Sequence record: KJ019146.1
Length of the DNA stretch: 64,000 nt
Strand: one strand, 5' to 3'
Shown here: positions 1 through 64,000 of the stretch, piece by piece
How positions within the stretch are numbered: position 1 is the first letter of the stretch
How the letters are laid out: the number at the start of each line of letters is the position of its first letter
Made by a program: the position numbers and the translations under genes
Notes under the pieces: generated by a model
What the model was told of the DNA's origin: nothing
Seen by the model: only the letters and a program-made list of their open reading frames with translations
Databases searched by the model: none

Positions 1-76
1 GGTCAGGAAGCCCCTTACCAAAACGAGGAAGATGTGGTAGAATGGCACCAACAGCAGTGAGGTTCTTATTGGCTAT

Positions 77-1231
77 TTGATCGGCGGTGCGGGTGAAGGA
101 CCTGATGAGGAGATCATTCAGTCGGATAGTGACTACTCCAAACTATCTGATAAACAACTGATCTACCTACGTGGGCAAACTATTAAAGATATTGCGAAGT
201 ATCATAACTTCCAACAGGTGAGAAAGATTACCCTAAACTCCGCTTATGGTGCCCTAGGTAATCAATACTTTAGATACTATAAACTGGCGAACGCAGAGGC
301 AGTGACCTTCTCTGGTCAGTTAAGTATCCGTTGGATTGAGAATAAGATGAATGGATTCATCAATGAGATTCTAAAAACAGAGGGTAAGGATTATGTGATC
401 GCCTCTGATACTGACTCTATCTACATTAACTTTGGTGATGTGGTAGATAAGTTCTTGAAGAAGTTTGATGGTGATAAGGAGAAGACTGTATCAATGGTAG
501 ATAAGATCTGTAAGGATCAACTAGAACCATTCATTGATAAGTGTTATGCCCATTTGGGTGAGTATGTGAATGCATACGAACAGAAGATGCAGATGAAGAG
601 AGAGAATATTGCTGATCGTGGTATCTGGACAGCGAAGAAGAGATATATCCTGAATGTATGGGATAGTGAGGGTGTTCGTTATGAGGAACCCAAACTGAAG
701 ATGATGGGCATCGAAGCAGTGAAGTCCTCCACACCTGCTCCCTGTAGAACTATGATTAAGGATGCTCTCCGTATTATCATTGAGAAATCTGAGGATGAAG
801 TTATTGACTACATTGATGATTGTAGAAAGAAGTTTAAACAGATGAAACCAGAGGAGATTGCGTTTCCTCGTTCTGTGAGTGATATGATCAAGTTTCGTTC
901 TGGGACAACAATATATGCTAAGAGTACTCCTATGCATGTGAGGGGGGCGTTACTATTCAATCATCACATTAAGAAGGGTGGGTTGGAGAACAAGTATTCT
1001 CTCATCAATAGTGGTGAGAAGATCAAGTTCTGCTACCTCAAGATTCCTAATCTAATTGGTGAGAATGTTATCTCATTCATCTCCGACTTTCCTAGGGAAC
1101 TTAAGTTGGAGAAGTATGTTGATTATGATACCCAATTCAATAAAGCATTCCTAGATCCACTCAAGATCATCTTGGATGCTATTGGTTGGAACTGTGAGAA
1201 ACAGATGTCTTTGGAATCATTTTTCACCTGA
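77..1231 (+). CDS. 43: T4-like family B DNA polymerase, C-terminal part (gp43B-like: fingers/palm/thumb)
   Basis: Motifs KITLNSAYG, ASDTDSIY, AKKRY and MGIEAVKSSTP are present. The frame is closed upstream by TAG at 38-40, so this is not a window-edge truncation. The start (TTG 77 or ATT 68) is uncertain. Confidence 0.9.
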   Translation: MIGGAGEGPDEEIIQSDSDYSKLSDKQLIYLRGQTIKDIAKYHNFQQVRKITLNSAYGALGNQYFRYYKLANAEAVTFSGQLSIRWIENKMNGFINEILKTEGKDYVIASDTDSIYINFGDVVDKFLKKFDGDKEKTVSMVDKICKDQLEPFIDKCYAHLGEYVNAYEQKMQMKRENIADRGIWTAKKRYILNVWDSEGVRYEEPKLKMMGIEAVKSSTPAPCRTMIKDALRIIIEKSEDEVIDYIDDCRKKFKQMKPEEIAFPRSVSDMIKFRSGTTIYAKSTPMHVRGALLFNHHIKKGGLENKYSLINSGEKIKFCYLKIPNLIGENVISFISDFPRELKLEKYVDYDTQFNKAFLDPLKIILDAIGWNCEKQMSLESFFT

Positions 1232-1259
1232 TATATAAAACCCCCAGAGGAGATCACCA

Positions 1260-1418
1260 ATGGAAAAACAAAATCTAGCGATGGATCTATTCATCGAGTC
1301 TGTAATCAAACCAGACAGTGACCTTAGGGGTCAAGCATCAGAACAGGGTTGTCTAGAAGAACTATTGCAAATCCGTGATGATGTGATAAAATATCTTTAT
1401 AACGAGAGGAAAAACTAG
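1260..1418 (+). CDS. small hypothetical protein (52 aa, MEKQNLAMDLFIESVIKPDSDL...)
   Basis: Read by hand. GAGGAG SD upstream; fills the gap between 43 and the next ORF. Confidence 0.6.
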   Translation: MEKQNLAMDLFIESVIKPDSDLRGQASEQGCLEELLQIRDDVIKYLYNERKN

Positions 1419-1421
1419 TTT

Positions 1422-1655
1422 ATGGCGTTATCCCAATCAGTGGAGAATTCCCTCAGGGAGGCAAGTTCGTCCCTGAGGAATGCTCTAGCTTTTGCTGCCA
1501 GACAGGAGAGATCACATACCTGTCAGCATATTGCTAAAGTATTAAACGATATTGATCTTATTCAGAGAACGGATGAGATGTTTGATACCCTTGATAGTAT
1601 CAAGGATGGTAAGGGTGGTAGCAACCCATTTGGTAAATTTGGTTTTGATGAATAA
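1422..1655 (+). CDS. hypothetical protein
   Basis: 77-aa ORF; its stop overlaps the uvsX start (TAATG). Confidence 0.7.
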   Translation: MALSQSVENSLREASSSLRNALAFAARQERSHTCQHIAKVLNDIDLIQRTDEMFDTLDSIKDGKGGSNPFGKFGFDE

Positions 1656-2662
1656 TGGATTTCTTAAAGGATATTGTAAATGAAATTGGTGGCGACTTCA
1701 CTCAGATTGCCTCAGAGATTGAAGAAAACGAAACATACGTGGACACTGGTTCGTTCATCTTTAATGCTCTTGTATCTGGGTCTATCTATGGTGGTGTATC
1801 TGGTAACAAGATTACTGCAATTGCTGGGGAAAGTTCTACTGGAAAGACTTTCTTCTCACTCGCCGTGGTCAAGAACTTCTTGGATACTAATCCCGATGCA
1901 TATTGCCTTTATTTTGATACTGAAGCTGCAATCAATAGAAACCTTCTTGAGTCACGAGGTATTGACCTTAAGCGGTTGGTTGTCGTCAATGTCGTTACAG
2001 TAGAAGAGTTTAGGATGAAGGCACTTAAGTGTGTCGATATCTACCAGAAGAAACCAGAAGACGAACGCAAACCTTGTATGTTTGTCCTAGATTCTCTGGG
2101 TATGTTGTCTACAGAGAAAGAGATCAATGATGCTCTGAATGACAAGAACGTTCGTGATATGACTAAATCACAACTCATCAAGGGGGCGTTCAGGATGTTG
2201 ACCTTGAAACTAGGTCAGGCTAAGATACCAATGATTGTTACTAACCACACCTATGATGTGATTGGTGCCTATGTTCCTACTAAGGAAATGGGTGGTGGTT
2301 CAGGTCTTAAGTATGCCGCCTCTACTATTATTCACCTCACTAAGAAGAAAGAGAAAGATGGTAAGGATGTTATTGGTAACATTATCAAGTGTAAGACCGC
2401 TAAGTCCAGACTCTCCAAAGAGAATACAGACGTAGGTGTTAGACTATTCTATGATGAACGGGGTTTGGATAAGTACTATGGTCTCCTAGAACTTGGTGAG
2501 CTTGGTGGTATGTGGAAGAATGTAGCTGGTCGTTATGACTTGGGTGACGGGAAGAAAATCTACGCTAAAGAGATACTAAAGGATCCAGAGAAGTACTTCA
2601 CCGAAGAAGTTATGGAGAAACTAGATGTTGTTGCTAGGGGAACATTCTCATATGGGTCATAA
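1655..2662 (+). CDS. uvsX: UvsX RecA-like recombinase
   Basis: Walker A GESSTGKT, YFDTE, VLDSLGML and KEMGGGSG motifs. Confidence 0.95.
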   Translation: MDFLKDIVNEIGGDFTQIASEIEENETYVDTGSFIFNALVSGSIYGGVSGNKITAIAGESSTGKTFFSLAVVKNFLDTNPDAYCLYFDTEAAINRNLLESRGIDLKRLVVVNVVTVEEFRMKALKCVDIYQKKPEDERKPCMFVLDSLGMLSTEKEINDALNDKNVRDMTKSQLIKGAFRMLTLKLGQAKIPMIVTNHTYDVIGAYVPTKEMGGGSGLKYAASTIIHLTKKKEKDGKDVIGNIIKCKTAKSRLSKENTDVGVRLFYDERGLDKYYGLLELGELGGMWKNVAGRYDLGDGKKIYAKEILKDPEKYFTEEVMEKLDVVARGTFSYGS

Positions 2663-2667
2663 ACAAT

Positions 2668-3198
2668 ATGAGTGAGTATATCAAACACTATAGGGGAGTT
2701 CTAACAGACACATCTTGTGATGTTCTGATAGATGCTCTTCTGAGTGTAGATAGAAAGCATATAAAGGAACATCGAACAGATCGTAAAACATTTGATCAGG
2801 TGTTTCTTAATGCTGCAAATATGGATCTGATTCCAGGTATTACTAAAATAGTTGGTAATGTAATCAAACAATACAAGATGGATGTTCCATACTTCACACA
2901 GTTCTTTCCCAAGGGACTGGAGATTGAAACACCAAAGGTCAAAGGTTACAGTCCTGGAGGACAATTCAAACCACATTGTGATGTGGATGCTACTTCCTGT
3001 CCAAGGTATCTTGCCTTTCTATTTTATCTTAATGATAATTTTACAGGTGGACAAACAGAGTTCTTACCTGGTATAATGGTGGAACCTGTGAAAGGTTCAG
3101 TGGTGGTATTTCCACCCAACTGGCAACACCCTCATTGTGGATTACCAGTGGAGACTGGTAACAAATATATTATGTCAACTTATCTAAGATACGTTTAA
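2668..3198 (+). CDS. 2OG-Fe(II) oxygenase (prolyl-4-hydroxylase-like)
   Basis: FKPHCD...FLFYLND...GGQT...HPH...K motif pattern. Confidence 0.85.
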   Translation: MSEYIKHYRGVLTDTSCDVLIDALLSVDRKHIKEHRTDRKTFDQVFLNAANMDLIPGITKIVGNVIKQYKMDVPYFTQFFPKGLEIETPKVKGYSPGGQFKPHCDVDATSCPRYLAFLFYLNDNFTGGQTEFLPGIMVEPVKGSVVVFPPNWQHPHCGLPVETGNKYIMSTYLRYV

Positions 3199-4565
3199 TG
3201 GATCGAATTGAGAATTTAATACTAAGATCACTCTCACATAGTGAAGGGTTTTCTAGGAAGGTTATCCCCTTCATCAAACCAGATTATTTCCATGATAACG
3301 CTGAGAAAGTTCTCTTCGAAGAAATCGCACAATACATTGTCAAGTACAACTCTAATGTTACTGTACAGGCTCTAAGTATTGAGGTGGAACAGAGAACCGA
3401 TTTATCTGATAGTGATGTCAAAACTATCAGAACTATCCTAGATGACTTTGATGCAGTCACAGGAACTGATGAGTGGATGATTGATTCCACTGAGAAGTGG
3501 TGTAAGAAACAGGCAATTTACAACGCTCTTATGGAGTCTGTGAGTATTGCCAATGGAGATAGTCAGACTAAGGCTGAAGACGCTATCCCCAGTATCCTCT
3601 CAGAGGCTCTGGGTGTATCCTTTGATAGTAATGTAGGTCACGACTACATTGAGAACGCAGAGGATAGGTGGGAGTACTATCACCAGAAGGAAGATAAGAT
3701 TCCCTTCGATATTGATCTACTCAATGCGATTACTAAAGGTGGATTACCTAACAAGACACTGAATATCGCACTCGCTGGTACTGGTGTTGGTAAGTCACTC
3801 TTTATGTGTCACGTAGCAGCCTCTAGTTTAATGCAGGGTAAGAATGTTCTATACATCACTGCTGAGATGGCAGAAGAGAAGATCGCGGAACGTATTGACT
3901 CCAACCTACTCAACGTTAATATCAAGGATCTATCTGAACTACCCAAACAGATGTTTGAGAAGAAGATAGATGCGGTATCTAAGAAGACACAAGGTTCCTT
4001 GGTTATCAAGGAGTATCCTACCGCTTCCGCACACTCAGGTCACTTCAAGTCTCTACTTAACGAACTAAAACTCAAGAAGAACTTCACACCAGATATTATC
4101 TTTATTGATTATCTCAATATCTGTGCTTCCTCTCGTATCAGAGCTGGTGCTAACGCTAACTCCTACACACTAGTGAAGAGTATCGCAGAAGAGATTCGTG
4201 GTCTAGCGGTAGAGTTCAACGTTCCTATCGTGAGTGCTACTCAGACGACCCGTAGTGGGTATGGAAACAGTGACGTGGGTATCACAGATACCTCTGAGTC
4301 TTTCGGTCTTCCTGCAACCGCTGACCTTATGATCGCTCTTATCTCCACAGAGGAGCTAGAAGGTCTAGGTCAAATTATGGTTAAACAACTCAAGAACAGA
4401 TACAATGATCCCACCATCCACAAGCGTTTTGTTGTCGGTATTGACAGAGCTAAGATGCGGTTGTATGACTGTGAGCAGGCGGCTCAGGATGATATTCTGG
4501 ATAGTGGTGACGACTCTGAGGAAAAGACTTCCCTCAAGGATAAGTTGGCAAAACTGAGTTTCTAG
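3198..4565 (+). CDS. 41: replicative DNA helicase gp41 (DnaB family)
   Basis: ALAGTGVGKS, EMAEEKIAER, IFIDYLNI, SATQTTRSG and VKQLKNRY motifs. Confidence 0.95.
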   Translation: MDRIENLILRSLSHSEGFSRKVIPFIKPDYFHDNAEKVLFEEIAQYIVKYNSNVTVQALSIEVEQRTDLSDSDVKTIRTILDDFDAVTGTDEWMIDSTEKWCKKQAIYNALMESVSIANGDSQTKAEDAIPSILSEALGVSFDSNVGHDYIENAEDRWEYYHQKEDKIPFDIDLLNAITKGGLPNKTLNIALAGTGVGKSLFMCHVAASSLMQGKNVLYITAEMAEEKIAERIDSNLLNVNIKDLSELPKQMFEKKIDAVSKKTQGSLVIKEYPTASAHSGHFKSLLNELKLKKNFTPDIIFIDYLNICASSRIRAGANANSYTLVKSIAEEIRGLAVEFNVPIVSATQTTRSGYGNSDVGITDTSESFGLPATADLMIALISTEELEGLGQIMVKQLKNRYNDPTIHKRFVVGIDRAKMRLYDCEQAAQDDILDSGDDSEEKTSLKDKLAKLSF

Positions 4566-4573
4566 TGTATAAT
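4545..4573 (+). promoter_or_regulatory. sigma70-type early promoter
   Basis: TTGGCA (4545-4550), 17-nt spacer, TATAAT (4568-4573). Confidence 0.75.
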
Positions 4574-4624
4574 AGTTGTGTTGGGGAGAAAACCCCAACC
4601 TCCTTTGTGATGTGGTGTTTGTTG

Positions 4625-4652
4625 GGGAAGGGGTGGTTCCCTTCCCTTTTTT
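4625..4652 (+). terminator. intrinsic terminator in the mazG leader
   Basis: GGGAAGGG-tggtt-CCCTTCCC followed by a T run. Confidence 0.8.
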
Positions 4653-4676
4653 ATTGTTTATTGGTATTCAATTATT

Positions 4677-5081
4677 ATGAGCGTAGATTTTTCTAAGTAC
4701 GGTGAGTTTGTAGACACAGTAACTAGTGCCCCCTCCAAGGGAACTGGTGAGATGATCGCAGTACTCAAGGACCTTAAGGTTCGTGGAGCACAACCTGAGA
4801 GACTACTCACTGGTGCAGTTGGTATCTGTGCTGAGGGTGGTGAGTTTATGGAAGTCGTCAAGAAGATGGTATTCCAAGGCAAACCTTATGACCACGATAA
4901 CATCTGGCATATGAAGCGTGAGTTGGGTGATATTATGTTCTATGTACAAACAGCGTGTATCGCTCTAGGTACCTCTGTTGATGAGATTGTAGAGATGAAT
5001 GTGGAGAAACTAGAAGCACGATATCCAGGTGGTCAATTTAGTGTAGAGAATAGTGAGAACCGAGTAGAGGGTGACCTATGA
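4677..5081 (+). CDS. mazG: MazG-family nucleotide pyrophosphohydrolase
   Basis: ERLLTGAVGICAEGGEFMEVVKK...KRELGDIMFY...N..KL..RYP pattern. Confidence 0.9.
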   Translation: MSVDFSKYGEFVDTVTSAPSKGTGEMIAVLKDLKVRGAQPERLLTGAVGICAEGGEFMEVVKKMVFQGKPYDHDNIWHMKRELGDIMFYVQTACIALGTSVDEIVEMNVEKLEARYPGGQFSVENSENRVEGDL

Positions 5082-5200
5082 TTTCATCTGATACACACAA
5101 TGAACCCACTGAGTTAATCAGACAAATCAATGATTCAGTGGAACGTGCTAGAATGAAGGAACAAGACGATCAACTAAACTACGACACAGGAGGTAAATGA
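5078..5200 (+). CDS. small hypothetical protein (40 aa)
   Basis: ATGA overlaps with both neighbours. Confidence 0.45.
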   Translation: MISSDTHNEPTELIRQINDSVERARMKEQDDQLNYDTGGK

Positions 5201-5505
5201 TGGACAAACCAATTACAGTTGAGGAATACCAAGAGGCTGGTAAAGAGTTCTGGCCAAAGTATTGGTATGTAGCTAAAGAACTTGGTGAAAACGCTAAGAC
5301 TGAAGATGTCCTACACGTTATGGAGTCTCTTGCTGGTGTTGTTATGGTCAACAGAAGCAATGAAAAGAAAGAATATTCTGGTATGATTGGGTTCAATAAG
5401 TCTCTAGAAGACAACCCATTGGCTTCTGCTACATACCACGGACAACCAGTTACAGAGTGTCCCCCAGGGACTATCTACTGTAACGGTGAATGTTGTGACC
5501 TATGA
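5197..5505 (+). CDS. hypothetical protein
   Basis: 102-aa ORF with GGAGG SD. Confidence 0.7.
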   Translation: MMDKPITVEEYQEAGKEFWPKYWYVAKELGENAKTEDVLHVMESLAGVVMVNRSNEKKEYSGMIGFNKSLEDNPLASATYHGQPVTECPPGTIYCNGECCDL

Positions 5506-5513
5506 GGTAAATT

Positions 5514-5648
5514 ATGGCTAAAAGAACCTATACTACAAAGTCTGGAGATGTGTTTGAGTGGGAAGAGACCCCCGAAACTACTGCAGCACTCAAAGCTCTC
5601 CACAGACAAGTGGCAGAGACAAAACAGAAGCTTGACAGCACCAAGTGA
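5514..5648 (+). CDS. small hypothetical protein (44 aa, MAKRTYTTKSGDVFEWEE...)
   Basis: Read by hand; GAGGT SD. Confidence 0.55.
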   Translation: MAKRTYTTKSGDVFEWEETPETTAALKALHRQVAETKQKLDSTK

Positions 5649-5660
5649 GTCTGTTATAAT
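5632..5660 (+). promoter_or_regulatory. perfect consensus sigma70 promoter driving the RNA cluster
   Basis: TTGACA (5632-5637), N17, TATAAT (5655-5660). Confidence 0.9.
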
Positions 5661-5665
5661 ATGAG

Positions 5666-5738
5666 AGTTGGGAAGGAAACCCCCCAACTGCGGTGATCCC
5701 CTTGGTAGTTCAGGGTTAGCGGCGATAGGAACTACCAC
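5666..5738 (+). ncRNA. candidate structured ncRNA upstream of tRNA-Arg
   Basis: Hairpins AGTTGGG/CCCAACT (5666-5689) and TGGTAGTTC/GAACTACCA (5703-5737) directly follow a perfect promoter; no ORF here. Confidence 0.5.
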
Positions 5739-5740
5739 AA

Positions 5741-5814
5741 GGGTTAATAGCTCAGCTGGACAGAGCAACGCTCTTCTAAAGCGTCGGTCGTTGGTTCGAA
5801 TCCAACTTAACCCG
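5741..5814 (+). tRNA. tRNA-Arg (anticodon TCT), CCA not encoded
   Basis: Acceptor GGGTTAA/TTAACCC, D arm GCTC/GAGC, anticodon arm ACGCT-ctTCTaa-AGCGT, T arm GTTGG-TTCGAAT-CCAAC. Confidence 0.97.
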
Positions 5815-5836
5815 TTGGGGTCTAATTAACCCCATA

Positions 5837-6021
5837 GGATGTGACAGAATGAACCGTTTGGTTAATACCGGTCATTGTATAGTAGGGAAGGCTGTGGTGG
5901 CCGCCAGAAAGACTAGGAGACTAGAGTTCTGAGAACCCATACCAGGGTCCCGAAAGTTCAGAGGTATTACTATTCTTAGTATGACCCCTCTGTTGGAGGT
6001 AAAAAGATAATCCTCCCATCC
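5837..6021 (+). ncRNA. ~185-nt structured RNA between two tRNAs, manA-RNA-motif-like
   Basis: Closing stem GGATG/CATCC; internal stems AATGA/TCATT, CAGAGG/CCTCTG and GGAGG/CCTCC. Size and tRNA adjacency fit the manA motif. Not confirmed by a covariance search. Confidence 0.55.
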
Positions 6022-6027
6022 ACCCAA

Positions 6028-6099
6028 TCCACAATAGCTCAGCGGTAGAGTCGGCGACTGTTAATCGCCTTGTCCCTGGTTCGAATCCAGGTTGTGGAG
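6028..6099 (+). tRNA. tRNA-Asn (anticodon GTT), CCA not encoded
   Basis: Acceptor TCCACAA/TTGTGGA, anticodon arm GGCGA-ctGTTaa-TCGCC, T arm CCTGG-TTCGAAT-CCAGG. Confidence 0.97.
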
Positions 6100-6117
6100 T
6101 TCTTTATTATCTTTGAT

Positions 6118-6834
6118 ATGGATGTATCCAATCCTGATAACTGGTATATTGGTAGATTTTGTGAATCTAACTTCCTAGATCAAACAGCACTCTCCTCAGT
6201 GAGGTCATGGATTGATACTCAATCATGGGTAGATGGAGTTTTAACTTTGGACTACTCTAAAGATAAGGATCCATATCAACTGAAAAGAAATCAGGCAACG
6301 AGAAATATAATCCCACCCAGACTATTTTGGCCACATGTTGATAAGAACGAAAAGTTCGCTCGGTTCACCTGTCCCCGATCAAGCACCGATCCAAACTGCA
6401 CAAAAACATCTAAGGGTGAATACTACAAACCACACTTTGATGATGTAGTTAATGGGCACTTCTCAACTACGATCTTTATCAGTGATCCTGATGAATATGA
6501 TGGTGGTGAGTTAGTTCTGTATATTGACGGGAAGGAAGTATTCTTCAAACCAAAAGCAGGTGAAGGTGTAACTTATGAGACTGGTATTGGTCATAGAGTC
6601 AATACAGTCACAAGGGGTGAGAGATTGGCATTTGTATTCTGGACAGATTGTCGATGGGATGATATTGATGATTATCGTGATTGGCGTTATTATAACTATA
6701 TGAAAGACTACCTAATGACAACTCCTTATGTTGATACCTTATATGAGTTTTGTAACGAACCCCATACTATATTCAAAGGGAAATCATATGATATTATGAG
6801 AAAGGTTATGAGGAAAGTTATTCCTAATGGTTGA
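6118..6834 (+). CDS. PKHD-type 2OG-Fe(II) hydroxylase
   Basis: GEYYKPHFDD...DPDEYDGGEL...HRV..VTRGER. Start moved to ATG 6118 because the track start lies inside tRNA-Asn. Confidence 0.85.
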   Translation: MDVSNPDNWYIGRFCESNFLDQTALSSVRSWIDTQSWVDGVLTLDYSKDKDPYQLKRNQATRNIIPPRLFWPHVDKNEKFARFTCPRSSTDPNCTKTSKGEYYKPHFDDVVNGHFSTTIFISDPDEYDGGELVLYIDGKEVFFKPKAGEGVTYETGIGHRVNTVTRGERLAFVFWTDCRWDDIDDYRDWRYYNYMKDYLMTTPYVDTLYEFCNEPHTIFKGKSYDIMRKVMRKVIPNG

Positions 6835-7360
6835 ATCATTTTACGGAGAAATACTCAACTCGGATGCTACTGGGCATCTGTATTCGTATGCCCAAAGTAT
6901 TCAAGACTGGCAAACCATAAAGCAAGACTATATGGGTAAGAACTATCAGTCTGTTATGGCTCATAAAGTTCCAAAGGGAAATGAAATTGAGAAGTATGTT
7001 GTTAGAACTTTTCTCACATTCAATAAGTTATATTTCAATTACGATCTAGTAGGAACATTTGAAACACAGATTCTAAAGTATAATGTTCATGATGGATATG
7101 ATTGGCATTGTGACTATGGTGTGAGTGAGAATCCCAATGCGATAAGAAAACTGAGTATGATTATTCAACTCAGTGATATGTGGGACTACAATGGTGCAAA
7201 TGTATTTCTAAGGGACTGGCACAACCGAGAACACATCCTAAGTAAGGAATCTGGGTATGTTACCGTATTCGACTCTAGATCACCCCACAGGGTCTCTCCC
7301 CTAGCTATCGGAGAACGATACTCACTGGTAGCCTGGGCTCACGGTCCAGAGTGGAGATAA
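6827..7360 (+). CDS. 2OG-Fe(II) oxygenase
   Basis: YDWHCD...RKLSMIIQLSD...HRVSPL..GERYSLVAW. Confidence 0.85.
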   Translation: MVESFYGEILNSDATGHLYSYAQSIQDWQTIKQDYMGKNYQSVMAHKVPKGNEIEKYVVRTFLTFNKLYFNYDLVGTFETQILKYNVHDGYDWHCDYGVSENPNAIRKLSMIIQLSDMWDYNGANVFLRDWHNREHILSKESGYVTVFDSRSPHRVSPLAIGERYSLVAWAHGPEWR

Positions 7361-7385
7361 ATAAAATACAAAGAAATGGAAACAT

Positions 7386-7700
7386 ATGCTTTCTACACAA
7401 TATCGTCTTCGACTGGAGGCTATCTGCCGAAAGATTGCGAATAGTGAATCTGTAGATTTGAGTGACATGATCTGGGCAGACAAACTGGCAAAGAGTCATA
7501 CTACCGCTAGAGACTGGTTGCAGCAGGCAAGAAGACAATCCGCCCATCAAATTGAAGAAGGTACCATAGATGATTTTATGAATCGGATGAATTTAGGGAA
7601 CCCTGATCCATCCGATCATAAAACTGGGTTCGATAGTGCCGATGACATCAAAGATTGGTTTCGGCAAGATAAGTCCAAAGACTGGAGACAAAGAGACTAA
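7386..7700 (+). CDS. hypothetical protein
   Basis: 104-aa ORF with typical phage composition. Confidence 0.75.
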   Translation: MLSTQYRLRLEAICRKIANSESVDLSDMIWADKLAKSHTTARDWLQQARRQSAHQIEEGTIDDFMNRMNLGNPDPSDHKTGFDSADDIKDWFRQDKSKDWRQRD

Positions 7701-7702
7701 CT

Positions 7703-7882
7703 ATGGCTAATAAAAACGACAAAGGCAATCACCCAAGAGAAGAGGGTTGGTTCACCGAAAAGTTGAAGAGAAGACTCAGGAATGATCTCATACATCCTGA
7801 ACATCTAGTTCCCATTCTTATTGAAGAGAATGAGGCACTTAGAGCAGAGATTGCAACACTAAAAGCAATGCATAAATGGTAA
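7703..7882 (+). CDS. small hypothetical protein (59 aa)
   Basis: Read by hand; packs tightly between its neighbours. Confidence 0.55.
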   Translation: MANKNDKGNHPREEGWFTEKLKRRLRNDLIHPEHLVPILIEENEALRAEIATLKAMHKW

Positions 7883-7883
7883 A

Positions 7884-9185
7884 ATGGCAGCATTAAGTTC
7901 CACTTCCCCAGGACAACTAGGTAAGTATGTCATCCCCACAGTCCAGAAACTAAATGATGCGATGAAACGCAGAACTAGTCTTGGTAGGGGGAGTGGTAAG
8001 TCTTATACCATTAAGAATACTCCTGCAAATGTAGCAGCCATCAAGGAGTTCTCTCGTATTGGTAGCTCTCCTAAGTCACAGAAAGAAGCACTTGCTATTA
8101 GTCTGCAGACCACTGATACTAAAGTTCCTACTATTACTATCGGTAGTATTGATAAACCTAATATCAAATACAACCTTGGGGATATGTCTGAGGCTGTAGT
8201 TGGTGCTGCTATTGCCGCCAGGTTCATCTACAAGAATAGAAGTATTACGGCTTCAAATGTTTATGGTGTCCTATATGGAATGCCACCATCATCTAACTAC
8301 CCAGGGAAGAAGGGAAAATATACAGAGAAGACATTCCAGTCAGTCAATGAAAATAAGAAGGTCACAGATCAGGTTAAGGTGTATATCTCCCTAGCTGAGG
8401 TTAATATGGCTGCTGTGATGGATAGATCCAATAAGGATCTTATTCTTCCTTATGTTCGTTCTGCAGTTAGATATGCTAATAGTACCACTGTCAAGAAGTG
8501 GTCCAAACTACTTTATGAGAACAATAGATCAGATAAGATTGATGTAATGTCCGATGGTCTTGGAGGACAAACCACAACTAAAGTGGATGTATATGTAAAA
8601 GTTAATGATGAGAAAGTAAATATTAATGTGTCACTGAAGGCTGGTGATGTCAAACAGTTTGGTCAGGTCTCTGGTATTGAGTTTGAGAAACAAACTAAAC
8701 TATGGGAAACCTCCTTTGGTTTTGGTAGTGAGATTAAGAGTCTAGAGTCAAAGTATAACCAGTTGATCTCAGATAAATCAACAGTCCCACAGGCTGTAAC
8801 TATGGTATATCAGGAGGTGGCTAACCTTTTCAATCAAGGTATTAAGAGAGGTGATGCTGGTATGATAAGGAAATTTGCCAACTCCATTAAGTATTTTGCT
8901 ACACTAAATGAAGATAATGTAACCCTACTACAGGTGGGTAATGACGCAGCAAAGCTCTATTCGTTTGATGATATATACCAAGGAATAGAAAACATGCAAC
9001 TGAACGCCACTGTTACTATGGGTAAGAGTGGTCTCCCAACTTTACTAATAAACGAGACTGCTAGTGGACAACCTCTCATTCAGTATCGTGTAAAGCAAGA
9101 GTTTAAGCCTGATGGATCTCCATACATCAGAAACTATGTGGAGAAGCAGACTGTTCTAGGAAAACTTATTGGTGAAAACCTCTAG
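7884..9185 (+). CDS. hypothetical protein, possible PD-(D/E)xK-fold nuclease
   Basis: 433-aa ORF. GDMSE...KVDV...NVSLK is reminiscent of restriction-fold motifs I-III. The function call is weak. Confidence 0.45.
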   Translation: MAALSSTSPGQLGKYVIPTVQKLNDAMKRRTSLGRGSGKSYTIKNTPANVAAIKEFSRIGSSPKSQKEALAISLQTTDTKVPTITIGSIDKPNIKYNLGDMSEAVVGAAIAARFIYKNRSITASNVYGVLYGMPPSSNYPGKKGKYTEKTFQSVNENKKVTDQVKVYISLAEVNMAAVMDRSNKDLILPYVRSAVRYANSTTVKKWSKLLYENNRSDKIDVMSDGLGGQTTTKVDVYVKVNDEKVNINVSLKAGDVKQFGQVSGIEFEKQTKLWETSFGFGSEIKSLESKYNQLISDKSTVPQAVTMVYQEVANLFNQGIKRGDAGMIRKFANSIKYFATLNEDNVTLLQVGNDAAKLYSFDDIYQGIENMQLNATVTMGKSGLPTLLINETASGQPLIQYRVKQEFKPDGSPYIRNYVEKQTVLGKLIGENL

Positions 9186-9188
9186 GTG

Positions 9189-9197
9189 TGTTATAAT
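9189..9197 (+). promoter_or_regulatory. extended -10 promoter upstream of dam-like gene
   Basis: TG-T-TATAAT. Confidence 0.55.
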
Positions 9198-9220
9198 ACC
9201 ATTGTAGAGATTGCTATTTT

Positions 9221-10120
9221 ATGAAGGAACGCAGAAAGTATCCAACCGTATTGAGGTATCCAGGCGGTAAGTCTAGGATTATCTACTATTTGTTTAGGGA
9301 AAATATGATCCCTAAGAATGTCAAGGAATACCGTGAGGGTTTCCTAGGTGGGGGTTCTTGTGCTCTTGCGTTCTCTGTGATGTACCCAAACACCCCAGTT
9401 TGGGTCAATGATCTTTACTACAATCTGTATATCTTCTGGACACAACTCCAGAAGAATCCAGATCCACTCATCAATCGTCTCCTAGAACTAAAGGACGAAG
9501 CCTGTGATGCATCAGGTACAGAAGAACTAGAGAAAAAGCATAGAAAACTCTACACAGATATGCGTGATCTCATTAACACCTCTAGTGATCACCTTGATAT
9601 TGCAACCTCCTTCTACATTCTAAACCGATCTAGTTTCGGTGGATTCACTGAACAAAACAAGAATGCCTTCATCCGAGACTCATACAAGAATACTATTTTC
9701 TCTCAGAGTAAAATCCGTAAGTTGGCTAATATCTCTGAGATTATCCAACCCTGGAGAATTACCAATACACACTACAAGGAACTAATGAGAACTCCTGGTG
9801 ATGATGTATTTGTGTTCCTAGACCCTCCATATCTAATCAAGGATATGTTGTATGGTAAGGACAAGGAGATGCACACTGGGTTCTCTCATGAAGAGTTTGT
9901 GAGTGAGTGTAAAGGTTCTACACATGACTGGATGATTACCTACAATGAACATGAGTGGTTGAGATCCCAGTTCGCTGACTATCATATGGAGTCTTTCGAG
10001 TTCCGTTATAGTCTCGCCCACAGGGAAGAGAATGGCAACAAGAAAGAAGAACTCCTCATAATGAACTATGAGATTCCTCGTGATATCCCAAACCCACTAG
10101 AGGTAGTTTTGTATGGATGA
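9221..10120 (+). CDS. dam: DNA adenine methyltransferase (Dam/D12 class)
   Basis: LRYPGGKS, FLGGGS, NDL and FLDPPY motifs. Target sequence unknown. Confidence 0.88.
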   Translation: MKERRKYPTVLRYPGGKSRIIYYLFRENMIPKNVKEYREGFLGGGSCALAFSVMYPNTPVWVNDLYYNLYIFWTQLQKNPDPLINRLLELKDEACDASGTEELEKKHRKLYTDMRDLINTSSDHLDIATSFYILNRSSFGGFTEQNKNAFIRDSYKNTIFSQSKIRKLANISEIIQPWRITNTHYKELMRTPGDDVFVFLDPPYLIKDMLYGKDKEMHTGFSHEEFVSECKGSTHDWMITYNEHEWLRSQFADYHMESFEFRYSLAHREENGNKKEELLIMNYEIPRDIPNPLEVVLYG

Positions 10121-10568
10121 TCTAGAGCTAGAGTATCATCTTTATCTGGATGGAAACCCTATTCAGACACTGAAGGATGACGCTAGTACAATGACTTTAG
10201 CCAAGAAGAGAGTTATCGGTCCTTACATTCGTAGAGCTGAATCTTTTATTAAAATATCAGAACCATTTAGGGAACTACTTCGTCTTGATGATGGTAAGGA
10301 TAAACTTCTAGATGCAATAGGTGTTGTCTGGGCACACTACTTTGAACATAAGATTAACAAGAAGTATATGGTTATCCCTAAGGATGCATCTCTTGATTTT
10401 ATGGAATACTTTGGTACTATGGCACAGAAGGATAAGTTCCCGGATGATAAATATATTAAGAAAGCTCAGCGTATCATTCTCTCTCACGAAAAGAGTATTG
10501 ATGCTTTCATTAAGGCTTTTCATAGTATCCGTTTAGCCAACGACAAATATCTCTCCCTGAAGAAATGA
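10113..10568 (+). CDS. hypothetical protein
   Basis: 151-aa ORF overlapping both neighbours. Confidence 0.7.
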   Translation: MDDLELEYHLYLDGNPIQTLKDDASTMTLAKKRVIGPYIRRAESFIKISEPFRELLRLDDGKDKLLDAIGVVWAHYFEHKINKKYMVIPKDASLDFMEYFGTMAQKDKFPDDKYIKKAQRIILSHEKSIDAFIKAFHSIRLANDKYLSLKK

Positions 10569-12955
10569 TCACACCGAAGTCCCTACTATCATTCCTATCT
10601 GAAGCCGCCGACTCAGAAGCCGCACAAAAGGCTAAGGAAATGGGTTTGACCTCTGCTGGTTATGGTAACTGGAGAGATAAGACAGGTAATGTTGTTGCTA
10701 GAACTGAAGGTGGTCAGTTAGTAATGCTCGAGCCTGGAGATCAATCAGGACAGCAAAGTGGAGCTCCAGAATCTGAAGTAGAACAACCCGAAGCACCACA
10801 AGTCCAAGAACCGGATCCAGCTATGGTTGAGAAAGTAGCTAAGGGTCTTTCTGGTGGTAGATATAATATTGCATCAGCACAGAGGAAGAAAGAGTTACTG
10901 GCTTCTGCTAGACAGATATTAATTAATAAACAGATCCAAGACGCTCAGATGCAGGCTGACGCTGATGCTCAGGCAGCGGCACAAAACCCACCAGAACCCA
11001 CTCCAGAGGAGTTGGAACAACAACAGGCAGATATGGAACTACAGCAACAGAATGCTGTAATGGATACCGAACTGAAGGCACAGAGTGTTGAGAACGGGAA
11101 ACTGGACCTTCAGATGAAGAAGGACCAGATGAAGCAACAGAAGGAGGCAGAGAAAGAAGCCAAGGCTATGGATAAGTTAGCCAAGAAAGCTCAAGCTGAA
11201 CAGGAGGCTCAACAGCAGGCTGAAGTAGAAGCTCAACAACAGGCTGATATGGAAGCCCAACAGCAGGCAGATATGGAGGCACAACAGGCACCACCTACAC
11301 CCAGGAAGAGGAAACCTAAAAAGAAGGTAACTGAGTTTGATGGTAACAGAGTAAATAGAAATGAAGATGAACCAACAGATGAGGAGATGGATGATATCCT
11401 AAAACTAATCAGAAGTGAAGGACCATCTACTGCTGGAGACACTATAACAGCGGCAACTAAGGCAGCAAAAGTTCAGAACGATATTGATAATACAGATTAT
11501 GAGATGGATGATATCGAAAGTGATATTACATCTGGTGATTTTGAGAATGAAATTGATGCACTCTACGAGAAACTGGGAGAACTAACTGATAGGCAGAAGA
11601 AGAATGTAGATAAGAAGTTTGGTCAGGTTCGTAAATCTCTATCTAAGATTAGTGATAAGACTAGTAGGGATAATATGAAACAGGCTTTGGCACTTGCTGC
11701 TACCTATACTGGTCGTGTCAACTCAGGTGCTGGTAAGAACGCTCTCGGTTTAGTTGACTATCAGGTACTAAAGTCTAATACACCCCGTTTAGTTGCTGGT
11801 TATGGTAATGGAACACCCCAAGAAGTTAAGAAGTTCGTAGAATCCACTAGGGTTTACAATGTTTCTGATGAAGAAGTGGATGCATTCTATGAGATGCTCC
11901 CACAAAAACTTAAGAATGGATTTAACAAAGCAGGAACTATTGCTCCATCATATCGTGGTCATTACCTAGGTCAGGATGAAAATGGTGAAGCAATTAGAGG
12001 TACATTGAGTGCCAGTACTTCACAGCGTGGTAAGATTGTTGCTCGTCTTCTACTACAACAGGGACTAAGAGACGCATATACTGGACTACCACTGAATCTA
12101 AATCAAGTAGATCTAGAACATGTTGTTGGTTTCAATAACAATGACTATGGTAAAGCCACACAAGAGGAGTTCAATCAGAGAGAGAATATTGATAACTTTG
12201 TATTGACTGCATCTAATGTCAATCAACTCAAGGCTGATAAGAATATGCAGGACTTTATCACTACAGAAGTTGATAAACTTGACTCATTTACAGAACAGGA
12301 TTTTGATGCTAGAGATGATCTAACGAATAGATCAAACGATATCAATACCTCTGGATCTACATTATCATCACTATTCCTCAATGATGGACAGAAACCTGGT
12401 GGTGATCTGGCTAAGATGATCAGTCCTCAGGCTTCTTATGAGAACTTTGATGCATATGCCGAGCGGGATAGGACAATGACGAAGGATATTAACTCCCAGA
12501 TTAATAAGTTTGCTAAGGGTAAAGGTATCAAACTAGCTGGTGTGAAGAATAGAATGGGATATGAGACTATGAAGAAACTAGGTTTGGGTTCATATATTCC
12601 TAAAGCACCAACCCTAGATGATCAGGGTAGAGTTGTGAAAGAAGGTCGTGGTAATCAATCTAAGTTTGATGATAAGGTCTATGTTGCCTTCCTATCATCA
12701 GTGATGGCTAAGGATGATGCTGGTAGAACCGCGGGTCGTGAAGCCTGGGACAACGCTAGACAGTCAGCCGTTGATGCGATGCAGGTGTCAGGTAATAACG
12801 GAGACGGAAAGAGAGCTATTATCTCCTCACTAATTGAATCTGGATACCTTGATCAGAGATTCTTTGATGATAAGGAGTTTCGTAGAATCCTCAAGGAAGA
12901 GTGTGGTTGGAGTTACAGTCTATACTTGGCAGAACAGAGATTGGGTCTGTTATAA
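10565..12955 (+). CDS. 796-aa protein: internal-head-protein-like N-terminus, Q-rich linker, HNH-type nuclease domain
   Basis: RDAYTG...DLEHVV...NFVLTASNVNQLK forms an HNH pattern. The N-terminal module is shared with ORF 16265. Confidence 0.65.
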   Translation: MITPKSLLSFLSEAADSEAAQKAKEMGLTSAGYGNWRDKTGNVVARTEGGQLVMLEPGDQSGQQSGAPESEVEQPEAPQVQEPDPAMVEKVAKGLSGGRYNIASAQRKKELLASARQILINKQIQDAQMQADADAQAAAQNPPEPTPEELEQQQADMELQQQNAVMDTELKAQSVENGKLDLQMKKDQMKQQKEAEKEAKAMDKLAKKAQAEQEAQQQAEVEAQQQADMEAQQQADMEAQQAPPTPRKRKPKKKVTEFDGNRVNRNEDEPTDEEMDDILKLIRSEGPSTAGDTITAATKAAKVQNDIDNTDYEMDDIESDITSGDFENEIDALYEKLGELTDRQKKNVDKKFGQVRKSLSKISDKTSRDNMKQALALAATYTGRVNSGAGKNALGLVDYQVLKSNTPRLVAGYGNGTPQEVKKFVESTRVYNVSDEEVDAFYEMLPQKLKNGFNKAGTIAPSYRGHYLGQDENGEAIRGTLSASTSQRGKIVARLLLQQGLRDAYTGLPLNLNQVDLEHVVGFNNNDYGKATQEEFNQRENIDNFVLTASNVNQLKADKNMQDFITTEVDKLDSFTEQDFDARDDLTNRSNDINTSGSTLSSLFLNDGQKPGGDLAKMISPQASYENFDAYAERDRTMTKDINSQINKFAKGKGIKLAGVKNRMGYETMKKLGLGSYIPKAPTLDDQGRVVKEGRGNQSKFDDKVYVAFLSSVMAKDDAGRTAGREAWDNARQSAVDAMQVSGNNGDGKRAIISSLIESGYLDQRFFDDKEFRRILKEECGWSYSLYLAEQRLGLL
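11210..11290 (+). repeat. 24-nt degenerate coding repeat (QQQADMEA-like, three copies)
   Basis: QQQAEVEA QQQADMEA QQQADMEA in the translation. Boundaries approximate. Confidence 0.7.
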
Positions 12956-12978
12956 TAACTGTAAGGTTATTATTCTAA

Positions 12979-13722
12979 ATGCAGAGTTTTGATGTTGTTA
13001 TTGGCAACCCCCCATACCAGGATGGTAGTGGGGATAAAGAGAAGGGGTTATCTGGATCAAAGAAGAACCTATACTCTGCCTTTATCACCAAGAGTATTGA
13101 ACTACTAAAACCCAACGGATATCTATCATATATCTGTCCACCTGGATACATCAAAACAACTTCTATTGAGAAACCCTCACCACTATTCAAACTAATCCAA
13201 CAGTATAATCTTATCTCTGTTGACTTCAATTGTAAGAAATACTTTCCAACAGTCTCCCTACCAGTCATCACCCGTTTCCTTCTACAGAACACAAAGGAAT
13301 ATAAGGGAACTGATTTTGGTAGTGAGGTCATTGATATTTCTCTTATGGATTATATACCTATCCATTGTTCCAAAGATACACTGAAACGGTTAGAAGAGGT
13401 AGTATCCAAGAAGAAAACCCTAAACTTTAAGAGAGATGATAGTTTTGGGGTAGTGAATAAGTGTATCAAAGACAAAACTAACTTTGTCGTTATAGCACAA
13501 GTATCACCATCCAAACTAGAAGTTTGTGTGAATGATGTATTGATAAATAAAAAGGGAAACAGGAAACCAGTTCATGTTATGGTATGTGATAATACTAGGC
13601 ATGCGGAACGTATTGGTGATATAATGAGAAGCGAGAATGCCACATTTTTAAATACCACCCTACGATATGGTGATGGAAACGTCTATCCTGGAATCATTAA
13701 CTACCTAAACTATGAAATTTGA
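12979..13722 (+). CDS. N6-adenine methyltransferase-like protein, motif IV plus TRD only
   Basis: Begins MQSFDVVIGNPPY; NLYSAFITKS..LLKPNGYLSYI; no FxGxG motif I. Confidence 0.75.
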   Translation: MQSFDVVIGNPPYQDGSGDKEKGLSGSKKNLYSAFITKSIELLKPNGYLSYICPPGYIKTTSIEKPSPLFKLIQQYNLISVDFNCKKYFPTVSLPVITRFLLQNTKEYKGTDFGSEVIDISLMDYIPIHCSKDTLKRLEEVVSKKKTLNFKRDDSFGVVNKCIKDKTNFVVIAQVSPSKLEVCVNDVLINKKGNRKPVHVMVCDNTRHAERIGDIMRSENATFLNTTLRYGDGNVYPGIINYLNYEI

Positions 13723-14617
13723 TGTTGTTATTGGCAACCCTCCATATCAGAATCCTGATGGTGTAAAGAACAAGAAGATCTGGTTATCTTTCTTTGATCT
13801 TGGTGTCTCCCTCCTAAAGAAGGGTGGCACCATGTGTTATATCACGCCCACCACTCACTTCTGGAGTTTGGGTAGAAAGTGGCAAACTGGTGTGTCTGCT
13901 GATATTCTACTGAAACAGAACAACCTTCGTAGTGTAGATTTCACTACATCCAAACACTTCCCACAGGTTGGTGACTACATCTGCAACTATGTTCTACGCA
14001 AAGAACCTCCCAGTGGTATGGTAGATGTTATTGAGAAAGATGGGACAGAGGTTCTACGCCCACATAATGATGTCTATGATTGTGATGAGGAGAGACAAAA
14101 GGCAAAGTTCTTCTCTGCTATGAGAGAACTACGAGAGAAGTATGGGAAGTATCATATTCCCCACGACACAAGAGATAAGAGTCATTATAGTCAGACACAG
14201 GAGGGTGTGTATCAGCATCCTACTTATATTTCGGCAGCAAAACAGATATGGTATGCTGACAGTCCTACACTAGGAACTGATACATTAAAGATTATTATGA
14301 ATATGTCTTCCTACTTCTGGAATATCAATGATACTCAGAAGTATATGAGGATTGATTCAGGTCCTGGTGTTGGGTTATTGGGAAGAATGTTGGCAATTGA
14401 TAGTGTGAAGGATGGTGAGAAGATAGTTGAGTACCTAACTTCACCACTAGTGAAGTTCTACATTGACTGTATGAAGAGGACATCCCCATGGAACCACGCG
14501 ATGTATCAGTTACCAAAGTGTCACCATATGACAGAGAGTGAGATCCTAGATGAGATGGGTTGGACTAGAGACCAGTTTGAAGAAATGTATCCAGAACGTC
14601 TGGAAACCAAAGTATAG
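13712..14617 (+). CDS. N6-adenine methyltransferase-like protein, motif IV plus TRD only
   Basis: Begins MKFDVVIGNPPY; LLKKGGTMCYITP; no motif I. Confidence 0.75.
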   Translation: MKFDVVIGNPPYQNPDGVKNKKIWLSFFDLGVSLLKKGGTMCYITPTTHFWSLGRKWQTGVSADILLKQNNLRSVDFTTSKHFPQVGDYICNYVLRKEPPSGMVDVIEKDGTEVLRPHNDVYDCDEERQKAKFFSAMRELREKYGKYHIPHDTRDKSHYSQTQEGVYQHPTYISAAKQIWYADSPTLGTDTLKIIMNMSSYFWNINDTQKYMRIDSGPGVGLLGRMLAIDSVKDGEKIVEYLTSPLVKFYIDCMKRTSPWNHAMYQLPKCHHMTESEILDEMGWTRDQFEEMYPERLETKV

Positions 14618-14646
14618 TTGACAAGGGACCCCAGGTGTGTTATACT
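14618..14646 (+). promoter_or_regulatory. sigma70-type early promoter
   Basis: TTGACA (14618-14623), N17, TATACT (14641-14646). Confidence 0.85.
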
Positions 14647-14671
14647 ATCTGGGTAGGTTAGGTTATTCTGT

Positions 14672-15553
14672 ATGGTGAAACCCCTGTTTAAGTGGACTGG
14701 TGGAAAGGGGCGACTATTCCAGAAGTATCAAGATCTAAATTTCTTCCCAGAGGCAGACAGGTTCGACACATTTGTTGACCTGTTTTTTGGTGCTGGGTCA
14801 GTGAGTCTTTGGGTTGCGGAGAAGTATCCAGATAAGAAACTTATTATTAATGATAAGAACACGGAACTTATGGGGTTATATACCCAAATACGTGACAACT
14901 GGGGTGAGTTTAGTGAGCACTATAAGAGAGTGTATAACGTATTCCTAGACACCCCAATAGAGAAAAGAAAGGCACTCTACAACTGCTATAAGAAGAGATA
15001 CGCATGGAACTATAAGTGGTTGTCAGAAGCAGAAATTGCGGCAAACCTCCTGGTTATGATGAAGATTAACTTCAATGGTATTTGGCTAGCTTATAAGATG
15101 TATGGTCGTAGGTATTCTACGGCACCAGGGAAGATTGATTATAAAGAAAGTATCTTTAGTATGGAGAATGTGGAACAGTTCCGTGAAGTCCTACTACGGG
15201 CAACACTCTACAATAGATCCTTTGAGGATGTTCCTATTCCTGATAACTCCTGGGTATTTGCTGATCCACCATACAGAGACACCAGAGATATGTATTCTGA
15301 TACATTCACCGATGAACTTCAGTCTAAACTGGCAAAGTTCATAGTCTCTACAAATGGACTATACTGTGAGTCTAATAAAGAAACTGGTGATGGTTTCTGG
15401 GGAGAACACTTCCCCATGGAGAACATCCACTTCACAGATCACAAATACACTTGTGGTTATGGGGGTTCCATTAACCCAGTCACTGAAGTTCTTATAAAGA
15501 ACTATGGGAATAATATCCCACAACCAACTACCCTTGATTCCTTTTTTAACTGA
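14672..15553 (+). CDS. second Dam/D12-class DNA adenine methyltransferase
   Basis: FKWTGGKGRL, DLFFGAGS, INDKN and FADPPY motifs. Confidence 0.85.
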   Translation: MVKPLFKWTGGKGRLFQKYQDLNFFPEADRFDTFVDLFFGAGSVSLWVAEKYPDKKLIINDKNTELMGLYTQIRDNWGEFSEHYKRVYNVFLDTPIEKRKALYNCYKKRYAWNYKWLSEAEIAANLLVMMKINFNGIWLAYKMYGRRYSTAPGKIDYKESIFSMENVEQFREVLLRATLYNRSFEDVPIPDNSWVFADPPYRDTRDMYSDTFTDELQSKLAKFIVSTNGLYCESNKETGDGFWGEHFPMENIHFTDHKYTCGYGGSINPVTEVLIKNYGNNIPQPTTLDSFFN

Positions 15554-15555
15554 TT

Positions 15556-16248
15556 ATGCAAAAGAAAAACCGTATCTCCCACGAAGAAGAAATCAAACTA
15601 TGTCGTCAGGCACAACTACAAGATCATACATCCAAGTATGCTATGACTAAAATGGTTAGTGCTAATATTGGGTTGGTTGAGAAACTCGCTAACAAACTCT
15701 ACATCAAGAATGATCAATACTCTTTCGATGATCTATACCAGGAGGGTGTATTTGGTCTTATCAGAGGTGTGAATAAGTTTGATCCTAGTGTTGGGTGTAG
15801 GTTCTCCACATATTCATACTACTGGATCTATAGTTATATCATGAGGTATTGTGAGAATAACCTAGGCAAGATCCGTATTCCAACTCACCTCCGTGAGAAG
15901 ATGAGGAAACAGAAAGATAATAAAACAGAGTTGGATAAACTAAAATCAAAGGTTCCTTCAGTAGTATCATTGAATACAATAGTGGGTGAATCACTACCCT
16001 TGGATAATGTAGTTACATACACCGAGAATATCTCATTTGATGATGAGATGGAACATGTTTTGGTTGTTATGAATGAGGTTTTGGATGAAAGAGAACACCA
16101 GGTTCTCTGTAGTAGGTTTGGTATTGGTGGTGAGAAACCTCTATCACAAAGAGAGTGTGCTAAACTACACAATGTTACCCATGGTGCTATCTATTTGATC
16201 GAGAAGAGATCCATCAAGAAAATCAAACACCATATGGGGTATAAATAA
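15556..16248 (+). CDS. sigma70-family (RpoD/RpoS-like) sigma factor
   Basis: Region 1.2 SHEEEIKL; region 2 ANIGLV...DDLYQEGVFGLIRGVNKFDP...RFSTYSYYWI; region 4 HTH LDERE...RFG...SQRE. Confidence 0.88.
   Translation: MQKKNRISHEEEIKLCRQAQLQDHTSKYAMTKMVSANIGLVEKLANKLYIKNDQYSFDDLYQEGVFGLIRGVNKFDPSVGCRFSTYSYYWIYSYIMRYCENNLGKIRIPTHLREKMRKQKDNKTELDKLKSKVPSVVSLNTIVGESLPLDNVVTYTENISFDDEMEHVLVVMNEVLDEREHQVLCSRFGIGGEKPLSQRECAKLHNVTHGAIYLIEKRSIKKIKHHMGYK
16240..16247 (+). promoter_or_regulatory. T4-type late promoter
   Basis: TATAAATA, 17 nt upstream of ORF 16265. Confidence 0.7.
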
Positions 16249-16264
16249 TACTATAGTAGATTCT

Positions 16265-17482
16265 ATGACGATGAGATCGTTTCTAACATTCCTAACCGAA
16301 GCTCGTTCTCGTGCATCCAAGAGAGCCAAAGAGTTGGGACTCACTGGCAACGGTCATGGTGGATGGGAAGATAGCGAAGGTAACCTAGTCGCTATGACTG
16401 TGAAGGGTGATCTGGAGTTTGTGAAGGGAAGAGAACCCAAAGAGGAAGAAGAACCCACTGAAAAGACTTCTGCCCCTGAAGAGGAACCAACATCCAAATC
16501 ACCAGCACCTGGATTGGATCCAGAGGAAACCGATACACCAGAACAGGAAGAACCAGCTCCTGTTCCCAAAGATAAGGGTATTCTAACTGTTGCTTTTGGT
16601 AGGTTTAACCCCCCTACTATTGGGCATGAGAAACTAATCAATACTGTAGCGGGATATGCTGATGATAATGATTACATTATTATCCCCTCTAGGAGTGAAG
16701 ATAAGAAGAAGAATCCTCTAGATGTTGATACGAAAGTCTCTATCATGAGGCAGATGTATCCACAACACGCCGAGAAGATTGTTAACGATCCACACAACAG
16801 AACTATCTTTGATGTGATGCGTAAGGCACATAACGATGGTTACGCTGGTATTCGTATTGTTGGTGGTGGTGATAGAGTAAAAGAATATGAGAAACTAGCT
16901 AACGCATATAATGGATCTACCTATGACTTTGAGGAGATCGATGTAGTCAATGCTGGTGATAGGGATCCAGATTCCGAAGGTGCAGAGGGTATGTCTGCCT
17001 CTAAGATGAGAAAGGCGGCAGCTGATAACGACTTTGATTCTTTCAGAAAGGGAATGCCAAAGACCCTCAGTAACGACCAGATGGTTTCAATCTACACTCA
17101 GGTTCAGAAGTCTATGGGTGTATCTCCTAAGAAAGTTGCTGCTGAGGGGTGGGAAGTTGCCCCTAGACTGTATCCACAGGAACTGAGAGAGGCTTATATC
17201 CAAAACGAAATCTATAATATTGGTGATACTGTCAGCCATGACACCACTGGTATGGTAGGTAAGATTGTAAGAAAGGGAACTAATCACCTCATTTGTGTAA
17301 CAGAAAGTGAGGAAATGTTCAAGACCTGGACACAGGATGTTAGTCCTGCGGATCTAAAACCACAACCAGCAATCTCTACTCCAAAGGAGAGGGAAGTTGG
17401 AACAGATTCCCTTAGATCTTTCCTTCAAAGGATCACTCCAGGAGAGAAAGAGCAATCCTTTATAAATAAACATAAGAAATAA
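16265..17482 (+). CDS. cytidylyltransferase/NMNAT-like HxGH nucleotidyltransferase with N-terminal extension
   Basis: FGRFNPPTIGHEKL, VGGGDRV and MSASKMR motifs. Confidence 0.85.
   Translation: MTMRSFLTFLTEARSRASKRAKELGLTGNGHGGWEDSEGNLVAMTVKGDLEFVKGREPKEEEEPTEKTSAPEEEPTSKSPAPGLDPEETDTPEQEEPAPVPKDKGILTVAFGRFNPPTIGHEKLINTVAGYADDNDYIIIPSRSEDKKKNPLDVDTKVSIMRQMYPQHAEKIVNDPHNRTIFDVMRKAHNDGYAGIRIVGGGDRVKEYEKLANAYNGSTYDFEEIDVVNAGDRDPDSEGAEGMSASKMRKAAADNDFDSFRKGMPKTLSNDQMVSIYTQVQKSMGVSPKKVAAEGWEVAPRLYPQELREAYIQNEIYNIGDTVSHDTTGMVGKIVRKGTNHLICVTESEEMFKTWTQDVSPADLKPQPAISTPKEREVGTDSLRSFLQRITPGEKEQSFINKHKK
17461..17468 (+). promoter_or_regulatory. T4-type late promoter
   Basis: TATAAATA upstream of ORF 17502. 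Confidence 0.7.
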
Positions 17483-17501
17483 GACAGTTCCTTTTTAGAA
17501 G

Positions 17502-19262
17502 ATGGATTTCAACGTAACCGAAGCTGTCGAGCTAATCGTATTGTTAGCCGAGACAGAACAGCTAACACTACAAGATGCTCTACAGGAGTTCCTATCAGAG
17601 ACCGAGTTGGACTCTGAAACGGCATCCCATCTAAAGGGTGCCCTCTTTGAGAAATATTCACTCAGAGAGATGGCGACTGACGCCGTAACAAACGCTATGA
17701 TGAAAGTGTTTGTTAGTCGTCCAGTAGTAGAGGAGGAAGTGGAAACTCCTGATGGTAATCTCTATTTTGTAGAGGTTGAACTAGAGGAGGAAGTTCTAGA
17801 AGGTTATCTAACCCTAGAAGAAATCCAGAATATGAGAGTGGATGCTGACGTTCTATCCGTCAAGTTAGTTGATGAAGGTGTTCGTGACACTGACGCCAAG
17901 AAAGGAACAGAGGAAAGAAAGAAACGCCTTGAGAAGAAGCGTGGAATGAAGTTGGATGATCATCCTCAGTATCTGGAAACAGATATGAAGAAGCGTCAGG
18001 AGAATAACGAGAATGCTCGTAAGGATATGGATAAAGTGAAGGGTCAGAAGAATCCTCACTTCGAAGAGTATGATATTTCTGAAGGTCGCAAAGAAGGTGA
18101 GTCTTCTAAAGATTACGCCGATAGAATGACTAAGAAGTATTCTGGTGGTAAGTCTAAGTCCTATGATCCCATGAAGGATAAGAACTTCGACCATGACAAG
18201 GCAGAAAGAACCCGTGGTTCTATGGAAGAAGGTGTTATGAAGGGAAGTGGTTCCTTCAAGAGAGGCGGACAAGCTCATCAAGGTAAAGGGGCTGCTCAAG
18301 CTTCTGTTGGTGGTATGTCTAATAGCAAAGTTTATGGACTTGGTGCTTCTAAACCAAAGGGTAGTGACAAAAAGAGATCCGACAAACAGAAAGCTCAAGC
18401 TTTGGCTGATCGTAAAGCAGCTGCAAAGGATAGGATGAAGGATGGAACATCTAATTCTAAACTTGACAAATTGATCAAAAAAGTTCAGAGTGAGGGTCTA
18501 GATCCAGTAGGTGGCGAAGACGCTGACATTAATAACGATAATAAGGTTGATAAGACTGATAAGTATCTACACAATCGTCGTAAGGCTATCGGCAAGGCGA
18601 TGAAGAAGGAGTCAGCTTGGGCTGAGTATCTAAATCGTAGAGGAATCTCTGAGGAAGTATTCTCTGAAGGTGACCTAATCGACGCAGGTCGTAAGAATGA
18701 GGGAGAACGAAAGGGAAAAAAGATTACCGGGGAGGGTGTTGATAACTCCTCCTCTGTGAAGTTGATGCCCCGTATCGCTGAAGCCGCTATCATCACTGAG
18801 AAGTCAGAGAGTAAGTCACAACAGCGTCTCTTTGGTATGGTAAGAGCAGCTCAGAAGGGTGAGAAACCCGCCTCTGGTAAGGTTGCTGAACTAGCTTCTA
18901 AGGTTGGTAAGAAAGACGTTCTAGACTTCGCTAAGACAAAACACAAGGGTTTGAAAGAGCAGTGTTGCCCTGATTGTGGAACTCCTGATTGTTCCTGTGA
19001 TGAGAAGCCCAAGGCTAAGAAAAAGAAAGCTAAACTAGATGAAGCAGGGATGCCTATTCTAGAGTATTCTAGAAACAACGCTGAAGGTCCTACACCTGAA
19101 ATGATTGATCCTCCAAAGGATGAAGAAGGTAAGAAGGGTGTAAAGAACCCTAAAGGTAAGGCTAAGAGACCTGGTGCAGGTGACAGAAGACCTAACGATG
19201 GTGGTTCTGAACTACCATTCGATATGGGAACTGTACCTGGTGGCGGCGGCTGTGGTTGCTAA
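17502..19262 (+). CDS. highly charged low-complexity protein, probable virion internal protein
   Basis: 586 aa, K/E/D/G-rich, follows a late promoter; EF-hand-like DINNDNKVDKTD. Confidence 0.55.
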   Translation: MDFNVTEAVELIVLLAETEQLTLQDALQEFLSETELDSETASHLKGALFEKYSLREMATDAVTNAMMKVFVSRPVVEEEVETPDGNLYFVEVELEEEVLEGYLTLEEIQNMRVDADVLSVKLVDEGVRDTDAKKGTEERKKRLEKKRGMKLDDHPQYLETDMKKRQENNENARKDMDKVKGQKNPHFEEYDISEGRKEGESSKDYADRMTKKYSGGKSKSYDPMKDKNFDHDKAERTRGSMEEGVMKGSGSFKRGGQAHQGKGAAQASVGGMSNSKVYGLGASKPKGSDKKRSDKQKAQALADRKAAAKDRMKDGTSNSKLDKLIKKVQSEGLDPVGGEDADINNDNKVDKTDKYLHNRRKAIGKAMKKESAWAEYLNRRGISEEVFSEGDLIDAGRKNEGERKGKKITGEGVDNSSSVKLMPRIAEAAIITEKSESKSQQRLFGMVRAAQKGEKPASGKVAELASKVGKKDVLDFAKTKHKGLKEQCCPDCGTPDCSCDEKPKAKKKKAKLDEAGMPILEYSRNNAEGPTPEMIDPPKDEEGKKGVKNPKGKAKRPGAGDRRPNDGGSELPFDMGTVPGGGGCGC

Positions 19263-19288
19263 ATAGTGATGTAGTTTTTAGGTATTAC

Positions 19289-19465
19289 ATGTCAAAAGTA
19301 GTGAGTCTACTCAAGCCAGCACTTCTCTGGTTACGTGATTCTACCGAAGTGAAGAGACTAGTAATTGAACTCCTCCAGCGTTACGCTGAGAGTACGAAGA
19401 CTGATGTTGATGATTTACTCGTCGCCACAGTCAGTAAAGCACTCCTCCCCGAAGGAGTTGAGTGA
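19289..19465 (+). CDS. small hypothetical protein
   Basis: In-frame ATG 19289 chosen over the track start. Confidence 0.6.
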   Translation: MSKVVSLLKPALLWLRDSTEVKRLVIELLQRYAESTKTDVDDLLVATVSKALLPEGVE

Positions 19466-19638
19466 TGGAGTGTTTGTTAGTATCCCATACTACGTTTTGG
19501 GTACTAACAGGCGCGTTACTTCTTTCTGAAGCTATCGGTGAAACCAAATGGATTAAATCCAATGGAATTTTGTCATTCATCTTTGAACTTTTAGAGCATC
19601 TAGCTCGTATAGTCCGAAAGGTACTATATCAACGTTAA
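19465..19638 (+). CDS. small membrane protein (57 aa), holin-like candidate
   Basis: Read by hand; TGATG overlap; hydrophobic segment, KSNGILSFIFE and a basic C-terminus. Confidence 0.5.
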   Translation: MECLLVSHTTFWVLTGALLLSEAIGETKWIKSNGILSFIFELLEHLARIVRKVLYQR

Positions 19639-19674
19639 CCTAGGGGGTATTTAAAACCTTCTAGGTTTTTTCTA

Positions 19675-19682
19675 TATAAATA
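19675..19682 (+). promoter_or_regulatory. T4-type late promoter
   Basis: TATAAATA upstream of ORF 19718, preceded by a CCTAG/CTAGG hairpin and T run. Confidence 0.7.
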
Positions 19683-19717
19683 AAACTACCGGATATTCAC
19701 ACTAAAGGAATCAACAA

Positions 19718-20524
19718 ATGGCACTCTGGGGAAACAAAGACAATTTATCAGGTCCAACTCCAGTTACTATTGTCGGCACAGCAACCTCCGAGTTTTGGAC
19801 TGCTGCCGCAACTGGAATTGGCACTATCGCAACAGGAACAACCATCGTATTAGGTGATGGTGGTTCAGCAGGTTTTGCAGTCATCGAAGCAAGTTTGGGG
19901 GCAGACCTAGTAAAGGTTAACCACCTATCAGCACTTGCTGGATCTAACTCGGCTGTATACTCACTACAACCTATTTCACTTAAGAACGATCCTGGATACG
20001 CACCTACTTCAGCCGATGGCTCACTAGGACGTACTCAGAGACCAGTTGGTTTGAGTTCTGCAAACATGACAGCATCAGCTGGAACTGTGTGGGAAGCTGA
20101 TCACAGTGGTTGGGTTGGAGTTACAACCTACATGGACAACTCAGCAACACCTCCAGTGATGCGTGTTAAGAAGGAAGTTCTAGTCGCTATGTCTGGTATT
20201 CAGACTGGTGGACGTGAGTATCCTGGTATGTTCAGTAACGCAGCTGCCGCAGTTGTTATTGGTGCAGCATCCGTAAGTGGTTCTGCCACACCTGTAGCAC
20301 TCACACCATCAGCATATACAGTATCTACTGCTTCAGCAACCGCTGGTGACCTAACCTATGTTTGGTCTACTAACGATGGTTCTGCTACAATTACTGGTGG
20401 CACTACAACTACCGCTAACATTGGATTCAGTACAGCTGGTAGCTACAACGTTACTTGTACAGTTTCTTCTGGAACTGCCTCTGATTCACCATCAGCAGAT
20501 ACACTTGCAGTAGTCGCTAGCTGA
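19718..20524 (+). CDS. virion structural protein with C-terminal Ig/PKD-like domain
   Basis: A/G/S/T-rich; LTYVWS...GSYNVTCTVS pattern; late promoter and AAGGA SD. Confidence 0.6.
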   Translation: MALWGNKDNLSGPTPVTIVGTATSEFWTAAATGIGTIATGTTIVLGDGGSAGFAVIEASLGADLVKVNHLSALAGSNSAVYSLQPISLKNDPGYAPTSADGSLGRTQRPVGLSSANMTASAGTVWEADHSGWVGVTTYMDNSATPPVMRVKKEVLVAMSGIQTGGREYPGMFSNAAAAVVIGAASVSGSATPVALTPSAYTVSTASATAGDLTYVWSTNDGSATITGGTTTTANIGFSTAGSYNVTCTVSSGTASDSPSADTLAVVAS

Positions 20525-20540
20525 TAACCAAGAGTAAGAG

Positions 20541-20924
20541 ATGAGATTTGACGAACTAAATGATGATAATTATCTCTTGTTTGCTATCAAGTTTTACGAG
20601 AACCCTCACGCGGTAACCCGTGATGATTTTGAGGATGATCTGAAGAAGATTAAGTATGTTAAACGTCTACTAAGACGTTATAGAAATATGGGTGTGTTAA
20701 AAACGCACCTCATACTTAATCACTTGATAGTATTATTTAATGTATTTGGGGATGCTGCCGTCCCTCTCCTGTTCTATAACATAGAAAAGGATCTATGGCC
20801 AGCACTAAAGGGGTTTCTTGTGTTTATGCACAAACTTCCTGAGTTTCCTAGGACACTTATGGATGAAGTTCCCCTAGACGAATATTGCCTAGAACAACTG
20901 GAGAACATAGATGAGTCATCCTAA
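20541..20924 (+). CDS. conserved cyanomyovirus hypothetical protein
   Basis: 127 aa, MRFDELNDDNYLLFAIK... Confidence 0.75.
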   Translation: MRFDELNDDNYLLFAIKFYENPHAVTRDDFEDDLKKIKYVKRLLRRYRNMGVLKTHLILNHLIVLFNVFGDAAVPLLFYNIEKDLWPALKGFLVFMHKLPEFPRTLMDEVPLDEYCLEQLENIDESS

Positions 20925-21096
20925 ACTAGATATTCTAATAGAAGCCTTCAGGAGACTGAGGGAAGACGCAGGGATGACTGTAGGTGGTGGTAACATTGCC
21001 GGTATGCCTCCAGAAGATACTGATCCCCCTGTGGATCTAAAGAAGAAAAAGAAGAAGGTATTATCTACCTTCCGTAGAAGTTTACCCAACCAGTAG
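20911..21096 (+). CDS. hypothetical protein
   Basis: 61-aa ORF overlapping the previous stop. Confidence 0.6.
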   Translation: MSHPKLDILIEAFRRLREDAGMTVGGGNIAGMPPEDTDPPVDLKKKKKKVLSTFRRSLPNQ

Positions 21097-21103
21097 GAAA
21101 TTT

Positions 21104-21490
21104 ATGTTCCAGAGGAATGACAATGTGAAATTGGCAGTCCTTGAGGAGAAACTAAGTACAGCATCTGAAGTTATCTCCAAGCTTGATGAAAATATCGAGC
21201 AACTTAGTCATCTGAGTGTCAATGTCAGCAAAATGTTAGCTGTCCACGAAGAAAAGATAGAGGTTTCCAGAGAAGCCCACCTAGAAACTGAAAAGGAAAT
21301 AGGAGAACTATCAGACAGATTAGAAGAAAAGTATAAATGTTTAGCTAAAAGACTCACTGCTTTGGAGTTTAGAGTCTGGATGGCTGCGGGCGCCTTTGCT
21401 ATTATAGGTATCTGCCTCCAAATTGGTATTATAGAGGGCGTCACATTATCCCAAAAGTCTGTTATAATGGAGGTGTCCCAGACTGAGTGA
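21104..21490 (+). CDS. coiled-coil protein with C-terminal transmembrane helix
   Basis: Heptad-rich body followed by VWMAAGAFAIIGICLQIGII. Confidence 0.65.
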   Translation: MFQRNDNVKLAVLEEKLSTASEVISKLDENIEQLSHLSVNVSKMLAVHEEKIEVSREAHLETEKEIGELSDRLEEKYKCLAKRLTALEFRVWMAAGAFAIIGICLQIGIIEGVTLSQKSVIMEVSQTE

Positions 21491-21497
21491 ATACTGA

Positions 21498-22478
21498 ATG
21501 GATTTTGTTGATTCCAAGTTCATAAGTCTAGTATCCTCTCGCTTAGAGAAGTTCAAACAGAAGAAGTCTGACCTGTATAACTGCAGGTGTCCCATTTGTG
21601 GAGACTCTTCTAGGAACCGAACTAAAGCGAGGGGATATATTTATGCAGTGAAACAAAATACAAACTACAAATGCCACAACTGTGGTGTGAGTATGTCATT
21701 CTCCAACTTTATAAAGGAGATAGATCCAGTATTACATAAGCAGTATGTTTTTGAGAAGTTCAAGGGGAAGAACTCTACGCCCATCAAGAACACTAAGTCA
21801 GTTCTGGATAAGTTCTCCTATGAACCTAAGTTCAAGAAGAAGACAAAGATTGATTTACCCTCCGCCTTTGATGTAAAACTATCTAAGGAGTATCTGGATA
21901 ACAGAAAGATCACCTCTGGGGAGTTTTATTACACAGATAACTTCAAAGAGTTTGTGAATGTAATCAAACCAAGAACGTTTGATGACGAACGTGGAGGACC
22001 TAGAATTGTAATTCCTCTGTATGACAGGGATGGTGTATTGTTTGGGTTACAGGGAAGATCTCTTCTCCCCAGTAAGGTTAAATACATCACAATCATCCTT
22101 GATGAAGACCAACCAAAAGTGTATGGTTTGGAGAAGATAGACCCCACACAGAGGGTTTATCTAGTGGAGGGTCCTTTCGATTCCACATTCATAAATAACT
22201 CACTCGCTATGTGTGGTGCTGATGTAGTATTGGATACACTGGGACTACAAGAACTAGTATATGTGTACGATAACGAACCTCGTAATAGGGAGATCTGCAA
22301 TAGGATCAATAAAGTTATCGATCAGGGTAAGAAGGTTGTTATTTTCCCCACAAATATAGAACAAAAGGACATCAATGATATGATCCTAGCAGGGCATGAT
22401 ATAATGACTGTATTGGGATCCAATGTCTACCAAGGACTAACTGCTAAAATTAAGTATAACGAATGGAAAAGATTATGA
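21498..22478 (+). CDS. 61: DNA primase gp61
   Basis: Zn finger CPICGD...CHNCG, TOPRIM VEGPFDS, YDNEPRN and KDINDM. Confidence 0.95.
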   Translation: MDFVDSKFISLVSSRLEKFKQKKSDLYNCRCPICGDSSRNRTKARGYIYAVKQNTNYKCHNCGVSMSFSNFIKEIDPVLHKQYVFEKFKGKNSTPIKNTKSVLDKFSYEPKFKKKTKIDLPSAFDVKLSKEYLDNRKITSGEFYYTDNFKEFVNVIKPRTFDDERGGPRIVIPLYDRDGVLFGLQGRSLLPSKVKYITIILDEDQPKVYGLEKIDPTQRVYLVEGPFDSTFINNSLAMCGADVVLDTLGLQELVYVYDNEPRNREICNRINKVIDQGKKVVIFPTNIEQKDINDMILAGHDIMTVLGSNVYQGLTAKIKYNEWKRL

Positions 22479-24775
22479 ATTCTGTGATCAGTGTTGTTAA
22501 GAGATCTGGTGACAAGGAAGTACTTGACATTAACAAACTTCACGTAATGGTCGAGGCTGCTTGTGACGATCTATCTGGAGTCTCTGCCTCACAGGTAGAG
22601 ATGAACTCAAATATTCAGTTCTATGATGGAATTACAACTGATGCAATTCAGGAAATTCTTATTAAGAGTGCTTCTGATTTGATTGATCTTGATCACCCAA
22701 ACTATCAGTATGTTGCTGCTAGGTTGTTGTTGTTTGCTGTACGCAAACAGGTTTATGATCGTATGCATGAACTACCTGATGTTAAGTCGCATGTTAGAAA
22801 GTGTGTAGACGCAGGTGTTTATGATGCTGAAATCTTTGATCTCTATAGTGACGAAGAGTTTGCTGAGTTTGATAAGATTATCAATCACGACAGAGACTAT
22901 ATCTTCACCTTTGCTGGTCTCCGTCAGGTGGTAGATAAGTACTTGGTTCAGGATAGGACCAATAATAAGATGTATGAAACACCTCAGTTCATGTATCTCC
23001 TTATCGCCGCTACTATCTTCTCTCAGTATTCTAGAGAGACACGAATGTCCTATGTGAAACGTTACTATGACGCAATCTCAAAGCACCGCATCAATATTCC
23101 AACGCCTATTATGGCAGGCGTTAGAACGCCCCTTAGGCAGTTCGCTAGCTGCGTTCTTATTGATTCCGACGACAGTCTCGATTCTATCTTTAGTTCTGAT
23201 ATGGCTATTGGCAGATATGTTGCGCAAAGAGCTGGAATCGGGATCAACGCTGGTAGAATCCGTGGACTCAACAGTAAGATCCGTGGTGGAGAGGTCAGTC
23301 ATACAGGGGTAATTCCTTTCCTTAAGAAGTTTGAAACTACCGTTAGGTGTTGTACCCAGAACGGTATCAGGGGAGGTTCGGCAACAGTTCACTTCCCTAT
23401 CTGGCACCAAGAGATCGAAGATATCATGGTGTTGAAGAATAACAAGGGCACAGAAGACAACCGAGTGAGGAAACTTGACTACTCAATCCAACTATCAAAG
23501 ATTTTCTACGAGCGTTTCATCCAGAATGGAGAGATTAGCTTGTTCTCACCGCATGACGTACCAGGTTTGTATGATGCTTTTGGTACTGATGACTTTGACA
23601 CTCTATATCGGATGCATGAACTCAATGATGCTGTTCCAAGAACGACACACAAAGCACAAGAGTTAATCATGGATCTCTTGAAGGAGAGATCTGAGACTGG
23701 TCGTATCTACTTAATGAATATCGATCACTGTAACTCTCACTCTTCCTTCCTGGATAAGGTGGAGATGTCCAACCTCTGTCAGGAGATTACACTACCTACA
23801 AGACCCCTAAATCATATCGATGATACCGAAGGTGAGATTGCTCTCTGTATCCTCTCTGCGTTGAACGTAGGTAAGTTACGCAACCTAGAAGAGATGGAGG
23901 AGCTATGTGACTTGGCAATTCGTGGTTTAGATGAACTCATTGACTTCCAAAACTACCCCATCAAGGCAGCTGAAATTGCCACTAAGAATCGTAGGTCTCT
24001 AGGTGTTGGTTACATTGGGTTGGCACACTACCTAGCGAAACATAGAGTTGGGTATAATGATCAGGAAGCATTCCAATTGGTTCATGATCTAACTGAACAC
24101 TTCCAGTACTATCTAATCAAGGCAACAACTAATCTCGCCAAAGAGAAAGGAGCTTGTGGTTGGTCTGATCGTACTAAGTATAGTCAGGGTATTCTACCTA
24201 TCGACACATACAAGAGTGATGTGGATGAGATCGTTCCTAACGTTCTCACACTAGACTGGGAAGCTCTACGAGCCGATTGTCTGAAGTATGGAGTCCGTAA
24301 CTCCACCCTCTCGGCACAGATGCCCTCTGAGTCCTCCTCAGTCGTCTGTAACGCCACTAATGGTATCGAACCACCCAGAGGGTTCCTATCGGTGAAGAAG
24401 TCCAAGAAGGGAACCCTGAAACAGATTGTTCCTTCCTATCCATACCTCAAGCAGTTCTACACTCTCCTATGGGAAATGGGTAGTAACGAGGGGTATATTA
24501 AGATTGTGGCTGTGATGCAGAAGTTCTTTGATCAGGCTATCTCTGGTAACTGGTCTTACAACCCTAAGGACTACCCAAATAATGAGGTTCCAATGAGTGA
24601 GATGGTCAAAGATTGGCTCACTACATATAAGTACGGTTGGAAGACTTCTTACTACCAAAACACATATGATATGTCCACCGATACTGGGGAAACTGACACC
24701 AAAGAAGAACTAGAATCATTACTATCACAGATCGAACTTCTCGAAGATGACGACTGTGACAGTTGTAAAATCTAA
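22475..24775 (+). CDS. nrdA: ribonucleotide reductase class Ia alpha subunit
   Basis: ATP cone VVKRSG, FASCVLI, SNLCQEI and C-terminal CDSCKI. ATGA overlap with primase gives start 22475. No intein or intron. Confidence 0.97.
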   Translation: MNSVISVVKRSGDKEVLDINKLHVMVEAACDDLSGVSASQVEMNSNIQFYDGITTDAIQEILIKSASDLIDLDHPNYQYVAARLLLFAVRKQVYDRMHELPDVKSHVRKCVDAGVYDAEIFDLYSDEEFAEFDKIINHDRDYIFTFAGLRQVVDKYLVQDRTNNKMYETPQFMYLLIAATIFSQYSRETRMSYVKRYYDAISKHRINIPTPIMAGVRTPLRQFASCVLIDSDDSLDSIFSSDMAIGRYVAQRAGIGINAGRIRGLNSKIRGGEVSHTGVIPFLKKFETTVRCCTQNGIRGGSATVHFPIWHQEIEDIMVLKNNKGTEDNRVRKLDYSIQLSKIFYERFIQNGEISLFSPHDVPGLYDAFGTDDFDTLYRMHELNDAVPRTTHKAQELIMDLLKERSETGRIYLMNIDHCNSHSSFLDKVEMSNLCQEITLPTRPLNHIDDTEGEIALCILSALNVGKLRNLEEMEELCDLAIRGLDELIDFQNYPIKAAEIATKNRRSLGVGYIGLAHYLAKHRVGYNDQEAFQLVHDLTEHFQYYLIKATTNLAKEKGACGWSDRTKYSQGILPIDTYKSDVDEIVPNVLTLDWEALRADCLKYGVRNSTLSAQMPSESSSVVCNATNGIEPPRGFLSVKKSKKGTLKQIVPSYPYLKQFYTLLWEMGSNEGYIKIVAVMQKFFDQAISGNWSYNPKDYPNNEVPMSEMVKDWLTTYKYGWKTSYYQNTYDMSTDTGETDTKEELESLLSQIELLEDDDCDSCKI

Positions 24776-24832
24776 TCCATAAAGTGATATAATAGGATCA
24801 CTACACAAACCATAAACTAACTCTCACCAACT

Positions 24833-25999
24833 ATGAAGTTTCTAACAAATACAGGAAATATTGAAGGAATGACCGTGTTTAATCAGAATGAAGTTGATGC
24901 TAAGACCCAACCAATGTTTTTTGGTAAGCCTCTGGGGATACAACGTTATGATACCTTTAAGTATCCTATCTTTGAGAAGCTAACTCAACAACAACTAGGA
25001 TACTTCTGGAAGCCAGAGGAGATCTCTCTTCAGAAAGATAGGTCTGACTATCAGAAGTTGCGTCCAGAACAGAAACACATCTTTACTTCTAACCTAAAGT
25101 ATCAGATTCTTTTGGATTCTGTACAAGGTCGTGGTCCTGGTATGGCTTTTGCTCCCTATTGTTCTCTCCCAGAACTAGAGGGTTGTCTAAAAGCATGGGA
25201 GTTTATGGAGATGATTCATAGTAGATCTTATACTCATATTATCAAGAACCTATATCCAGATCCTTCTGAAGTATTTGATACTATTCTGACAGATGAAAAG
25301 ATCCTTGAGCGAGCAAAGACGGTTACAGCGGCTTATAACGAATTCATTAATGCCGCTCACGAATACGACAACGGTAACACATGGCAACACGCAAATGAAG
25401 ACGTACCTACGGCTCTTGTCAACCGTTATGACCTTAAGCGTAAGCTTTACCGTGCTATGGCTAACGTTAATATCCTAGAGGGTATTCGTTTCTATGTTTC
25501 CTTTGCCTGTTCTTTCGCCTTTGGTGAGTTGAAGCAGATGGAGGCATCAGCCAAGATCATTTCACTCATTGCCCGTGACGAATCACAACACCTAGTTATC
25601 AGTCAGAACATTCTGAAGAACTGGAGGAATGGTGATGATCCTGATATGATCAAGATTGCTGAGGAACAGAAGCCTTGGTTGATTGAAACCTTCAAGTTGG
25701 CAGTGGATCAGGAGAAAGCCTGGGCTGAATACCTCTTCAAAGATGGTTCTATGATTGGTTTGAACGAGAAACTACTAGGAAACTATGTTGAGTGGATTGC
25801 TAACCGTCGTATGAAGGCTGTTGGTCTAGAACCCATCTACGATATCGCAGCTAAGAATAATCCTCTCCCTTGGACAGAACACTGGTTGAACTCCAAGAGT
25901 GTTCAGGTTGCCCCTCAGGAGACTGAGATTACCTCCTACATCGTTGGTAATGTGAACCAGGATGTGAAATCAGATCAGTTTGCTAACTTCTCCCTATAA
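24833..25999 (+). CDS. nrdB: ribonucleotide reductase class Ia beta subunit
   Basis: FWKPEEI, EMIHSRSY, LEGIRFYVSF, IARDESQH and APQETEITSY. Confidence 0.97.
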   Translation: MKFLTNTGNIEGMTVFNQNEVDAKTQPMFFGKPLGIQRYDTFKYPIFEKLTQQQLGYFWKPEEISLQKDRSDYQKLRPEQKHIFTSNLKYQILLDSVQGRGPGMAFAPYCSLPELEGCLKAWEFMEMIHSRSYTHIIKNLYPDPSEVFDTILTDEKILERAKTVTAAYNEFINAAHEYDNGNTWQHANEDVPTALVNRYDLKRKLYRAMANVNILEGIRFYVSFACSFAFGELKQMEASAKIISLIARDESQHLVISQNILKNWRNGDDPDMIKIAEEQKPWLIETFKLAVDQEKAWAEYLFKDGSMIGLNEKLLGNYVEWIANRRMKAVGLEPIYDIAAKNNPLPWTEHWLNSKSVQVAPQETEITSYIVGNVNQDVKSDQFANFSL

Positions 26000-26004
26000 T
26001 TTGA

Positions 26005-26646
26005 ATGGAACTATATTATGAAAAGTTAGATAAGAATCTCTATGTATTAGATGATTTCTTTACTATGGATGAATTCATGCCGTTACATGATGAACTACAC
26101 GGCATGTACCATACTTTTTTGAGAAAGAGGGAGAACTATGTGGGTGGTGAAAACCCATATTGGTTTGCACTCAGTAAGAATAATACTCCAAATTCATCAC
26201 CAAATAACGGACTCGGGGAAAATATGGTTTTCCTCGATAGAGCCACAAAGATAAGATGGGCAATAAACAAAATACTGAGACCTGATTTCTCCTTTTACCT
26301 GAAGAGAATCAATACTAACCTGCAATGGAAGTTTCAGGATTCATCTTTCCATTTAGATTCGTATAGTAATGAACTAGACGAGAAATACTGGGGTTGGACT
26401 TTCCTCGCCTGCACCCAAACGGATTGGGATTATGAGTGGGGAGGTGAGTTTGTGTGTCAGGTTGCAGACAGAACCTACAAAAACATCTCATACTCACCAA
26501 ATAGGTGTATACTATTCAATGGGGATTGTTCCCATAGGGGAGCTGCCCCCAATATCTTTGCACGGGATTTTAGAACTACCGTAGCTTGGACATTTGTATC
26601 TGTGGACGCACATATAACCCCCGATGCAACTAGCCATATTTCCTAG
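26005..26646 (+). CDS. 2OG-Fe(II) oxygenase
   Basis: SSFHLD...WGGEF...NRCILFNG..SHRG..P...R.TVAW. Confidence 0.8.
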   Translation: MELYYEKLDKNLYVLDDFFTMDEFMPLHDELHGMYHTFLRKRENYVGGENPYWFALSKNNTPNSSPNNGLGENMVFLDRATKIRWAINKILRPDFSFYLKRINTNLQWKFQDSSFHLDSYSNELDEKYWGWTFLACTQTDWDYEWGGEFVCQVADRTYKNISYSPNRCILFNGDCSHRGAAPNIFARDFRTTVAWTFVSVDAHITPDATSHIS

Positions 26647-26693
26647 ATAGTCACGTCACATGATAGAATGACGTATATCACGAGGAGGATGTC

Positions 26694-26909
26694 ATGTCGA
26701 GTGAACCATTTCTTGAATGGATGGTGAAGCCGCCCATTTCAGATGAAGAGTTGATGTTGATTTGCCTAAAGAATGCCCCGTGTGGTACGAATAGGAAGCA
26801 AGCAATGAAATTGATCAGAGTGTTGGAAGTAAAGTTGGCGGAACCTACGGGATTTGCTAATATATTTCCACAACCCAAACCAGGTGGGGAGTCTGATTAT
26901 GCTGGGTAA
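26694..26909 (+). CDS. hypothetical protein
   Basis: 71-aa ORF with GAGGAGG SD. Confidence 0.7.
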   Translation: MSSEPFLEWMVKPPISDEELMLICLKNAPCGTNRKQAMKLIRVLEVKLAEPTGFANIFPQPKPGGESDYAG

Positions 26910-27027
26910 TGTTTTACTTTGGATATCAATTCCCTTTGTAGTTGCTACCATATTCTTTGGTATCTACAGAGGTGAAAATTATTATTATGAGAGTAGTGAC
27001 TATGATGGAAATGGAACATCGCATTAA
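26899..27027 (+). CDS. ndhP: NdhP-like small subunit of cyanobacterial NDH-1L (42 aa)
   Basis: Read by hand: MLGNVLLWISIPFVVATIFFGIYRGENYYYESSDYDGNGTSH. One TM helix plus a FFG...Y.S..Y.GNG.xH C-terminus, as in NdhP. Confidence 0.7.
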   Translation: MLGNVLLWISIPFVVATIFFGIYRGENYYYESSDYDGNGTSH

Positions 27028-27220
27028 GATGCGTTACGAATTCGCTATGAGTTCGTTCGCTAGAATGTACGGAGTGAGAGCTGTTTCTGGCTCAGGGCAC
27101 CATGTCAAATTCTGCAAAAGGTGGGCAGATACTAGTGTTGAGGAAGCTCCTAATGGAACTCTAACTGAAGTTGATTTCTACTTCAGGGATTTGTGGGACA
27201 TTTGGGGGGAGTATATATAA
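27002..27220 (+). CDS. hypothetical protein
   Basis: MMEMEHRIKMRYEFAMSSFARMYG...; start uncertain. Confidence 0.6.
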   Translation: MMEMEHRIKMRYEFAMSSFARMYGVRAVSGSGHHVKFCKRWADTSVEEAPNGTLTEVDFYFRDLWDIWGEYI

Positions 27221-27303
27221 TGAGAACATATATTCCAGCGTTTTTCATACTAACCTTTGTGATAGTATTTGTTACTTGGGGATTGAATAACGCCTACCCA
27301 TAA
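27220..27303 (+). CDS. 27-aa membrane micro-protein
   Basis: MRTYIPAFFILTFVIVFVTWGLNNAYP; TAATG overlap. Confidence 0.45.
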   Translation: MRTYIPAFFILTFVIVFVTWGLNNAYP

Positions 27304-27311
27304 AATTACAT

Positions 27312-27455
27312 ATGATTGCTTCGTATAAGAAACTCGAAACGGAAAACTTCATGTTGCGTTTGGAAGTCGAGAGACTACGAATGGCACTACAAGAGACCCA
27401 AAACGAGTGGTCACACCCAGAGTCTTGTGTTAGAAAACAAAGTCTCTGGAAATAG
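27312..27455 (+). CDS. small hypothetical protein (47 aa)
   Basis: Read by hand. Confidence 0.45.
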   Translation: MIASYKKLETENFMLRLEVERLRMALQETQNEWSHPESCVRKQSLWK

Positions 27456-27461
27456 GTTAGG

Positions 27462-27487
27462 GGGGTGGTTGCCACCTCCCTTTTTTT
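27462..27487 (+). terminator. intrinsic terminator overlapping a promoter
   Basis: GGGGTGG-ttg-CCACCTCC followed by a T run. Confidence 0.7.
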
Positions 27488-27497
27488 GTGCTATAAT
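27469..27497 (+). promoter_or_regulatory. sigma70-type promoter
   Basis: TTGCCA (27469-27474), N17, TATAAT (27492-27497). Confidence 0.7.
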
Positions 27498-27564
27498 ACC
27501 TTTGTGAAGGGAAACCGGGGCTGCTTAGCATCTAAATACTTAATGAGAGGAGTTATCATTTAAT

Positions 27565-27699
27565 ATGGCATACAGAGTTTGGCATTCACCAATAAAGAGT
27601 ATTATCCTACAAACCTATGAGGAGGTAGTTGTATACTATGCAATGCAAAGAGCAGCACATAACACTACTCCAGAAGGTTGGGAAGAAGTTGCTGCATAG
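27565..27699 (+). CDS. small hypothetical protein (44 aa)
   Basis: Read by hand; GAGGAG upstream. Confidence 0.4.
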   Translation: MAYRVWHSPIKSIILQTYEEVVVYYAMQRAAHNTTPEGWEEVAA

Positions 27700-27722
27700 A
27701 TATGGTAGAATGATTATGTTAT

Positions 27723-28163
27723 GTGAAAGAAGTAAATTATGAGAACCCATGGATATATCTGGAGAGACCTTTCACTGATGATGATATTCTGGACTACTTT
27801 GGTTTTGTTTATCGTATTACCAATAAGACAACAGGGAGGAAGTACCTGGGAAGAAAGGTATTTTGGTTCCACAGAAAGCCTCCTGGTAAGAAACGAAGGG
27901 TAAAGAAACCATCAGACTGGAAGAAGTACTATGGATCCAGTGATGAACTTAAAGCAGATATTCAACTCTTAGGGAAAGATATCTTCACCAGGGAGATTAT
28001 ATCATTGCATAAGACCCTAGGAAAGACAAACTTTGCAGAGACAGAAGCACTCTTCCAATACAAAGTATTGACAGAGAAACTTGACGATGGGTCTCCAATG
28101 TATTATAATGCGAATATACTTTCGAGATACTACAGGAAAGACTACTTTGATTATGAGGACTAA
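27723..28163 (+). CDS. GIY-YIG-like nuclease-family protein
   Basis: FGFVYRITNKTTGRKYLGRK...YYGSS...E...YN.NI. Confidence 0.75.
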   Translation: MKEVNYENPWIYLERPFTDDDILDYFGFVYRITNKTTGRKYLGRKVFWFHRKPPGKKRRVKKPSDWKKYYGSSDELKADIQLLGKDIFTREIISLHKTLGKTNFAETEALFQYKVLTEKLDDGSPMYYNANILSRYYRKDYFDYED

Positions 28164-29251
28164 TGAGTTATTTTACTGATCGTTTTGGTGATACCTATAA
28201 GGTTATCCGTAACTATATCTCTAGTGAAGAAGCAAATACTTTAGGAGAGAACTATAAAGAGTTTGTATCTACTGATGGGATGCCTACAGAGGCAACCATG
28301 ATTACTTCGAATGCATATGATTTCTACAACAGACCTGAACAGGTAGCACTACTATCAGAGAAAGTATCACATATTAATGAACTATTGGGTAAGAAAGTTC
28401 TTCCTGCCTATTCCTTTGTTAGACAATACGGAGTTGGATCCTTTCTAGGCAAACACACAGACAGAAAGTCCTGTGAGGTATCTCTGAGTATCCACCTGTG
28501 TGGTGATAAGGAATGGCCGTTCTGTATAGAGGATAAGGAAGGAAACCCCGTAGAACTCATCCTACACCCCGGAGATGCAGTTCTATATGATGCACCTAAT
28601 GCAACTCACTGGAGAGAAGAATATGATGGTGAGTTCTATATTCAAACCTTTCATCACTATGTAACTTTAGGTGGTGAGTATGAGAATCTATTCTTTGATA
28701 ATAATGATAAAGAATTCTCACTAACCAATTATATTAAACAATATAAGGAATCAGTACCTCCTGATATCTGTGATATGATTGTTAAATACGCAGAACAATT
28801 CCCCAATAGGTGGGAAAATGCTACTACTATACAATCTATAAAAGATAATACTATTGATACTAGGATATGTGAGAGTTGGAATGTTTTACCAACTGATAGT
28901 ATTGATGATGTTGTTTATAAGTATATAACTGAAGCATCTTCTAAGTTCTGTAATACCTTCCCACACTTTAATCTTACTCAGGACACTGGATATCAGATTT
29001 TAAGATACAAACCAGGTGGTAAGTACGACTACCATACAGATCAACATGCCACTTATAACAGGGAAGTTACTATTATTCTAAACCTTAATGATGACTACGA
29101 AGGTGGTAACCTATGTCACATTAAAGACAACCATATGATAAAGATGGGTAGGGGTGATATCATTATTTTCCCTGCTAACTTTATGTACCCACATCGTATT
29201 ACTCCCATAACATCTGGTGTTAGGTATTCTATTGTGACTTGGGCAGTCTAA
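28163..29251 (+). CDS. tandem double-domain 2OG-Fe(II) oxygenase
   Basis: Two HxD...H sets: KHTDR...HWRE and YHTDQ...HRITP...RYSIVTW. Confidence 0.8.
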   Translation: MSYFTDRFGDTYKVIRNYISSEEANTLGENYKEFVSTDGMPTEATMITSNAYDFYNRPEQVALLSEKVSHINELLGKKVLPAYSFVRQYGVGSFLGKHTDRKSCEVSLSIHLCGDKEWPFCIEDKEGNPVELILHPGDAVLYDAPNATHWREEYDGEFYIQTFHHYVTLGGEYENLFFDNNDKEFSLTNYIKQYKESVPPDICDMIVKYAEQFPNRWENATTIQSIKDNTIDTRICESWNVLPTDSIDDVVYKYITEASSKFCNTFPHFNLTQDTGYQILRYKPGGKYDYHTDQHATYNREVTIILNLNDDYEGGNLCHIKDNHMIKMGRGDIIIFPANFMYPHRITPITSGVRYSIVTWAV

Positions 29252-29273
29252 ATACTCTGTTATTTCGGTTACA

Positions 29274-30494
29274 GTGATGAGAATTGATTTCAGTAACTTT
29301 TTCCAATACTATGATGGTGATCTAAAGAACCATGTAGAATCAATTGCTCTACTAGAGCGTGAGATTGAAAAGGTTGCTCCCCATCTCCTCCAGGACGAAG
29401 CAGAGTGGGTTAAGGTATATCGTAATACGGCTGAGGTTGAGAAACCAGATAAGGTTATTGCCTTACCCGTACCTTACTTCCCCCAGACAGATAACTACAC
29501 ACAACCAGAGAGGACTTGTAACTCCTCCTCCTGTGCTATGTGTCTAGAATACTTTAGACCTGGAACTCTAGTTGGTTCTAAAGGTGATGACGCGTATATC
29601 AGAAAGGTATTTGCTGTAGGTGATACTACAGATCACTCAGTTCAAACTAAAGTTCTAGCAGACTATGGTGTAGATTCTGAGTTCAACTATTCACTCAGTT
29701 TTGATAACCTAGATCACGAACTTGAGAACAAGAGACCTGTTGTGATTGGTATCCTCCACAGAGGAACCCTAGCACACCCCACAGGGGGTCATATGGTGGT
29801 TGTGATAGGTAAGACGGCAGAAGGTGATTACATCTGTCACGACCCCTACGGAGACCTTAACGACGGATATACAACCAATGTATACAACGGTCAGTCTGTT
29901 GTGTATAAGAGAAATGTTCTAGAGGCTAGATGGACTCCTGACGGTCCTACCAGTGGTTGGGGGCGTACTTTCCAGGCGAAAGTAACCGCAAAAAAGTCTG
30001 AGGAGGGTAAGTTGCCCTCCGCTGGTGTTGAACTTATCAAAGAGTTTGAAGGACTTCATGTTCTAAAATCTGATGGAATGATCCATGCTTATCCTGACCC
30101 TCTATCTGGTGGTGAACCTTGGACTATTGGTTGGGGTTCTACTAGGGATCTTGATGGATCAGCATTCCATCCTGGGGATAAAATCACCAGAGAGAAAGCA
30201 GACATCCTCCTAGAGGAACAACTCAGAAGGGATTATCTTTCTAAGTTAGAACAAACCATTCCCTATTGGGATGAGATGAATGACAACCAGCATGGTGCTC
30301 TACTCAGTTTTGGGTATAACCTAGGAGCCAGTTTCTACGGAAGTCCTGATTTTAACACAATAACCCGTGTTTTGCGAGACAAAGAGTGGAATAAAGTCCC
30401 CGACGCGTTATACTTGTATCGTAACCCCGGAACTCCTGTAGAGGAGGGTCTATCTAGACGACGGATTGCAGAAGGAGAACTTTGGGAGAGCTGA
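29274..30494 (+). CDS. endolysin: C39-like peptidase domain plus GH24 lysozyme
   Basis: VPYFPQ...CNSSSCAM...GHMVVV...HDPYG, then LIKEFEG...AYPD...WTIGWGST...RRIAE. Confidence 0.88.
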   Translation: MMRIDFSNFFQYYDGDLKNHVESIALLEREIEKVAPHLLQDEAEWVKVYRNTAEVEKPDKVIALPVPYFPQTDNYTQPERTCNSSSCAMCLEYFRPGTLVGSKGDDAYIRKVFAVGDTTDHSVQTKVLADYGVDSEFNYSLSFDNLDHELENKRPVVIGILHRGTLAHPTGGHMVVVIGKTAEGDYICHDPYGDLNDGYTTNVYNGQSVVYKRNVLEARWTPDGPTSGWGRTFQAKVTAKKSEEGKLPSAGVELIKEFEGLHVLKSDGMIHAYPDPLSGGEPWTIGWGSTRDLDGSAFHPGDKITREKADILLEEQLRRDYLSKLEQTIPYWDEMNDNQHGALLSFGYNLGASFYGSPDFNTITRVLRDKEWNKVPDALYLYRNPGTPVEEGLSRRRIAEGELWES

Positions 30495-30914
30495 ATGATT
30501 GCACTTGATATATTCTGTGACTGGTTCACTGGGAGATGGAACAACCGTGCTCAGGCACATTCCAACCCCAGAGGTCAGGCATATGTGATGGCTAGACATG
30601 ATAGAATATCAGACACAGAGTTTCGATGTGTTTATCACTACCATAGGGATAAGACCCCTTATAGGGACTTTACCCTGAATATCAACGGACATGATAGTGA
30701 TATTATTCTGTCTGATAAGGAAACCAGGTTAGTTTATTCTTTATATAACGGCGCGTATACTTGTCACTTTGATAAAGTAATCAAAGGAAAGAGATATGTA
30801 TTTGATTCTGTATTAGCTAATACTTTCTATAAACTTAATGATCAGTGTTTTGATGGAACCCGACTAGTTCGGGGTCTAGAAACCGGTGAGTTCTATGACT
30901 TTAGAAAGGAATAA
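30495..30914 (+). CDS. cpeT: CpeT/CpcT-like phycobilin lyase (short form)
   Basis: WFTGRWNNRAQA.SNP...PYR motif. Confidence 0.65.
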   Translation: MIALDIFCDWFTGRWNNRAQAHSNPRGQAYVMARHDRISDTEFRCVYHYHRDKTPYRDFTLNINGHDSDIILSDKETRLVYSLYNGAYTCHFDKVIKGKRYVFDSVLANTFYKLNDQCFDGTRLVRGLETGEFYDFRKE

Positions 30915-30916
30915 TA

Positions 30917-31102
30917 TTATCTAATCCCCACCCACCATTCGCGAGCACAGTTTGCGATTTGTTCTGCGGTGGGGTTTTCTACGCGGATAATCTCAGAACA
31001 CTCATCTATCATTTCCTCTAGATGTTTATTGCAGGTAGCGAGATCATTCATTTGCTTGTGTCTTGATATTTTCGCAGTCATGAGAATACTAACAATGATC
31101 AC
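30917..31102 (-). CDS. hypothetical protein, sole plausible minus-strand gene
   Basis: Occupies an otherwise empty gap; the true start may be the internal ATG (MTAKISR). Confidence 0.4.
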   Translation of the reverse strand: MIIVSILMTAKISRHKQMNDLATCNKHLEEMIDECSEIIRVENPTAEQIANCAREWWVGIR

Positions 31103-31242
31103 ATATAGAGTTATTTATCTCTCATAGATTTCTCAGGTATAAAAACTATGTAATGTGATATAATGTAAATATCTTTATATTTTCTTCATATACATAATGA
31201 AGAAACTATTAAGTTTCACATTGTCGTTTGTAAATTAAAGTT

Positions 31243-31887
31243 TTGGATTCCAATAAGAGATCGATTATTAGAAAACTAGCAGCTATTGCTGCGATTGGCT
31301 TCGTGGGTATTCCCGCTGGAGCTGGTCTAATCCCTACTCTAGAACAGTTTCAAGAAGAAAATGGATATGGTACTGAGGAAGTAGTAGAGGATACAACTGA
31401 AGAGGTAGTAGAAGAAGTAGCAATGACAAGGCGTTGGGTTCTCCCCAATGGAACACATAATGAGAAGATAGTACTCAGTGCCCTACAGGATAGGGGTATT
31501 ACTGATAAAGTTGCCCTAGCAGTTGTTTTAGGTAACATCAAACAGGAGTCACGATTCCATTCCAATATCTGTGAGGGTGGTGCAAGAGTTAACTATCATG
31601 GTTGTAGATATGGTGGTTATGGTCTTATCCAATGGACTACTTCAGATAGATATAGAGGACTTGGACACTACGCTTCTAGGATTGGTGGTGATCCTTCCAG
31701 TGTAGAAACTCAGGTTGGATATATCTTCAGAGAGAGGCAGTGGTTAGATATTGAATCATCCCTCAAAAGGAATGGTCATAGTGTTGGTTACTACATGAAT
31801 AAGGCATATTACTGGTTGGGATGGGGACACCACGGAGCCAGAACCCACTACTCACATGACTATGCTGCTCGTCTCATCTTTAAATAA
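31243..31887 (+). CDS. phage tail-type lysozyme/cell-wall hydrolase domain protein with N-terminal signal anchor
   Basis: ALAVVLGNIKQES...GYGLIQWT...Q..Y...E pattern. Confidence 0.7.
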   Translation: MDSNKRSIIRKLAAIAAIGFVGIPAGAGLIPTLEQFQEENGYGTEEVVEDTTEEVVEEVAMTRRWVLPNGTHNEKIVLSALQDRGITDKVALAVVLGNIKQESRFHSNICEGGARVNYHGCRYGGYGLIQWTTSDRYRGLGHYASRIGGDPSSVETQVGYIFRERQWLDIESSLKRNGHSVGYYMNKAYYWLGWGHHGARTHYSHDYAARLIFK

Positions 31888-31901
31888 ATAGATGAAACCC
31901 A

Positions 31902-32297
31902 ATGAAAGTCCCAGAGTTTAAAGTCAGTTTTCAGTTTGGTAAGAAGAAGAAAAACCCCCTACGTCTATACATTATAGGGGCAGTTTTGAGCTTTGTTATC
32001 GATATGATACATACTTTTATGAGGGTTCCCACAAAGGACCTCTGGGCTTTGGTTGACGAATTAGGAAAAGAGCTTAGAATAGAAGATATCAATGAGCTCG
32101 TTTTGAATAGTCCCGAACTACTACAGGCTAGAATCGAACGAGAAGTTGATGGAGCTATTGAGGACCATCTTAAAGAAACAGGTCACAAAGACCCAGAGAT
32201 TGAATCAGTATTTACTGAAACACTAAAGGGAGAAACCCCCTTAGGTGGTGAACTAAGAATCCGTGGTAAGTGGGTTCCTGAAAATAAGGAGGACTAA
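31902..32297 (+). CDS. hypothetical membrane-anchored protein
   Basis: 131-aa ORF with one hydrophobic segment. Confidence 0.7.
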   Translation: MKVPEFKVSFQFGKKKKNPLRLYIIGAVLSFVIDMIHTFMRVPTKDLWALVDELGKELRIEDINELVLNSPELLQARIEREVDGAIEDHLKETGHKDPEIESVFTETLKGETPLGGELRIRGKWVPENKED

Positions 32298-32458
32298 TGA
32301 AACGACACAACAAAGTGATGCACCTTATCCGTGAGTCTCTTCGTAACCCAGAAGCATATTCTGAGGAAGAGATTACATATATGAGAGAGCAACTTAAACT
32401 ACTGGAGGGTGAGAAGGAAACCATTAAACGGGAGAAGAATCGTGGATTTGGATCTTAA
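32297..32458 (+). CDS. small hypothetical protein (53 aa)
   Basis: Read by hand; GGAGG SD; TAATG overlap. Confidence 0.6.
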   Translation: MKRHNKVMHLIRESLRNPEAYSEEEITYMREQLKLLEGEKETIKREKNRGFGS

Positions 32459-32888
32459 ATTCATTGGAGATGAGTGTCTTAGGAAACCATCAGTAAATGT
32501 TGAAGATATCACAGAGGATGTGGTAACTTTATCCAAGGCAATGAAACAGAAGATGGTTGAGTGTAATGGTATTGGTCTAGCAGCCCCACAGGTTGGTAGG
32601 AATATCAGACTTATAGTTGTGCGACTAATGTGTGGTATGACTGTGGAGATGATTAATCCACGCATCAGTTGGACTTCTGATGACAGATGCATACTTGATG
32701 AAGGTTGTCTTAGTATCCCTGGAAAAACACACCCTGTTGAGAGGTATAAATCCATCAGAGTTAAATTTCAGGACATTACAGGACAACATAAATATTGGAA
32801 ATTATCTAAGATGGACGCACGAGTGGTTCTACATGAGTATGATCATTTGGAAGGTTTATTGATGGTTGATTACCAGAAGACTGGTTAA
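32442..32888 (+). CDS. def: peptide deformylase
   Basis: GIGLAAPQVG, EGCLS and HEYDH motifs. GTG 32442 is the likely start. Confidence 0.95.
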   Translation: MDLDLKFIGDECLRKPSVNVEDITEDVVTLSKAMKQKMVECNGIGLAAPQVGRNIRLIVVRLMCGMTVEMINPRISWTSDDRCILDEGCLSIPGKTHPVERYKSIRVKFQDITGQHKYWKLSKMDARVVLHEYDHLEGLLMVDYQKTG

Positions 32889-32904
32889 CTTTATAGTATT
32901 AACA

Positions 32905-33096
32905 ATGATTATGAAAACGAAGAGAGAGCGTCTTGAAGATGTCATTATGGAATATCTAGATGAAGAATACTCGTCTCGACGTATCTACGAAGAATTCTTA
33001 TCAGTAATGATGAATGAATGTCAAGGTAGGGAGGAGGCATCTAAGAAAGCCTTAGAACTTAGAGACTTGATGTTAGGTGATAGACCTGTATTTTAA
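32905..33096 (+). CDS. hypothetical protein
   Basis: In-frame ATG 32905. Confidence 0.6.
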   Translation: MIMKTKRERLEDVIMEYLDEEYSSRRIYEEFLSVMMNECQGREEASKKALELRDLMLGDRPVF

Positions 33097-33114
33097 CAAA
33101 GGAGATTATCAATT

Positions 33115-33426
33115 ATGACTAAAGAAGTTAGCGATTTGAAACTCACACGACTTGAGTGTGTGAAGTGTGGCGCCACTTGGATCAATGGTAATCATGTATG
33201 GAAGACTGGTAATACTGGAAGTGAAACCGATCTAGCTGGGTTAGTTTGCAATAAACTAGGTGATGACGATTGCATCAACCCCCTAAGGGGTGCTGAGACA
33301 GGTGACACTTGGGAACAACGCCTTGGTGACCTGGATACTGGATTCAATGCAAGGAGAGAGCGTCTAGAAGACCAGAGAGCAAGGTTCAAAGAACAATATG
33401 GGGAAGACCCTCACTTTGACGATTGA
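33115..33426 (+). CDS. hypothetical protein (CxxC)
   Basis: 103 aa; AAGGAG SD. Confidence 0.7.
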   Translation: MTKEVSDLKLTRLECVKCGATWINGNHVWKTGNTGSETDLAGLVCNKLGDDDCINPLRGAETGDTWEQRLGDLDTGFNARRERLEDQRARFKEQYGEDPHFDD

Positions 33427-33443
33427 GGAAGTGGCACACCCCC

Positions 33444-33472
33444 TAGGCAAACCTATGGGGATGCGTTATAAT
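33444..33472 (+). promoter_or_regulatory. sigma70-type promoter
   Basis: TAGGCA, N17, TATAAT, with GTGGCACA 5 nt upstream. Confidence 0.55.
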
Positions 33473-33494
33473 ATGAAGGTAATCAACCAGAGAG

Positions 33495-33710
33495 ATGACA
33501 CAGCTTAAAACAAAGTTCCGCAGGTATATCGGTGTTCTCACTGAAGCCGTATCTCGTTCCATCGAGTTAGACTACTCACAACCCAAACTCTATAAGAAGG
33601 TCCGAAGGTTCTATGAGGAACAGGGAGTCTCCTTCACTGGAGACGAGGTAGATGACTACCAAATTGTTATGGATTGTTTAACTGAAGATCTAGTAAAGGA
33701 GCCAGTATGA
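33495..33710 (+). CDS. hypothetical protein
   Basis: 71-aa ORF. Confidence 0.7.
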   Translation: MTQLKTKFRRYIGVLTEAVSRSIELDYSQPKLYKKVRRFYEEQGVSFTGDEVDDYQIVMDCLTEDLVKEPV

Positions 33711-33943
33711 AGACTATTCTTGAGAGAGAAGGTTTCCGTTTTATTGAGAAAGGTATTATCGAACTCAATGGAATGCCAGACTACCGACTACAGAAACAAG
33801 ATCACTATTCCCAAAGATGGAATGATGTATATCTCTTCGATAACAAGATGCAGTGTCTAACTGCTATGGAAGATATCGAATATTGTAAGTGGTTGTGTGG
33901 AGAACCCTGTTATGTTCGTGATGTTGTTGGTTCCTATTCATAG
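33707..33943 (+). CDS. hypothetical protein
   Basis: 78-aa ORF; ATGA overlap. Confidence 0.7.
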   Translation: MKTILEREGFRFIEKGIIELNGMPDYRLQKQDHYSQRWNDVYLFDNKMQCLTAMEDIEYCKWLCGEPCYVRDVVGSYS

Positions 33944-34177
33944 ATGAAGACTACATCCTTCCTAAGGTATCTTGGAAATACCTTACTAGTGTTGGGTCAT
34001 TTCACACTCCTTTGGGGGGATACACAGACCGCCTTGACTATCAAAATCATAGGTGGTCTTTCTTTGTTACCCTTTGCCATCTCCTGGAAGTTGTGGGATG
34101 TTGTGGCACTTGAGTTAATATTTGGAGGTATGGATGTAACCAAGTTCATCCAGTTAGTGTTCGGGGAGACACTTTAA
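33944..34177 (+). CDS. hypothetical membrane protein
   Basis: 77-aa hydrophobic ORF. Confidence 0.65.
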   Translation: MKTTSFLRYLGNTLLVLGHFTLLWGDTQTALTIKIIGGLSLLPFAISWKLWDVVALELIFGGMDVTKFIQLVFGETL

Positions 34178-34203
34178 ACTTTTCCCTGGCGCGCCCCAAT
34201 CAC

Positions 34204-34228
34204 ACCACTCCTCACGGGGTGGTTTTTT
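34204..34228 (+). terminator. intrinsic terminator
   Basis: ACCACTCC-tcac-GGGGTGGT followed by a T run. Confidence 0.75.
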
Positions 34229-34249
34229 ATTGCTTATAACTAGTGTAAC

Positions 34250-34558
34250 TTGGGTTACATTATGAAAGCCGACGCACAACTAGAACACCACGCCAATTGT
34301 TGGAATGCTATTCGAAACAATGATAAGGAATACTTTAAGATAGGAGTTGGTGTTTATAAAACCATCAACGCTGACAGGGAATACTATATCAATAGTCGTA
34401 TTGAAACTGATAAGAAGAGTGATATATCAGAAATGGATCAAGTGAAAGAAGCCCACTCTAAACACTTAAGTTACTTCATTGGATACAAATCAGAAGTAAC
34501 AGTTGAAGCTATCAGTAGTGATTGGAAATCTACATTATACCGGGTTACTACCTGCTAG
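34250..34558 (+). CDS. hypothetical protein
   Basis: ~100-aa ORF; the start may be the ATG at 34262. Confidence 0.6.
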
Positions 34559-34590
34559 GGTGTGTTATAATAGATGAAATGCATGTTGTG

Positions 34591-35589
34591 ATGAAAGCTT
34601 TAATCTCTGGAATTACAGGTCAAGATGGATCCTATCTTGCTGAACTTCTACTTAAGAAGGGGTATGAAGTCCATGGTATTATTCGTAGAACCTCCTCGTT
34701 TAATACAGGAAGAATCGATCATATCTTCGATCAGTTACACCTCCACTACGGGGATTTGACTGACTCCCTGAACATAGTCTCTATCATTAAGGAAGTAGAA
34801 CCTGATGAGATCTACAACCTAGGGGCACAGAGTCATGTGAAGGTATCATTCGAGATCCCTGAATACACTGCACAAACAGACGCTCTGGGAACTCTACGAG
34901 TATTGGAAGCAGTCCGTCTCCTAGGTATGGAGAATAGAGTTCGTATCTATCAGGCTTCCACTAGTGAGTTGTATGGATTAGTTCAGGCAGTTCCACAGAA
35001 AGAAGATACCCCATTCTATCCACGATCCCCATATGGTGTAGCGAAACTCTATGGTTACTGGATTATAAAGAACTACAGAGAGAGTTATGGGATGCACGCT
35101 AGTAGTGGTATCCTATTCAATCATGAGTCGCCACGACGGGGTGAGACCTTTGTAACTCGTAAGATTACTAGGGCACTCTCTCGTATCAGTACAGGACTAC
35201 AAGATGTTCTCTACCTAGGTAACCTAAACGCCAAGAGGGACTGGGGACACGCAGAGGACTTTGTAGAGGCTATGTGGTTGATGCTCCAACAGGATAAACC
35301 TGATGACTATGTGATTGCCACCGGGGAACAATACTCAGTTCGTGAATTTGTAGAGGCATCTGCTGAATACTTTGGTATGAAGATTGAGTGGCAGGGTGAG
35401 GGATTAGATGAAGTGGGTATAGATAGATTCACTAAGAAAGTCGTTGTTCGTGTCAGCGATAAGTATTTCCGTCCAGCAGAAGTTGAGTCTCTCTGGGGAG
35501 ATCCTACCAAGGCTAAAGAGGTATTGGGTTGGAAACCTAAGCATACCTTTAGTTCTTTGGTTGAAGATATGTGTATTTACGGTCAGTGA
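34591..35589 (+). CDS. gmd: GDP-mannose 4,6-dehydratase
   Basis: [38 protein letters not shown] and RDWGHA. ATG 34591 follows TG-T-TATAAT. Confidence 0.96.
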
Positions 35590-35591
35590 TT

Positions 35592-36518
35592 ATGAAAAAG
35601 GGTTCAACGGTAGCAGTATTTGGTTCGGGTGGATTGGCTGGAAGTGCCATCACCAGGGCACTCAGGTGTTACTTTATGGCACATAAGATTCTTACCCCTA
35701 GGAGTAAGGAACTAGACCTAAGAGAACAGGCAGATGTTCGTAGTTGGTTTAAGGAGAACAAAGTTGATTATGTATTCTTAGCCGCCGCCCTAGTTGGTGG
35801 TATTATGGCTAACAAGACTAGAAAGGCAGAGTTCTTACACGACAACCTAATGATGCAGTGTAATGTAATTGACTCTGCATACTATAGTGGAGTAAAGAAA
35901 CTCCTATTCTTAGGTACCTCTTGTATCTATCCAGCAGGAAGACACCATCCACTAGTGGAACATGAACTACTCACAGGACTATTAGAACCAACCAATGACG
36001 CATACGCAATCGCAAAGATCGCAGGGATCAAACAATGTGACTTCTACCGAGAACAATATGGATTTGATGCTATCTCTATCATGCCTCCTAATCTATATGG
36101 TCCTGGAGATAATTTCAATGAGGGATCAGGACATGTCCTCGCCTCATTGATGAATAGGTTTCACCTAGCGAAGGAAGCAGGTGCATCTAGAGTTGAATGT
36201 TGGGGTGATGGATCACCTATGAGAGAGTTTCTATATGTGGATGACTTAGCAGATGCTTCCTTATACTTTATGAATAGTTATAGTGAGTCTGGGCACATTA
36301 ATACTGGGACTGGTAGGGATGTAACTATCAAACAACTAGCGGAGACTATTGCTGATGTAGTTGGATACAAAGGTGAGATAGGTTGGGATACAACTAAACC
36401 CAACGGAAACCCAAGGAAACTACTTGACAGCAGTAGGGCAAACCTGTTAGGATGGGAACCCAAGGTTAAATTTGAAGACGGAATCAAACTCACATACAAC
36501 TGGTATCTAGCACAATGA
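35592..36518 (+). CDS. fcl: GDP-L-fucose synthase family epimerase/reductase (Fcl/WcaG/ColC)
   Basis: AAALVGGIMAN, LFLGTSCIYP, YAIAKIAG, NLYGPGDNF and REFLYVDD. Confidence 0.92.
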   Translation: MKKGSTVAVFGSGGLAGSAITRALRCYFMAHKILTPRSKELDLREQADVRSWFKENKVDYVFLAAALVGGIMANKTRKAEFLHDNLMMQCNVIDSAYYSGVKKLLFLGTSCIYPAGRHHPLVEHELLTGLLEPTNDAYAIAKIAGIKQCDFYREQYGFDAISIMPPNLYGPGDNFNEGSGHVLASLMNRFHLAKEAGASRVECWGDGSPMREFLYVDDLADASLYFMNSYSESGHINTGTGRDVTIKQLAETIADVVGYKGEIGWDTTKPNGNPRKLLDSSRANLLGWEPKVKFEDGIKLTYNWYLAQ

Positions 36519-37708
36519 CAAAGATTACAAATGGATATACGTGGCCTCTTATGAAGGACACTGTGACCAAGAGAGATAGGTTGAGGATGGCAAAGTTTAT
36601 CCTCACCAGTGATAGACTAACACAAGGTAAAGAAGTTCGTAAGTTTGAGGAGCAGTGGAGTGAGTGGCTTGGAGTTAAACATTCTCTTTTTGTTAGCAGT
36701 GGCAGTACCGCTAACCTACTTCTTGTGTCTGCTTGGAAGGAATTATACGAGATCCCAGACCAGTCGAAAGTAATTGTACCTGCTTGTACTTGGGTAACTA
36801 ATGTTGCTCCTATCATCCAGTGTGGTTTGACTCCAATCTTTTGTGACATCAACTTAGAAGACTACTCCTTTGATCTGGATAAACTACAGGATATTCGTGA
36901 TGAATATCAAGATGACATTAGAGGTATCTTTGTTACTCACCTCCTAGGATTTCCTGCTAATGTGGAAAAGTTTCGTGATGTTTTCCCCGACGCTCATATT
37001 CTAGAAGATGTATGTGAGAGTCACGGAGCAGTCCTCCCTAGTGGTGATAAGGCGGGAACCTTTGATGTTGGTGGCACATTTAGTTTCTACTTTGGGCACC
37101 ACATGACTACCATTGAAGGTGGTATGGTGAGTACTAATGATCCAGAACTCTATGATCTAATGAGAATGAAGCGTTCTCATGGGTTAGCGAGAGAATCACT
37201 ATACTTTGAAACATACAAAGAGAAGTATCCTGATGTAAATCCACAGTTTCTCTTCGTTACTGAGGGATATAACTTCCGTAATACTGATCTAGCTGCTGTA
37301 TTAGGACAGTCTCAACTGAAGAGACTAGACAGTATGATTGGGATTCGTAACAGGAACTATGAGTTATACCAACAATTACTAAAGAAACACGAACATGACC
37401 TTACACATGAGTATGGTGGTTCTTTCTATATCCCCTCCACACAGGGGGATGTAAGTAGTTTCTGTTTTCCATTTGTAGTTGATAATATGCACTGTTATCT
37501 TAAGTTAAAAGAACTTCTAGAAGAATACTATGTTGAGTATCGACCTATTGTGAGTGGTAACCTCCTACGACAACCATTCTTGAGAGAATATTCTGCTGAG
37601 TGTCCCAAGGCAGATATAGCCCATGAAAAGGGACTATATATTGGGAATAATCACTTTGTAGATGAGTCTAACTTTCACATGCTAGATGAGATTTTGAGCC
37701 AACTTTGA
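36515..37708 (+). CDS. colD: DegT-family PLP enzyme with active-site His: GDP-4-keto-6-deoxymannose 3-dehydratase (ColD-like)
   Basis: SSGSTANL, EDVCESHGA and FSFYFGHHMTTIEGG, with His where aminotransferases have the PLP-binding Lys. Confidence 0.75.
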   Translation: MTKITNGYTWPLMKDTVTKRDRLRMAKFILTSDRLTQGKEVRKFEEQWSEWLGVKHSLFVSSGSTANLLLVSAWKELYEIPDQSKVIVPACTWVTNVAPIIQCGLTPIFCDINLEDYSFDLDKLQDIRDEYQDDIRGIFVTHLLGFPANVEKFRDVFPDAHILEDVCESHGAVLPSGDKAGTFDVGGTFSFYFGHHMTTIEGGMVSTNDPELYDLMRMKRSHGLARESLYFETYKEKYPDVNPQFLFVTEGYNFRNTDLAAVLGQSQLKRLDSMIGIRNRNYELYQQLLKKHEHDLTHEYGGSFYIPSTQGDVSSFCFPFVVDNMHCYLKLKELLEEYYVEYRPIVSGNLLRQPFLREYSAECPKADIAHEKGLYIGNNHFVDESNFHMLDEILSQL

Positions 37709-37709
37709 T

Positions 37710-38504
37710 ATGACATTTTCATTTAATCATATGGGCAACTTGGGGCATCTGGGAAACCAGATGTTTCAGTATGCCGCACTCATTGGTATGGGGGCTAAGC
37801 ATGGGAGGAGTATTTGTATCCCCCATAAACAAAGTTTTGGGCAATCATACTACCAGGATCTTCGTAGTAATATCTACGATGCTTTCAACCTCTCACCCAA
37901 TGGTGTAGGTATCAGTAGGTTCCCCACAGTTCAGGAAGGTAGTTTCCACTTTGATGAAAACTTATTTGAGAACCCACCAGAGGAGAACTGTAACCTCTAT
38001 GGATTCTTCCAGAGTGAAAAGTGGTTCTCACATATCAAAGAAGGTATTAGGAAAGAGTTCACTCTAAAGGATGAGTACCGGGAAGTGGCACAACTGATGA
38101 GAGAACAACTCTCTGGTCAGGTTGTTGCTATTCATGTTCGTAGAACTGACTACCTATCCAATCCAAACCACGGAGCATTGGGTTTAGATTACTATGAGAA
38201 GGCACTGGAGTTGGTTCCCAATAACCTTACAGTAGTTGTATTCACTGATGATCCAGAGTGGGCTAAAGAACAACCACTCTTCCCAGACGATAGGTTCTTT
38301 GTATCAGAGACAGACTGTCCCTATACAGACCTTGCTCTTATGAGTATGTGTGATTATCATATTATTGCCAACAGTTCATACTCTTGGTGGGGTGCATACT
38401 TATCTGATAGTAAGAAAGTAATTGCTCCTAAACAGTGGTTTGGGGAACCACTTAAAACAAATAACCTGAAAGATCTTTATTGTGATGGGTGGGTGAAACT
38501 ATGA
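37710..38504 (+). CDS. GT11 alpha-1,2-fucosyl/colitosyltransferase
   Basis: GHLGNQMFQYA, GFFQSEKWF, IHVRRTDY and IIANSSYSWWGAYL. Confidence 0.9.
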   Translation: MTFSFNHMGNLGHLGNQMFQYAALIGMGAKHGRSICIPHKQSFGQSYYQDLRSNIYDAFNLSPNGVGISRFPTVQEGSFHFDENLFENPPEENCNLYGFFQSEKWFSHIKEGIRKEFTLKDEYREVAQLMREQLSGQVVAIHVRRTDYLSNPNHGALGLDYYEKALELVPNNLTVVVFTDDPEWAKEQPLFPDDRFFVSETDCPYTDLALMSMCDYHIIANSSYSWWGAYLSDSKKVIAPKQWFGEPLKTNNLKDLYCDGWVKL

Positions 38505-39124
38505 GTAACTTTGCAAGTGCTAAACAGTTTATCAAGAATGGTATTGATACACAACAGGAGTCTATCTCTGGTGGTGGCAGCACTATGGCTTCCACAGTTG
38601 CTTTCAGATACTTCCTACCAAAGTATATCAAACAGTATGGTATTGAGAGTATCTTAGACATTGGGTGTGGTGACTGGCATTGGATGTCTACTATCAGAGA
38701 AGAGTTTCCTGATGTAGACTATGAGGGATGGGATGCCTCTGAGGATATGATTAATCCCATGACTGAGAAGTACGGAACAGAGAATACCAGGTTTGAGGTA
38801 AAGGATATCATTGATAACAAGTATCCCAAAGTGGATTTGGTTATCGCTCGTGATGTTCTATTCCACCTCAAAGAAGATTACCTAAAGAAGGTTCTCAAGA
38901 ATATCAGTAAGGCAGGTGTGAAGTATCTACTAGCAACTACCTTCCCAGGTTTACCTAAGAACGAAGAACTCACTCCTAAGAAATATGACGGTTGGGGATT
39001 CAGACCAATCAATCTGGATATCGAACCTTATAATATGAAAGATTATTGTATCAATGATTTCAAGGAAACCACAGCTCCCAACAGAGGGTATCATCGTCAT
39101 GTGTATTTGTATGAGGTAAAATGA
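38501..39124 (+). CDS. class I SAM-dependent methyltransferase
   Basis: SGGGS, ILDIGCGD and DLVIARDVLFHL. Confidence 0.8.
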   Translation: MSNFASAKQFIKNGIDTQQESISGGGSTMASTVAFRYFLPKYIKQYGIESILDIGCGDWHWMSTIREEFPDVDYEGWDASEDMINPMTEKYGTENTRFEVKDIIDNKYPKVDLVIARDVLFHLKEDYLKKVLKNISKAGVKYLLATTFPGLPKNEELTPKKYDGWGFRPINLDIEPYNMKDYCINDFKETTAPNRGYHRHVYLYEVK

Positions 39125-39273
39125 AGATCGAAATTGAACTCTCTAAAGATGTAGAATACAAAGGAGAGAAACTAGGTGAGTATATCTGGAACCTAGAAGA
39201 GGGAATTAATCATGTTACTGGTTTTGGTGATTCACTTGAGGAATGTTTTAAGGAAATTGTGAGGTTTAGATGA
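39121..39273 (+). CDS. small hypothetical protein (50 aa)
   Basis: Read by hand; ATGA overlaps on both sides. Confidence 0.55.
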   Translation: MKIEIELSKDVEYKGEKLGEYIWNLEEGINHVTGFGDSLEECFKEIVRFR

Positions 39274-40001
39274 AGAAAGTAGCTATTATCTTTATTGGAA
39301 CAGGTAGATACCTAGAGTTTCTACCAAAGTATTATGAACAGGCAGAAGCAAACCTCTTCCCTGACAGACCCAAACACTACTATGTGTTTACTGATGGTGA
39401 CTTAGGTAATGAACTACCTGACAATGTAACTGTATACGAACAGGAACATCTCCAATGGCCATACATCACCCTCTATCGTTTCGGTATTATCCAGAAACAC
39501 CTAGAGGAGATTGAGAAGGAGTGTGGTTTCCTACTCTTTATGGATGCTGATACACAGGTAGTATCCCCTGTATCGTTCGATGAAGTATTCAGGAAGGGAA
39601 AACCCTATACAGGTGTTCATCACCCCTGCCACGCCCTGAATATGCCACCACACAATGAGTTTCCTGGTAGTCTAGAAACTAATACAGCATCCAAGGCAGC
39701 ATGTAAACCTGGTGATGACTTCTCTGTATATTGGCAAGGTTGTGTATGGGGTGGAAACATCAAGGGTGCTCGTAAGATTATTGATACTCTCCACCACAGA
39801 ACTAAACAAGATGAGGAGAATGGAATCATTGCTAAGTGGCATGATGAAAGTCATATCAATAGATACTTCCTTGACAACAAAGATAAGGTGAATACCCTAT
39901 CACCTAGTTTCGCATACCCAGAGTCCTTCACTGAGTATATGGAAGACTACGAACCTAAGATTGTACACCTAGCAAAAGAGAATTCTAAGTATCAGGTATG
40001 A
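39270..40001 (+). CDS. GT6 glycosyltransferase (alpha-1,3-Gal/GalNAc transferase, ABO family)
   Basis: IFIGTGRY, YYVFTD, FMDAD, WQGCVWGG and WHDESHINRY. Confidence 0.88.
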   Translation: MKKVAIIFIGTGRYLEFLPKYYEQAEANLFPDRPKHYYVFTDGDLGNELPDNVTVYEQEHLQWPYITLYRFGIIQKHLEEIEKECGFLLFMDADTQVVSPVSFDEVFRKGKPYTGVHHPCHALNMPPHNEFPGSLETNTASKAACKPGDDFSVYWQGCVWGGNIKGARKIIDTLHHRTKQDEENGIIAKWHDESHINRYFLDNKDKVNTLSPSFAYPESFTEYMEDYEPKIVHLAKENSKYQV

Positions 40002-40621
40002 GTTACTTCACAGATTATGACAACGAATTCACAGTATTCGAGGCACCAAAGAACGGGGGAACTACTCTCCGTCTTTGGATATACTACGCAGGAACAGGGG
40101 AGTTAGTAAAGTCAGCGGAGTCTGAATACTACGCTGGCACTGGAGAAACATACAAACAACTCCAAGAGTGGGGTTATGTGAATGGGGAATACGAGAACCC
40201 CAAGACCCAGATGGTATGTATCAAGAGAGACCCTGTAGATAGGTTTGTAAGTGCCTTCTATGATAAGGTAATCAAAGAGGGGAGAATCAAAGTAACCATC
40301 GATGAGTTTCTCTCAAACTATGAAGAGATACTTGATAAGTCTACCCTCAAGATGAATGATGGTAAGACTAACTTCATGAAGTTTCACTTTGAGTCACAGA
40401 CATATCACTTTGGTAAAGATAGAGATCTATATCATAAGGTCTTTGATATCTCAGAGGTCGGTACTGGTTTGAAGAAGTATCTGGAGGGTAAGTGGAATAT
40501 AGAACTACCTGATGTCCATGCTAGAAATAGTGGTGGTGGTAGAAAGTTTGATCTCTCCAGGGGACAACTGAATAGGGTGAAGGAAATCTACACACAGGAC
40601 TATTATAATGGGTGGTACTGA
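39998..40621 (+). CDS. sulfotransferase family 2-like protein
   Basis: 5'-PSB APKNGGTTL and 3'-PB RDPVDRFVSAF. Confidence 0.7.
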   Translation: MSYFTDYDNEFTVFEAPKNGGTTLRLWIYYAGTGELVKSAESEYYAGTGETYKQLQEWGYVNGEYENPKTQMVCIKRDPVDRFVSAFYDKVIKEGRIKVTIDEFLSNYEEILDKSTLKMNDGKTNFMKFHFESQTYHFGKDRDLYHKVFDISEVGTGLKKYLEGKWNIELPDVHARNSGGGRKFDLSRGQLNRVKEIYTQDYYNGWY

Positions 40622-41393
40622 AGGATATATCCTGATAGGTATTGGTGATAGGTACCTACAGATGACAGAGAACCTCACTAAAACTCTAAAGAAACATGGA
40701 GATAATAGAGGATCCCTAACTATCACAAGATCAGATAATAGGGAACTCTATAGTGAGTGTAACACTGAGTTTGAGAGGAATGGAACTCTACCTAAGATTA
40801 CCTTAGATAGATACTTACCTTTTGATCACAATATATTCCTAGATGCTGATATGTTATGTGTAGGTGATACACAACATGTATGGGATCTATTCAGGAGTAG
40901 TGATCAGTTTGTTCAACAGGTAGGATGTTTGGGAAGAGATCCTAACTTCCATGCTCACCAGTATGAGAGTGAGTTGGGTTTTGAGATTCCTAGAGTCCAT
41001 GGTGGTTGTATCTACATCAATAGAGAGAAACTAGACCCAGGGTTCTTTCCCTATATGAGAGAGTGTTTCCTAAACTATAAACAAATATTTCATAATAGTG
41101 GTCTAACCTATAAGAATAGTAGACCAGATCAACCACTATACGCTCTAGCAAATGGTATGTGGGGATTCAAACCTGTGGATCTATACACTAACCCTATCAT
41201 GACTATCGTGAATGATAGTACTCCACCACCACTAGATAGTGTATTCTTCAATAAGAAGAGAGGTCCTAAGTTAGATACTCCTGTTCCCTTTGTTCATGTA
41301 TTCCGTGGAGAAGAGGGTATGTCTAGGGGTTATACTAGAGGTGACCAGAAGATGTTGTTGTCCCATTATGATTACTACCTGAACTATGAATAA
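40608..41393 (+). CDS. GT-A fold glycosyltransferase (GT8-like)
   Basis: IFLDADML DxD motif, HGG, DQP. Confidence 0.6.
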   Translation: MGGTEGYILIGIGDRYLQMTENLTKTLKKHGDNRGSLTITRSDNRELYSECNTEFERNGTLPKITLDRYLPFDHNIFLDADMLCVGDTQHVWDLFRSSDQFVQQVGCLGRDPNFHAHQYESELGFEIPRVHGGCIYINREKLDPGFFPYMRECFLNYKQIFHNSGLTYKNSRPDQPLYALANGMWGFKPVDLYTNPIMTIVNDSTPPPLDSVFFNKKRGPKLDTPVPFVHVFRGEEGMSRGYTRGDQKMLLSHYDYYLNYE

Positions 41394-42174
41394 AACTATA
41401 TGGATGTGTTGGTTCCAGGGTTGGGATAAGGCACCAGAGATTACAGAGAAGTGTTTAGAGTCCTGGAAACACTACAATAGTGATTGGGATATTGTTCTAC
41501 TAGATGAATCCAACTACAAGGATTACATCTCCATTGATAAAGAACTACCAGGACTGAAGACAAACTATATCTCACTGGGTGATATCCTTCGTCTCTTTCT
41601 ACTAAAAGAGCATGGTGGAGTATGGGCAGATGCAACTATCTTCTGCAACAAACCAGTGGATTGGGTTTTGGATTATGAGGATTCTTTCATCTTCACCAGG
41701 AAGGATAAGATGATTGCCTCTTGGTTTGTTGCTGCTCAGAAAGATTCCCATGTTGTAGATGTATGGTATAATAAGATGTTAGAGTTCTGGAAGTATCGTA
41801 TGGAAAATACAGATACTTTCGAGCAACAATATGGTTGGATACACGCTTTGTTCCGTCAGTCCTACGCTCAGGATAAGGGGTTCAGGGATATTGTAGATAG
41901 TATGGATAAGATTGATTGCATGAGTGATGGTCAATCTAGAGGTAAGGGTCCGCACTTCTTTGCACCCTACAGTAAATACTTCTACAACCCTATCAGTGAC
42001 ACGATAAAGAATCGTATAGACTCTAAAGTTGATCCACTATATAAGTTGTCTTACAAGGCAAACACAGACTGGAGAAGTCCAGAGAACAGGGGTATCCACC
42101 CAGCAGACCAAAAGATTATGTTGGAATATCCAACTAATAGTGAACTACATTATCTACTCAACACATTAAAATGA
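41386..42174 (+). CDS. capsular polysaccharide synthesis protein (GT32-like)
   Basis: IWMCWFQG, DILRLFLLKEHGGVWADAT and YKLSYK. Confidence 0.85.
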   Translation: MNKTIWMCWFQGWDKAPEITEKCLESWKHYNSDWDIVLLDESNYKDYISIDKELPGLKTNYISLGDILRLFLLKEHGGVWADATIFCNKPVDWVLDYEDSFIFTRKDKMIASWFVAAQKDSHVVDVWYNKMLEFWKYRMENTDTFEQQYGWIHALFRQSYAQDKGFRDIVDSMDKIDCMSDGQSRGKGPHFFAPYSKYFYNPISDTIKNRIDSKVDPLYKLSYKANTDWRSPENRGIHPADQKIMLEYPTNSELHYLLNTLK

Positions 42175-43076
42175 CAAATAAATCATTGGTTACCGGTGGC
42201 GCGGGTTTCATCGGGTCACATATTGTGGACCGACTTATTACACTAGGACATCAAGTCGTAGTGATTGACAATGAATCCTCTGATGGTCATGATGAATACC
42301 ATTGGAACAGAAGCGGACAAGTACAAAACCATAAGGCAGACATTCGTGACTACGATGCAATCAAACACTTGTTTGGTGGAGTCAATAATGTTTTTCACCT
42401 TGCCGCTAAAGCATCAGTACAGGCGTCAGTAGATAACCCCCTACCAACTATTGCCACACAGGTAATGGGAACCGCCAATGTATTGGAGGCAGCACGACAA
42501 TCTGGTGTGAGTAAGTTTGTATATTCCTCTACTAGTGCTTGTTATGGTAACAACAACCCCATTCCTAATGTAGAAACGATGAGAGAAGATCCTCTCAACG
42601 CCTATGCTATTGGTAAGTTATCTGGGGAACAACTAGTTCGTGCCTATCACTACCTCTATGGTATGAAGACGGTGGCATTCCGTTATACCAATGTATATGG
42701 GGAGAGGGCAAGACATGTAGGACACTATGCTCCTGCTGTTAGTAAGTTCCTAAAGATGAGAGCACAGGGAGAACCTCTAACTATCTTTGGTGATGGTGCC
42801 CAACGCCGAGACTTTATTCATGTATCTGATGTAGTCAACGCTAACTGCTGTATTACCTATGAGGAACTAGAGCAGTGGGGTGAGACCTATAACATTGGTT
42901 ATGGTAAGAACTGGAGTATCCAAGAGATCGCAGACTCTATCAGTCAGGAACAGATTCACCTATCTGCTCGTACTGGTGAGATGCGTGAGACCCTTGCTGA
43001 TATTGGGAAGGCAAAGGCAGAGTTGATGTGGAAACCAAAGACTGACATCATGGATTGGATTAGGGTACAACTCTGA
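42171..43076 (+). CDS. NAD-dependent nucleotide-sugar epimerase/dehydratase
   Basis: VTGGAGFIGSH, FHLAA, YAIGK, RYTNVYG and RDFIHVSD. Confidence 0.92.
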   Translation: MTNKSLVTGGAGFIGSHIVDRLITLGHQVVVIDNESSDGHDEYHWNRSGQVQNHKADIRDYDAIKHLFGGVNNVFHLAAKASVQASVDNPLPTIATQVMGTANVLEAARQSGVSKFVYSSTSACYGNNNPIPNVETMREDPLNAYAIGKLSGEQLVRAYHYLYGMKTVAFRYTNVYGERARHVGHYAPAVSKFLKMRAQGEPLTIFGDGAQRRDFIHVSDVVNANCCITYEELEQWGETYNIGYGKNWSIQEIADSISQEQIHLSARTGEMRETLADIGKAKAELMWKPKTDIMDWIRVQL

Positions 43077-43693
43077 TGCCAGTATTTCAGAAGGACAACA
43101 AGAAAGTTCTATTCATCCATGTTCCCAAGACTGCAGGAAGTTCTGTGAATAAACTCTTTGTGAATAATGGATATGAAATGTCCTACTATTCTGAGAGTTC
43201 TAAAGATCTATACAATGGATTATGTGGACCGCAACATCTAGACTCACTTCTATTGGAAGATGAGTTCCAAGATTTCTCTCAGTTTGATTATATCTTCTCT
43301 ATCTTCAGAGACCCAGTAGACAGACATCTATCTGAGTTCACCTGGGCACCCTGGGGACTAATGGGTAGAAACATCTACACACCAGAAAGATTTGATGAGT
43401 GGTGTCCTAAGATATTCAGGGCGTATCAGGACTCACCATATAGGATGGATAACCACATTAGACCTCAACATGAGTTCTATGTCAATGGATGTGATGTGTA
43501 TGACTATGAAAATATCAATACACTCACAGAGAAACTATGTGATAAAATAGGTCTAGATAATAAAGAGATGCCATATGAAAGGTCTTCACGATATGATAGT
43601 GAGGATTATGTCATCTATGAAGATACTTACAATTGTATTACTGAATTTTACAAAGGAGACTATCAATGGCAAAAGGATTCAGTCCTGTTGTGA
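43076..43693 (+). CDS. sulfotransferase family 2-like protein
   Basis: FIHVPKTAGSSV, FRDPVDR.LSE and HIRPQ. Confidence 0.8.
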   Translation: MPVFQKDNKKVLFIHVPKTAGSSVNKLFVNNGYEMSYYSESSKDLYNGLCGPQHLDSLLLEDEFQDFSQFDYIFSIFRDPVDRHLSEFTWAPWGLMGRNIYTPERFDEWCPKIFRAYQDSPYRMDNHIRPQHEFYVNGCDVYDYENINTLTEKLCDKIGLDNKEMPYERSSRYDSEDYVIYEDTYNCITEFYKGDYQWQKDSVLL

Positions 43694-44544
43694 CTAAGGA
43701 TAAGAACAAGTCCCAGTTCAAACTACAGGGTGTTCCTAGGATTTACTACATCAGTTTAGATGATCATGCTCATCGTCAAGACTATATGGAGTCCCAGTTT
43801 GAAGACTGGGGCATCACTAACTTCGAAAGAATCTCTGCTCATGATGGTAGAGGTGATAATGATCTGAGTGATATTCTCAAAGGATCTTATCCAAAGATGA
43901 TGAGTTCTGGTGAGGTTGGTTGTGTAACCTCTCACCTAAAGGCACTAAAACACTGGTTAGATACTACAGAGGGTGAAGAGTTTCTCCTTATTATGGAGGA
44001 TGATTGTGATATCTCCACTGCTTCCCACTGGGGGTTCTCCTGGAGAGAGTTTGTTGGGAATATTCCATCCCATGTAGATTGTGTTCAGTTAGCAGTTATC
44101 AACCCATCAGAACTACATATCAAACTCCATATCAGGTTTGTGAATGATTTCTCCACTGCCTCATACCTAATCCGTAGATCACACGCAGAGAAGTTAGTTA
44201 GACTCTATTGTAGGGGTGATAAGTATAAACTTGATAGTGATATCAAACCCAGAGCAGTTGCTGATGATCTTATCTACAACTCTGGTGTGACTCTTGCTAT
44301 GCCTCTATTTGCCTTCAAGATTGCACTAGGTTCCAGTATCCATGATGTCCATATCAATACCTTCCACAAGAGTAGTCATGATGGTATCTGGGAGTTTTGG
44401 AAGAAAACAGCACCAACTATTGAGAACTGGAAACCATTCTTCAACTATGATGCCTATCTGGGAACCCTACCACCCAATGTTGTGGTTCAACAATGGCAGC
44501 AAAAACAGGAATCCAAAGCAAAAGATTCAGGGGCTTCGCAATAG
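43666..44544 (+). CDS. GT25 (Lex2B/LgtB-like) glycosyltransferase
   Basis: YISLD...R, FERISAHDG, GEVGCVTSH and LIMEDD. Confidence 0.85.
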   Translation: MAKGFSPVVTKDKNKSQFKLQGVPRIYYISLDDHAHRQDYMESQFEDWGITNFERISAHDGRGDNDLSDILKGSYPKMMSSGEVGCVTSHLKALKHWLDTTEGEEFLLIMEDDCDISTASHWGFSWREFVGNIPSHVDCVQLAVINPSELHIKLHIRFVNDFSTASYLIRRSHAEKLVRLYCRGDKYKLDSDIKPRAVADDLIYNSGVTLAMPLFAFKIALGSSIHDVHINTFHKSSHDGIWEFWKKTAPTIENWKPFFNYDAYLGTLPPNVVVQQWQQKQESKAKDSGASQ

Positions 44545-44588
44545 AACATATATATGTTATAATATTTACATTCACCCATGAGGTTATT

Positions 44589-44708
44589 ATGAAATTTGGT
44601 TTTACCCCCGAAGCAGAAATCCTAAACGCTCGTTTGGCAATGTTGGGATTCGTTATCGCCGTAGGCACTTACTTGACCACAGGTCAGATTATTCCAGGAG
44701 TTCTTTGA
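44589..44708 (+). CDS. hli: high-light-inducible protein
   Basis: [13 protein letters not shown] chlorophyll-binding motif; TGQIIPG. ATG 44589 follows GAGG. Confidence 0.92.
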
Positions 44709-45001
44709 TGGCGTTTTCTGTAACACTTAGATCACCTACTGGTGAAGATAAAGTTGTAACAGTGGAGGGAGATCAATACATCCTAGATGCCGCAGAGGAA
44801 GCGGGTGTAGATCTCCCATATTCATGTAGAGCTGGTGCTTGTTCATCCTGTGCAGGTAAGATTGTATCTGGAAAGGTGAATCAAGAAGACCAGTCATTCT
44901 TAGATGATGATCAGATCGAAGCAGGTTTCGCACTCTTATGTGTATCTTATGCCGAATCTGATTGTGTGATTGAGACGGAAAAAGAGGAAACCCTTTACTG
45001 A
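44708..45001 (+). CDS. petF: plant-type [2Fe-2S] ferredoxin
   Basis: [16 protein letters not shown]...LLCV. Confidence 0.97.
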
Positions 45002-45006
45002 GACTG

Positions 45007-45156
45007 ATGTCTAATCCAAACGCTCTATATGAAGATATGGAGAAACTGAATGCCCTCTACGAAGAACTTTGTTGGGGGCATAACGATGAACTACAATTTT
45101 CCCATGACGGGGAGAGCATTATTATTACCAATAAAACCCAGGAGAAACAAAAATGA
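45007..45156 (+). CDS. small hypothetical protein (49 aa)
   Basis: Read by hand: MSNPNALYEDMEKLNALYEELCWGH... Confidence 0.6.
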   Translation: MSNPNALYEDMEKLNALYEELCWGHNDELQFSHDGESIIITNKTQEKQK

Positions 45157-45362
45157 CAGTAACAACTGAAGACGGCGGACGCACAAACATGTACGCCACT
45201 GAACCCACTATGTTTATTGATCCTTCTTACACTGAGAAGTATGGTTTAGAAACACACGCGGAACGAGCTGAAACAGCAAACGGGCGTTGGGCAATGATTG
45301 GATTTGTTTCTGGTATTGTATCCTATGTTATTACTGGTAACTTCTTCTTTGGTGTTATCTAA
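45153..45362 (+). CDS. hli: high-light-inducible protein (second copy)
   Basis: AETANGRWAMIGF motif. Confidence 0.92.
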   Translation: MTVTTEDGGRTNMYATEPTMFIDPSYTEKYGLETHAERAETANGRWAMIGFVSGIVSYVITGNFFFGVI

Positions 45363-45367
45363 TATTA

Positions 45368-45396
45368 GAAGGAGGGTTTGATACCCTCCTTTTTTT
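45368..45396 (+). terminator. intrinsic terminator
   Basis: AAGGAGGG-tttgata-CCCTCCTT followed by a T run. Confidence 0.8.
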
Positions 45397-45403
45397 GTGC
45401 TCC

Positions 45404-45411
45404 TATAAATA
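45404..45411 (+). promoter_or_regulatory. T4-type late promoter
   Basis: TATAAATA upstream of the tail fibre gene. Confidence 0.75.
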
Positions 45412-45443
45412 CCTTCTAGGCACCCACACACCTTCGTATCAAA

Positions 45444-47852
45444 ATGGCATTTAAGATTAATGGCGTAGTACGCATTGATAATAGTGGCAACGGTTTTCTG
45501 GGAATTGTAACCGCTACCGACGCTAATATCACAGGAGTTCTCACTGCCACTGAGGTGGATGCGAAAGTATCATCTAAGGCAATAACTGAACAAACAGATG
45601 GAACCGTAGATGATGTAACTGGTGCAGATGAACTATTACTATTAGATGCTGAGACTGGTGGATTACTAAGAGTATCAATAGATGAGTTCGTGCAGGGTTC
45701 AGGCATTGGAACTCTAGTAACGGACTTTGATAACTTAACTGTTACTGGTATCACAACCGTTGCCACCCTCAAAGGTATTGGATCTAATAACATCAGTGTA
45801 GGGAGCACACTTTCCTTTGCTGATGGTACAGAGATCATCATGGGTGACTCTGGTGACTTCAGTATTCATCATGATGGTGACCATACTTACCTAGATGAGA
45901 CGGGGCAGGGTAATCTAAAACTCCGTACAAATAACTTTAGAGTAACAAATATAGCAGAAACAAAACCAGCTATTACAGCACAGGTTACTTCTGGTGTTGA
46001 GTTGTATTTTGATGGTAATAAGAAGATAGAAACTACAAATACTGGTGTTCTTGTGAGTGGTATGCTCACTGCTGATAGATTAAGATCAGGTGATATTGCT
46101 GCTAGAAATGTAATCACACTGGGTATTACCACTATCCAAGATCATTTGGAAGTGAATGATAGTACTGGTTCTGGTACCGAATATAATCTTAATGTTAAGA
46201 CTAATGGTAGTTCTACCTTTGGTGTCTTAGGTAATGGAAATATTCTACTTGGAAACAGTTCCGGTGCTCCATTCATGGCGACGAATGATCACCACGCAAC
46301 TTCCAAGAAGTATGTGGATGATGCTATTGATGATTCCGTCAGCTACATCGGCGCTAGTGCTTGGGGTAGTGTTGCTGCTGATGGATCACTTCGGAATGGA
46401 CTAAACTGCACAACTTCACAAACAAGTGGAGGGGTTTATCAAGTCACGTTCACAACTCCTCTTTCTAATGCAAACTATGCTATCACTGGAGCATCTAGTG
46501 ATAGTGCTTTCTGGGTAAAAGATGGTTCAGAAACAGTCAATGGATTTACAGTTTATATAGTTGATGTAGATGGAAATTCAATAAATAGAGATTTATCCTT
46601 CGCCGTCTTCAGTGCCAACGCCATCGTGCCGCCGTCAGGTGTAGGCGCTGACGCCTGGGGAACATTCTCTGGAACGACTGGCGACCTGCAAGCTGGGATG
46701 AATATCAGCTCAACTACACGTACTGCCCTAGGAGAATATGACGTAGAATTTATAACCGAGATGCCTTCGGACTCAGAATATGCCGTAACCGCAGTATCTA
46801 ATGCAAGTCAAGCAAAGTTTATTAATATACGCAATAAGTCTACAAGTGGTTTTAAGGTTGTAACTAGAGATGGTTCTGGAAATATTTCTGACGGAGCCGT
46901 ATCCTTCGCCGTCCACGCATCATCAACAGTCACGCCAACCTATACCTGGACACGCGACGGCACAACGCTGAAGACTGCTAATGATGGTGATGATGTAGAG
47001 GTGAACGGTCGGGGCCTTTTCGAAAGCAGCGAGCCGGCTGACTATGTTGTGAGAGTAAAAAACACCGACACAGGTACTATCAATCCCGCATGTTTGCTGC
47101 TGGACATGCGAGATGTCGATGCTTCTAATAATTATTCAGCCTTAAGGGTAGTAGGTTACAACACTACAACAGGTCTTGATATAAATTCAGACGGCGCTAT
47201 CACGGCTCAGGGGCAGATAACCGCAAACGTCAGTAACCAAGGCGGAGAGAATAGTGCAATCAAGGCAATTCAAACCAACTCCAACGGGTATGCGGTATGG
47301 GTTGGTGATGGACCTAACTCTACAGATAGAACCGCTTCTATAGGCCCTGATGGAAGAGCCACGTTTTCCTCCGGCAAAATTTCGCTGGGTCCGACCGGCT
47401 CGGGGACGTTTGCAGACAATAACATCTTCCTGCAGTCGGACGGACAAGTCAGATGCACGAACGTAATTACATCTTCAGCTTTGGCAGGCTCAGGCACCAG
47501 ACCATTATATGTCGACTCATCTGGTGGTTTAACTATCAGCTCTTCTGATCGTAGTTTGAAGACGAACATCACTACTCTTCCTGATCAGATACAAGTAGTC
47601 AAAGCATTAAATCCCGTTTCGTTTAATTGGATAGAGAAAGAAAGACTAGGTGCAGGTCTTGAAATTGGATTTATTGCTCAAGAAGTAGAAGAAATCGTTC
47701 CTGAGGTTGTTCGTAGCACTGCCGGAATACTTTCAGTAGATTATGCAAAATTAACCGCAACTTTAACGTCTGCCCTACAGGCAGCACTCACCCGCATCGA
47801 AGCCCTCGAAGCGAAAGTCCAATCACTCGAAGAAGGTGTGACACCTGACTAA
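45444..47852 (+). CDS. tail fibre/receptor-binding protein with C-terminal peptidase S74 chaperone domain
   Basis: Beta-rich G/T/S composition; SDRSLKTNI...GFIAQEV...VDYAKL followed by a coiled coil. Confidence 0.85.
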   Translation: MAFKINGVVRIDNSGNGFLGIVTATDANITGVLTATEVDAKVSSKAITEQTDGTVDDVTGADELLLLDAETGGLLRVSIDEFVQGSGIGTLVTDFDNLTVTGITTVATLKGIGSNNISVGSTLSFADGTEIIMGDSGDFSIHHDGDHTYLDETGQGNLKLRTNNFRVTNIAETKPAITAQVTSGVELYFDGNKKIETTNTGVLVSGMLTADRLRSGDIAARNVITLGITTIQDHLEVNDSTGSGTEYNLNVKTNGSSTFGVLGNGNILLGNSSGAPFMATNDHHATSKKYVDDAIDDSVSYIGASAWGSVAADGSLRNGLNCTTSQTSGGVYQVTFTTPLSNANYAITGASSDSAFWVKDGSETVNGFTVYIVDVDGNSINRDLSFAVFSANAIVPPSGVGADAWGTFSGTTGDLQAGMNISSTTRTALGEYDVEFITEMPSDSEYAVTAVSNASQAKFINIRNKSTSGFKVVTRDGSGNISDGAVSFAVHASSTVTPTYTWTRDGTTLKTANDGDDVEVNGRGLFESSEPADYVVRVKNTDTGTINPACLLLDMRDVDASNNYSALRVVGYNTTTGLDINSDGAITAQGQITANVSNQGGENSAIKAIQTNSNGYAVWVGDGPNSTDRTASIGPDGRATFSSGKISLGPTGSGTFADNNIFLQSDGQVRCTNVITSSALAGSGTRPLYVDSSGGLTISSSDRSLKTNITTLPDQIQVVKALNPVSFNWIEKERLGAGLEIGFIAQEVEEIVPEVVRSTAGILSVDYAKLTATLTSALQAALTRIEALEAKVQSLEEGVTPD

Positions 47853-47865
47853 CTGGCACAGGGGG

Positions 47866-47907
47866 TTGGCACCCTGGGGAATCTGTGTTATAATAAACAC
47901 ATAAATA
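47866..47907 (+). promoter_or_regulatory. dual psbA promoter: sigma70-type plus late-type
   Basis: TTGGCA-N17-TATAAT (47866-47894) and CATAAATA (47900-47907). Confidence 0.7.
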
Positions 47908-47934
47908 AGAAATGTAACGTTCTTATTACAACAC

Positions 47935-48045
47935 TTCCATCTAACCGAGACCTATGGGGAAGTAAAATACGTCTCTAATACCTACACCGGAGGGTGGTGT
48001 AGGAATAATACTATCGTCAGCTCCCCCTGGCACTACTTACCCTTT
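47935..48045 (+). ncRNA. structured psbA leader, PhotoRC-II-motif-like
   Basis: Stems GAGAC/GTCTC and CCTACACC/GGTGTAGG. The GGAGGGT loop is complementary to downstream ACCCT. Position matches the known motif; not confirmed by search. Confidence 0.55.
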
Positions 48046-48052
48046 TTACACA

Positions 48053-49132
48053 ATGGCTTCAACACTTACACGCCGTCAAGGCGCATCTATCTGGGATCAG
48101 TTTTGTTCCTGGGTCACATCAACCAACAATCGTCTTTACGTCGGTTGGTTCGGTGTTCTAATGATTCCTACATTGTTAGCCGCAACTGTATGTTTCATTA
48201 TCGCTTTCGTGGGTGCTCCCCCAGTGGACATCGACGGAATCCGTGAACCAGTAGCTGGTTCACTCATGTATGGAAACAACATCATCTCTGGTGCAGTTGT
48301 TCCTAGTTCAAACGCAATCGGTCTACACTTCTACCCAATCTGGGAAGCAGCCACACTCGACGAATGGCTCTACAACGGTGGTCCTTTCCAACTAGTTGTC
48401 TTCCACTTCCTTATTGGTATCTACGCCTATATGGGACGTGAGTGGGAACTCTCTTATCGTTTAGGTATGAGACCTTGGATCTGTGTAGCATACTCTGCAC
48501 CAGTTGCAGCAGCTTCAGCAGTATTCCTAGTCTATCCTTTCGGTCAAGGTTCATTCTCAGACGCGATGCCCTTGGGTATCTCTGGAACATTCAACTACAT
48601 GTTGGTATTCCAAGCAGAACATAACATCCTGATGCACCCCTTCCACATGTTGGGAGTCGCAGGTGTCTTTGGTGGTTCATTGTTCTCAGCGATGCACGGT
48701 TCACTTGTTACATCTTCACTCGTAAGAGAGACAACTGAAACAGAATCCCAGAACTATGGTTACAAGTTTGGACAAGAAGAGGAGACCTACAACATCGTTG
48801 CAGCCCATGGCTACTTCGGTCGTTTGATCTTCCAATACGCCTCATTCAACAACTCCAGAAGTCTTCACTTCTTTCTCGCAGCGTGGCCCGTTGTAGGTAT
48901 CTGGTTCACCGCACTTGGTGTTTCCACAATGGCATTCAACCTCAATGGTTTCAACTTCAACCAGTCTGTTATCGACGGACAAGGTAGAGTATTGAACACC
49001 TGGGCGGATGTATTGAACAGAGCTGGTCTAGGTATGGAGGTGATGCATGAGAGAAATGCACACAACTTCCCACTAGATTTGGCAGCAGCTGAGTCCACAC
49101 CTGTGGCTCTAATTGCACCATCTGTTGGTTGA
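48053..49132 (+). CDS. psbA: photosystem II D1 protein
   Basis: [26 protein letters not shown] and [14 protein letters not shown]; uninterrupted. Confidence 0.99.
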
Positions 49133-49154
49133 TCACTCAACCTGTGATATGATA

Positions 49155-49184
49155 AAAGGGGACTTCGGTCCCCTTTCTTTTTCT
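49155..49184 (+). terminator. intrinsic terminator after psbA
   Basis: AAAGGGGAC-ttcg-GTCCCCTTT followed by a T-rich tail. Confidence 0.85.
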
Positions 49185-49202
49185 TTTGTAATGTAAAGTT
49201 TT

Positions 49203-49433
49203 ATGTCTCACGATCTAATCGAATTGCTCACTTACTATGTGATCGGTGGTGCCCTTATCATAGGACCACCCGCTATCTTTCTCATCATTGCTATGATGGC
49301 AGCACTCCAAAATACGAAAGGTCGCATGGTTGGATACAAAGATCACAAAACTTATGGTGATTCATCCATCTACGATCCGGCACCAAAATTGCCAGTAGAT
49401 CAAACAAAATTCTTCTTGGAACTTAACAACTGA
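49203..49433 (+). CDS. hypothetical membrane protein
   Basis: 76 aa with one TM helix. Confidence 0.65.
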   Translation: MSHDLIELLTYYVIGGALIIGPPAIFLIIAMMAALQNTKGRMVGYKDHKTYGDSSIYDPAPKLPVDQTKFFLELNN

Positions 49434-49444
49434 GGTAAACAAAA

Positions 49445-50506
49445 ATGACGACAAGTACACTTGCACCCCCAAAAAGCAACGGGGGTTGGTATGATATTTT
49501 GGAAGACTGGCTTCTCAGAGATAGGTTTATCTTTATTGGCTGGTCTGGATTACTACTTCTTCCCACTGCTTATCTTGCCATTGGCGGCTGGCTTACTGGC
49601 ACAACTTTTGTCACGAGTTGGTACACCCATGGTCTTGCTTCTTCCTATCTTGAGGGTGCTAACTTTCTCACGGCGGCTGTCTCGACTCCTGCTGATGCTA
49701 TGGGTCATTCTCTTCTTCTACTTTGGGGTCCTGAATCTCAGGGCGACTTCCAGCGGTGGCTCCAACTTGGAGGGCTTTGGTCCTTTGTTGCTCTCCACGG
49801 TGCCTTCGCTCTAATTGGATTCATGCTTCGTCAGTTTGAACTGTCACGACTCATTGGTATCCGTCCCTACAACGCTATTGCATTCAGTGGTCCTATCGCT
49901 GTATTCGTCAGTGTGTTTCTTCTATACCCACTAGGTCAATCTTCCTGGTTCTTTGCCCCCTCCTTTGGTGTGGCAGCAATCTTTAGATTCCTATTGTTTC
50001 TTCAGGGTTTCCACAACTGGACACTGAACCCCTTCCATATGATGGGAGTTGCTGGTATACTAGGTGGAGCACTACTATCTGCAATCCATGGCGTTACTGT
50101 TGAAAATACCCTATATGAAGATGGAGAACAGAATAACACCTTCACTGCGTTCGATTCCACCCAGGAGGAAGAGACCTATTCGATGGTTACTGCGAACCGC
50201 TTCTGGTCGCAAATCTTCGGGGTTGCGTTTAGTAATAAGCGTTGGCTTCACTTCTTTATGTTGTTTGTTCCTGTCATGGGTCTTTGGGTCTCAAGTATTG
50301 GGATCATTGGGCTTGCTCTTAATCTTCGTGCTTATGATTTTGTGAGCCAAGAGATTAGAGCAGCAGAAGATCCTGAGTTTGAAACTTTCTACACAAAGAA
50401 CATCCTTCTTAACGAAGGACTAAGAGCATGGATGGCACCTGTGGATCAACCACATGAGTCATTTGTATTCCCAGAAGAAGTTCTACCTAGAGGTAACGCA
50501 TTGTGA
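49445..50506 (+). CDS. psbD: photosystem II D2 protein
   Basis: [21 protein letters not shown] and [11 protein letters not shown]. Confidence 0.99.
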
Positions 50507-50748
50507 TTAACGCACTCTTCACTTTTATATTTGCTGCGGTGATGTGGGTGCAAGTCCCACAGTGGCAGGATGATTGGTCTAAGTGCGCAGTAGATGTACC
50601 TGATGTTCAATGTCATTGGTATATCACAGCACCCGATAGCACCATGGGTGAAGGATTTAGTTGGGCGAATGCCCCTTGGTTCAGTGCTGAAGGTCTCCTT
50701 GATATTGGAGAACTTCACAACACAGTTCAATCACTTCAGGAGGCATGA
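50503..50748 (+). CDS. hypothetical protein with signal peptide
   Basis: 81 aa; GTGA overlap with the psbD stop. Confidence 0.65.
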
Positions 50749-50960
50749 TGAATATATTATTTTTAGTATTATACTTCGTCTGTTTCTGTCTCATTGCAGG
50801 TGGTGCCGCAGCTATGATGTATGCAAACATACAATCTATCTGGAACACACCACCCGCTCTACCTAAACCAATTCATCCTGAGGCACCTGTAGCAGGTGAA
50901 GAGGTTATGTATGTCGATCTAACAAGAGAAAAACTGGAAGATTTGTACCATGAACATTGA
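50745..50960 (+). CDS. hypothetical membrane protein
   Basis: 71 aa with an N-terminal TM helix. Confidence 0.65.
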   Translation: MMNILFLVLYFVCFCLIAGGAAAMMYANIQSIWNTPPALPKPIHPEAPVAGEEVMYVDLTREKLEDLYHEH

Positions 50961-51072
50961 ATACCTTTTAGGTTGGGTTGCTATTCTTGTTTTGTTTATA
51001 GCAACACAGAATACTGATGATGACGATGATCCAGAAGGTGGCATGATGGTCCCTTCTACCCAATACTCATAA
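50950..51072 (+). CDS. small membrane protein (40 aa, DDDDDPEGGMMVP)
   Basis: Read by hand. Confidence 0.5.
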   Translation: MNIEYLLGWVAILVLFIATQNTDDDDDPEGGMMVPSTQYS

Positions 51073-51194
51073 CAAAACTACAAGGGGATTGCTAACAATC
51101 CTCTTTTTTTATGCCTTTATATTGCCTGATTGTTATATAATGTGTTTATTTTCACACAAACCATATACATAGAGTGTAGAACAAGAGGAGTATT

Positions 51195-51395
51195 ATGTTA
51201 TCGCATAATCTTATTTCGCATAACCAATTAGAAGGTTGGCGAGAATCTTTTCAGAAGATAGATAAATCTACCAATAAAACAACAGACGAACTAAACCTAA
51301 TTAATGATTACTATGATTGCTTAATAGAGTGTGATGATAACCAATCAGCATGTAAGCGTATCTGTAAACATGTATTGACATCTCCACCAATTTAA
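51195..51395 (+). CDS. small Cys-rich hypothetical protein
   Basis: CLIECDDNQSACKRIC; GAGGAG SD; terminators on both sides. Confidence 0.75.
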   Translation: MLSHNLISHNQLEGWRESFQKIDKSTNKTTDELNLINDYYDCLIECDDNQSACKRICKHVLTSPPI

Positions 51396-51434
51396 ATATG
51401 TTAGAATGGAGGGTATAACAACCCTCCTTTTTTT

Positions 51435-51602
51435 ATGCGATTCGATTTAACCATGGATGATTATGCCATCATCCTCAACGCATTACACTATTATAAGAAA
51501 GTAGAGAAGCGTGGCAACTTCAAGCAGTATAATGAGGAGCGAGTTAACGATCTTAGGGACCGAATGGCCCACCAAATCGTCTGGGAACAGGGTGAAGAGT
51601 AG
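51435..51602 (+). CDS. small hypothetical protein (55 aa)
   Basis: Read by hand. Confidence 0.55.
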   Translation: MRFDLTMDDYAIILNALHYYKKVEKRGNFKQYNEERVNDLRDRMAHQIVWEQGEE

Positions 51603-51717
51603 CAAATACCACCATTTTCAGGAACCTCTCACCAAACCTTTGGGATACACTATGGGAAAACGGGTTGTTGATCGCCTATAATAAGGGGGTAGAACACAAC
51701 TGGAGAGAAAATCCACT

Positions 51718-52098
51718 ATGAAAATCCAACAATCAATGCTTCGTCGTCTCGCCGCTAAGAAAGGAAAGACGCAGAACGGATTCACACTAATTGAACTGAT
51801 GGTGGTTGTTGCTATCGTTGGTGTCCTGTCCGCTGTAGCACTTCCTCAACTCACTAAAGCACAAGACCGTGCTAAGTCCGCAGCCGCATCTTCCACCGCA
51901 TTAAACGCTGCTAAGACTTGTTCAATCGCTATCATCGGCGGTGATTCTACAGAGGGTGACGTCGCTGAAGTTACCACAGGGGACGTTACCAATGGAGCGA
52001 TCACTTGCGCTGATGATGCCGAATTCGTATTCATCGGTGGCGGAGACACATGGACAGTAGCGATGGATGACGGCATTCCCGGTAACCCTTCTAAGTAA
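51718..52098 (+). CDS. pilA: type IV prepilin (major-pilin-like)
   Basis: Basic leader, then G21|F22TLIE26LMVVVAIVGVLSAVALP class III signal peptide, and two Cys in the head domain. Confidence 0.88.
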   Translation: MKIQQSMLRRLAAKKGKTQNGFTLIELMVVVAIVGVLSAVALPQLTKAQDRAKSAAASSTALNAAKTCSIAIIGGDSTEGDVAEVTTGDVTNGAITCADDAEFVFIGGGDTWTVAMDDGIPGNPSK

Positions 52099-52104
52099 AA
52101 ATCA

Positions 52105-52668
52105 ATGAACCTAATGTCCGCTCTGGTAGGACTTAGTGTTATGGGGGCTGCGGCTCCCTCAATAACACAAATGTCCATCGCACCATTCGAAGCTCAAAAG
52201 AGAGCACAAAACCTTGGAGTCGCTGAAACTGCTGCTGTAGTATTCGCCGCTACTTACGAAGGTAAGCTCGAACTCCCAGAAGATACAGACACCTGTGTAT
52301 CAAAGTTACGTGAAGGTACTGCAAACGCTTTTAGCGTTACCTGTACTGAAGGTGATGGTAAGTATGTCCAAAGTGTCACTCGTGCCTTCCGTCTAGCTGT
52401 ACCTGATTCAGAACTAGATGGTGGTAATGGAACTGATACAAGCAGAGAGTTTGCATTTGAAACTCCTACTCGTTTCTCAGGACACCAATGTCCAATTCAC
52501 GACAGATGGGGAACTAATGGATACAACGATAGAAATTACTCTGCCTTAGGTGGAGCTTGTATTCCTAACGATGGTTGGAATCAAACTAATTATCAGTTCT
52601 CTAATCCAGACGCTTGGCTTTATGACATCAACAACCGTAATGGTTGGGGAGCACATCCTGACTACTAA
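52105..52668 (+). CDS. pilin/pseudopilin-like protein with N-terminal hydrophobic helix
   Basis: MNLMSALVGLSVMGAAAP...QKRA; four Cys; lies 6 nt after pilA. Confidence 0.5.
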   Translation: MNLMSALVGLSVMGAAAPSITQMSIAPFEAQKRAQNLGVAETAAVVFAATYEGKLELPEDTDTCVSKLREGTANAFSVTCTEGDGKYVQSVTRAFRLAVPDSELDGGNGTDTSREFAFETPTRFSGHQCPIHDRWGTNGYNDRNYSALGGACIPNDGWNQTNYQFSNPDAWLYDINNRNGWGAHPDY

Positions 52669-52850
52669 TGATTGAGTTACTCGCATCTAGCATTATCATT
52701 TACGGTAATGCCAACGGGGTGTGGTCTCCCTCACATCCCGATATTTATCCTTATTCAGAACCACCTACACGAGTAGAAAAACCTGAAACTCCAAAAACAT
52801 CTACGACTAGCGGAAATGGAGATATCATTTTCCCTCAACTATTAGAATAA
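52668..52850 (+). CDS. small hypothetical protein
   Basis: TAATG overlap; followed by a terminator. Confidence 0.5.
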   Translation: MIELLASSIIIYGNANGVWSPSHPDIYPYSEPPTRVEKPETPKTSTTSGNGDIIFPQLLE

Positions 52851-52872
52851 CTAAAACTAGGAAACACACACA

Positions 52873-52894
52873 GGAGGGCAACCCTCCTTTTTTT
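52873..52894 (+). terminator. intrinsic terminator closing the pilin cassette
   Basis: GGAGGG-caa-CCCTCC followed by a T run. Confidence 0.75.
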
Positions 52895-52909
52895 GTGCTA
52901 TAATTACTA

Positions 52910-53209
52910 GTGAGTTGTGAGACTACTATGGATGAAAGAATAAGAACTTTATATGTCTTTCAGTCGGATGATCGTCTCATAACTCATGACGGGCATGTTC
53001 AACTAGGTTGTCACAACATGACTATGGAAGAGTTTATGTCTTTCGATAGGGAGAATATCCGATACATCGAAACCTACTGGTTGCCTGATGTATTTGGAAA
53101 TAGGTATAAGCGTTCTAACTTCCAAGCACACCAGAGGGTATCTGGGGAGAAGGGTGTATTAGAACTATCCAATAACCAACCAGAAAACAGACTTGATAGG
53201 TCTGTATAA
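52910..53209 (+). CDS. hypothetical protein
   Basis: ~95-aa ORF after TG-C-TATAAT. Confidence 0.65.
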   Translation: MSCETTMDERIRTLYVFQSDDRLITHDGHVQLGCHNMTMEEFMSFDRENIRYIETYWLPDVFGNRYKRSNFQAHQRVSGEKGVLELSNNQPENRLDRSV

Positions 53210-53237
53210 GGCACCTATATACACAAAAAGGATTCCT

Positions 53238-53447
53238 ATGGGACCTATAATTGTATTTGCTTGTTTTCTACCTATAGTTGCTATATTCATTGTAATAAAA
53301 CTAGCTGTTTGGGTAGAAGCTGTTAACTCCGAAACAAACTATGTCAGAGAAGAACCTTCAAGACAACGAGGACCTTGGGTGGAAAACCCATATGAGGATA
53401 TTGATGTTGAGGAAGAGGAGTATGGAGATCGCACAGACTATCGATGA
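53238..53447 (+). CDS. hypothetical membrane protein
   Basis: In-frame ATG 53238; N-terminal TM helix. Confidence 0.6.
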   Translation: MGPIIVFACFLPIVAIFIVIKLAVWVEAVNSETNYVREEPSRQRGPWVENPYEDIDVEEEEYGDRTDYR

Positions 53448-53574
53448 AGCGATTAACGACTATTATTCGCTTCATGGACTCCCTGTTCCCGATTGGAAAC
53501 TGAAAAAGAATCCAGACTGGTGGATTGAATACTTACTTTCTCTTGGATTAACTGATAACAATGAACCCCTTTAA
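53422..53574 (+). CDS. small hypothetical protein (50 aa)
   Basis: In-frame ATG 53422 with GAGGAG SD. Confidence 0.6.
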   Translation: MEIAQTIDEAINDYYSLHGLPVPDWKLKKNPDWWIEYLLSLGLTDNNEPL

Positions 53575-53731
53575 GATACTCGGACCTTTCCTGAACCTAT
53601 TGGTGGTGTATAGTCTATGGTATTCTGACTTATACAGTAGGAATCGATACTACGCATATGGTATTGTACTACTACACATTCTCGTACTGGCATCAATTCC
53701 AACCATACCCGCAATTCTATATTGGTATTAA
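53561..53731 (+). CDS. small membrane protein (56 aa)
   Basis: Read by hand; two hydrophobic segments. Confidence 0.45.
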   Translation: MNPFKILGPFLNLLVVYSLWYSDLYSRNRYYAYGIVLLHILVLASIPTIPAILYWY

Positions 53732-53733
53732 TT

Positions 53734-54384
53734 ATGAAGATCTTTTTAGACACCGCTGACTTGAATGAGATCAGAGAAGCATCATCCACTGGTTTGATTG
53801 ATGGGGTGACTACCAACCCAACACTCATTCTAAAGAGTGGTAATGACCTATACTCCACTGCAAAACTATTACAACTAGAATACCCTACATTTGAGAGTAT
53901 CTCCACTGAGGTGGTTGCAGACACCGCAGAGGAGATGGTAGAGCAGGCACGTCAGTATCTTAATATTGGATCTGCAATCACTGTTAAGGTTCCTTGTACT
54001 GTAGAGGGTCTTAAGGCGTGTAGAACACTCTCAGAGGAGGGTGTGAAGACCAATGTGACCCTTGTGTTCTCTGTATCCCAGGCTATCCTGGCAGCTAAGT
54101 CAGGAGCCACCTACGTGTCTCCCTTTGTTGGTAGGGTGAATGATAACTCCTTCAGTGGGGTTGCACTTATCCAAGCTATCTCAGAGACCTTCTCCCTACA
54201 CAGGGTGAAGACAGAGGTATTGGCAGCTTCAGTTCGTGAAGCAAACCAAGTAGGACGTTGTTTTGCAGCTGGTGCTGACATTTGTACCATCCCAACCAAA
54301 GTATTCTGGAAGATGTACGAGCACATTCTCACAGAGAAAGGTTTAGAACTCTTCCAAAAGGACTGGGATAACTCAACACGATAG
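53734..54384 (+). CDS. talC: transaldolase family protein TalC
   Basis: MKIFLDTAD, GVTTNPTL, VKVPCT.EG, TNVTL.FS, YVSPFVGR and LAASVR. Confidence 0.96.
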   Translation: MKIFLDTADLNEIREASSTGLIDGVTTNPTLILKSGNDLYSTAKLLQLEYPTFESISTEVVADTAEEMVEQARQYLNIGSAITVKVPCTVEGLKACRTLSEEGVKTNVTLVFSVSQAILAAKSGATYVSPFVGRVNDNSFSGVALIQAISETFSLHRVKTEVLAASVREANQVGRCFAAGADICTIPTKVFWKMYEHILTEKGLELFQKDWDNSTR

Positions 54385-54447
54385 GGTGTGAATATCCACA
54401 CTTTAAGTATTATATAAATATTAAAGAATACATATTTCTTTGCATAA

Positions 54448-54654
54448 ATGAAACGCCCAGCCTTTTATTTGGTTGCGAGTGTTGTTATTGTTCAGATGCT
54501 AATGGCGGCGGGGGTATTATTTGGTTGTTTCGCACGACCGGATCCCCGTTGTACCGGAGATAAGGCATCTGATTTATTGAATAATATTATTGTACAAACT
54601 TTCGCACTCTATGCGGCTGAGAAAGTTACCCATAAAGATGATAAACAAGTATAG
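54448..54654 (+). CDS. hypothetical membrane protein
   Basis: 68 aa; TATAAATA at 54413-54420. Confidence 0.6.
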   Translation: MKRPAFYLVASVVIVQMLMAAGVLFGCFARPDPRCTGDKASDLLNNIIVQTFALYAAEKVTHKDDKQV

Positions 54655-54693
54655 TGTGGTAGAATAGGGGAGACCACCTCCACCTATTTTTTT

Positions 54694-55182
54694 ATGCCTA
54701 TCAATAAAGAGTATTATGATAAATGGTATGGGATATGGAGTTCCCAATCAGAAGATGTATTGGAAGTTACTGCCTTAGTTAGAGCTATTGAATGTACTAA
54801 TGGGTGTATTCAGTGGGCGTTTAGGGATGATGATGACAGGTCACTACCCATTGAGAAGACCAGAGAGGCTATGAAACTCTCCATGGGTGTGATGAAGAAT
54901 AAAGTTTTACCATTCCCTGATGGTGGGAAGTTTGTTATCCCAGAGGATGTAGTTCCCCTCATGGATAAGTCCAGAGATATTTACATTAGAGGATTCAAAC
55001 AAGGTGATGAGGATGCCTACCAAGAGTTTATGGCACTATCCAAGTCACACTTTGTTGTAATGGGTAGAGAGAGGATGGATAGAAACTTCCAGAAGGTGAA
55101 GGACCATTTCATAGATGTGTTTAGTGACTACTGGATTGAGATGGGTAGGGGATACGTTTATGCCCTTGGGGAGTTTGTATAA
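54694..55182 (+). CDS. hypothetical protein
   Basis: 162-aa ORF. Confidence 0.75.
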   Translation: MPINKEYYDKWYGIWSSQSEDVLEVTALVRAIECTNGCIQWAFRDDDDRSLPIEKTREAMKLSMGVMKNKVLPFPDGGKFVIPEDVVPLMDKSRDIYIRGFKQGDEDAYQEFMALSKSHFVVMGRERMDRNFQKVKDHFIDVFSDYWIEMGRGYVYALGEFV

Positions 55183-55206
55183 ATATCGGGTATCGCTTCT
55201 CCTCCA

Positions 55207-55398
55207 ATGGACGAAAATAGTGCATCACGTATTTTAGATTCAGCAGGAAAAGGTGGGCATGTTAATCCTACCGCCCTGGCTGTTACCATCCGTGCCGCAG
55301 TGAAGGAATGTCTAGACCATAATGGTATGGTTAGTATGTCATCCCTCTACGAACTCAGTTGTCAGTTGGAAAAGAAGGGAAAAGAGTGGTATGATTAG
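55207..55398 (+). CDS. hypothetical protein
   Basis: 63 aa; TATAAATA at 55178-55185. Confidence 0.6.
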   Translation: MDENSASRILDSAGKGGHVNPTALAVTIRAAVKECLDHNGMVSMSSLYELSCQLEKKGKEWYD

Positions 55399-55418
55399 TA
55401 AACTTATTTGGTGATGTC

Positions 55419-55619
55419 ATGAGTGAAAAACTTTGGGTGAAGATGGCGGAAGTATTCTACAATAAGGATGCTGAGACCGCAGAACGAATGGGAGTTGAGA
55501 ACTTCTTCAATAAAGCAGCATCTAAAATGATTGCAGTTGTTGCTGAGAGTGTTGAGGGGGAGGAAAAACTATACCTAGAAGAGCAATCCAAAATAGCAGA
55601 GGCTGAGCAACGAGTATGA
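55419..55619 (+). CDS. hypothetical protein
   Basis: 66-aa ORF. Confidence 0.6.
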   Translation: MSEKLWVKMAEVFYNKDAETAERMGVENFFNKAASKMIAVVAESVEGEEKLYLEEQSKIAEAEQRV

Positions 55620-55843
55620 ACACTTACTATGTGATAGTATACACACTAGTATTCTTTGTTGGTGTGTGTATTATTGAACCCAACCTACTCAAGTGGATAG
55701 AACTCCAGTTTAAGTGGGCAGGTATAAACGTTAGAAGAGCTATACTTATAGTTCAATTTCATCCACGTAACTTTGTTACCAACTGGATAATTCGTAGGAA
55801 GTTTCAGAAGATTATCAGAGAACATAGTCAACCTAAAGAGTAG
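55616..55843 (+). CDS. hypothetical membrane protein
   Basis: 75 aa; ATGA overlap. Confidence 0.6.
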   Translation: MNTYYVIVYTLVFFVGVCIIEPNLLKWIELQFKWAGINVRRAILIVQFHPRNFVTNWIIRRKFQKIIREHSQPKE

Positions 55844-55852
55844 GAGTTAGTT

Positions 55853-56029
55853 GTGATTGAGACTTTGGCATTTGTTTTCCTTTCATGCCAAGATGCACGT
55901 CAGGTTGCGGATCGTGCAATGAATACTGAGAGTATTACCAAAGAAGTAGCCATAGAAGTTATTATTGAACTTGATATAGCTTCTGGTGGTAAATGTAACT
56001 TACCTGGAATAACTGATGGGAATGTTTGA
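55853..56029 (+). CDS. small hypothetical protein (58 aa)
   Basis: Read by hand; AGGAG SD before GTG. Confidence 0.5.
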   Translation: MIETLAFVFLSCQDARQVADRAMNTESITKEVAIEVIIELDIASGGKCNLPGITDGNV

Positions 56030-56405
56030 TACTATAAGATGCTCCTATGATATTGGAGAACTCACTGATGTAGAATGTCAGTCTAAGAATATAGATGATT
56101 GGGGAGGCACTATGTCTTTCTATTGGGTAGATCCTAATGGGAGGTTGTGGTCTCCCAGTTATGCTGGAACCTATGACTTTGTTCCTGAAGAGGGCCCCTT
56201 CCCTGAGCTCGGAAAGGGGAAGCTTAGTCATGTACAATATTTGGGTACTACACCTAATGGAACTCATGGGAAGTATCAGTTCATACCTATGACACGATGT
56301 ATAGAAATATATGATACAAAAACACATGCGGATGGGTATGTAGAGTTTGTGACATGTTACTTGTCATTCTACCAAGGATTACTGAGAGATTACTTTTATA
56401 AATAA
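56016..56405 (+). CDS. hypothetical protein (MGMFDTI...CSY family)
   Basis: 129-aa ORF. Confidence 0.7.
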   Translation: MGMFDTIRCSYDIGELTDVECQSKNIDDWGGTMSFYWVDPNGRLWSPSYAGTYDFVPEEGPFPELGKGKLSHVQYLGTTPNGTHGKYQFIPMTRCIEIYDTKTHADGYVEFVTCYLSFYQGLLRDYFYK

Positions 56406-56430
56406 GTCCATATAGAGTTGTTTTTAACCA

Positions 56431-57918
56431 ATGGACCTCCAATCATATATCCAACTTAAAGAGGCGTACACCAACGTCCACTCCCCAAAGGTAGAAGTCA
56501 CTAGAGAAGAAGTTGATTCTTTCATTGATGCCTTATTGGAAGAAGGATACGATCTAAGTGAGTTTACTTGGGAAGAAGTCCGTGATGCTTACCTAGAAGA
56601 GGGTATTGCTAATAATCCTCGTTATGGAGTTATTGGTCAAGGTGCAAGACTTCTTCAGAAAGGTTTTGGTAACAAACAACAGGGAGATGCTGCTAGGGAT
56701 TATGAGACATCTGTAAATAATATTAATAGTCGTAGAAATCAAAATTCTAGTACATCAACTGCAACTGCTAACGAGATTGCAGCAGAAACCAAAGGTAGGA
56801 AAGCTCAGACAGGTGGTGGATCTAGTTCTAGTGGATCTAGTTCTAGTGGATCTGGTGGATCAAGTCTCTCTGATTCTGTTGCTAGAAAACAGAAAGAGGC
56901 TGATGCCAAACGCGCAAGACAAAGGGAGACTGGTGGAACTGGAGCCACCGACAATAAGCCCGCTGGTGGTTCTGGCGGTTCTGGTGGTTCTGGTGGCTCC
57001 GGTGGCTCCGGTGGTTCTGGTGGATCCGGTGGCGGCAGTAATAGACCAGTAGCAAAGGCTAAGCCAGTACAGACAGCACAACAGAAGGCAGACTCTTCTA
57101 CTAACGCACAGTATGACAAGTTGAGGAAGTCTGATCCAGCTGCCGCTAAGAAGTTTGGTATGGCTGCATCACAGAAGAAGTTTGGTAATCAACTAAAGCC
57201 AAAGACTCCAAATCCATTGATGAGGGGTATGAATACTGCTTCTACTAAGCCAGCAACTACTCCCAAACCAGCAACTACTCCTAAGCCAACAACTCCAGTA
57301 TCAGACTCATCTCCTGTTAGGGCAATGAGTAAGACTACCCCCACACCAGCTGCCTCCAAGCCAAAGGCAACACCTATCAAGTCAAGTCGCCTAAACAAGG
57401 CACTATCCAGTGTTGGTGAAGCAGTGGAATTTGATTCCTTTGATATCATCCTAGAATACCTAGTTGATTCTGGTTTCCCACAACAGGAAGCTCTCGTCAT
57501 CATGGCGGAAATGCCTGAAGAGAAACGCGAAGAGATTCTCGAAGCTATGAAGCATCGTGACGCCAAGACTGGTGAAGTCACAGACAAGCCTGAAATTGGC
57601 AAGACATACTACCCCCATGGTGAGCGTCAGAAGTCTTCTGTAGCTCTTCGCAAAGAGAAGGAGAGGGCAGATGCTAAAAAGAAATCAGTGAAGGAGGATA
57701 GAGCTTCCCTCGCAGATGCCTATCGGGCAGTTTATTCTGAGGAAGCTTCCGATACTAAAAAGGATAAGCACCTAGAGCGTGGTGGTCACTCTGCTAAGAC
57801 TGACTATAGTAAGCCACCTTCTACTGGTAACACCTTCGGTAAGAAGCCATCTATGAGTGAGGAAGATCGTAGTGAGGCTATGGCTAAGATTGTGGCTAGA
57901 ATGAAAGGTAAGAAATAA
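56431..57918 (+). CDS. low-complexity late protein, probable virion internal protein
   Basis: TATAAATA at 56397-56404; GGS and KPATT repeats. Confidence 0.6.
   Translation: MDLQSYIQLKEAYTNVHSPKVEVTREEVDSFIDALLEEGYDLSEFTWEEVRDAYLEEGIANNPRYGVIGQGARLLQKGFGNKQQGDAARDYETSVNNINSRRNQNSSTSTATANEIAAETKGRKAQTGGGSSSSGSSSSGSGGSSLSDSVARKQKEADAKRARQRETGGTGATDNKPAGGSGGSGGSGGSGGSGGSGGSGGGSNRPVAKAKPVQTAQQKADSSTNAQYDKLRKSDPAAAKKFGMAASQKKFGNQLKPKTPNPLMRGMNTASTKPATTPKPATTPKPTTPVSDSSPVRAMSKTTPTPAASKPKATPIKSSRLNKALSSVGEAVEFDSFDIILEYLVDSGFPQQEALVIMAEMPEEKREEILEAMKHRDAKTGEVTDKPEIGKTYYPHGERQKSSVALRKEKERADAKKKSVKEDRASLADAYRAVYSEEASDTKKDKHLERGGHSAKTDYSKPPSTGNTFGKKPSMSEEDRSEAMAKIVARMKGKK
56965..57035 (+). repeat. 9-nt degenerate coding repeat (GGS, about seven copies)
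   Basis: ggtggttct-like units. Boundaries approximate. Confidence 0.8.
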
Positions 57919-57996
57919 TAGTGTTATAATAACCCCATAGGTCCATTCCCATGGGGTTTTTTGTTATGAATACATAAAACTAAATGGACTTACTCC

Positions 57997-58371
57997 ATGA
58001 ATACATATGGTTCTCCTGAAGGATATCTCTTTAACCTTCATACCTGCTCAGCATCAGAAGCGAAGCGAATGTGGAAAGAATCTATAAAGAATGATTGGAA
58101 ACAAAAATGTGCGTATTGTGGATCGGAACATGAAATTACTTTAGATCATATAGTACCCAAAGCAAAAGGTGGCACTAGTCACACAACCAATATCGTAGCC
58201 TGCTGTCGTTCTTGTAACGCCAGTAAGGCATATGAGGATTGGATTATCTGGTATATTCAACAGCCATTCTTCACTGAAGAGAGGAGGGAGGCTATTGAAA
58301 AGTGGATGGAGAAGGGTCTCCTCAACAATAACTTAGTTGCATATCCACCCAGAAGAAATGTCGTTTATTGA
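57997..58371 (+). CDS. HNH endonuclease (McrA-like)
   Basis: CAYCG...TLDHIVPKAKGG...NIVACCRSCNASK. Confidence 0.9.
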   Translation: MNTYGSPEGYLFNLHTCSASEAKRMWKESIKNDWKQKCAYCGSEHEITLDHIVPKAKGGTSHTTNIVACCRSCNASKAYEDWIIWYIQQPFFTEERREAIEKWMEKGLLNNNLVAYPPRRNVVY

Positions 58372-58377
58372 GTCTTT

Positions 58378-58506
58378 ATGAATTCCTATCACCCGTCTAG
58401 GGCAGATCAAGAACTAGAACTAGAACAGCAAGAACTAAAAACAATCATAGGAGGATCTATACTATCCTTCTTCACTGTACTTATACCTTTTATTATACTT
58501 CTCTAA
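58378..58506 (+). CDS. small membrane protein (42 aa)
   Basis: Read by hand. Confidence 0.4.
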   Translation: MNSYHPSRADQELELEQQELKTIIGGSILSFFTVLIPFIILL

Positions 58507-58525
58507 AACCTTTCAGTTCAGGCGA

Positions 58526-58533
58526 TATAAATA
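58526..58533 (+). promoter_or_regulatory. T4-type late promoter
   Basis: TATAAATA upstream of the giant structural gene. Confidence 0.7.
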
Positions 58534-58587
58534 AACCTAAGAAGAGTATATGCGTTCTTCGTCGGATAGCCTGAATCGACAAAAGAG

Positions 58588-61500
58588 ATGATCTCAACAG
58601 CGACTAAGATTAAATTTAAAAGGTCTGGTGTAGCCGGACGTAGACCCTCCTTAGCTGATCTTCAGTTAGGTGAATTGGGGATCAATTATAACGATGGTAA
58701 ACTATTTTTCCGACAGGAAAATGAAGTAGTTGGCTCTCGTATCATTGAACCTGGACAGGGTGATGTAATCGGTAAGACTATTTTCGTATCCACAAAGGGT
58801 AACGATAACAATAGTGGTCTTAACGAAAGAGATGCCAAGAGAACTGTTAAAGCGGCCGCCGCAGTAGCAGAACCTGGTGACTCCATCAAACTGTATCCAG
58901 GTCAGTACATCGAAGATAACCCTATCGTATTTAAGGATAGGGTATCTGTAGAGGGTATGGAGCTTCGTAACGTTCTCGTTACTCCAGCCAACCCCAGTAA
59001 AGACTTGTATCAAGTTGGTGAGGCGTTCCACGCTACCAACCATTCCTTTGTGTCCAATAGGGATTCAACAGATGGTGCCTCTATTATCACCTATCGTCCT
59101 CTAGAGGGAACTGCGTCTGACAGGTATTTTGACGCGGCTAGACTCATCAGGGACAATCTTAGCTTCATTGCTAACGAGACAGTAGGTTTCCTAACCAGTG
59201 GATATTCAGGCTTTGCCGCTGGTCAGAGATCACAGGACGCTGCTCGTGCTCTAGAACTAAACAAGAACTTCATAGTAGAAGAAGCATTTCAATATATTAA
59301 CTCTCCTGATTATACAGGAGCCACATACTTCAACCCAGACCCAGCACAGTGTAAGAGAGACCTAGGAAATATCATTGATGGTTGGAGATATGATCTCATC
59401 TCTGATGGTAACACCAGATCTACTGGTCTTGGTCTAACCTACTACGCACCTATTCCCTTTGTGAATAGTGCTAATGTTGCTGACCTTGTATACAACAGAA
59501 ATAACGGTGATGTTCTAATTGAAACCGACGTAGATACACAGGTTTCAGTTGGTGAGAAGATCAAACTACAGGATATCAGACTAGAGTGTGGTTCCTACAA
59601 CAACGATTTCCTCATCACTGGTTTCAAGTATGATAATACCAGTGGTATTGGAACAGTCAATCTACCATTCATTCATAACGTCAAGGTTGGAGACCTTGTT
59701 AAGTTTGATGGTTTAGAGTTTGATTGTCCTGCCTATGGTGCCATTGAATATGGTATCCAAGACTTCAAGTATAATGAAACTACTGGTGGAAGTGTTGTCA
59801 CACTCACCGAAGATCACGATCTAAAGATTGGTGACACCATTGAACTAAGAGACCTTCAGTTCGATTGTCCCGCCTATGGTGGTGACTTCACTAACATCAT
59901 CAACCTAGAATACAATAAGACCAGTGGTCAGGGTGTTATCACATATGACAAACCCGCCGATCTCAAGTCTGGTGACGTTGTTATCCTCTATGACCTCACA
60001 CTAACTTGTGATGCTTATGGTAACGCTATCTCAGTTACTGATTTCTCTTATGATAACTTCACTGGTATCACTGAAGTAGAAGTAAATAGACCCCACAACC
60101 TCCGTCCCGGAGACCTAATCAAACTAGAGAACCTTAAGTTCTCTTGTGATTCCTACCTTAATGAAACATACAAGGTCTCTAACTTTGTATATAATGAGAG
60201 CACTGGTGATAGTGTCCTCACCCTAACTGAACCACATAGTTTAGTTGCTGGTAAGAACGTCAGACTTGCTGACCTAGTTTTCTCCTGTAACTCCTATGTT
60301 CCAACCGCTAAAGCAATCTCTAATTTCCAGTATGATGAAGTAGTTGGTATCTCTACTATTACTCTAGCATCTCCACACAACTTATCAGTTGGTGAGCAAT
60401 TCAGACTAGAGGACCTAGTATTCTCCTGTAACTCATACTCCTTCACTGATATTCCTATCATTGATGCACCATATGATAATGTAACTGGTTATGTAACCCT
60501 ATCGTTCTCTGGTGACCACGGACAACAGGTTGGTGAGAGAGTAAGACTCAGAGATATTGAGTACTCCTGCCCTGGTGGTTCAGGTATCACTACAACCTTG
60601 TTCCCTGATGGAACCTTTGGTTATGAGTTTGAAATCCTAAGTGTTCCAAACACTAAGAAGATGATTCTTAATGTTGGCACCTCCACTATTGAACACTCCT
60701 ATGTGAGTGGTGGTACTGCTACCGTTGGTATTACAACTACTATCTTCCCTGATGGAACACAAGGTTTCGACTTCAATGTATCCAGTGTTAATAGTTCCAC
60801 TGTTATCGAAGCAAGTGTTGGTATTTCTACCATCGCTCACAACTATGTTTCTGGTGGATCATTATTCGTTGGTTTCACTACCACAGTATTCCCCGATGGA
60901 ACACAAGGTGATACCTTCAGAGTTAATTCTATTCCTTCTAGCACTCAAATCAGTGTTAATGTTGGTGTATCTTCTATCGCCCATACTTTCGTATCCGGTG
61001 GTACAGCAACTGACCTAGACTCTTTCATCCCTGTATCTGGTTTCACCTACAATGAAGGTGACGGAACTGGACTAGTATCCCTAGACAAGGCACACAACCT
61101 AGTGGTTGGTGACTCTTTTGTTCTAGAGGATCTTAAGTTCAACTGTAACTCCTACAGAACAGGTGGTACTTCTACTATTGATATCACTAACTTTGAGTAT
61201 GATAAGGTAACCGGACTATCTACAGTCACACTATCTTCTTCACACAACCTACATGTTAATGATACCGTAGCACTATATGATATCAAGTTCTCTTGTCCTG
61301 GTGGTTCAGGTATTACAACTAATATCTTCCCCGATGGAACCAGAGACAACTTCTATGATGTAGTTGCTGACCTAAACCCCAACCAGATTATTGTTCGTGT
61401 TGGTAAGTCTGACATTACTCACACATACGCTAGTGGTGGTAGTCTATCCGTTGGTATCACTACTAACATCTTCCCTGATGGAACTAGACCTTCTGGTGAC

Positions 61501-62898
61501 TTCTTCCAGGTTATCTCTGTTCCTTCTACCAAGTCTGTTCTAACTCAGGTTGGTCTATCCTCTATCGCCCACTCATACGCAAGTGGTGGTAAGTTCTACA
61601 CTGGTATCACTACTAATGTATTCCCACAGGTATTCACTGACCCCAACATCAAGGTAACCAACGCTGTATATGATGAAGTATCTGGTGTTATCACCATTAC
61701 TACTAACAAGGCACACGGACTTACCGCTACCGCACCTGTTCTACTACAGGACCTAAACTTCTCTTGCCTCTCTGGTGGTGTAGGAAACACCCCAGGCAAC
61801 CTTGTGTTCCCCAGGAACCAGGAAGTTTATGATGTTGTATCCGTTCTATCCCCCACCCAATATACGATCAATGTAGGTCCTTCTGACTTCTCTCACGCAT
61901 ATGTTGATGGTGGTACTTCTACCACACAGAACATCACTAAGGCATCCTACAACAAAGGAACTGGTGATCTAACAGTAACCCTAGACAAGCAACACGGTTA
62001 TTCAGTTGGTGATCGTGCTAGTGTGGTTGATCTCCTCTTCTCCTGTCAGTCTGGTGGTCCTAACAACCAACCTGGAACACTTCTATTCCCTCGTCCTACT
62101 GATGAGTATGAAGTTCTATCCGCAAGTGGTAAGACACTCACAGTTAATGTTGGAGCGTTCCCATCACTAGTTCATACCTATAAGAATGGTGGATCACTAA
62201 CCTATAGTTCTACTGTGCTTCCTGTAACTAACGCAGTTTATGATCAATCAACTGGAGTTCTAACACTCACCACATCAATTGCACTAGGGGCACCTGTTGG
62301 TTCTACCATTAAGATGCAGGGTCTAAACTTCTCCTGTGCTTCTGGTGGTCCTGGTAATGACGCTGGTGCTATTGTATTCCCAAGACTAGACACCCCTACC
62401 TTCAAGGTGAAGGAAGTCAAGAGTGGTGTATCCTATGTTATCAATGTAGGAACCTCTACACTCTCACACACATATACATCTGGTGGTTTCTCCTCACTCA
62501 AGAAGTTGAAGAACGACCCCAATATTTTCAAAGTTATCGACACCCCAACACCCAGTAAGGTTATTACTAATGTAGGTGTCTCATCTATCGCTCATGACTA
62601 TGTGAGTGGTGGTAATATGTTTGTGGGTATCACCACTAATGTATTCCCTGATGGAACTCGCCCTGATGGAAGTAGGTTCGAAGTTATCTCCGCCCTATCA
62701 CCCAACCAGGCATGTTTGTGGGTATCACCACTAATGTATTCCCTGATGGAACTCGCCCTGATGGAAGTAGGTTCGAAGTTATCTCCGCCCTATCACCCAA
62801 CCAGGCACTCATCAACATCGGTGTTTCTACTATCACCCACAACTACGATAGTGGTGGTAGGATGCAGTATGGCACTACCAATGAGAGACCTGTTCTAG
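58588..62898 (+). CDS. giant repetitive virion structural protein (tail/baseplate-associated), N-terminal part
   Basis: Opens with IKFKRSGVAG..P...LQLGELGIN..DGKLF, followed by many ~100-aa repeats. The last ~60 aa are out of frame after the duplication. Confidence 0.75.
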   Translation: MISTATKIKFKRSGVAGRRPSLADLQLGELGINYNDGKLFFRQENEVVGSRIIEPGQGDVIGKTIFVSTKGNDNNSGLNERDAKRTVKAAAAVAEPGDSIKLYPGQYIEDNPIVFKDRVSVEGMELRNVLVTPANPSKDLYQVGEAFHATNHSFVSNRDSTDGASIITYRPLEGTASDRYFDAARLIRDNLSFIANETVGFLTSGYSGFAAGQRSQDAARALELNKNFIVEEAFQYINSPDYTGATYFNPDPAQCKRDLGNIIDGWRYDLISDGNTRSTGLGLTYYAPIPFVNSANVADLVYNRNNGDVLIETDVDTQVSVGEKIKLQDIRLECGSYNNDFLITGFKYDNTSGIGTVNLPFIHNVKVGDLVKFDGLEFDCPAYGAIEYGIQDFKYNETTGGSVVTLTEDHDLKIGDTIELRDLQFDCPAYGGDFTNIINLEYNKTSGQGVITYDKPADLKSGDVVILYDLTLTCDAYGNAISVTDFSYDNFTGITEVEVNRPHNLRPGDLIKLENLKFSCDSYLNETYKVSNFVYNESTGDSVLTLTEPHSLVAGKNVRLADLVFSCNSYVPTAKAISNFQYDEVVGISTITLASPHNLSVGEQFRLEDLVFSCNSYSFTDIPIIDAPYDNVTGYVTLSFSGDHGQQVGERVRLRDIEYSCPGGSGITTTLFPDGTFGYEFEILSVPNTKKMILNVGTSTIEHSYVSGGTATVGITTTIFPDGTQGFDFNVSSVNSSTVIEASVGISTIAHNYVSGGSLFVGFTTTVFPDGTQGDTFRVNSIPSSTQISVNVGVSSIAHTFVSGGTATDLDSFIPVSGFTYNEGDGTGLVSLDKAHNLVVGDSFVLEDLKFNCNSYRTGGTSTIDITNFEYDKVTGLSTVTLSSSHNLHVNDTVALYDIKFSCPGGSGITTNIFPDGTRDNFYDVVADLNPNQIIVRVGKSDITHTYASGGSLSVGITTNIFPDGTRPSGDFFQVISVPSTKSVLTQVGLSSIAHSYASGGKFYTGITTNVFPQVFTDPNIKVTNAVYDEVSGVITITTNKAHGLTATAPVLLQDLNFSCLSGGVGNTPGNLVFPRNQEVYDVVSVLSPTQYTINVGPSDFSHAYVDGGTSTTQNITKASYNKGTGDLTVTLDKQHGYSVGDRASVVDLLFSCQSGGPNNQPGTLLFPRPTDEYEVLSASGKTLTVNVGAFPSLVHTYKNGGSLTYSSTVLPVTNAVYDQSTGVLTLTTSIALGAPVGSTIKMQGLNFSCASGGPGNDAGAIVFPRLDTPTFKVKEVKSGVSYVINVGTSTLSHTYTSGGFSSLKKLKNDPNIFKVIDTPTPSKVITNVGVSSIAHDYVSGGNMFVGITTNVFPDGTRPDGSRFEVISALSPNQACLWVSPLMYSLMELALMEVGSKLSPPYHPTRHSSTSVFLLSPTTTIVVVGCSMALPMRDLF
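62617..62806 (+). repeat. exact 95-bp tandem duplication causing a frameshift
   Basis: 62617-62711 is identical to 62712-62806 (atgtttgtgggtatc...cccaaccaggc). Confidence 0.93.
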
Positions 62899-64000
62899 AC
62901 TTCCTATATGATGGTCAGACTGGTATTTCCACTGTAACCATCAGAGGAACCCATGGTTTGTCACAGGGTGACCTAGTGAAACTCAAAGGTCTTGAGTTCT
63001 CTTGCACCAACTCACCTGGTATTACAACTACTATCTTCCCAGATGGAACTGCCGCTGGTCTCAATATCTACAAGGTTACTGAGATTATTAGTAACAGTAC
63101 CTTCAAGACAAATGTAGGTAGAGTTGGATTCGATCATACTTACATCCAAGGTGGTTCCGCTTTCGTTGGTATCACTACTAACATCTTCCCCGATGGAACA
63201 CAAGGTTATAACTACACAGTTGCCGCCATTCCTAATAAGAATCAGGTAACAGTTGATGTGGGTATCTCCAGTATCCAACATGATTATATTCGTGGTGGAT
63301 CACTATTCTCTGGTAAGACTAACGAGAGAGATATCGCAGACTTCAAGTATGATCACATCTCTGGTGATGCGGTTCTTACCTTCAGAAAGGCACAGAACTT
63401 ATTCACACAAGATCTAGTAAAACTTAAGAACCTTCAGTTTGATTGTCCAAACTCTACTGGTATCACTACTACTCTCTTCCCAGACGGAACCAGAAGTAAC
63501 CTCTTCCTAATCAAGGAGAGACTAAACCCAACACAGTTCAAACTCAATGTTGGCACTTCACCATTCGGTCATGACTATGTGAGAGGAACAGGTCAGGCAT
63601 TCGTTGGTATCACTACTAACATCTTCCCTGATACCAAGACACAACCAAGTAAGTTATTCAAGGTTGTTGATGTTCCAACTCCTACTACTATCTCTGCCAA
63701 GATTGGTGTATCCACTATCTCCCACTCATATGTTAAGGGTGGTAAGGTATTCGTTGGTATTAACACTGATATCTTCCCTGGAGATGAGCAAGTATCACCA
63801 CTAGGTGACACATATACAGTTCAGAGTATCACTAAAGATGGTGAGTTGGTTATCAATGTTGGACTATCTTCTATCAGTCACTCCTATGGTGGCGGTGGTA
63901 AGGTTCTATATGGACAGAGTTCTGGTAACAACCTACAACATATCACTGGTCCTGGTGTACTAGACGCAACCATCGCCGCTATCGATTTCGAGAAACAGGT
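62712..64000 (+). CDS. continuation of the giant structural protein in the shifted frame, open to the window end
   Basis: Read by hand: MFVGITTNVFPDGT...ALINIGVSTITHNYDSGG...; no stop up to 64000; same repeat type as upstream. Confidence 0.8.
   Translation, partial: MFVGITTNVFPDGTRPDGSRFEVISALSPNQALINIGVSTITHNYDSGGRMQYGTTNERPVLDFLYDGQTGISTVTIRGTHGLSQGDLVKLKGLEFSCTNSPGITTTIFPDGTAAGLNIYKVTEIISNSTFKTNVGRVGFDHTYIQGGSAFVGITTNIFPDGTQGYNYTVAAIPNKNQVTVDVGISSIQHDYIRGGSLFSGKTNERDIADFKYDHISGDAVLTFRKAQNLFTQDLVKLKNLQFDCPNSTGITTTLFPDGTRSNLFLIKERLNPTQFKLNVGTSPFGHDYVRGTGQAFVGITTNIFPDTKTQPSKLFKVVDVPTPTTISAKIGVSTISHSYVKGGKVFVGINTDIFPGDEQVSPLGDTYTVQSITKDGELVINVGLSSISHSYGGGGKVLYGQSSGNNLQHITGPGVLDATIAAIDFEKQ

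What the first reader, a model, noticed from the sequence alone, without database searches (positions are those of the whole stretch)
37710..44544. GT25 + GT11 + GT6 set predicts an ABO blood-group-like glycan assembly line
Seen in sequence: GT11, GT6, GT8-like, GT32-like, GT25 and an epimerase lie in one tightly overlapping operon. Established: GT25 enzymes often add beta-Gal, GT11 adds alpha-1,2-Fuc (H antigen), and GT6 adds alpha-1,3-Gal/GalNAc to it. E. coli O86 makes a B-like antigen with WbnK (GT11) and WbnI (GT6). Inference: a Gal/GalNAc-alpha1,3-(Col/Fuc-alpha1,2)-Gal epitope could mask receptors (superinfection exclusion), deter grazers or decorate the virion. No flippase, polymerase or ligase is present, so the acceptor must be a host glycan or a protein.
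Basis: partly seen in the sequence, partly recalled or inferred. Interest (0 to 1): 0.7.

Follow-up and report, generated by a model that had tools for sequence, protein, structure and literature searches.

The report
Cyanophage blood-group-like glycan gene cluster
A marine cyanophage carries an intact set of soluble sugar-building enzymes, centred on a three-gene cassette (GT11, GT6, GT25) shared by many cyanophages, that should make a short blood-group-like sugar chain tipped with the rare sugar colitose and probably sulfated and methylated; what the chain is attached to is not known.

Summary
The window is Synechococcus phage ACG-2014f isolate Syn7803C16 (KJ019146.1). Window 37710-44544 encodes GT11, GT6, a GT8-like fold, GT32/Caps_synth, a UDP-hexose 4-epimerase and GT25, with gene junctions from a 28-base overlap to a 2-base gap.

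The unit starts upstream with GMD, a ColD-type 3-dehydratase and an Fcl/ColC-like reductase, the GDP-L-colitose route.

- All 13 genes are intact and under purifying selection (pN/pS 0.06-0.10).
- In the 80 best IMG/VR GT6 loci, GT11 is present in 78, and GT25 in 39 of 42 with enough flank. The trio is a conserved cassette.
- The GT6 keeps the acceptor-pocket residues of enzymes that use 2'-fucosylated galactose. Its donor pocket (Q-G-C-V) matches no characterised enzyme, so A-like or B-like cannot be called.
- The genome has no polytopic membrane ORF besides PsbA/PsbD, so the acceptor is pre-existing.
- No late-promoter motif lies in the unit.

Best reading: extension of a host envelope glycolipid during infection. 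Virion glycosylation is a serious rival. Cyanophage "LPS clusters" and cyanophage GT6 are already known, so this is a new variant of a known kind.

The parts
34204..34223 (+). Intrinsic-terminator-like hairpin followed by a T-run; marks the upstream end of the transcription unit
   Evidence: 8-bp stem, 5 GC pairs, T-run; sequence read
34262..34558 (+). 98-aa ORF of unknown function, first gene after the terminator
   Evidence: Annotated in KJ019146.1; no Pfam hit. The 'not intact' flag came from my off-by-one coordinates, not from a break.
34591..35589 (+). GDP-mannose 4,6-dehydratase (GMD)
   Evidence: TIGR01472 558.8 bits against cut-off 415; PF16363 E 5e-152
35592..36518 (+). GDP-fucose-synthase-like epimerase/reductase (Fcl or ColC)
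   Evidence: NF047922 419 bits, below cut-off 500; best PDB hit is E. coli GDP-fucose synthetase, 2.4e-91; 73-80% identical to orthologues in ColD-bearing clusters and 50-55% to those in clusters without ColD
36515..37708 (+). ColD-type GDP-4-keto-6-deoxy-mannose 3-dehydratase
   Evidence: Best PDB hits are ColD/WbdK 2gms, 3b8x and 3gr9, E about 1e-50 over full length. His195 aligns with the residue mutated in 3b8x. The H-H signature separates it from Lys-type aminotransferases in the same alignment.
37710..38504 (+). GT11 alpha-1,2-fucosyl/colitosyl-transferase-like
   Evidence: PF01531 98.5 bits; phrog_2644; residues 142-148 H-V-R-R-T-D-Y
38501..39124 (+). Class I SAM-dependent methyltransferase
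   Evidence: Methyltransf_12/25/31/23 hits, E 1e-10 to 1e-7; phrog_3382
39121..39273 (+). 50-aa ORF of unknown function (phrog_3687)
   Evidence: only synonymous differences between isolates; apparently absent from close relative L104 (no tblastn hit, MTase-GT6 offset 149 bases shorter)
39270..40001 (+). GT6 retaining alpha-1,3-glycosyltransferase, metal-dependent (DXD) cyanophage clade
   Evidence: PF03414; BoGT6a 2e-27 and human ABO transferases about 1e-16; D92-A-D94, W190-H-D-E193, H118, C120, Q156-G-C-V159, H233, K236
39998..40621 (+). Sulfotransferase-like protein ST_a (Sulfotransfer_2)
   Evidence: PF03567 29.5 bits against 22; P-K-N-G-G-T-T and R-D-P-V-D-R-x-x-S motifs
40608..41393 (+). 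GT8-like retaining GT-A glycosyltransferase
   Evidence: AF2 pLDDT 93.6; Foldseek hits to GT8 enzymes; invariant DxD; homologue P0017 carries PF01501
41386..42174 (+). GT32-like / Caps_synth glycosyltransferase
   Evidence: PF05704 E 6e-41; PF04488 E 1.6e-8
42171..43076 (+). UDP-hexose (or UDP-HexNAc) 4-epimerase-like SDR
   Evidence: Best PDB hits: UDP-glucose 4-epimerase 4zrm 5.7e-50, WbpP, WbgU; GalE model 176 bits against heptose epimerase model 121 bits
43076..43693 (+). Sulfotransferase-like protein ST_b (Sulfotransfer_2)
   Evidence: PF03567 33.6 bits against 22; invariant P17 K18 G21 and R78 P80 R83 S86; AF2 pLDDT 90; top Foldseek hits are carbohydrate sulfotransferases but weak, E 0.03
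43666..44544 (+). GT25 inverting glycosyltransferase
   Evidence: PF01755 47.7 bits; invariant E111-D-D113; profile hits Mimivirus R655 1e-7, human ColGalT1 1e-4, bacterial GT25 2e-4
44493..45362 (+). hli, ferredoxin, small ORF and hli; these auxiliary genes share the same terminator-bounded unit
45367..45393 (+). Strong terminator-like hairpin closing the unit
   Evidence: 11-bp stem plus T-run
45404..45411 (+). T4-type late-promoter-like motif serving the tail-fibre gene (45444-47852); it lies outside the glycan unit
   Evidence: no ATAAATA on either strand between 32794 and 45405

Best explanation
The cluster is a self-contained cytoplasmic glycan-tailoring module that the phage expresses during infection. 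Shown by sequence: it encodes the three enzymes of the GDP-L-colitose route (GMD, ColD-type dehydratase, Fcl/ColC-like reductase), a UDP-hexose 4-epimerase, five soluble glycosyltransferases, two PAPS-type sulfotransferases and a SAM methyltransferase, and it has no membrane or export proteins. Shown by comparison: GT11, GT6 and GT25 form a conserved cyanophage cassette. Inferred chain: GT25 puts a beta-linked Gal (or Glc) on a pre-existing acceptor. GT11 adds alpha-1,2-L-colitose (3-deoxy-fucose; possibly fucose as well) to it. The Mn-dependent GT6 then adds an alpha-1,3-hexose to the same Gal, giving an H/ABO-type branched core. The GT8-like and GT32-like enzymes add further alpha-linked sugars, and the product is sulfated and methylated. 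Most likely acceptor (inferred, least certain): the host's lipid A-core or lipo-oligosaccharide, or another envelope glycolipid, on the cytoplasmic face of the inner membrane. Host MsbA/Lpt-type machinery would export it, which is why no flippase, polymerase or ligase is needed. The altered surface would then change adsorption of other phages or of progeny, or recognition by grazers.
For: ColD is confirmed by the catalytic His and by full-length similarity to 2gms. All 13 proteins lack transmembrane segments, and the genome has no polytopic ORF except PsbA/PsbD. Cassette conservation: GT11 in 78 of 80 viral GT6 loci and abutting upstream in 61 of 78; GT25 in 39 of 42 loci with at least 8 kb downstream; the same order occurs in P-SSM2, S-PRM1, S-CAM9, B3 and DSL-LC02. 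GT6 and GT11 pair in 46 of 80 cellular loci, and two bacterial loci (L041, L052) carry GMD, ColC-like, ColD (H-H type), GT11 and GT6 together. The GT6 acceptor-pocket residues are of the fucosylated-acceptor type (PMC3516806, which also reports that the DXD-type Parachlamydia GT6 uses H-antigen or 2'-fucosyllactose). The genes are intact, pN/pS is 0.06-0.10 between isolates, and 45 records match at least 80% of the 10.3-kb query at 97.7% identity or more, with identical 10,282-base spans in all 14 ACG-2014f rows listed. Uncultured relatives at 62-86% amino-acid identity keep the same order. The unit is bounded by terminators, has no late-promoter motif and shares its transcript space with hli and ferredoxin auxiliary genes. 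GT6, GT8 (LgtC), GT11 and GT25 are the families used for lipo-oligosaccharide and O-antigen outer sugars in bacteria (established knowledge). The literature already treats such cyanophage clusters as cell-surface-modifying (PMC9602691, PMC12801897).
Against: No acceptor has been identified. No close GT6 homologue was found in a marine Synechococcus or Prochlorococcus genome among the 80 best of 433 cellular hits, so the host's own glycan need not contain this epitope. The GT25 association is phage-specific (1 of 80 cellular loci). The GT6 donor pocket (Q-G-C-V) is uncharacterised, so the third sugar is unknown. The Fcl/ColC-like enzyme is below the Fcl equivalog cut-off and cannot be assigned. 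The phage carries no PAPS-forming enzyme; the S-CAM7 'adenylylsulfate kinase' annotation proved to be a methyltransferase. Absence of a late promoter does not exclude enzymes that act on virion proteins. The genome also has glycosyltransferases inside structural modules, and tail-fibre genes follow GT25 in ACG-2014f, S-CAM7 and L094.
Confidence: 0.45

Rival explanations
1. Virion glycosylation. The same enzymes assemble the glycan in the cytoplasm on the phage's own structural proteins (tail fibres, collagen-like or tail-collar fibres, capsid decoration), as in mycobacteriophages, chloroviruses and mimiviruses. This would give particles a shielding or adhesive coat.
For: All enzymes are soluble and act where virions assemble. 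A tail-fibre gene follows the unit in ACG-2014f, S-CAM7 and L094. The genome has other glycosyltransferases inside structural modules: a collagen triple-helix protein, a GT1/4 and a 2OG-Fe(II) oxygenase beside the short tail fibre, and a GT2 plus an epimerase beside tail-collar proteins. The closest solved relatives of the GT25 are Mimivirus R655 and human procollagen galactosyltransferase. A bacterial homologue of ST_b lies in a flagellin (protein) glycosylation island. Iyer et al. 2010 predicted that hydroxylase plus sulfotransferase operons modify collagen-like and tail-collar proteins (PMC2938197). The GT25 link to GT6 and GT11 is specific to phages.
Against: No late promoter lies in the unit. 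The collagen-like protein is confined to ACG-2014f, with a partial match in S-CAM7, so it cannot be the conserved acceptor of a cassette present in 72 phage records. The window has no Gly-X-Y protein. The searchable library holds no report of a glycosylated cyanophage virion. The GT25 profile hits bacterial LOS-type GT25 about as well as the collagen enzyme.
Confidence: 0.3
2. Glycosylation of a host surface protein (pilin, S-layer or motility protein), or production of an exported or soluble oligosaccharide or exopolysaccharide primer, rather than lipopolysaccharide.
For: The cassette only needs a pre-existing acceptor. ST_b relatives occur in a flagellin glycosylation island. A pilin-like gene is annotated in the window at about 51718-52098.
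Against: Nothing links the cluster to a specific host protein. GT6, GT11 and GT25 are typical of glycolipid or O-antigen outer sugars in bacteria (established knowledge). No oligosaccharyltransferase or exporter is encoded.
Confidence: 0.12
3. DNA modification. The glycosyltransferases glycosylate phage DNA to escape restriction, as suggested in general terms for cyanophage glycosyltransferases in PMC12801897.
For: T4-type phages glucosylate DNA (established knowledge). The suggestion appears in PMC12801897.
Against: The families present (GT6, GT11, GT25, GT8-like, GT32) act on glycan acceptors. A GDP-deoxyhexose pathway, sulfotransferases and an H-type acceptor pocket make no sense for DNA. 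No hydroxymethylase is annotated in the genome.
Confidence: 0.02
4. Passenger genes. The cluster is a recently captured piece of cellular DNA in the hyperplastic region with no role for the phage.
For: It lies in the variable region near psbA, where host-like genes accumulate. The middle of the cluster varies between lineages.
Against: pN/pS is 0.06-0.10 and all genes are intact in the isolates compared. The order is kept at 62-86% protein identity. The GT6 clade signature is invariant in 80 viral loci, and the closest hits in cellular genome assemblies are short MAG contigs that look like phage fragments.
Confidence: 0.03

Closest known systems
Prochlorococcus phage P-SSM2 'LPS gene' cluster (PSSM2_257-271) and similar cell-wall synthesis/modification clusters of S-SCSM1 and S-SCSM2R
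   Same: Same genomic position (upstream of hli, ferredoxin and psbA). Same skeleton: GMD, Fcl-like, then GT11, GT6, epimerase, GT25. The role proposed in the literature is the same, host surface modification (PMC9602691, PMC12801897).
   Different: P-SSM2 has no ColD, so its sugar is fucose rather than colitose. No homologue of either sulfotransferase or of the GT8-like and GT32-like genes was detected in the P-SSM2 locus by tblastn. It carries GT1 and GT2 genes and a phytanoyl-CoA dioxygenase instead. Its GT6 is only 30% identical and has a different donor pocket (A-G-G-F with Ala at A7).
E. coli O86 O-antigen enzymes WbnK (GT11) and WbnI (GT6), which make a blood-group-B-like epitope (own knowledge; Yi et al. 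2005 is cited in PMC3516806)
   Same: A GT11 fucosylates Gal at O-2 and a GT6 then adds an alpha-1,3 sugar to the same Gal. Adjacent GT11 and GT6 genes are common in cellular GT6 loci.
   Different: O86 is a Wzx/Wzy-dependent O-antigen cluster with flippase, polymerase and ligase; the phage has none. Characterised bacterial GT6 such as BoGT6a are metal-independent (N-x-N), whereas the phage enzyme has DXD (PMC3516806). The phage donor pocket differs.
Bacteroides ovatus BoGT6a and Parachlamydia PaGT6 (PMC3516806, PMC3961637)
   Same: Minimal single-domain GT6. Catalytic Glu, the acceptor His, the Trp and the C-terminal Lys are conserved. PaGT6 and cyanophage GT6 share the DXD motif, and PaGT6 uses H-antigen or 2'-fucosyllactose.
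   Different: About 30-35% identity. BoGT6a and PaGT6 transfer GalNAc. The phage has Q-G-C-V where BoGT6a has A-G-G-L, with Cys at the position that must be small for GalNAc.
GDP-L-colitose pathway of E. coli O55/O111, Yersinia pseudotuberculosis and Vibrio cholerae O139 (ColD structures 2gms, 3gr9)
   Same: GMD, ColD with the catalytic His, and an Fcl-like ColC. In those bacteria colitose replaces fucose on Gal in H- or Lewis-like epitopes (own knowledge).
   Different: It is encoded here by a lytic phage. No paper in the searchable library links colitose to a cyanophage. The ColC assignment is not proven.
Virus-encoded virion glycosylation (mycobacteriophages, Freeman et al. 2023, cited in PMC12801897; chloroviruses; Mimivirus R655 and collagen-like fibrils)
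   Same: Soluble virus-encoded glycosyltransferases plus nucleotide-sugar enzymes acting in the cytoplasm. The closest solved relative of the GT25 is Mimivirus R655.
   Different: No evidence that ACG-2014f virions are glycosylated. The enzyme families and the predicted glycan differ.

Membership tests
CAZy GT6 (Pfam PF03414) | Profile match above the curated cut-off over the catalytic domain | tested here: met
   75.7 bits against 25, residues 8-220; BoGT6a 2e-27 and human ABO transferases about 1e-16
CAZy GT6 (Pfam PF03414) | Catalytic Glu in the W-H-D-E stretch, and the C-terminal Lys | tested here: met
   W190-H-D-E193 aligns with BoGT6a E192 (Q in mutant 4cjb). K236 is invariant.
Metal-dependent (DXD) GT6 clade of cyanophage and Parachlamydia (PMC3516806) | D-x-D in place of the bacterial N-x-N; minimal domain without a C-terminal membrane-binding extension | tested here: met
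   D92-A-D94; 243 aa; all 80 viral loci have D-A-D
H-antigen-dependent GT6 (GTA/GTB/BoGT6a type) | His at acceptor position A1 (Gln in alpha3GT); no Trp at A2 or A7 | tested here: met
   H118, C120 and H233 by alignment to BoGT6a, using the positions defined in PMC3516806. This rests on alignment only, with no structure or assay.
A-type or B-type donor specificity | Donor-pocket tetrad matching a characterised GalNAc- or Gal-transferase | tested here: inconclusive
   Q156-G-C-V159 matches none (BoGT6a A-G-G-L; alpha3GT H-A-A-I; P-SSM2 A-G-G-F)
CAZy GT11 (Pfam PF01531) | Profile match above cut-off, including the C-terminal nucleotide-binding half | tested here: met
   98.5 bits against 23.9, residues 87-263; H-V-R-R-T-D-Y at 142-148
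CAZy GT11 (Pfam PF01531) | Donor GDP-Fuc versus GDP-Col; alpha-1,2 linkage to beta-Gal | not testable with these tools
   No solved GT11 structure was found by sequence. The inference rests only on the adjacent colitose genes.
CAZy GT25 (Pfam PF01755) | Profile match above cut-off and the acidic E-D-D motif | tested here: met
   47.7 bits against 24, N-terminal half only; E111-D-D113 invariant in 8 phage orthologues; profile hits R655, ColGalT1 and bacterial GT25
GDP-L-colitose pathway | GMD equivalog | tested here: met
   TIGR01472 558.8 against 415
GDP-L-colitose pathway | ColD: PMP-dependent 3-dehydratase with His replacing the Schiff-base Lys | tested here: met
   Best hits are ColD structures. 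His195 aligns with the residue mutated in 3b8x. The H-H versus Lys split is seen across 16 homologues.
GDP-L-colitose pathway | ColC (C5-epimerase/4-reductase) distinct from Fcl | tested here: inconclusive
   419 bits against an Fcl cut-off of 500. No ColC structure is available for comparison.
PAPS-dependent carbohydrate sulfotransferase (Pfam PF03567) | Profile above cut-off plus the 5'-phosphosulfate and 3'-phosphate binding motifs | tested here: met
   29.5 and 33.6 bits against 22; P-K-x-G-x-(T/S) and R-D-P-x-x-R-x-x-S in both proteins; invariant in 22 homologues
PAPS-dependent carbohydrate sulfotransferase (Pfam PF03567) | Sulfotransferase fold | tested here: inconclusive
   The top Foldseek hits are nearly all sulfotransferases, but the best E is 0.026 and TM about 0.5
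CAZy GT8 | Sequence-profile membership (PF01501) | tested here: not met
   No Pfam hit for 40608-41393. The S-CAM7 relative scores 21.5, below 24.3. One homologue has a precomputed PF01501 hit. It works like a GT8 by fold and DxD, but membership is unproven.
CAZy GT32 / Caps_synth | PF05704 and PF04488 above cut-off | tested here: met
   141.1 against 24.5 and 35.6 against 23
Wzx/Wzy-dependent O-antigen gene cluster (E. coli O86 type) | Flippase, polymerase, chain-length regulator or ligase encoded with the glycosyltransferases | tested here: not met
   No polytopic membrane ORF in 225 kb except PsbA and PsbD; none annotated
Cyanophage LPS / cell-wall-modification cluster (P-SSM2 type) | Nucleotide-sugar enzymes plus several glycosyltransferases in the hyperplastic region upstream of hli and psbA | tested here: met
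   Synteny and orthology with P-SSM2, DSL-LC02, S-CAM9, S-PRM1 and B3

The most novel reading that the evidence does not exclude
The conserved GT11-GT6-GT25 cassette does not touch the host. It decorates the phage's own fibres or capsid with a histo-blood-group-like glycan, which in the ACG-2014f lineage carries colitose, sulfate and methyl groups. That would make these abundant marine cyanophages glycosylated particles whose coat affects adsorption, stickiness to marine particles or recognition by grazers.
Probability: 0.25. Interest if true: 0.8.

Novelty: new variant of a known kind. Interest (0 to 1): 0.5.

Why it matters
Cyanomyoviruses are among the most abundant viruses in the sea, and what their 'LPS genes' do has been an open question since P-SSM2 was sequenced. 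This analysis turns a list of annotations into a specific, checkable prediction. A three-enzyme cassette, present in nearly all cyanophage GT6 loci, should build an H/ABO-type branched core. One lineage swaps fucose for colitose and adds sulfate and methyl groups. Colitose, sulfate and O-methyl sugars are easy chemical signatures to look for in envelope or virion material. Finding them would show for the first time where these phage enzymes act. The phage GT6 clade also has an invariant, uncharacterised donor pocket. That bears on the evolution of the blood-group transferase family, for which a phage-like DXD enzyme has been proposed as ancestor (PMC3516806).

Tried and rejected
1. S-CAM7's syntenic cluster is annotated with an 'adenylylsulfate kinase', which would have given a phage PAPS supply. 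Pfam shows it is a SAM methyltransferase, and tblastn finds it only in S-CAM7. I dropped this lead.

2. Collagen idea: GT25 includes collagen galactosyltransferases, so I looked for Gly-X-Y proteins. The window has none. The genome has one outside the window, but its globular parts occur only in ACG-2014f and partly in S-CAM7, not in the other cassette-bearing phages. It is therefore not the conserved acceptor.

3. Sequence searches of the PDB found nothing useful for the GT8-like ORF or for GT11 (only spurious TPR matches).

4. ColC versus Fcl could not be resolved.

5. I looked for early/middle/late expression classes of the P-SSM2 orthologues in PMC7238727 and its supplements and in bioRxiv 10.1101/167650, and found none.

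6. Brew et al. 2010 (PMC2988317), the review that discusses phage GT6, is not held. What I say of it rests on PMC3516806 and PMC3961637 and on my own recollection.

8. The sigma-70 scan gives no more sites than shuffles (36 against 38.9), so I do not claim a specific early promoter.

They are not tool-derived and are not used as evidence here.

Full report
**Identity of the window.** Window 34000-45500 is 100% identical to Synechococcus phage ACG-2014f isolate Syn7803C16 (KJ019146.1, record 158000-169500), so window position equals record position minus 124000. The phage is a T4-like cyanomyovirus (Kyanoviridae, Atlauavirus). The neighbours of the finding are typical of this group: hli, ferredoxin, a tail fibre with a Peptidase_S74 chaperone domain, psbA and psbD. 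GenBank already labels the GT11, GT6 and GT25 genes.

**The observation.** All named families are present at the stated coordinates:
- GT11 at 37710-38504
- GT6 at 39270-40001
- Caps_synth/GT32 at 41386-42174
- an SDR epimerase at 42171-43076
- GT25 at 43666-44544

The ORF at 40608-41393 has no Pfam, NCBIfam or PDB sequence match. A model built on 19 homologues (pLDDT 93.6) matches GT8-type retaining GT-A enzymes almost exclusively (LARGE1, GlyE, LgtC, XXYLT1, glycogenin). D79-x-D81 is invariant in those homologues.

Both sulfotransferase-like proteins score above Pfam's cut-off and carry both PAPS-binding motifs. The ST_b model resembles carbohydrate sulfotransferases, but only weakly.

The SDR is closest to UDP-glucose and UDP-GlcNAc 4-epimerases (4zrm, WbpP, WbgU). 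It is not closest to ADP-heptose epimerase, which is what GenBank calls it.

**The unit is larger than the finding.** A terminator-like hairpin at 34204-34223 and a strong one at 45367-45393 bracket the region. After the first hairpin come a 98-aa ORF, GMD (equivalog score) and an Fcl-like reductase that scores below the Fcl cut-off. Next is a DegT-family protein whose best solved relatives are ColD (GDP-4-keto-6-deoxymannose 3-dehydratase). Its His195 aligns with the ColD residue that is mutated in 3b8x. In one tblastn alignment of 16 homologues, dehydratases show H-H at this site and true aminotransferases show Lys.

Junctions among the 13 genes from GMD to GT25 range from a 28-base overlap to a 2-base gap. 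None of the 13 proteins has a transmembrane segment.

**Are the genes functional?**
- Forty-five ACG-2014f records match at least 80% of the 10.28-kb query at 97.7% identity or more; the 14 ACG-2014f rows listed show identical 10,282-base spans.
- Against isolates Syn7803C15 and US26, all 13 genes are intact and overall pN/pS is 0.10 and 0.06.
- Uncultured relatives at 62-86% protein identity keep the order GMD, ColC-like, ColD, GT11, (MTase), GT6, ST_a, (GT8-like), GT32, ST_b, GT25.
- No gene is broken.

**Are GT11, GT6 and GT25 linked?** They are, and strongly.
- GT6 occurs in 72 phage records and GT11 in 103. The two are adjacent in S-PRM1, S-CAM9, S-8S53/56, DSL-LC02, Bellamy and B3/B23, and about 1.5 kb apart in P-SSM2 and P-SSM5.
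- In the 80 best IMG/VR loci found with a GT6 alignment, 78 carry GT11, and in 61 of the 78 with enough upstream flank it abuts GT6 upstream.
- GT25 is present in 39 of the 42 loci with at least 8 kb downstream, and often directly follows GT6.
- In 80 GT6 loci from cellular genomes, 46 have GT11 within 10 kb but only one has GT25.
- GT6 plus GT11 is therefore a general functional pair, and the addition of GT25 is a cyanophage trait.
- Colitose is a minority variant: ColD-type genes are in 7 of the 80 viral loci, while GMD plus Fcl-like genes are in 23 of the 61 with at least 5 kb upstream.
- The sulfotransferases, the methyltransferase, the GT8-like and the GT32 genes are confined to the ACG-2014f-like lineage, occurring in 2-4 of the 80 loci.
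- Two bacterial loci (L041 Rhizobiales, L052 Riflebacteria MAG) hold GMD, a ColC-like gene, an H-H-type ColD, GT11 and GT6 together.

**What the GT6 sequence says.** The best solved relative is BoGT6a (2e-27), followed by human ABO transferases. I used the positions defined in PMC3516806.
- The UDP-contacting Ile, Thr, Tyr and Arg are conserved, as are the catalytic Glu (E193), the acceptor Trp (W190) and the C-terminal Lys (K236).
- The metal motif is D-A-D, where the Bacteroides enzyme has N-x-N. This places the protein in the metal-dependent cyanophage/Parachlamydia clade described there.
- Acceptor position A1 is His, as in enzymes that take 2'-fucosylated Gal; alpha3GT has Gln. A2 is Cys and A7 is His, neither being the Trp that excludes fucose in alpha3GT.
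- The donor tetrad is Q-G-C-V. BoGT6a has A-G-G-L, alpha3GT has H-A-A-I and P-SSM2 has A-G-G-F. A Cys where GalNAc-transferases need Gly argues against GalNAc, but the donor is otherwise open.
- The signature D-A-D / H / C / Q-G-C-(L,V,F,I) / E / H / K holds at every aligned position in all 80 viral loci; one locus is truncated before the last two positions.
- The closest hits in cellular genome assemblies (above 50% identity) lie on short MAG contigs that carry phage-like neighbours. True bacterial and archaeal relatives are 31-41% identical.

**Topology and timing.** A hydropathy scan of the full 225-kb genome finds no polytopic membrane ORF on the annotated strands except PsbA and PsbD. There is therefore no Wzx, Wzy or WaaL equivalent, and the glycan must be built on something that already exists and, if it leaves the cell, be exported by the host.

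The late-promoter core ATAAATA is absent on both strands from 32794 to 45405. The first copy (TATAAATA, 45404-45411) sits 33 bases before the tail-fibre start. The cluster shares its terminator-bounded space with hli and ferredoxin genes. This fits early or middle expression, but it is inference. Sigma-70-like matches are no more frequent than in shuffles.

**Where does the glycan go?**
- The families involved (GT6, GT8/LgtC type, GT11, GT25) are those that extend lipo-oligosaccharide and O-antigen outer regions in bacteria. Soluble enzymes acting on lipid A-core at the inner face of the membrane need no dedicated flippase. The literature has long proposed host-surface modification for such clusters (PMC9602691, PMC12801897). 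I rate this the most likely reading, at 0.45.
- The virion rival (0.30) has real support:
  - tail-fibre genes follow GT25 in three lineages;
  - the genome has glycosyltransferases inside structural modules, next to a collagen triple-helix protein with a 2OG oxygenase and next to tail-collar proteins;
  - the nearest solved GT25 relatives are Mimivirus R655 and human procollagen galactosyltransferase;
  - a bacterial ST_b homologue lies in a flagellin glycosylation island;
  - Iyer et al. predicted sulfation of collagen-like and tail-collar proteins (PMC2938197).
- Against the virion rival, the collagen-like protein is not co-distributed with the cassette, and there is no late promoter in the unit.
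- DNA glycosylation and 'passenger genes' are unlikely, for the reasons given under the rival explanations.

**Comparison with what is known.** This is a positional and compositional variant of the P-SSM2 'LPS cluster'. The GT11 to GT6 logic is that of E. coli O86 and of BoGT6a and PaGT6. Cyanophage GT6 genes are discussed in PMC3516806 and PMC3961637.

Three things appear new relative to the searchable library:
- quantification of a conserved GT11-GT6-GT25 cassette;
- a complete ColD-type colitose route in a phage;
- two sulfotransferases plus a methyltransferase in the same unit, together with the invariant Q-G-C donor pocket of the phage clade.

I rate the finding as a new variant of a known kind, with interest 0.5.

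**Limits.**
- All linkages, donors and acceptors are inferred from family membership, alignment and gene neighbourhood.
- In notebook entry 2 I wrote two four-residue human GTA and GTB motifs from memory. They are not used here.

Noticed in passing
window 34591-35589 compared with L095 (KJ019145.1): GMD shows pS 0.40 between two ACG-2014f isolates, while the neighbouring genes show 0.01-0.10. This looks like a recombinant (mosaic) allele confined to GMD. In IMG/VR contig L104, ColD is likewise 82% identical while its neighbours are 94-99%.
   Followed up: partly
L096 12545-13114 (S-CAM7, KU686213.1 168676-169245): The gene annotated 'adenylylsulfate kinase' matches only SAM-methyltransferase Pfam families and no APS-kinase family, so it is probably misannotated.
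   Followed up: yes
window 42171-43076: GenBank calls this gene ADP-L-glycero-D-mannoheptose-6-epimerase. Its best solved relatives are UDP-glucose and UDP-GlcNAc 4-epimerases, and the GalE model outscores the heptose epimerase model.
   Followed up: yes
outside the window: KJ019146.1 13501-18977 (L097): A 929-aa collagen triple-helix repeat protein (Pfam Collagen, E 3.6e-41) is followed by a GT1/4 glycosyltransferase and a 2OG-Fe(II) oxygenase (PF13640), just upstream of the putative short tail fibre. This could be a fibre hydroxylation and glycosylation module. The protein's globular parts occur only in ACG-2014f and partly in S-CAM7.
   Followed up: partly
outside the window: KJ019146.1 214686-220076 (L098): Three tail-collar domain proteins and a 'surface protein 26-residue repeat' protein are followed by a GT2 glycosyltransferase and a nucleotide-sugar epimerase. 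This is a third set of glycan genes in the genome, again beside structural genes.
   Followed up: no
window 39121-39273: The 50-aa ORF between the methyltransferase and GT6 appears absent from a 96-99% identical IMG/VR contig: L104 gives no tblastn hit for it and its MTase-to-GT6 offset is 149 bases shorter.
   Followed up: partly
L012, L013, L014 (GTDB genome contigs): Short contigs binned as Chitinophagaceae, Thermoplasmatales and Methanobacteriota MAGs carry the closest hits to the phage GT6 in cellular genome assemblies, with phage-like neighbours (GMD 77%, GT11 46%, ST_b 49%). They look like cyanophage fragments mis-binned into MAGs.
   Followed up: partly
window 45444-47852: The tail fibre with a C-terminal Peptidase_S74 chaperone domain has its own late-promoter-like motif (45404-45411), directly after a strong terminator. 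Its length differs between isolates (802 aa here, 771 aa in US26).
   Followed up: no
window 47866-47894: The best sigma-70-like match of the scanned region (32800-48200) (TTGGCA, 17-base spacer, TATAAT with an upstream TG; 11 of 12) lies upstream of psbA (48053).
   Followed up: no
window 16271-17482: A 403-aa protein has a cytidylyltransferase-like domain only in residues 108-206. TATAAATA motifs sit at 16240 and 17461, just before the gene start and just before its end. A similar gene is annotated in S-CAM7.
   Followed up: no
window 6118-7360: Two adjacent 2OG-Fe(II) oxygenase (PF13640) genes; their substrates are unknown.
   Followed up: no
L101 (Neiella marina, BMDX01000031.1): A flagellin glycosylation island holds two flagellins, a TPR/GT41 protein, dTDP-sugar enzymes, five sulfotransferase-family genes, a methyltransferase and a DegT enzyme. 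This implies a heavily sulfated flagellin glycan in a marine bacterium.
   Followed up: no
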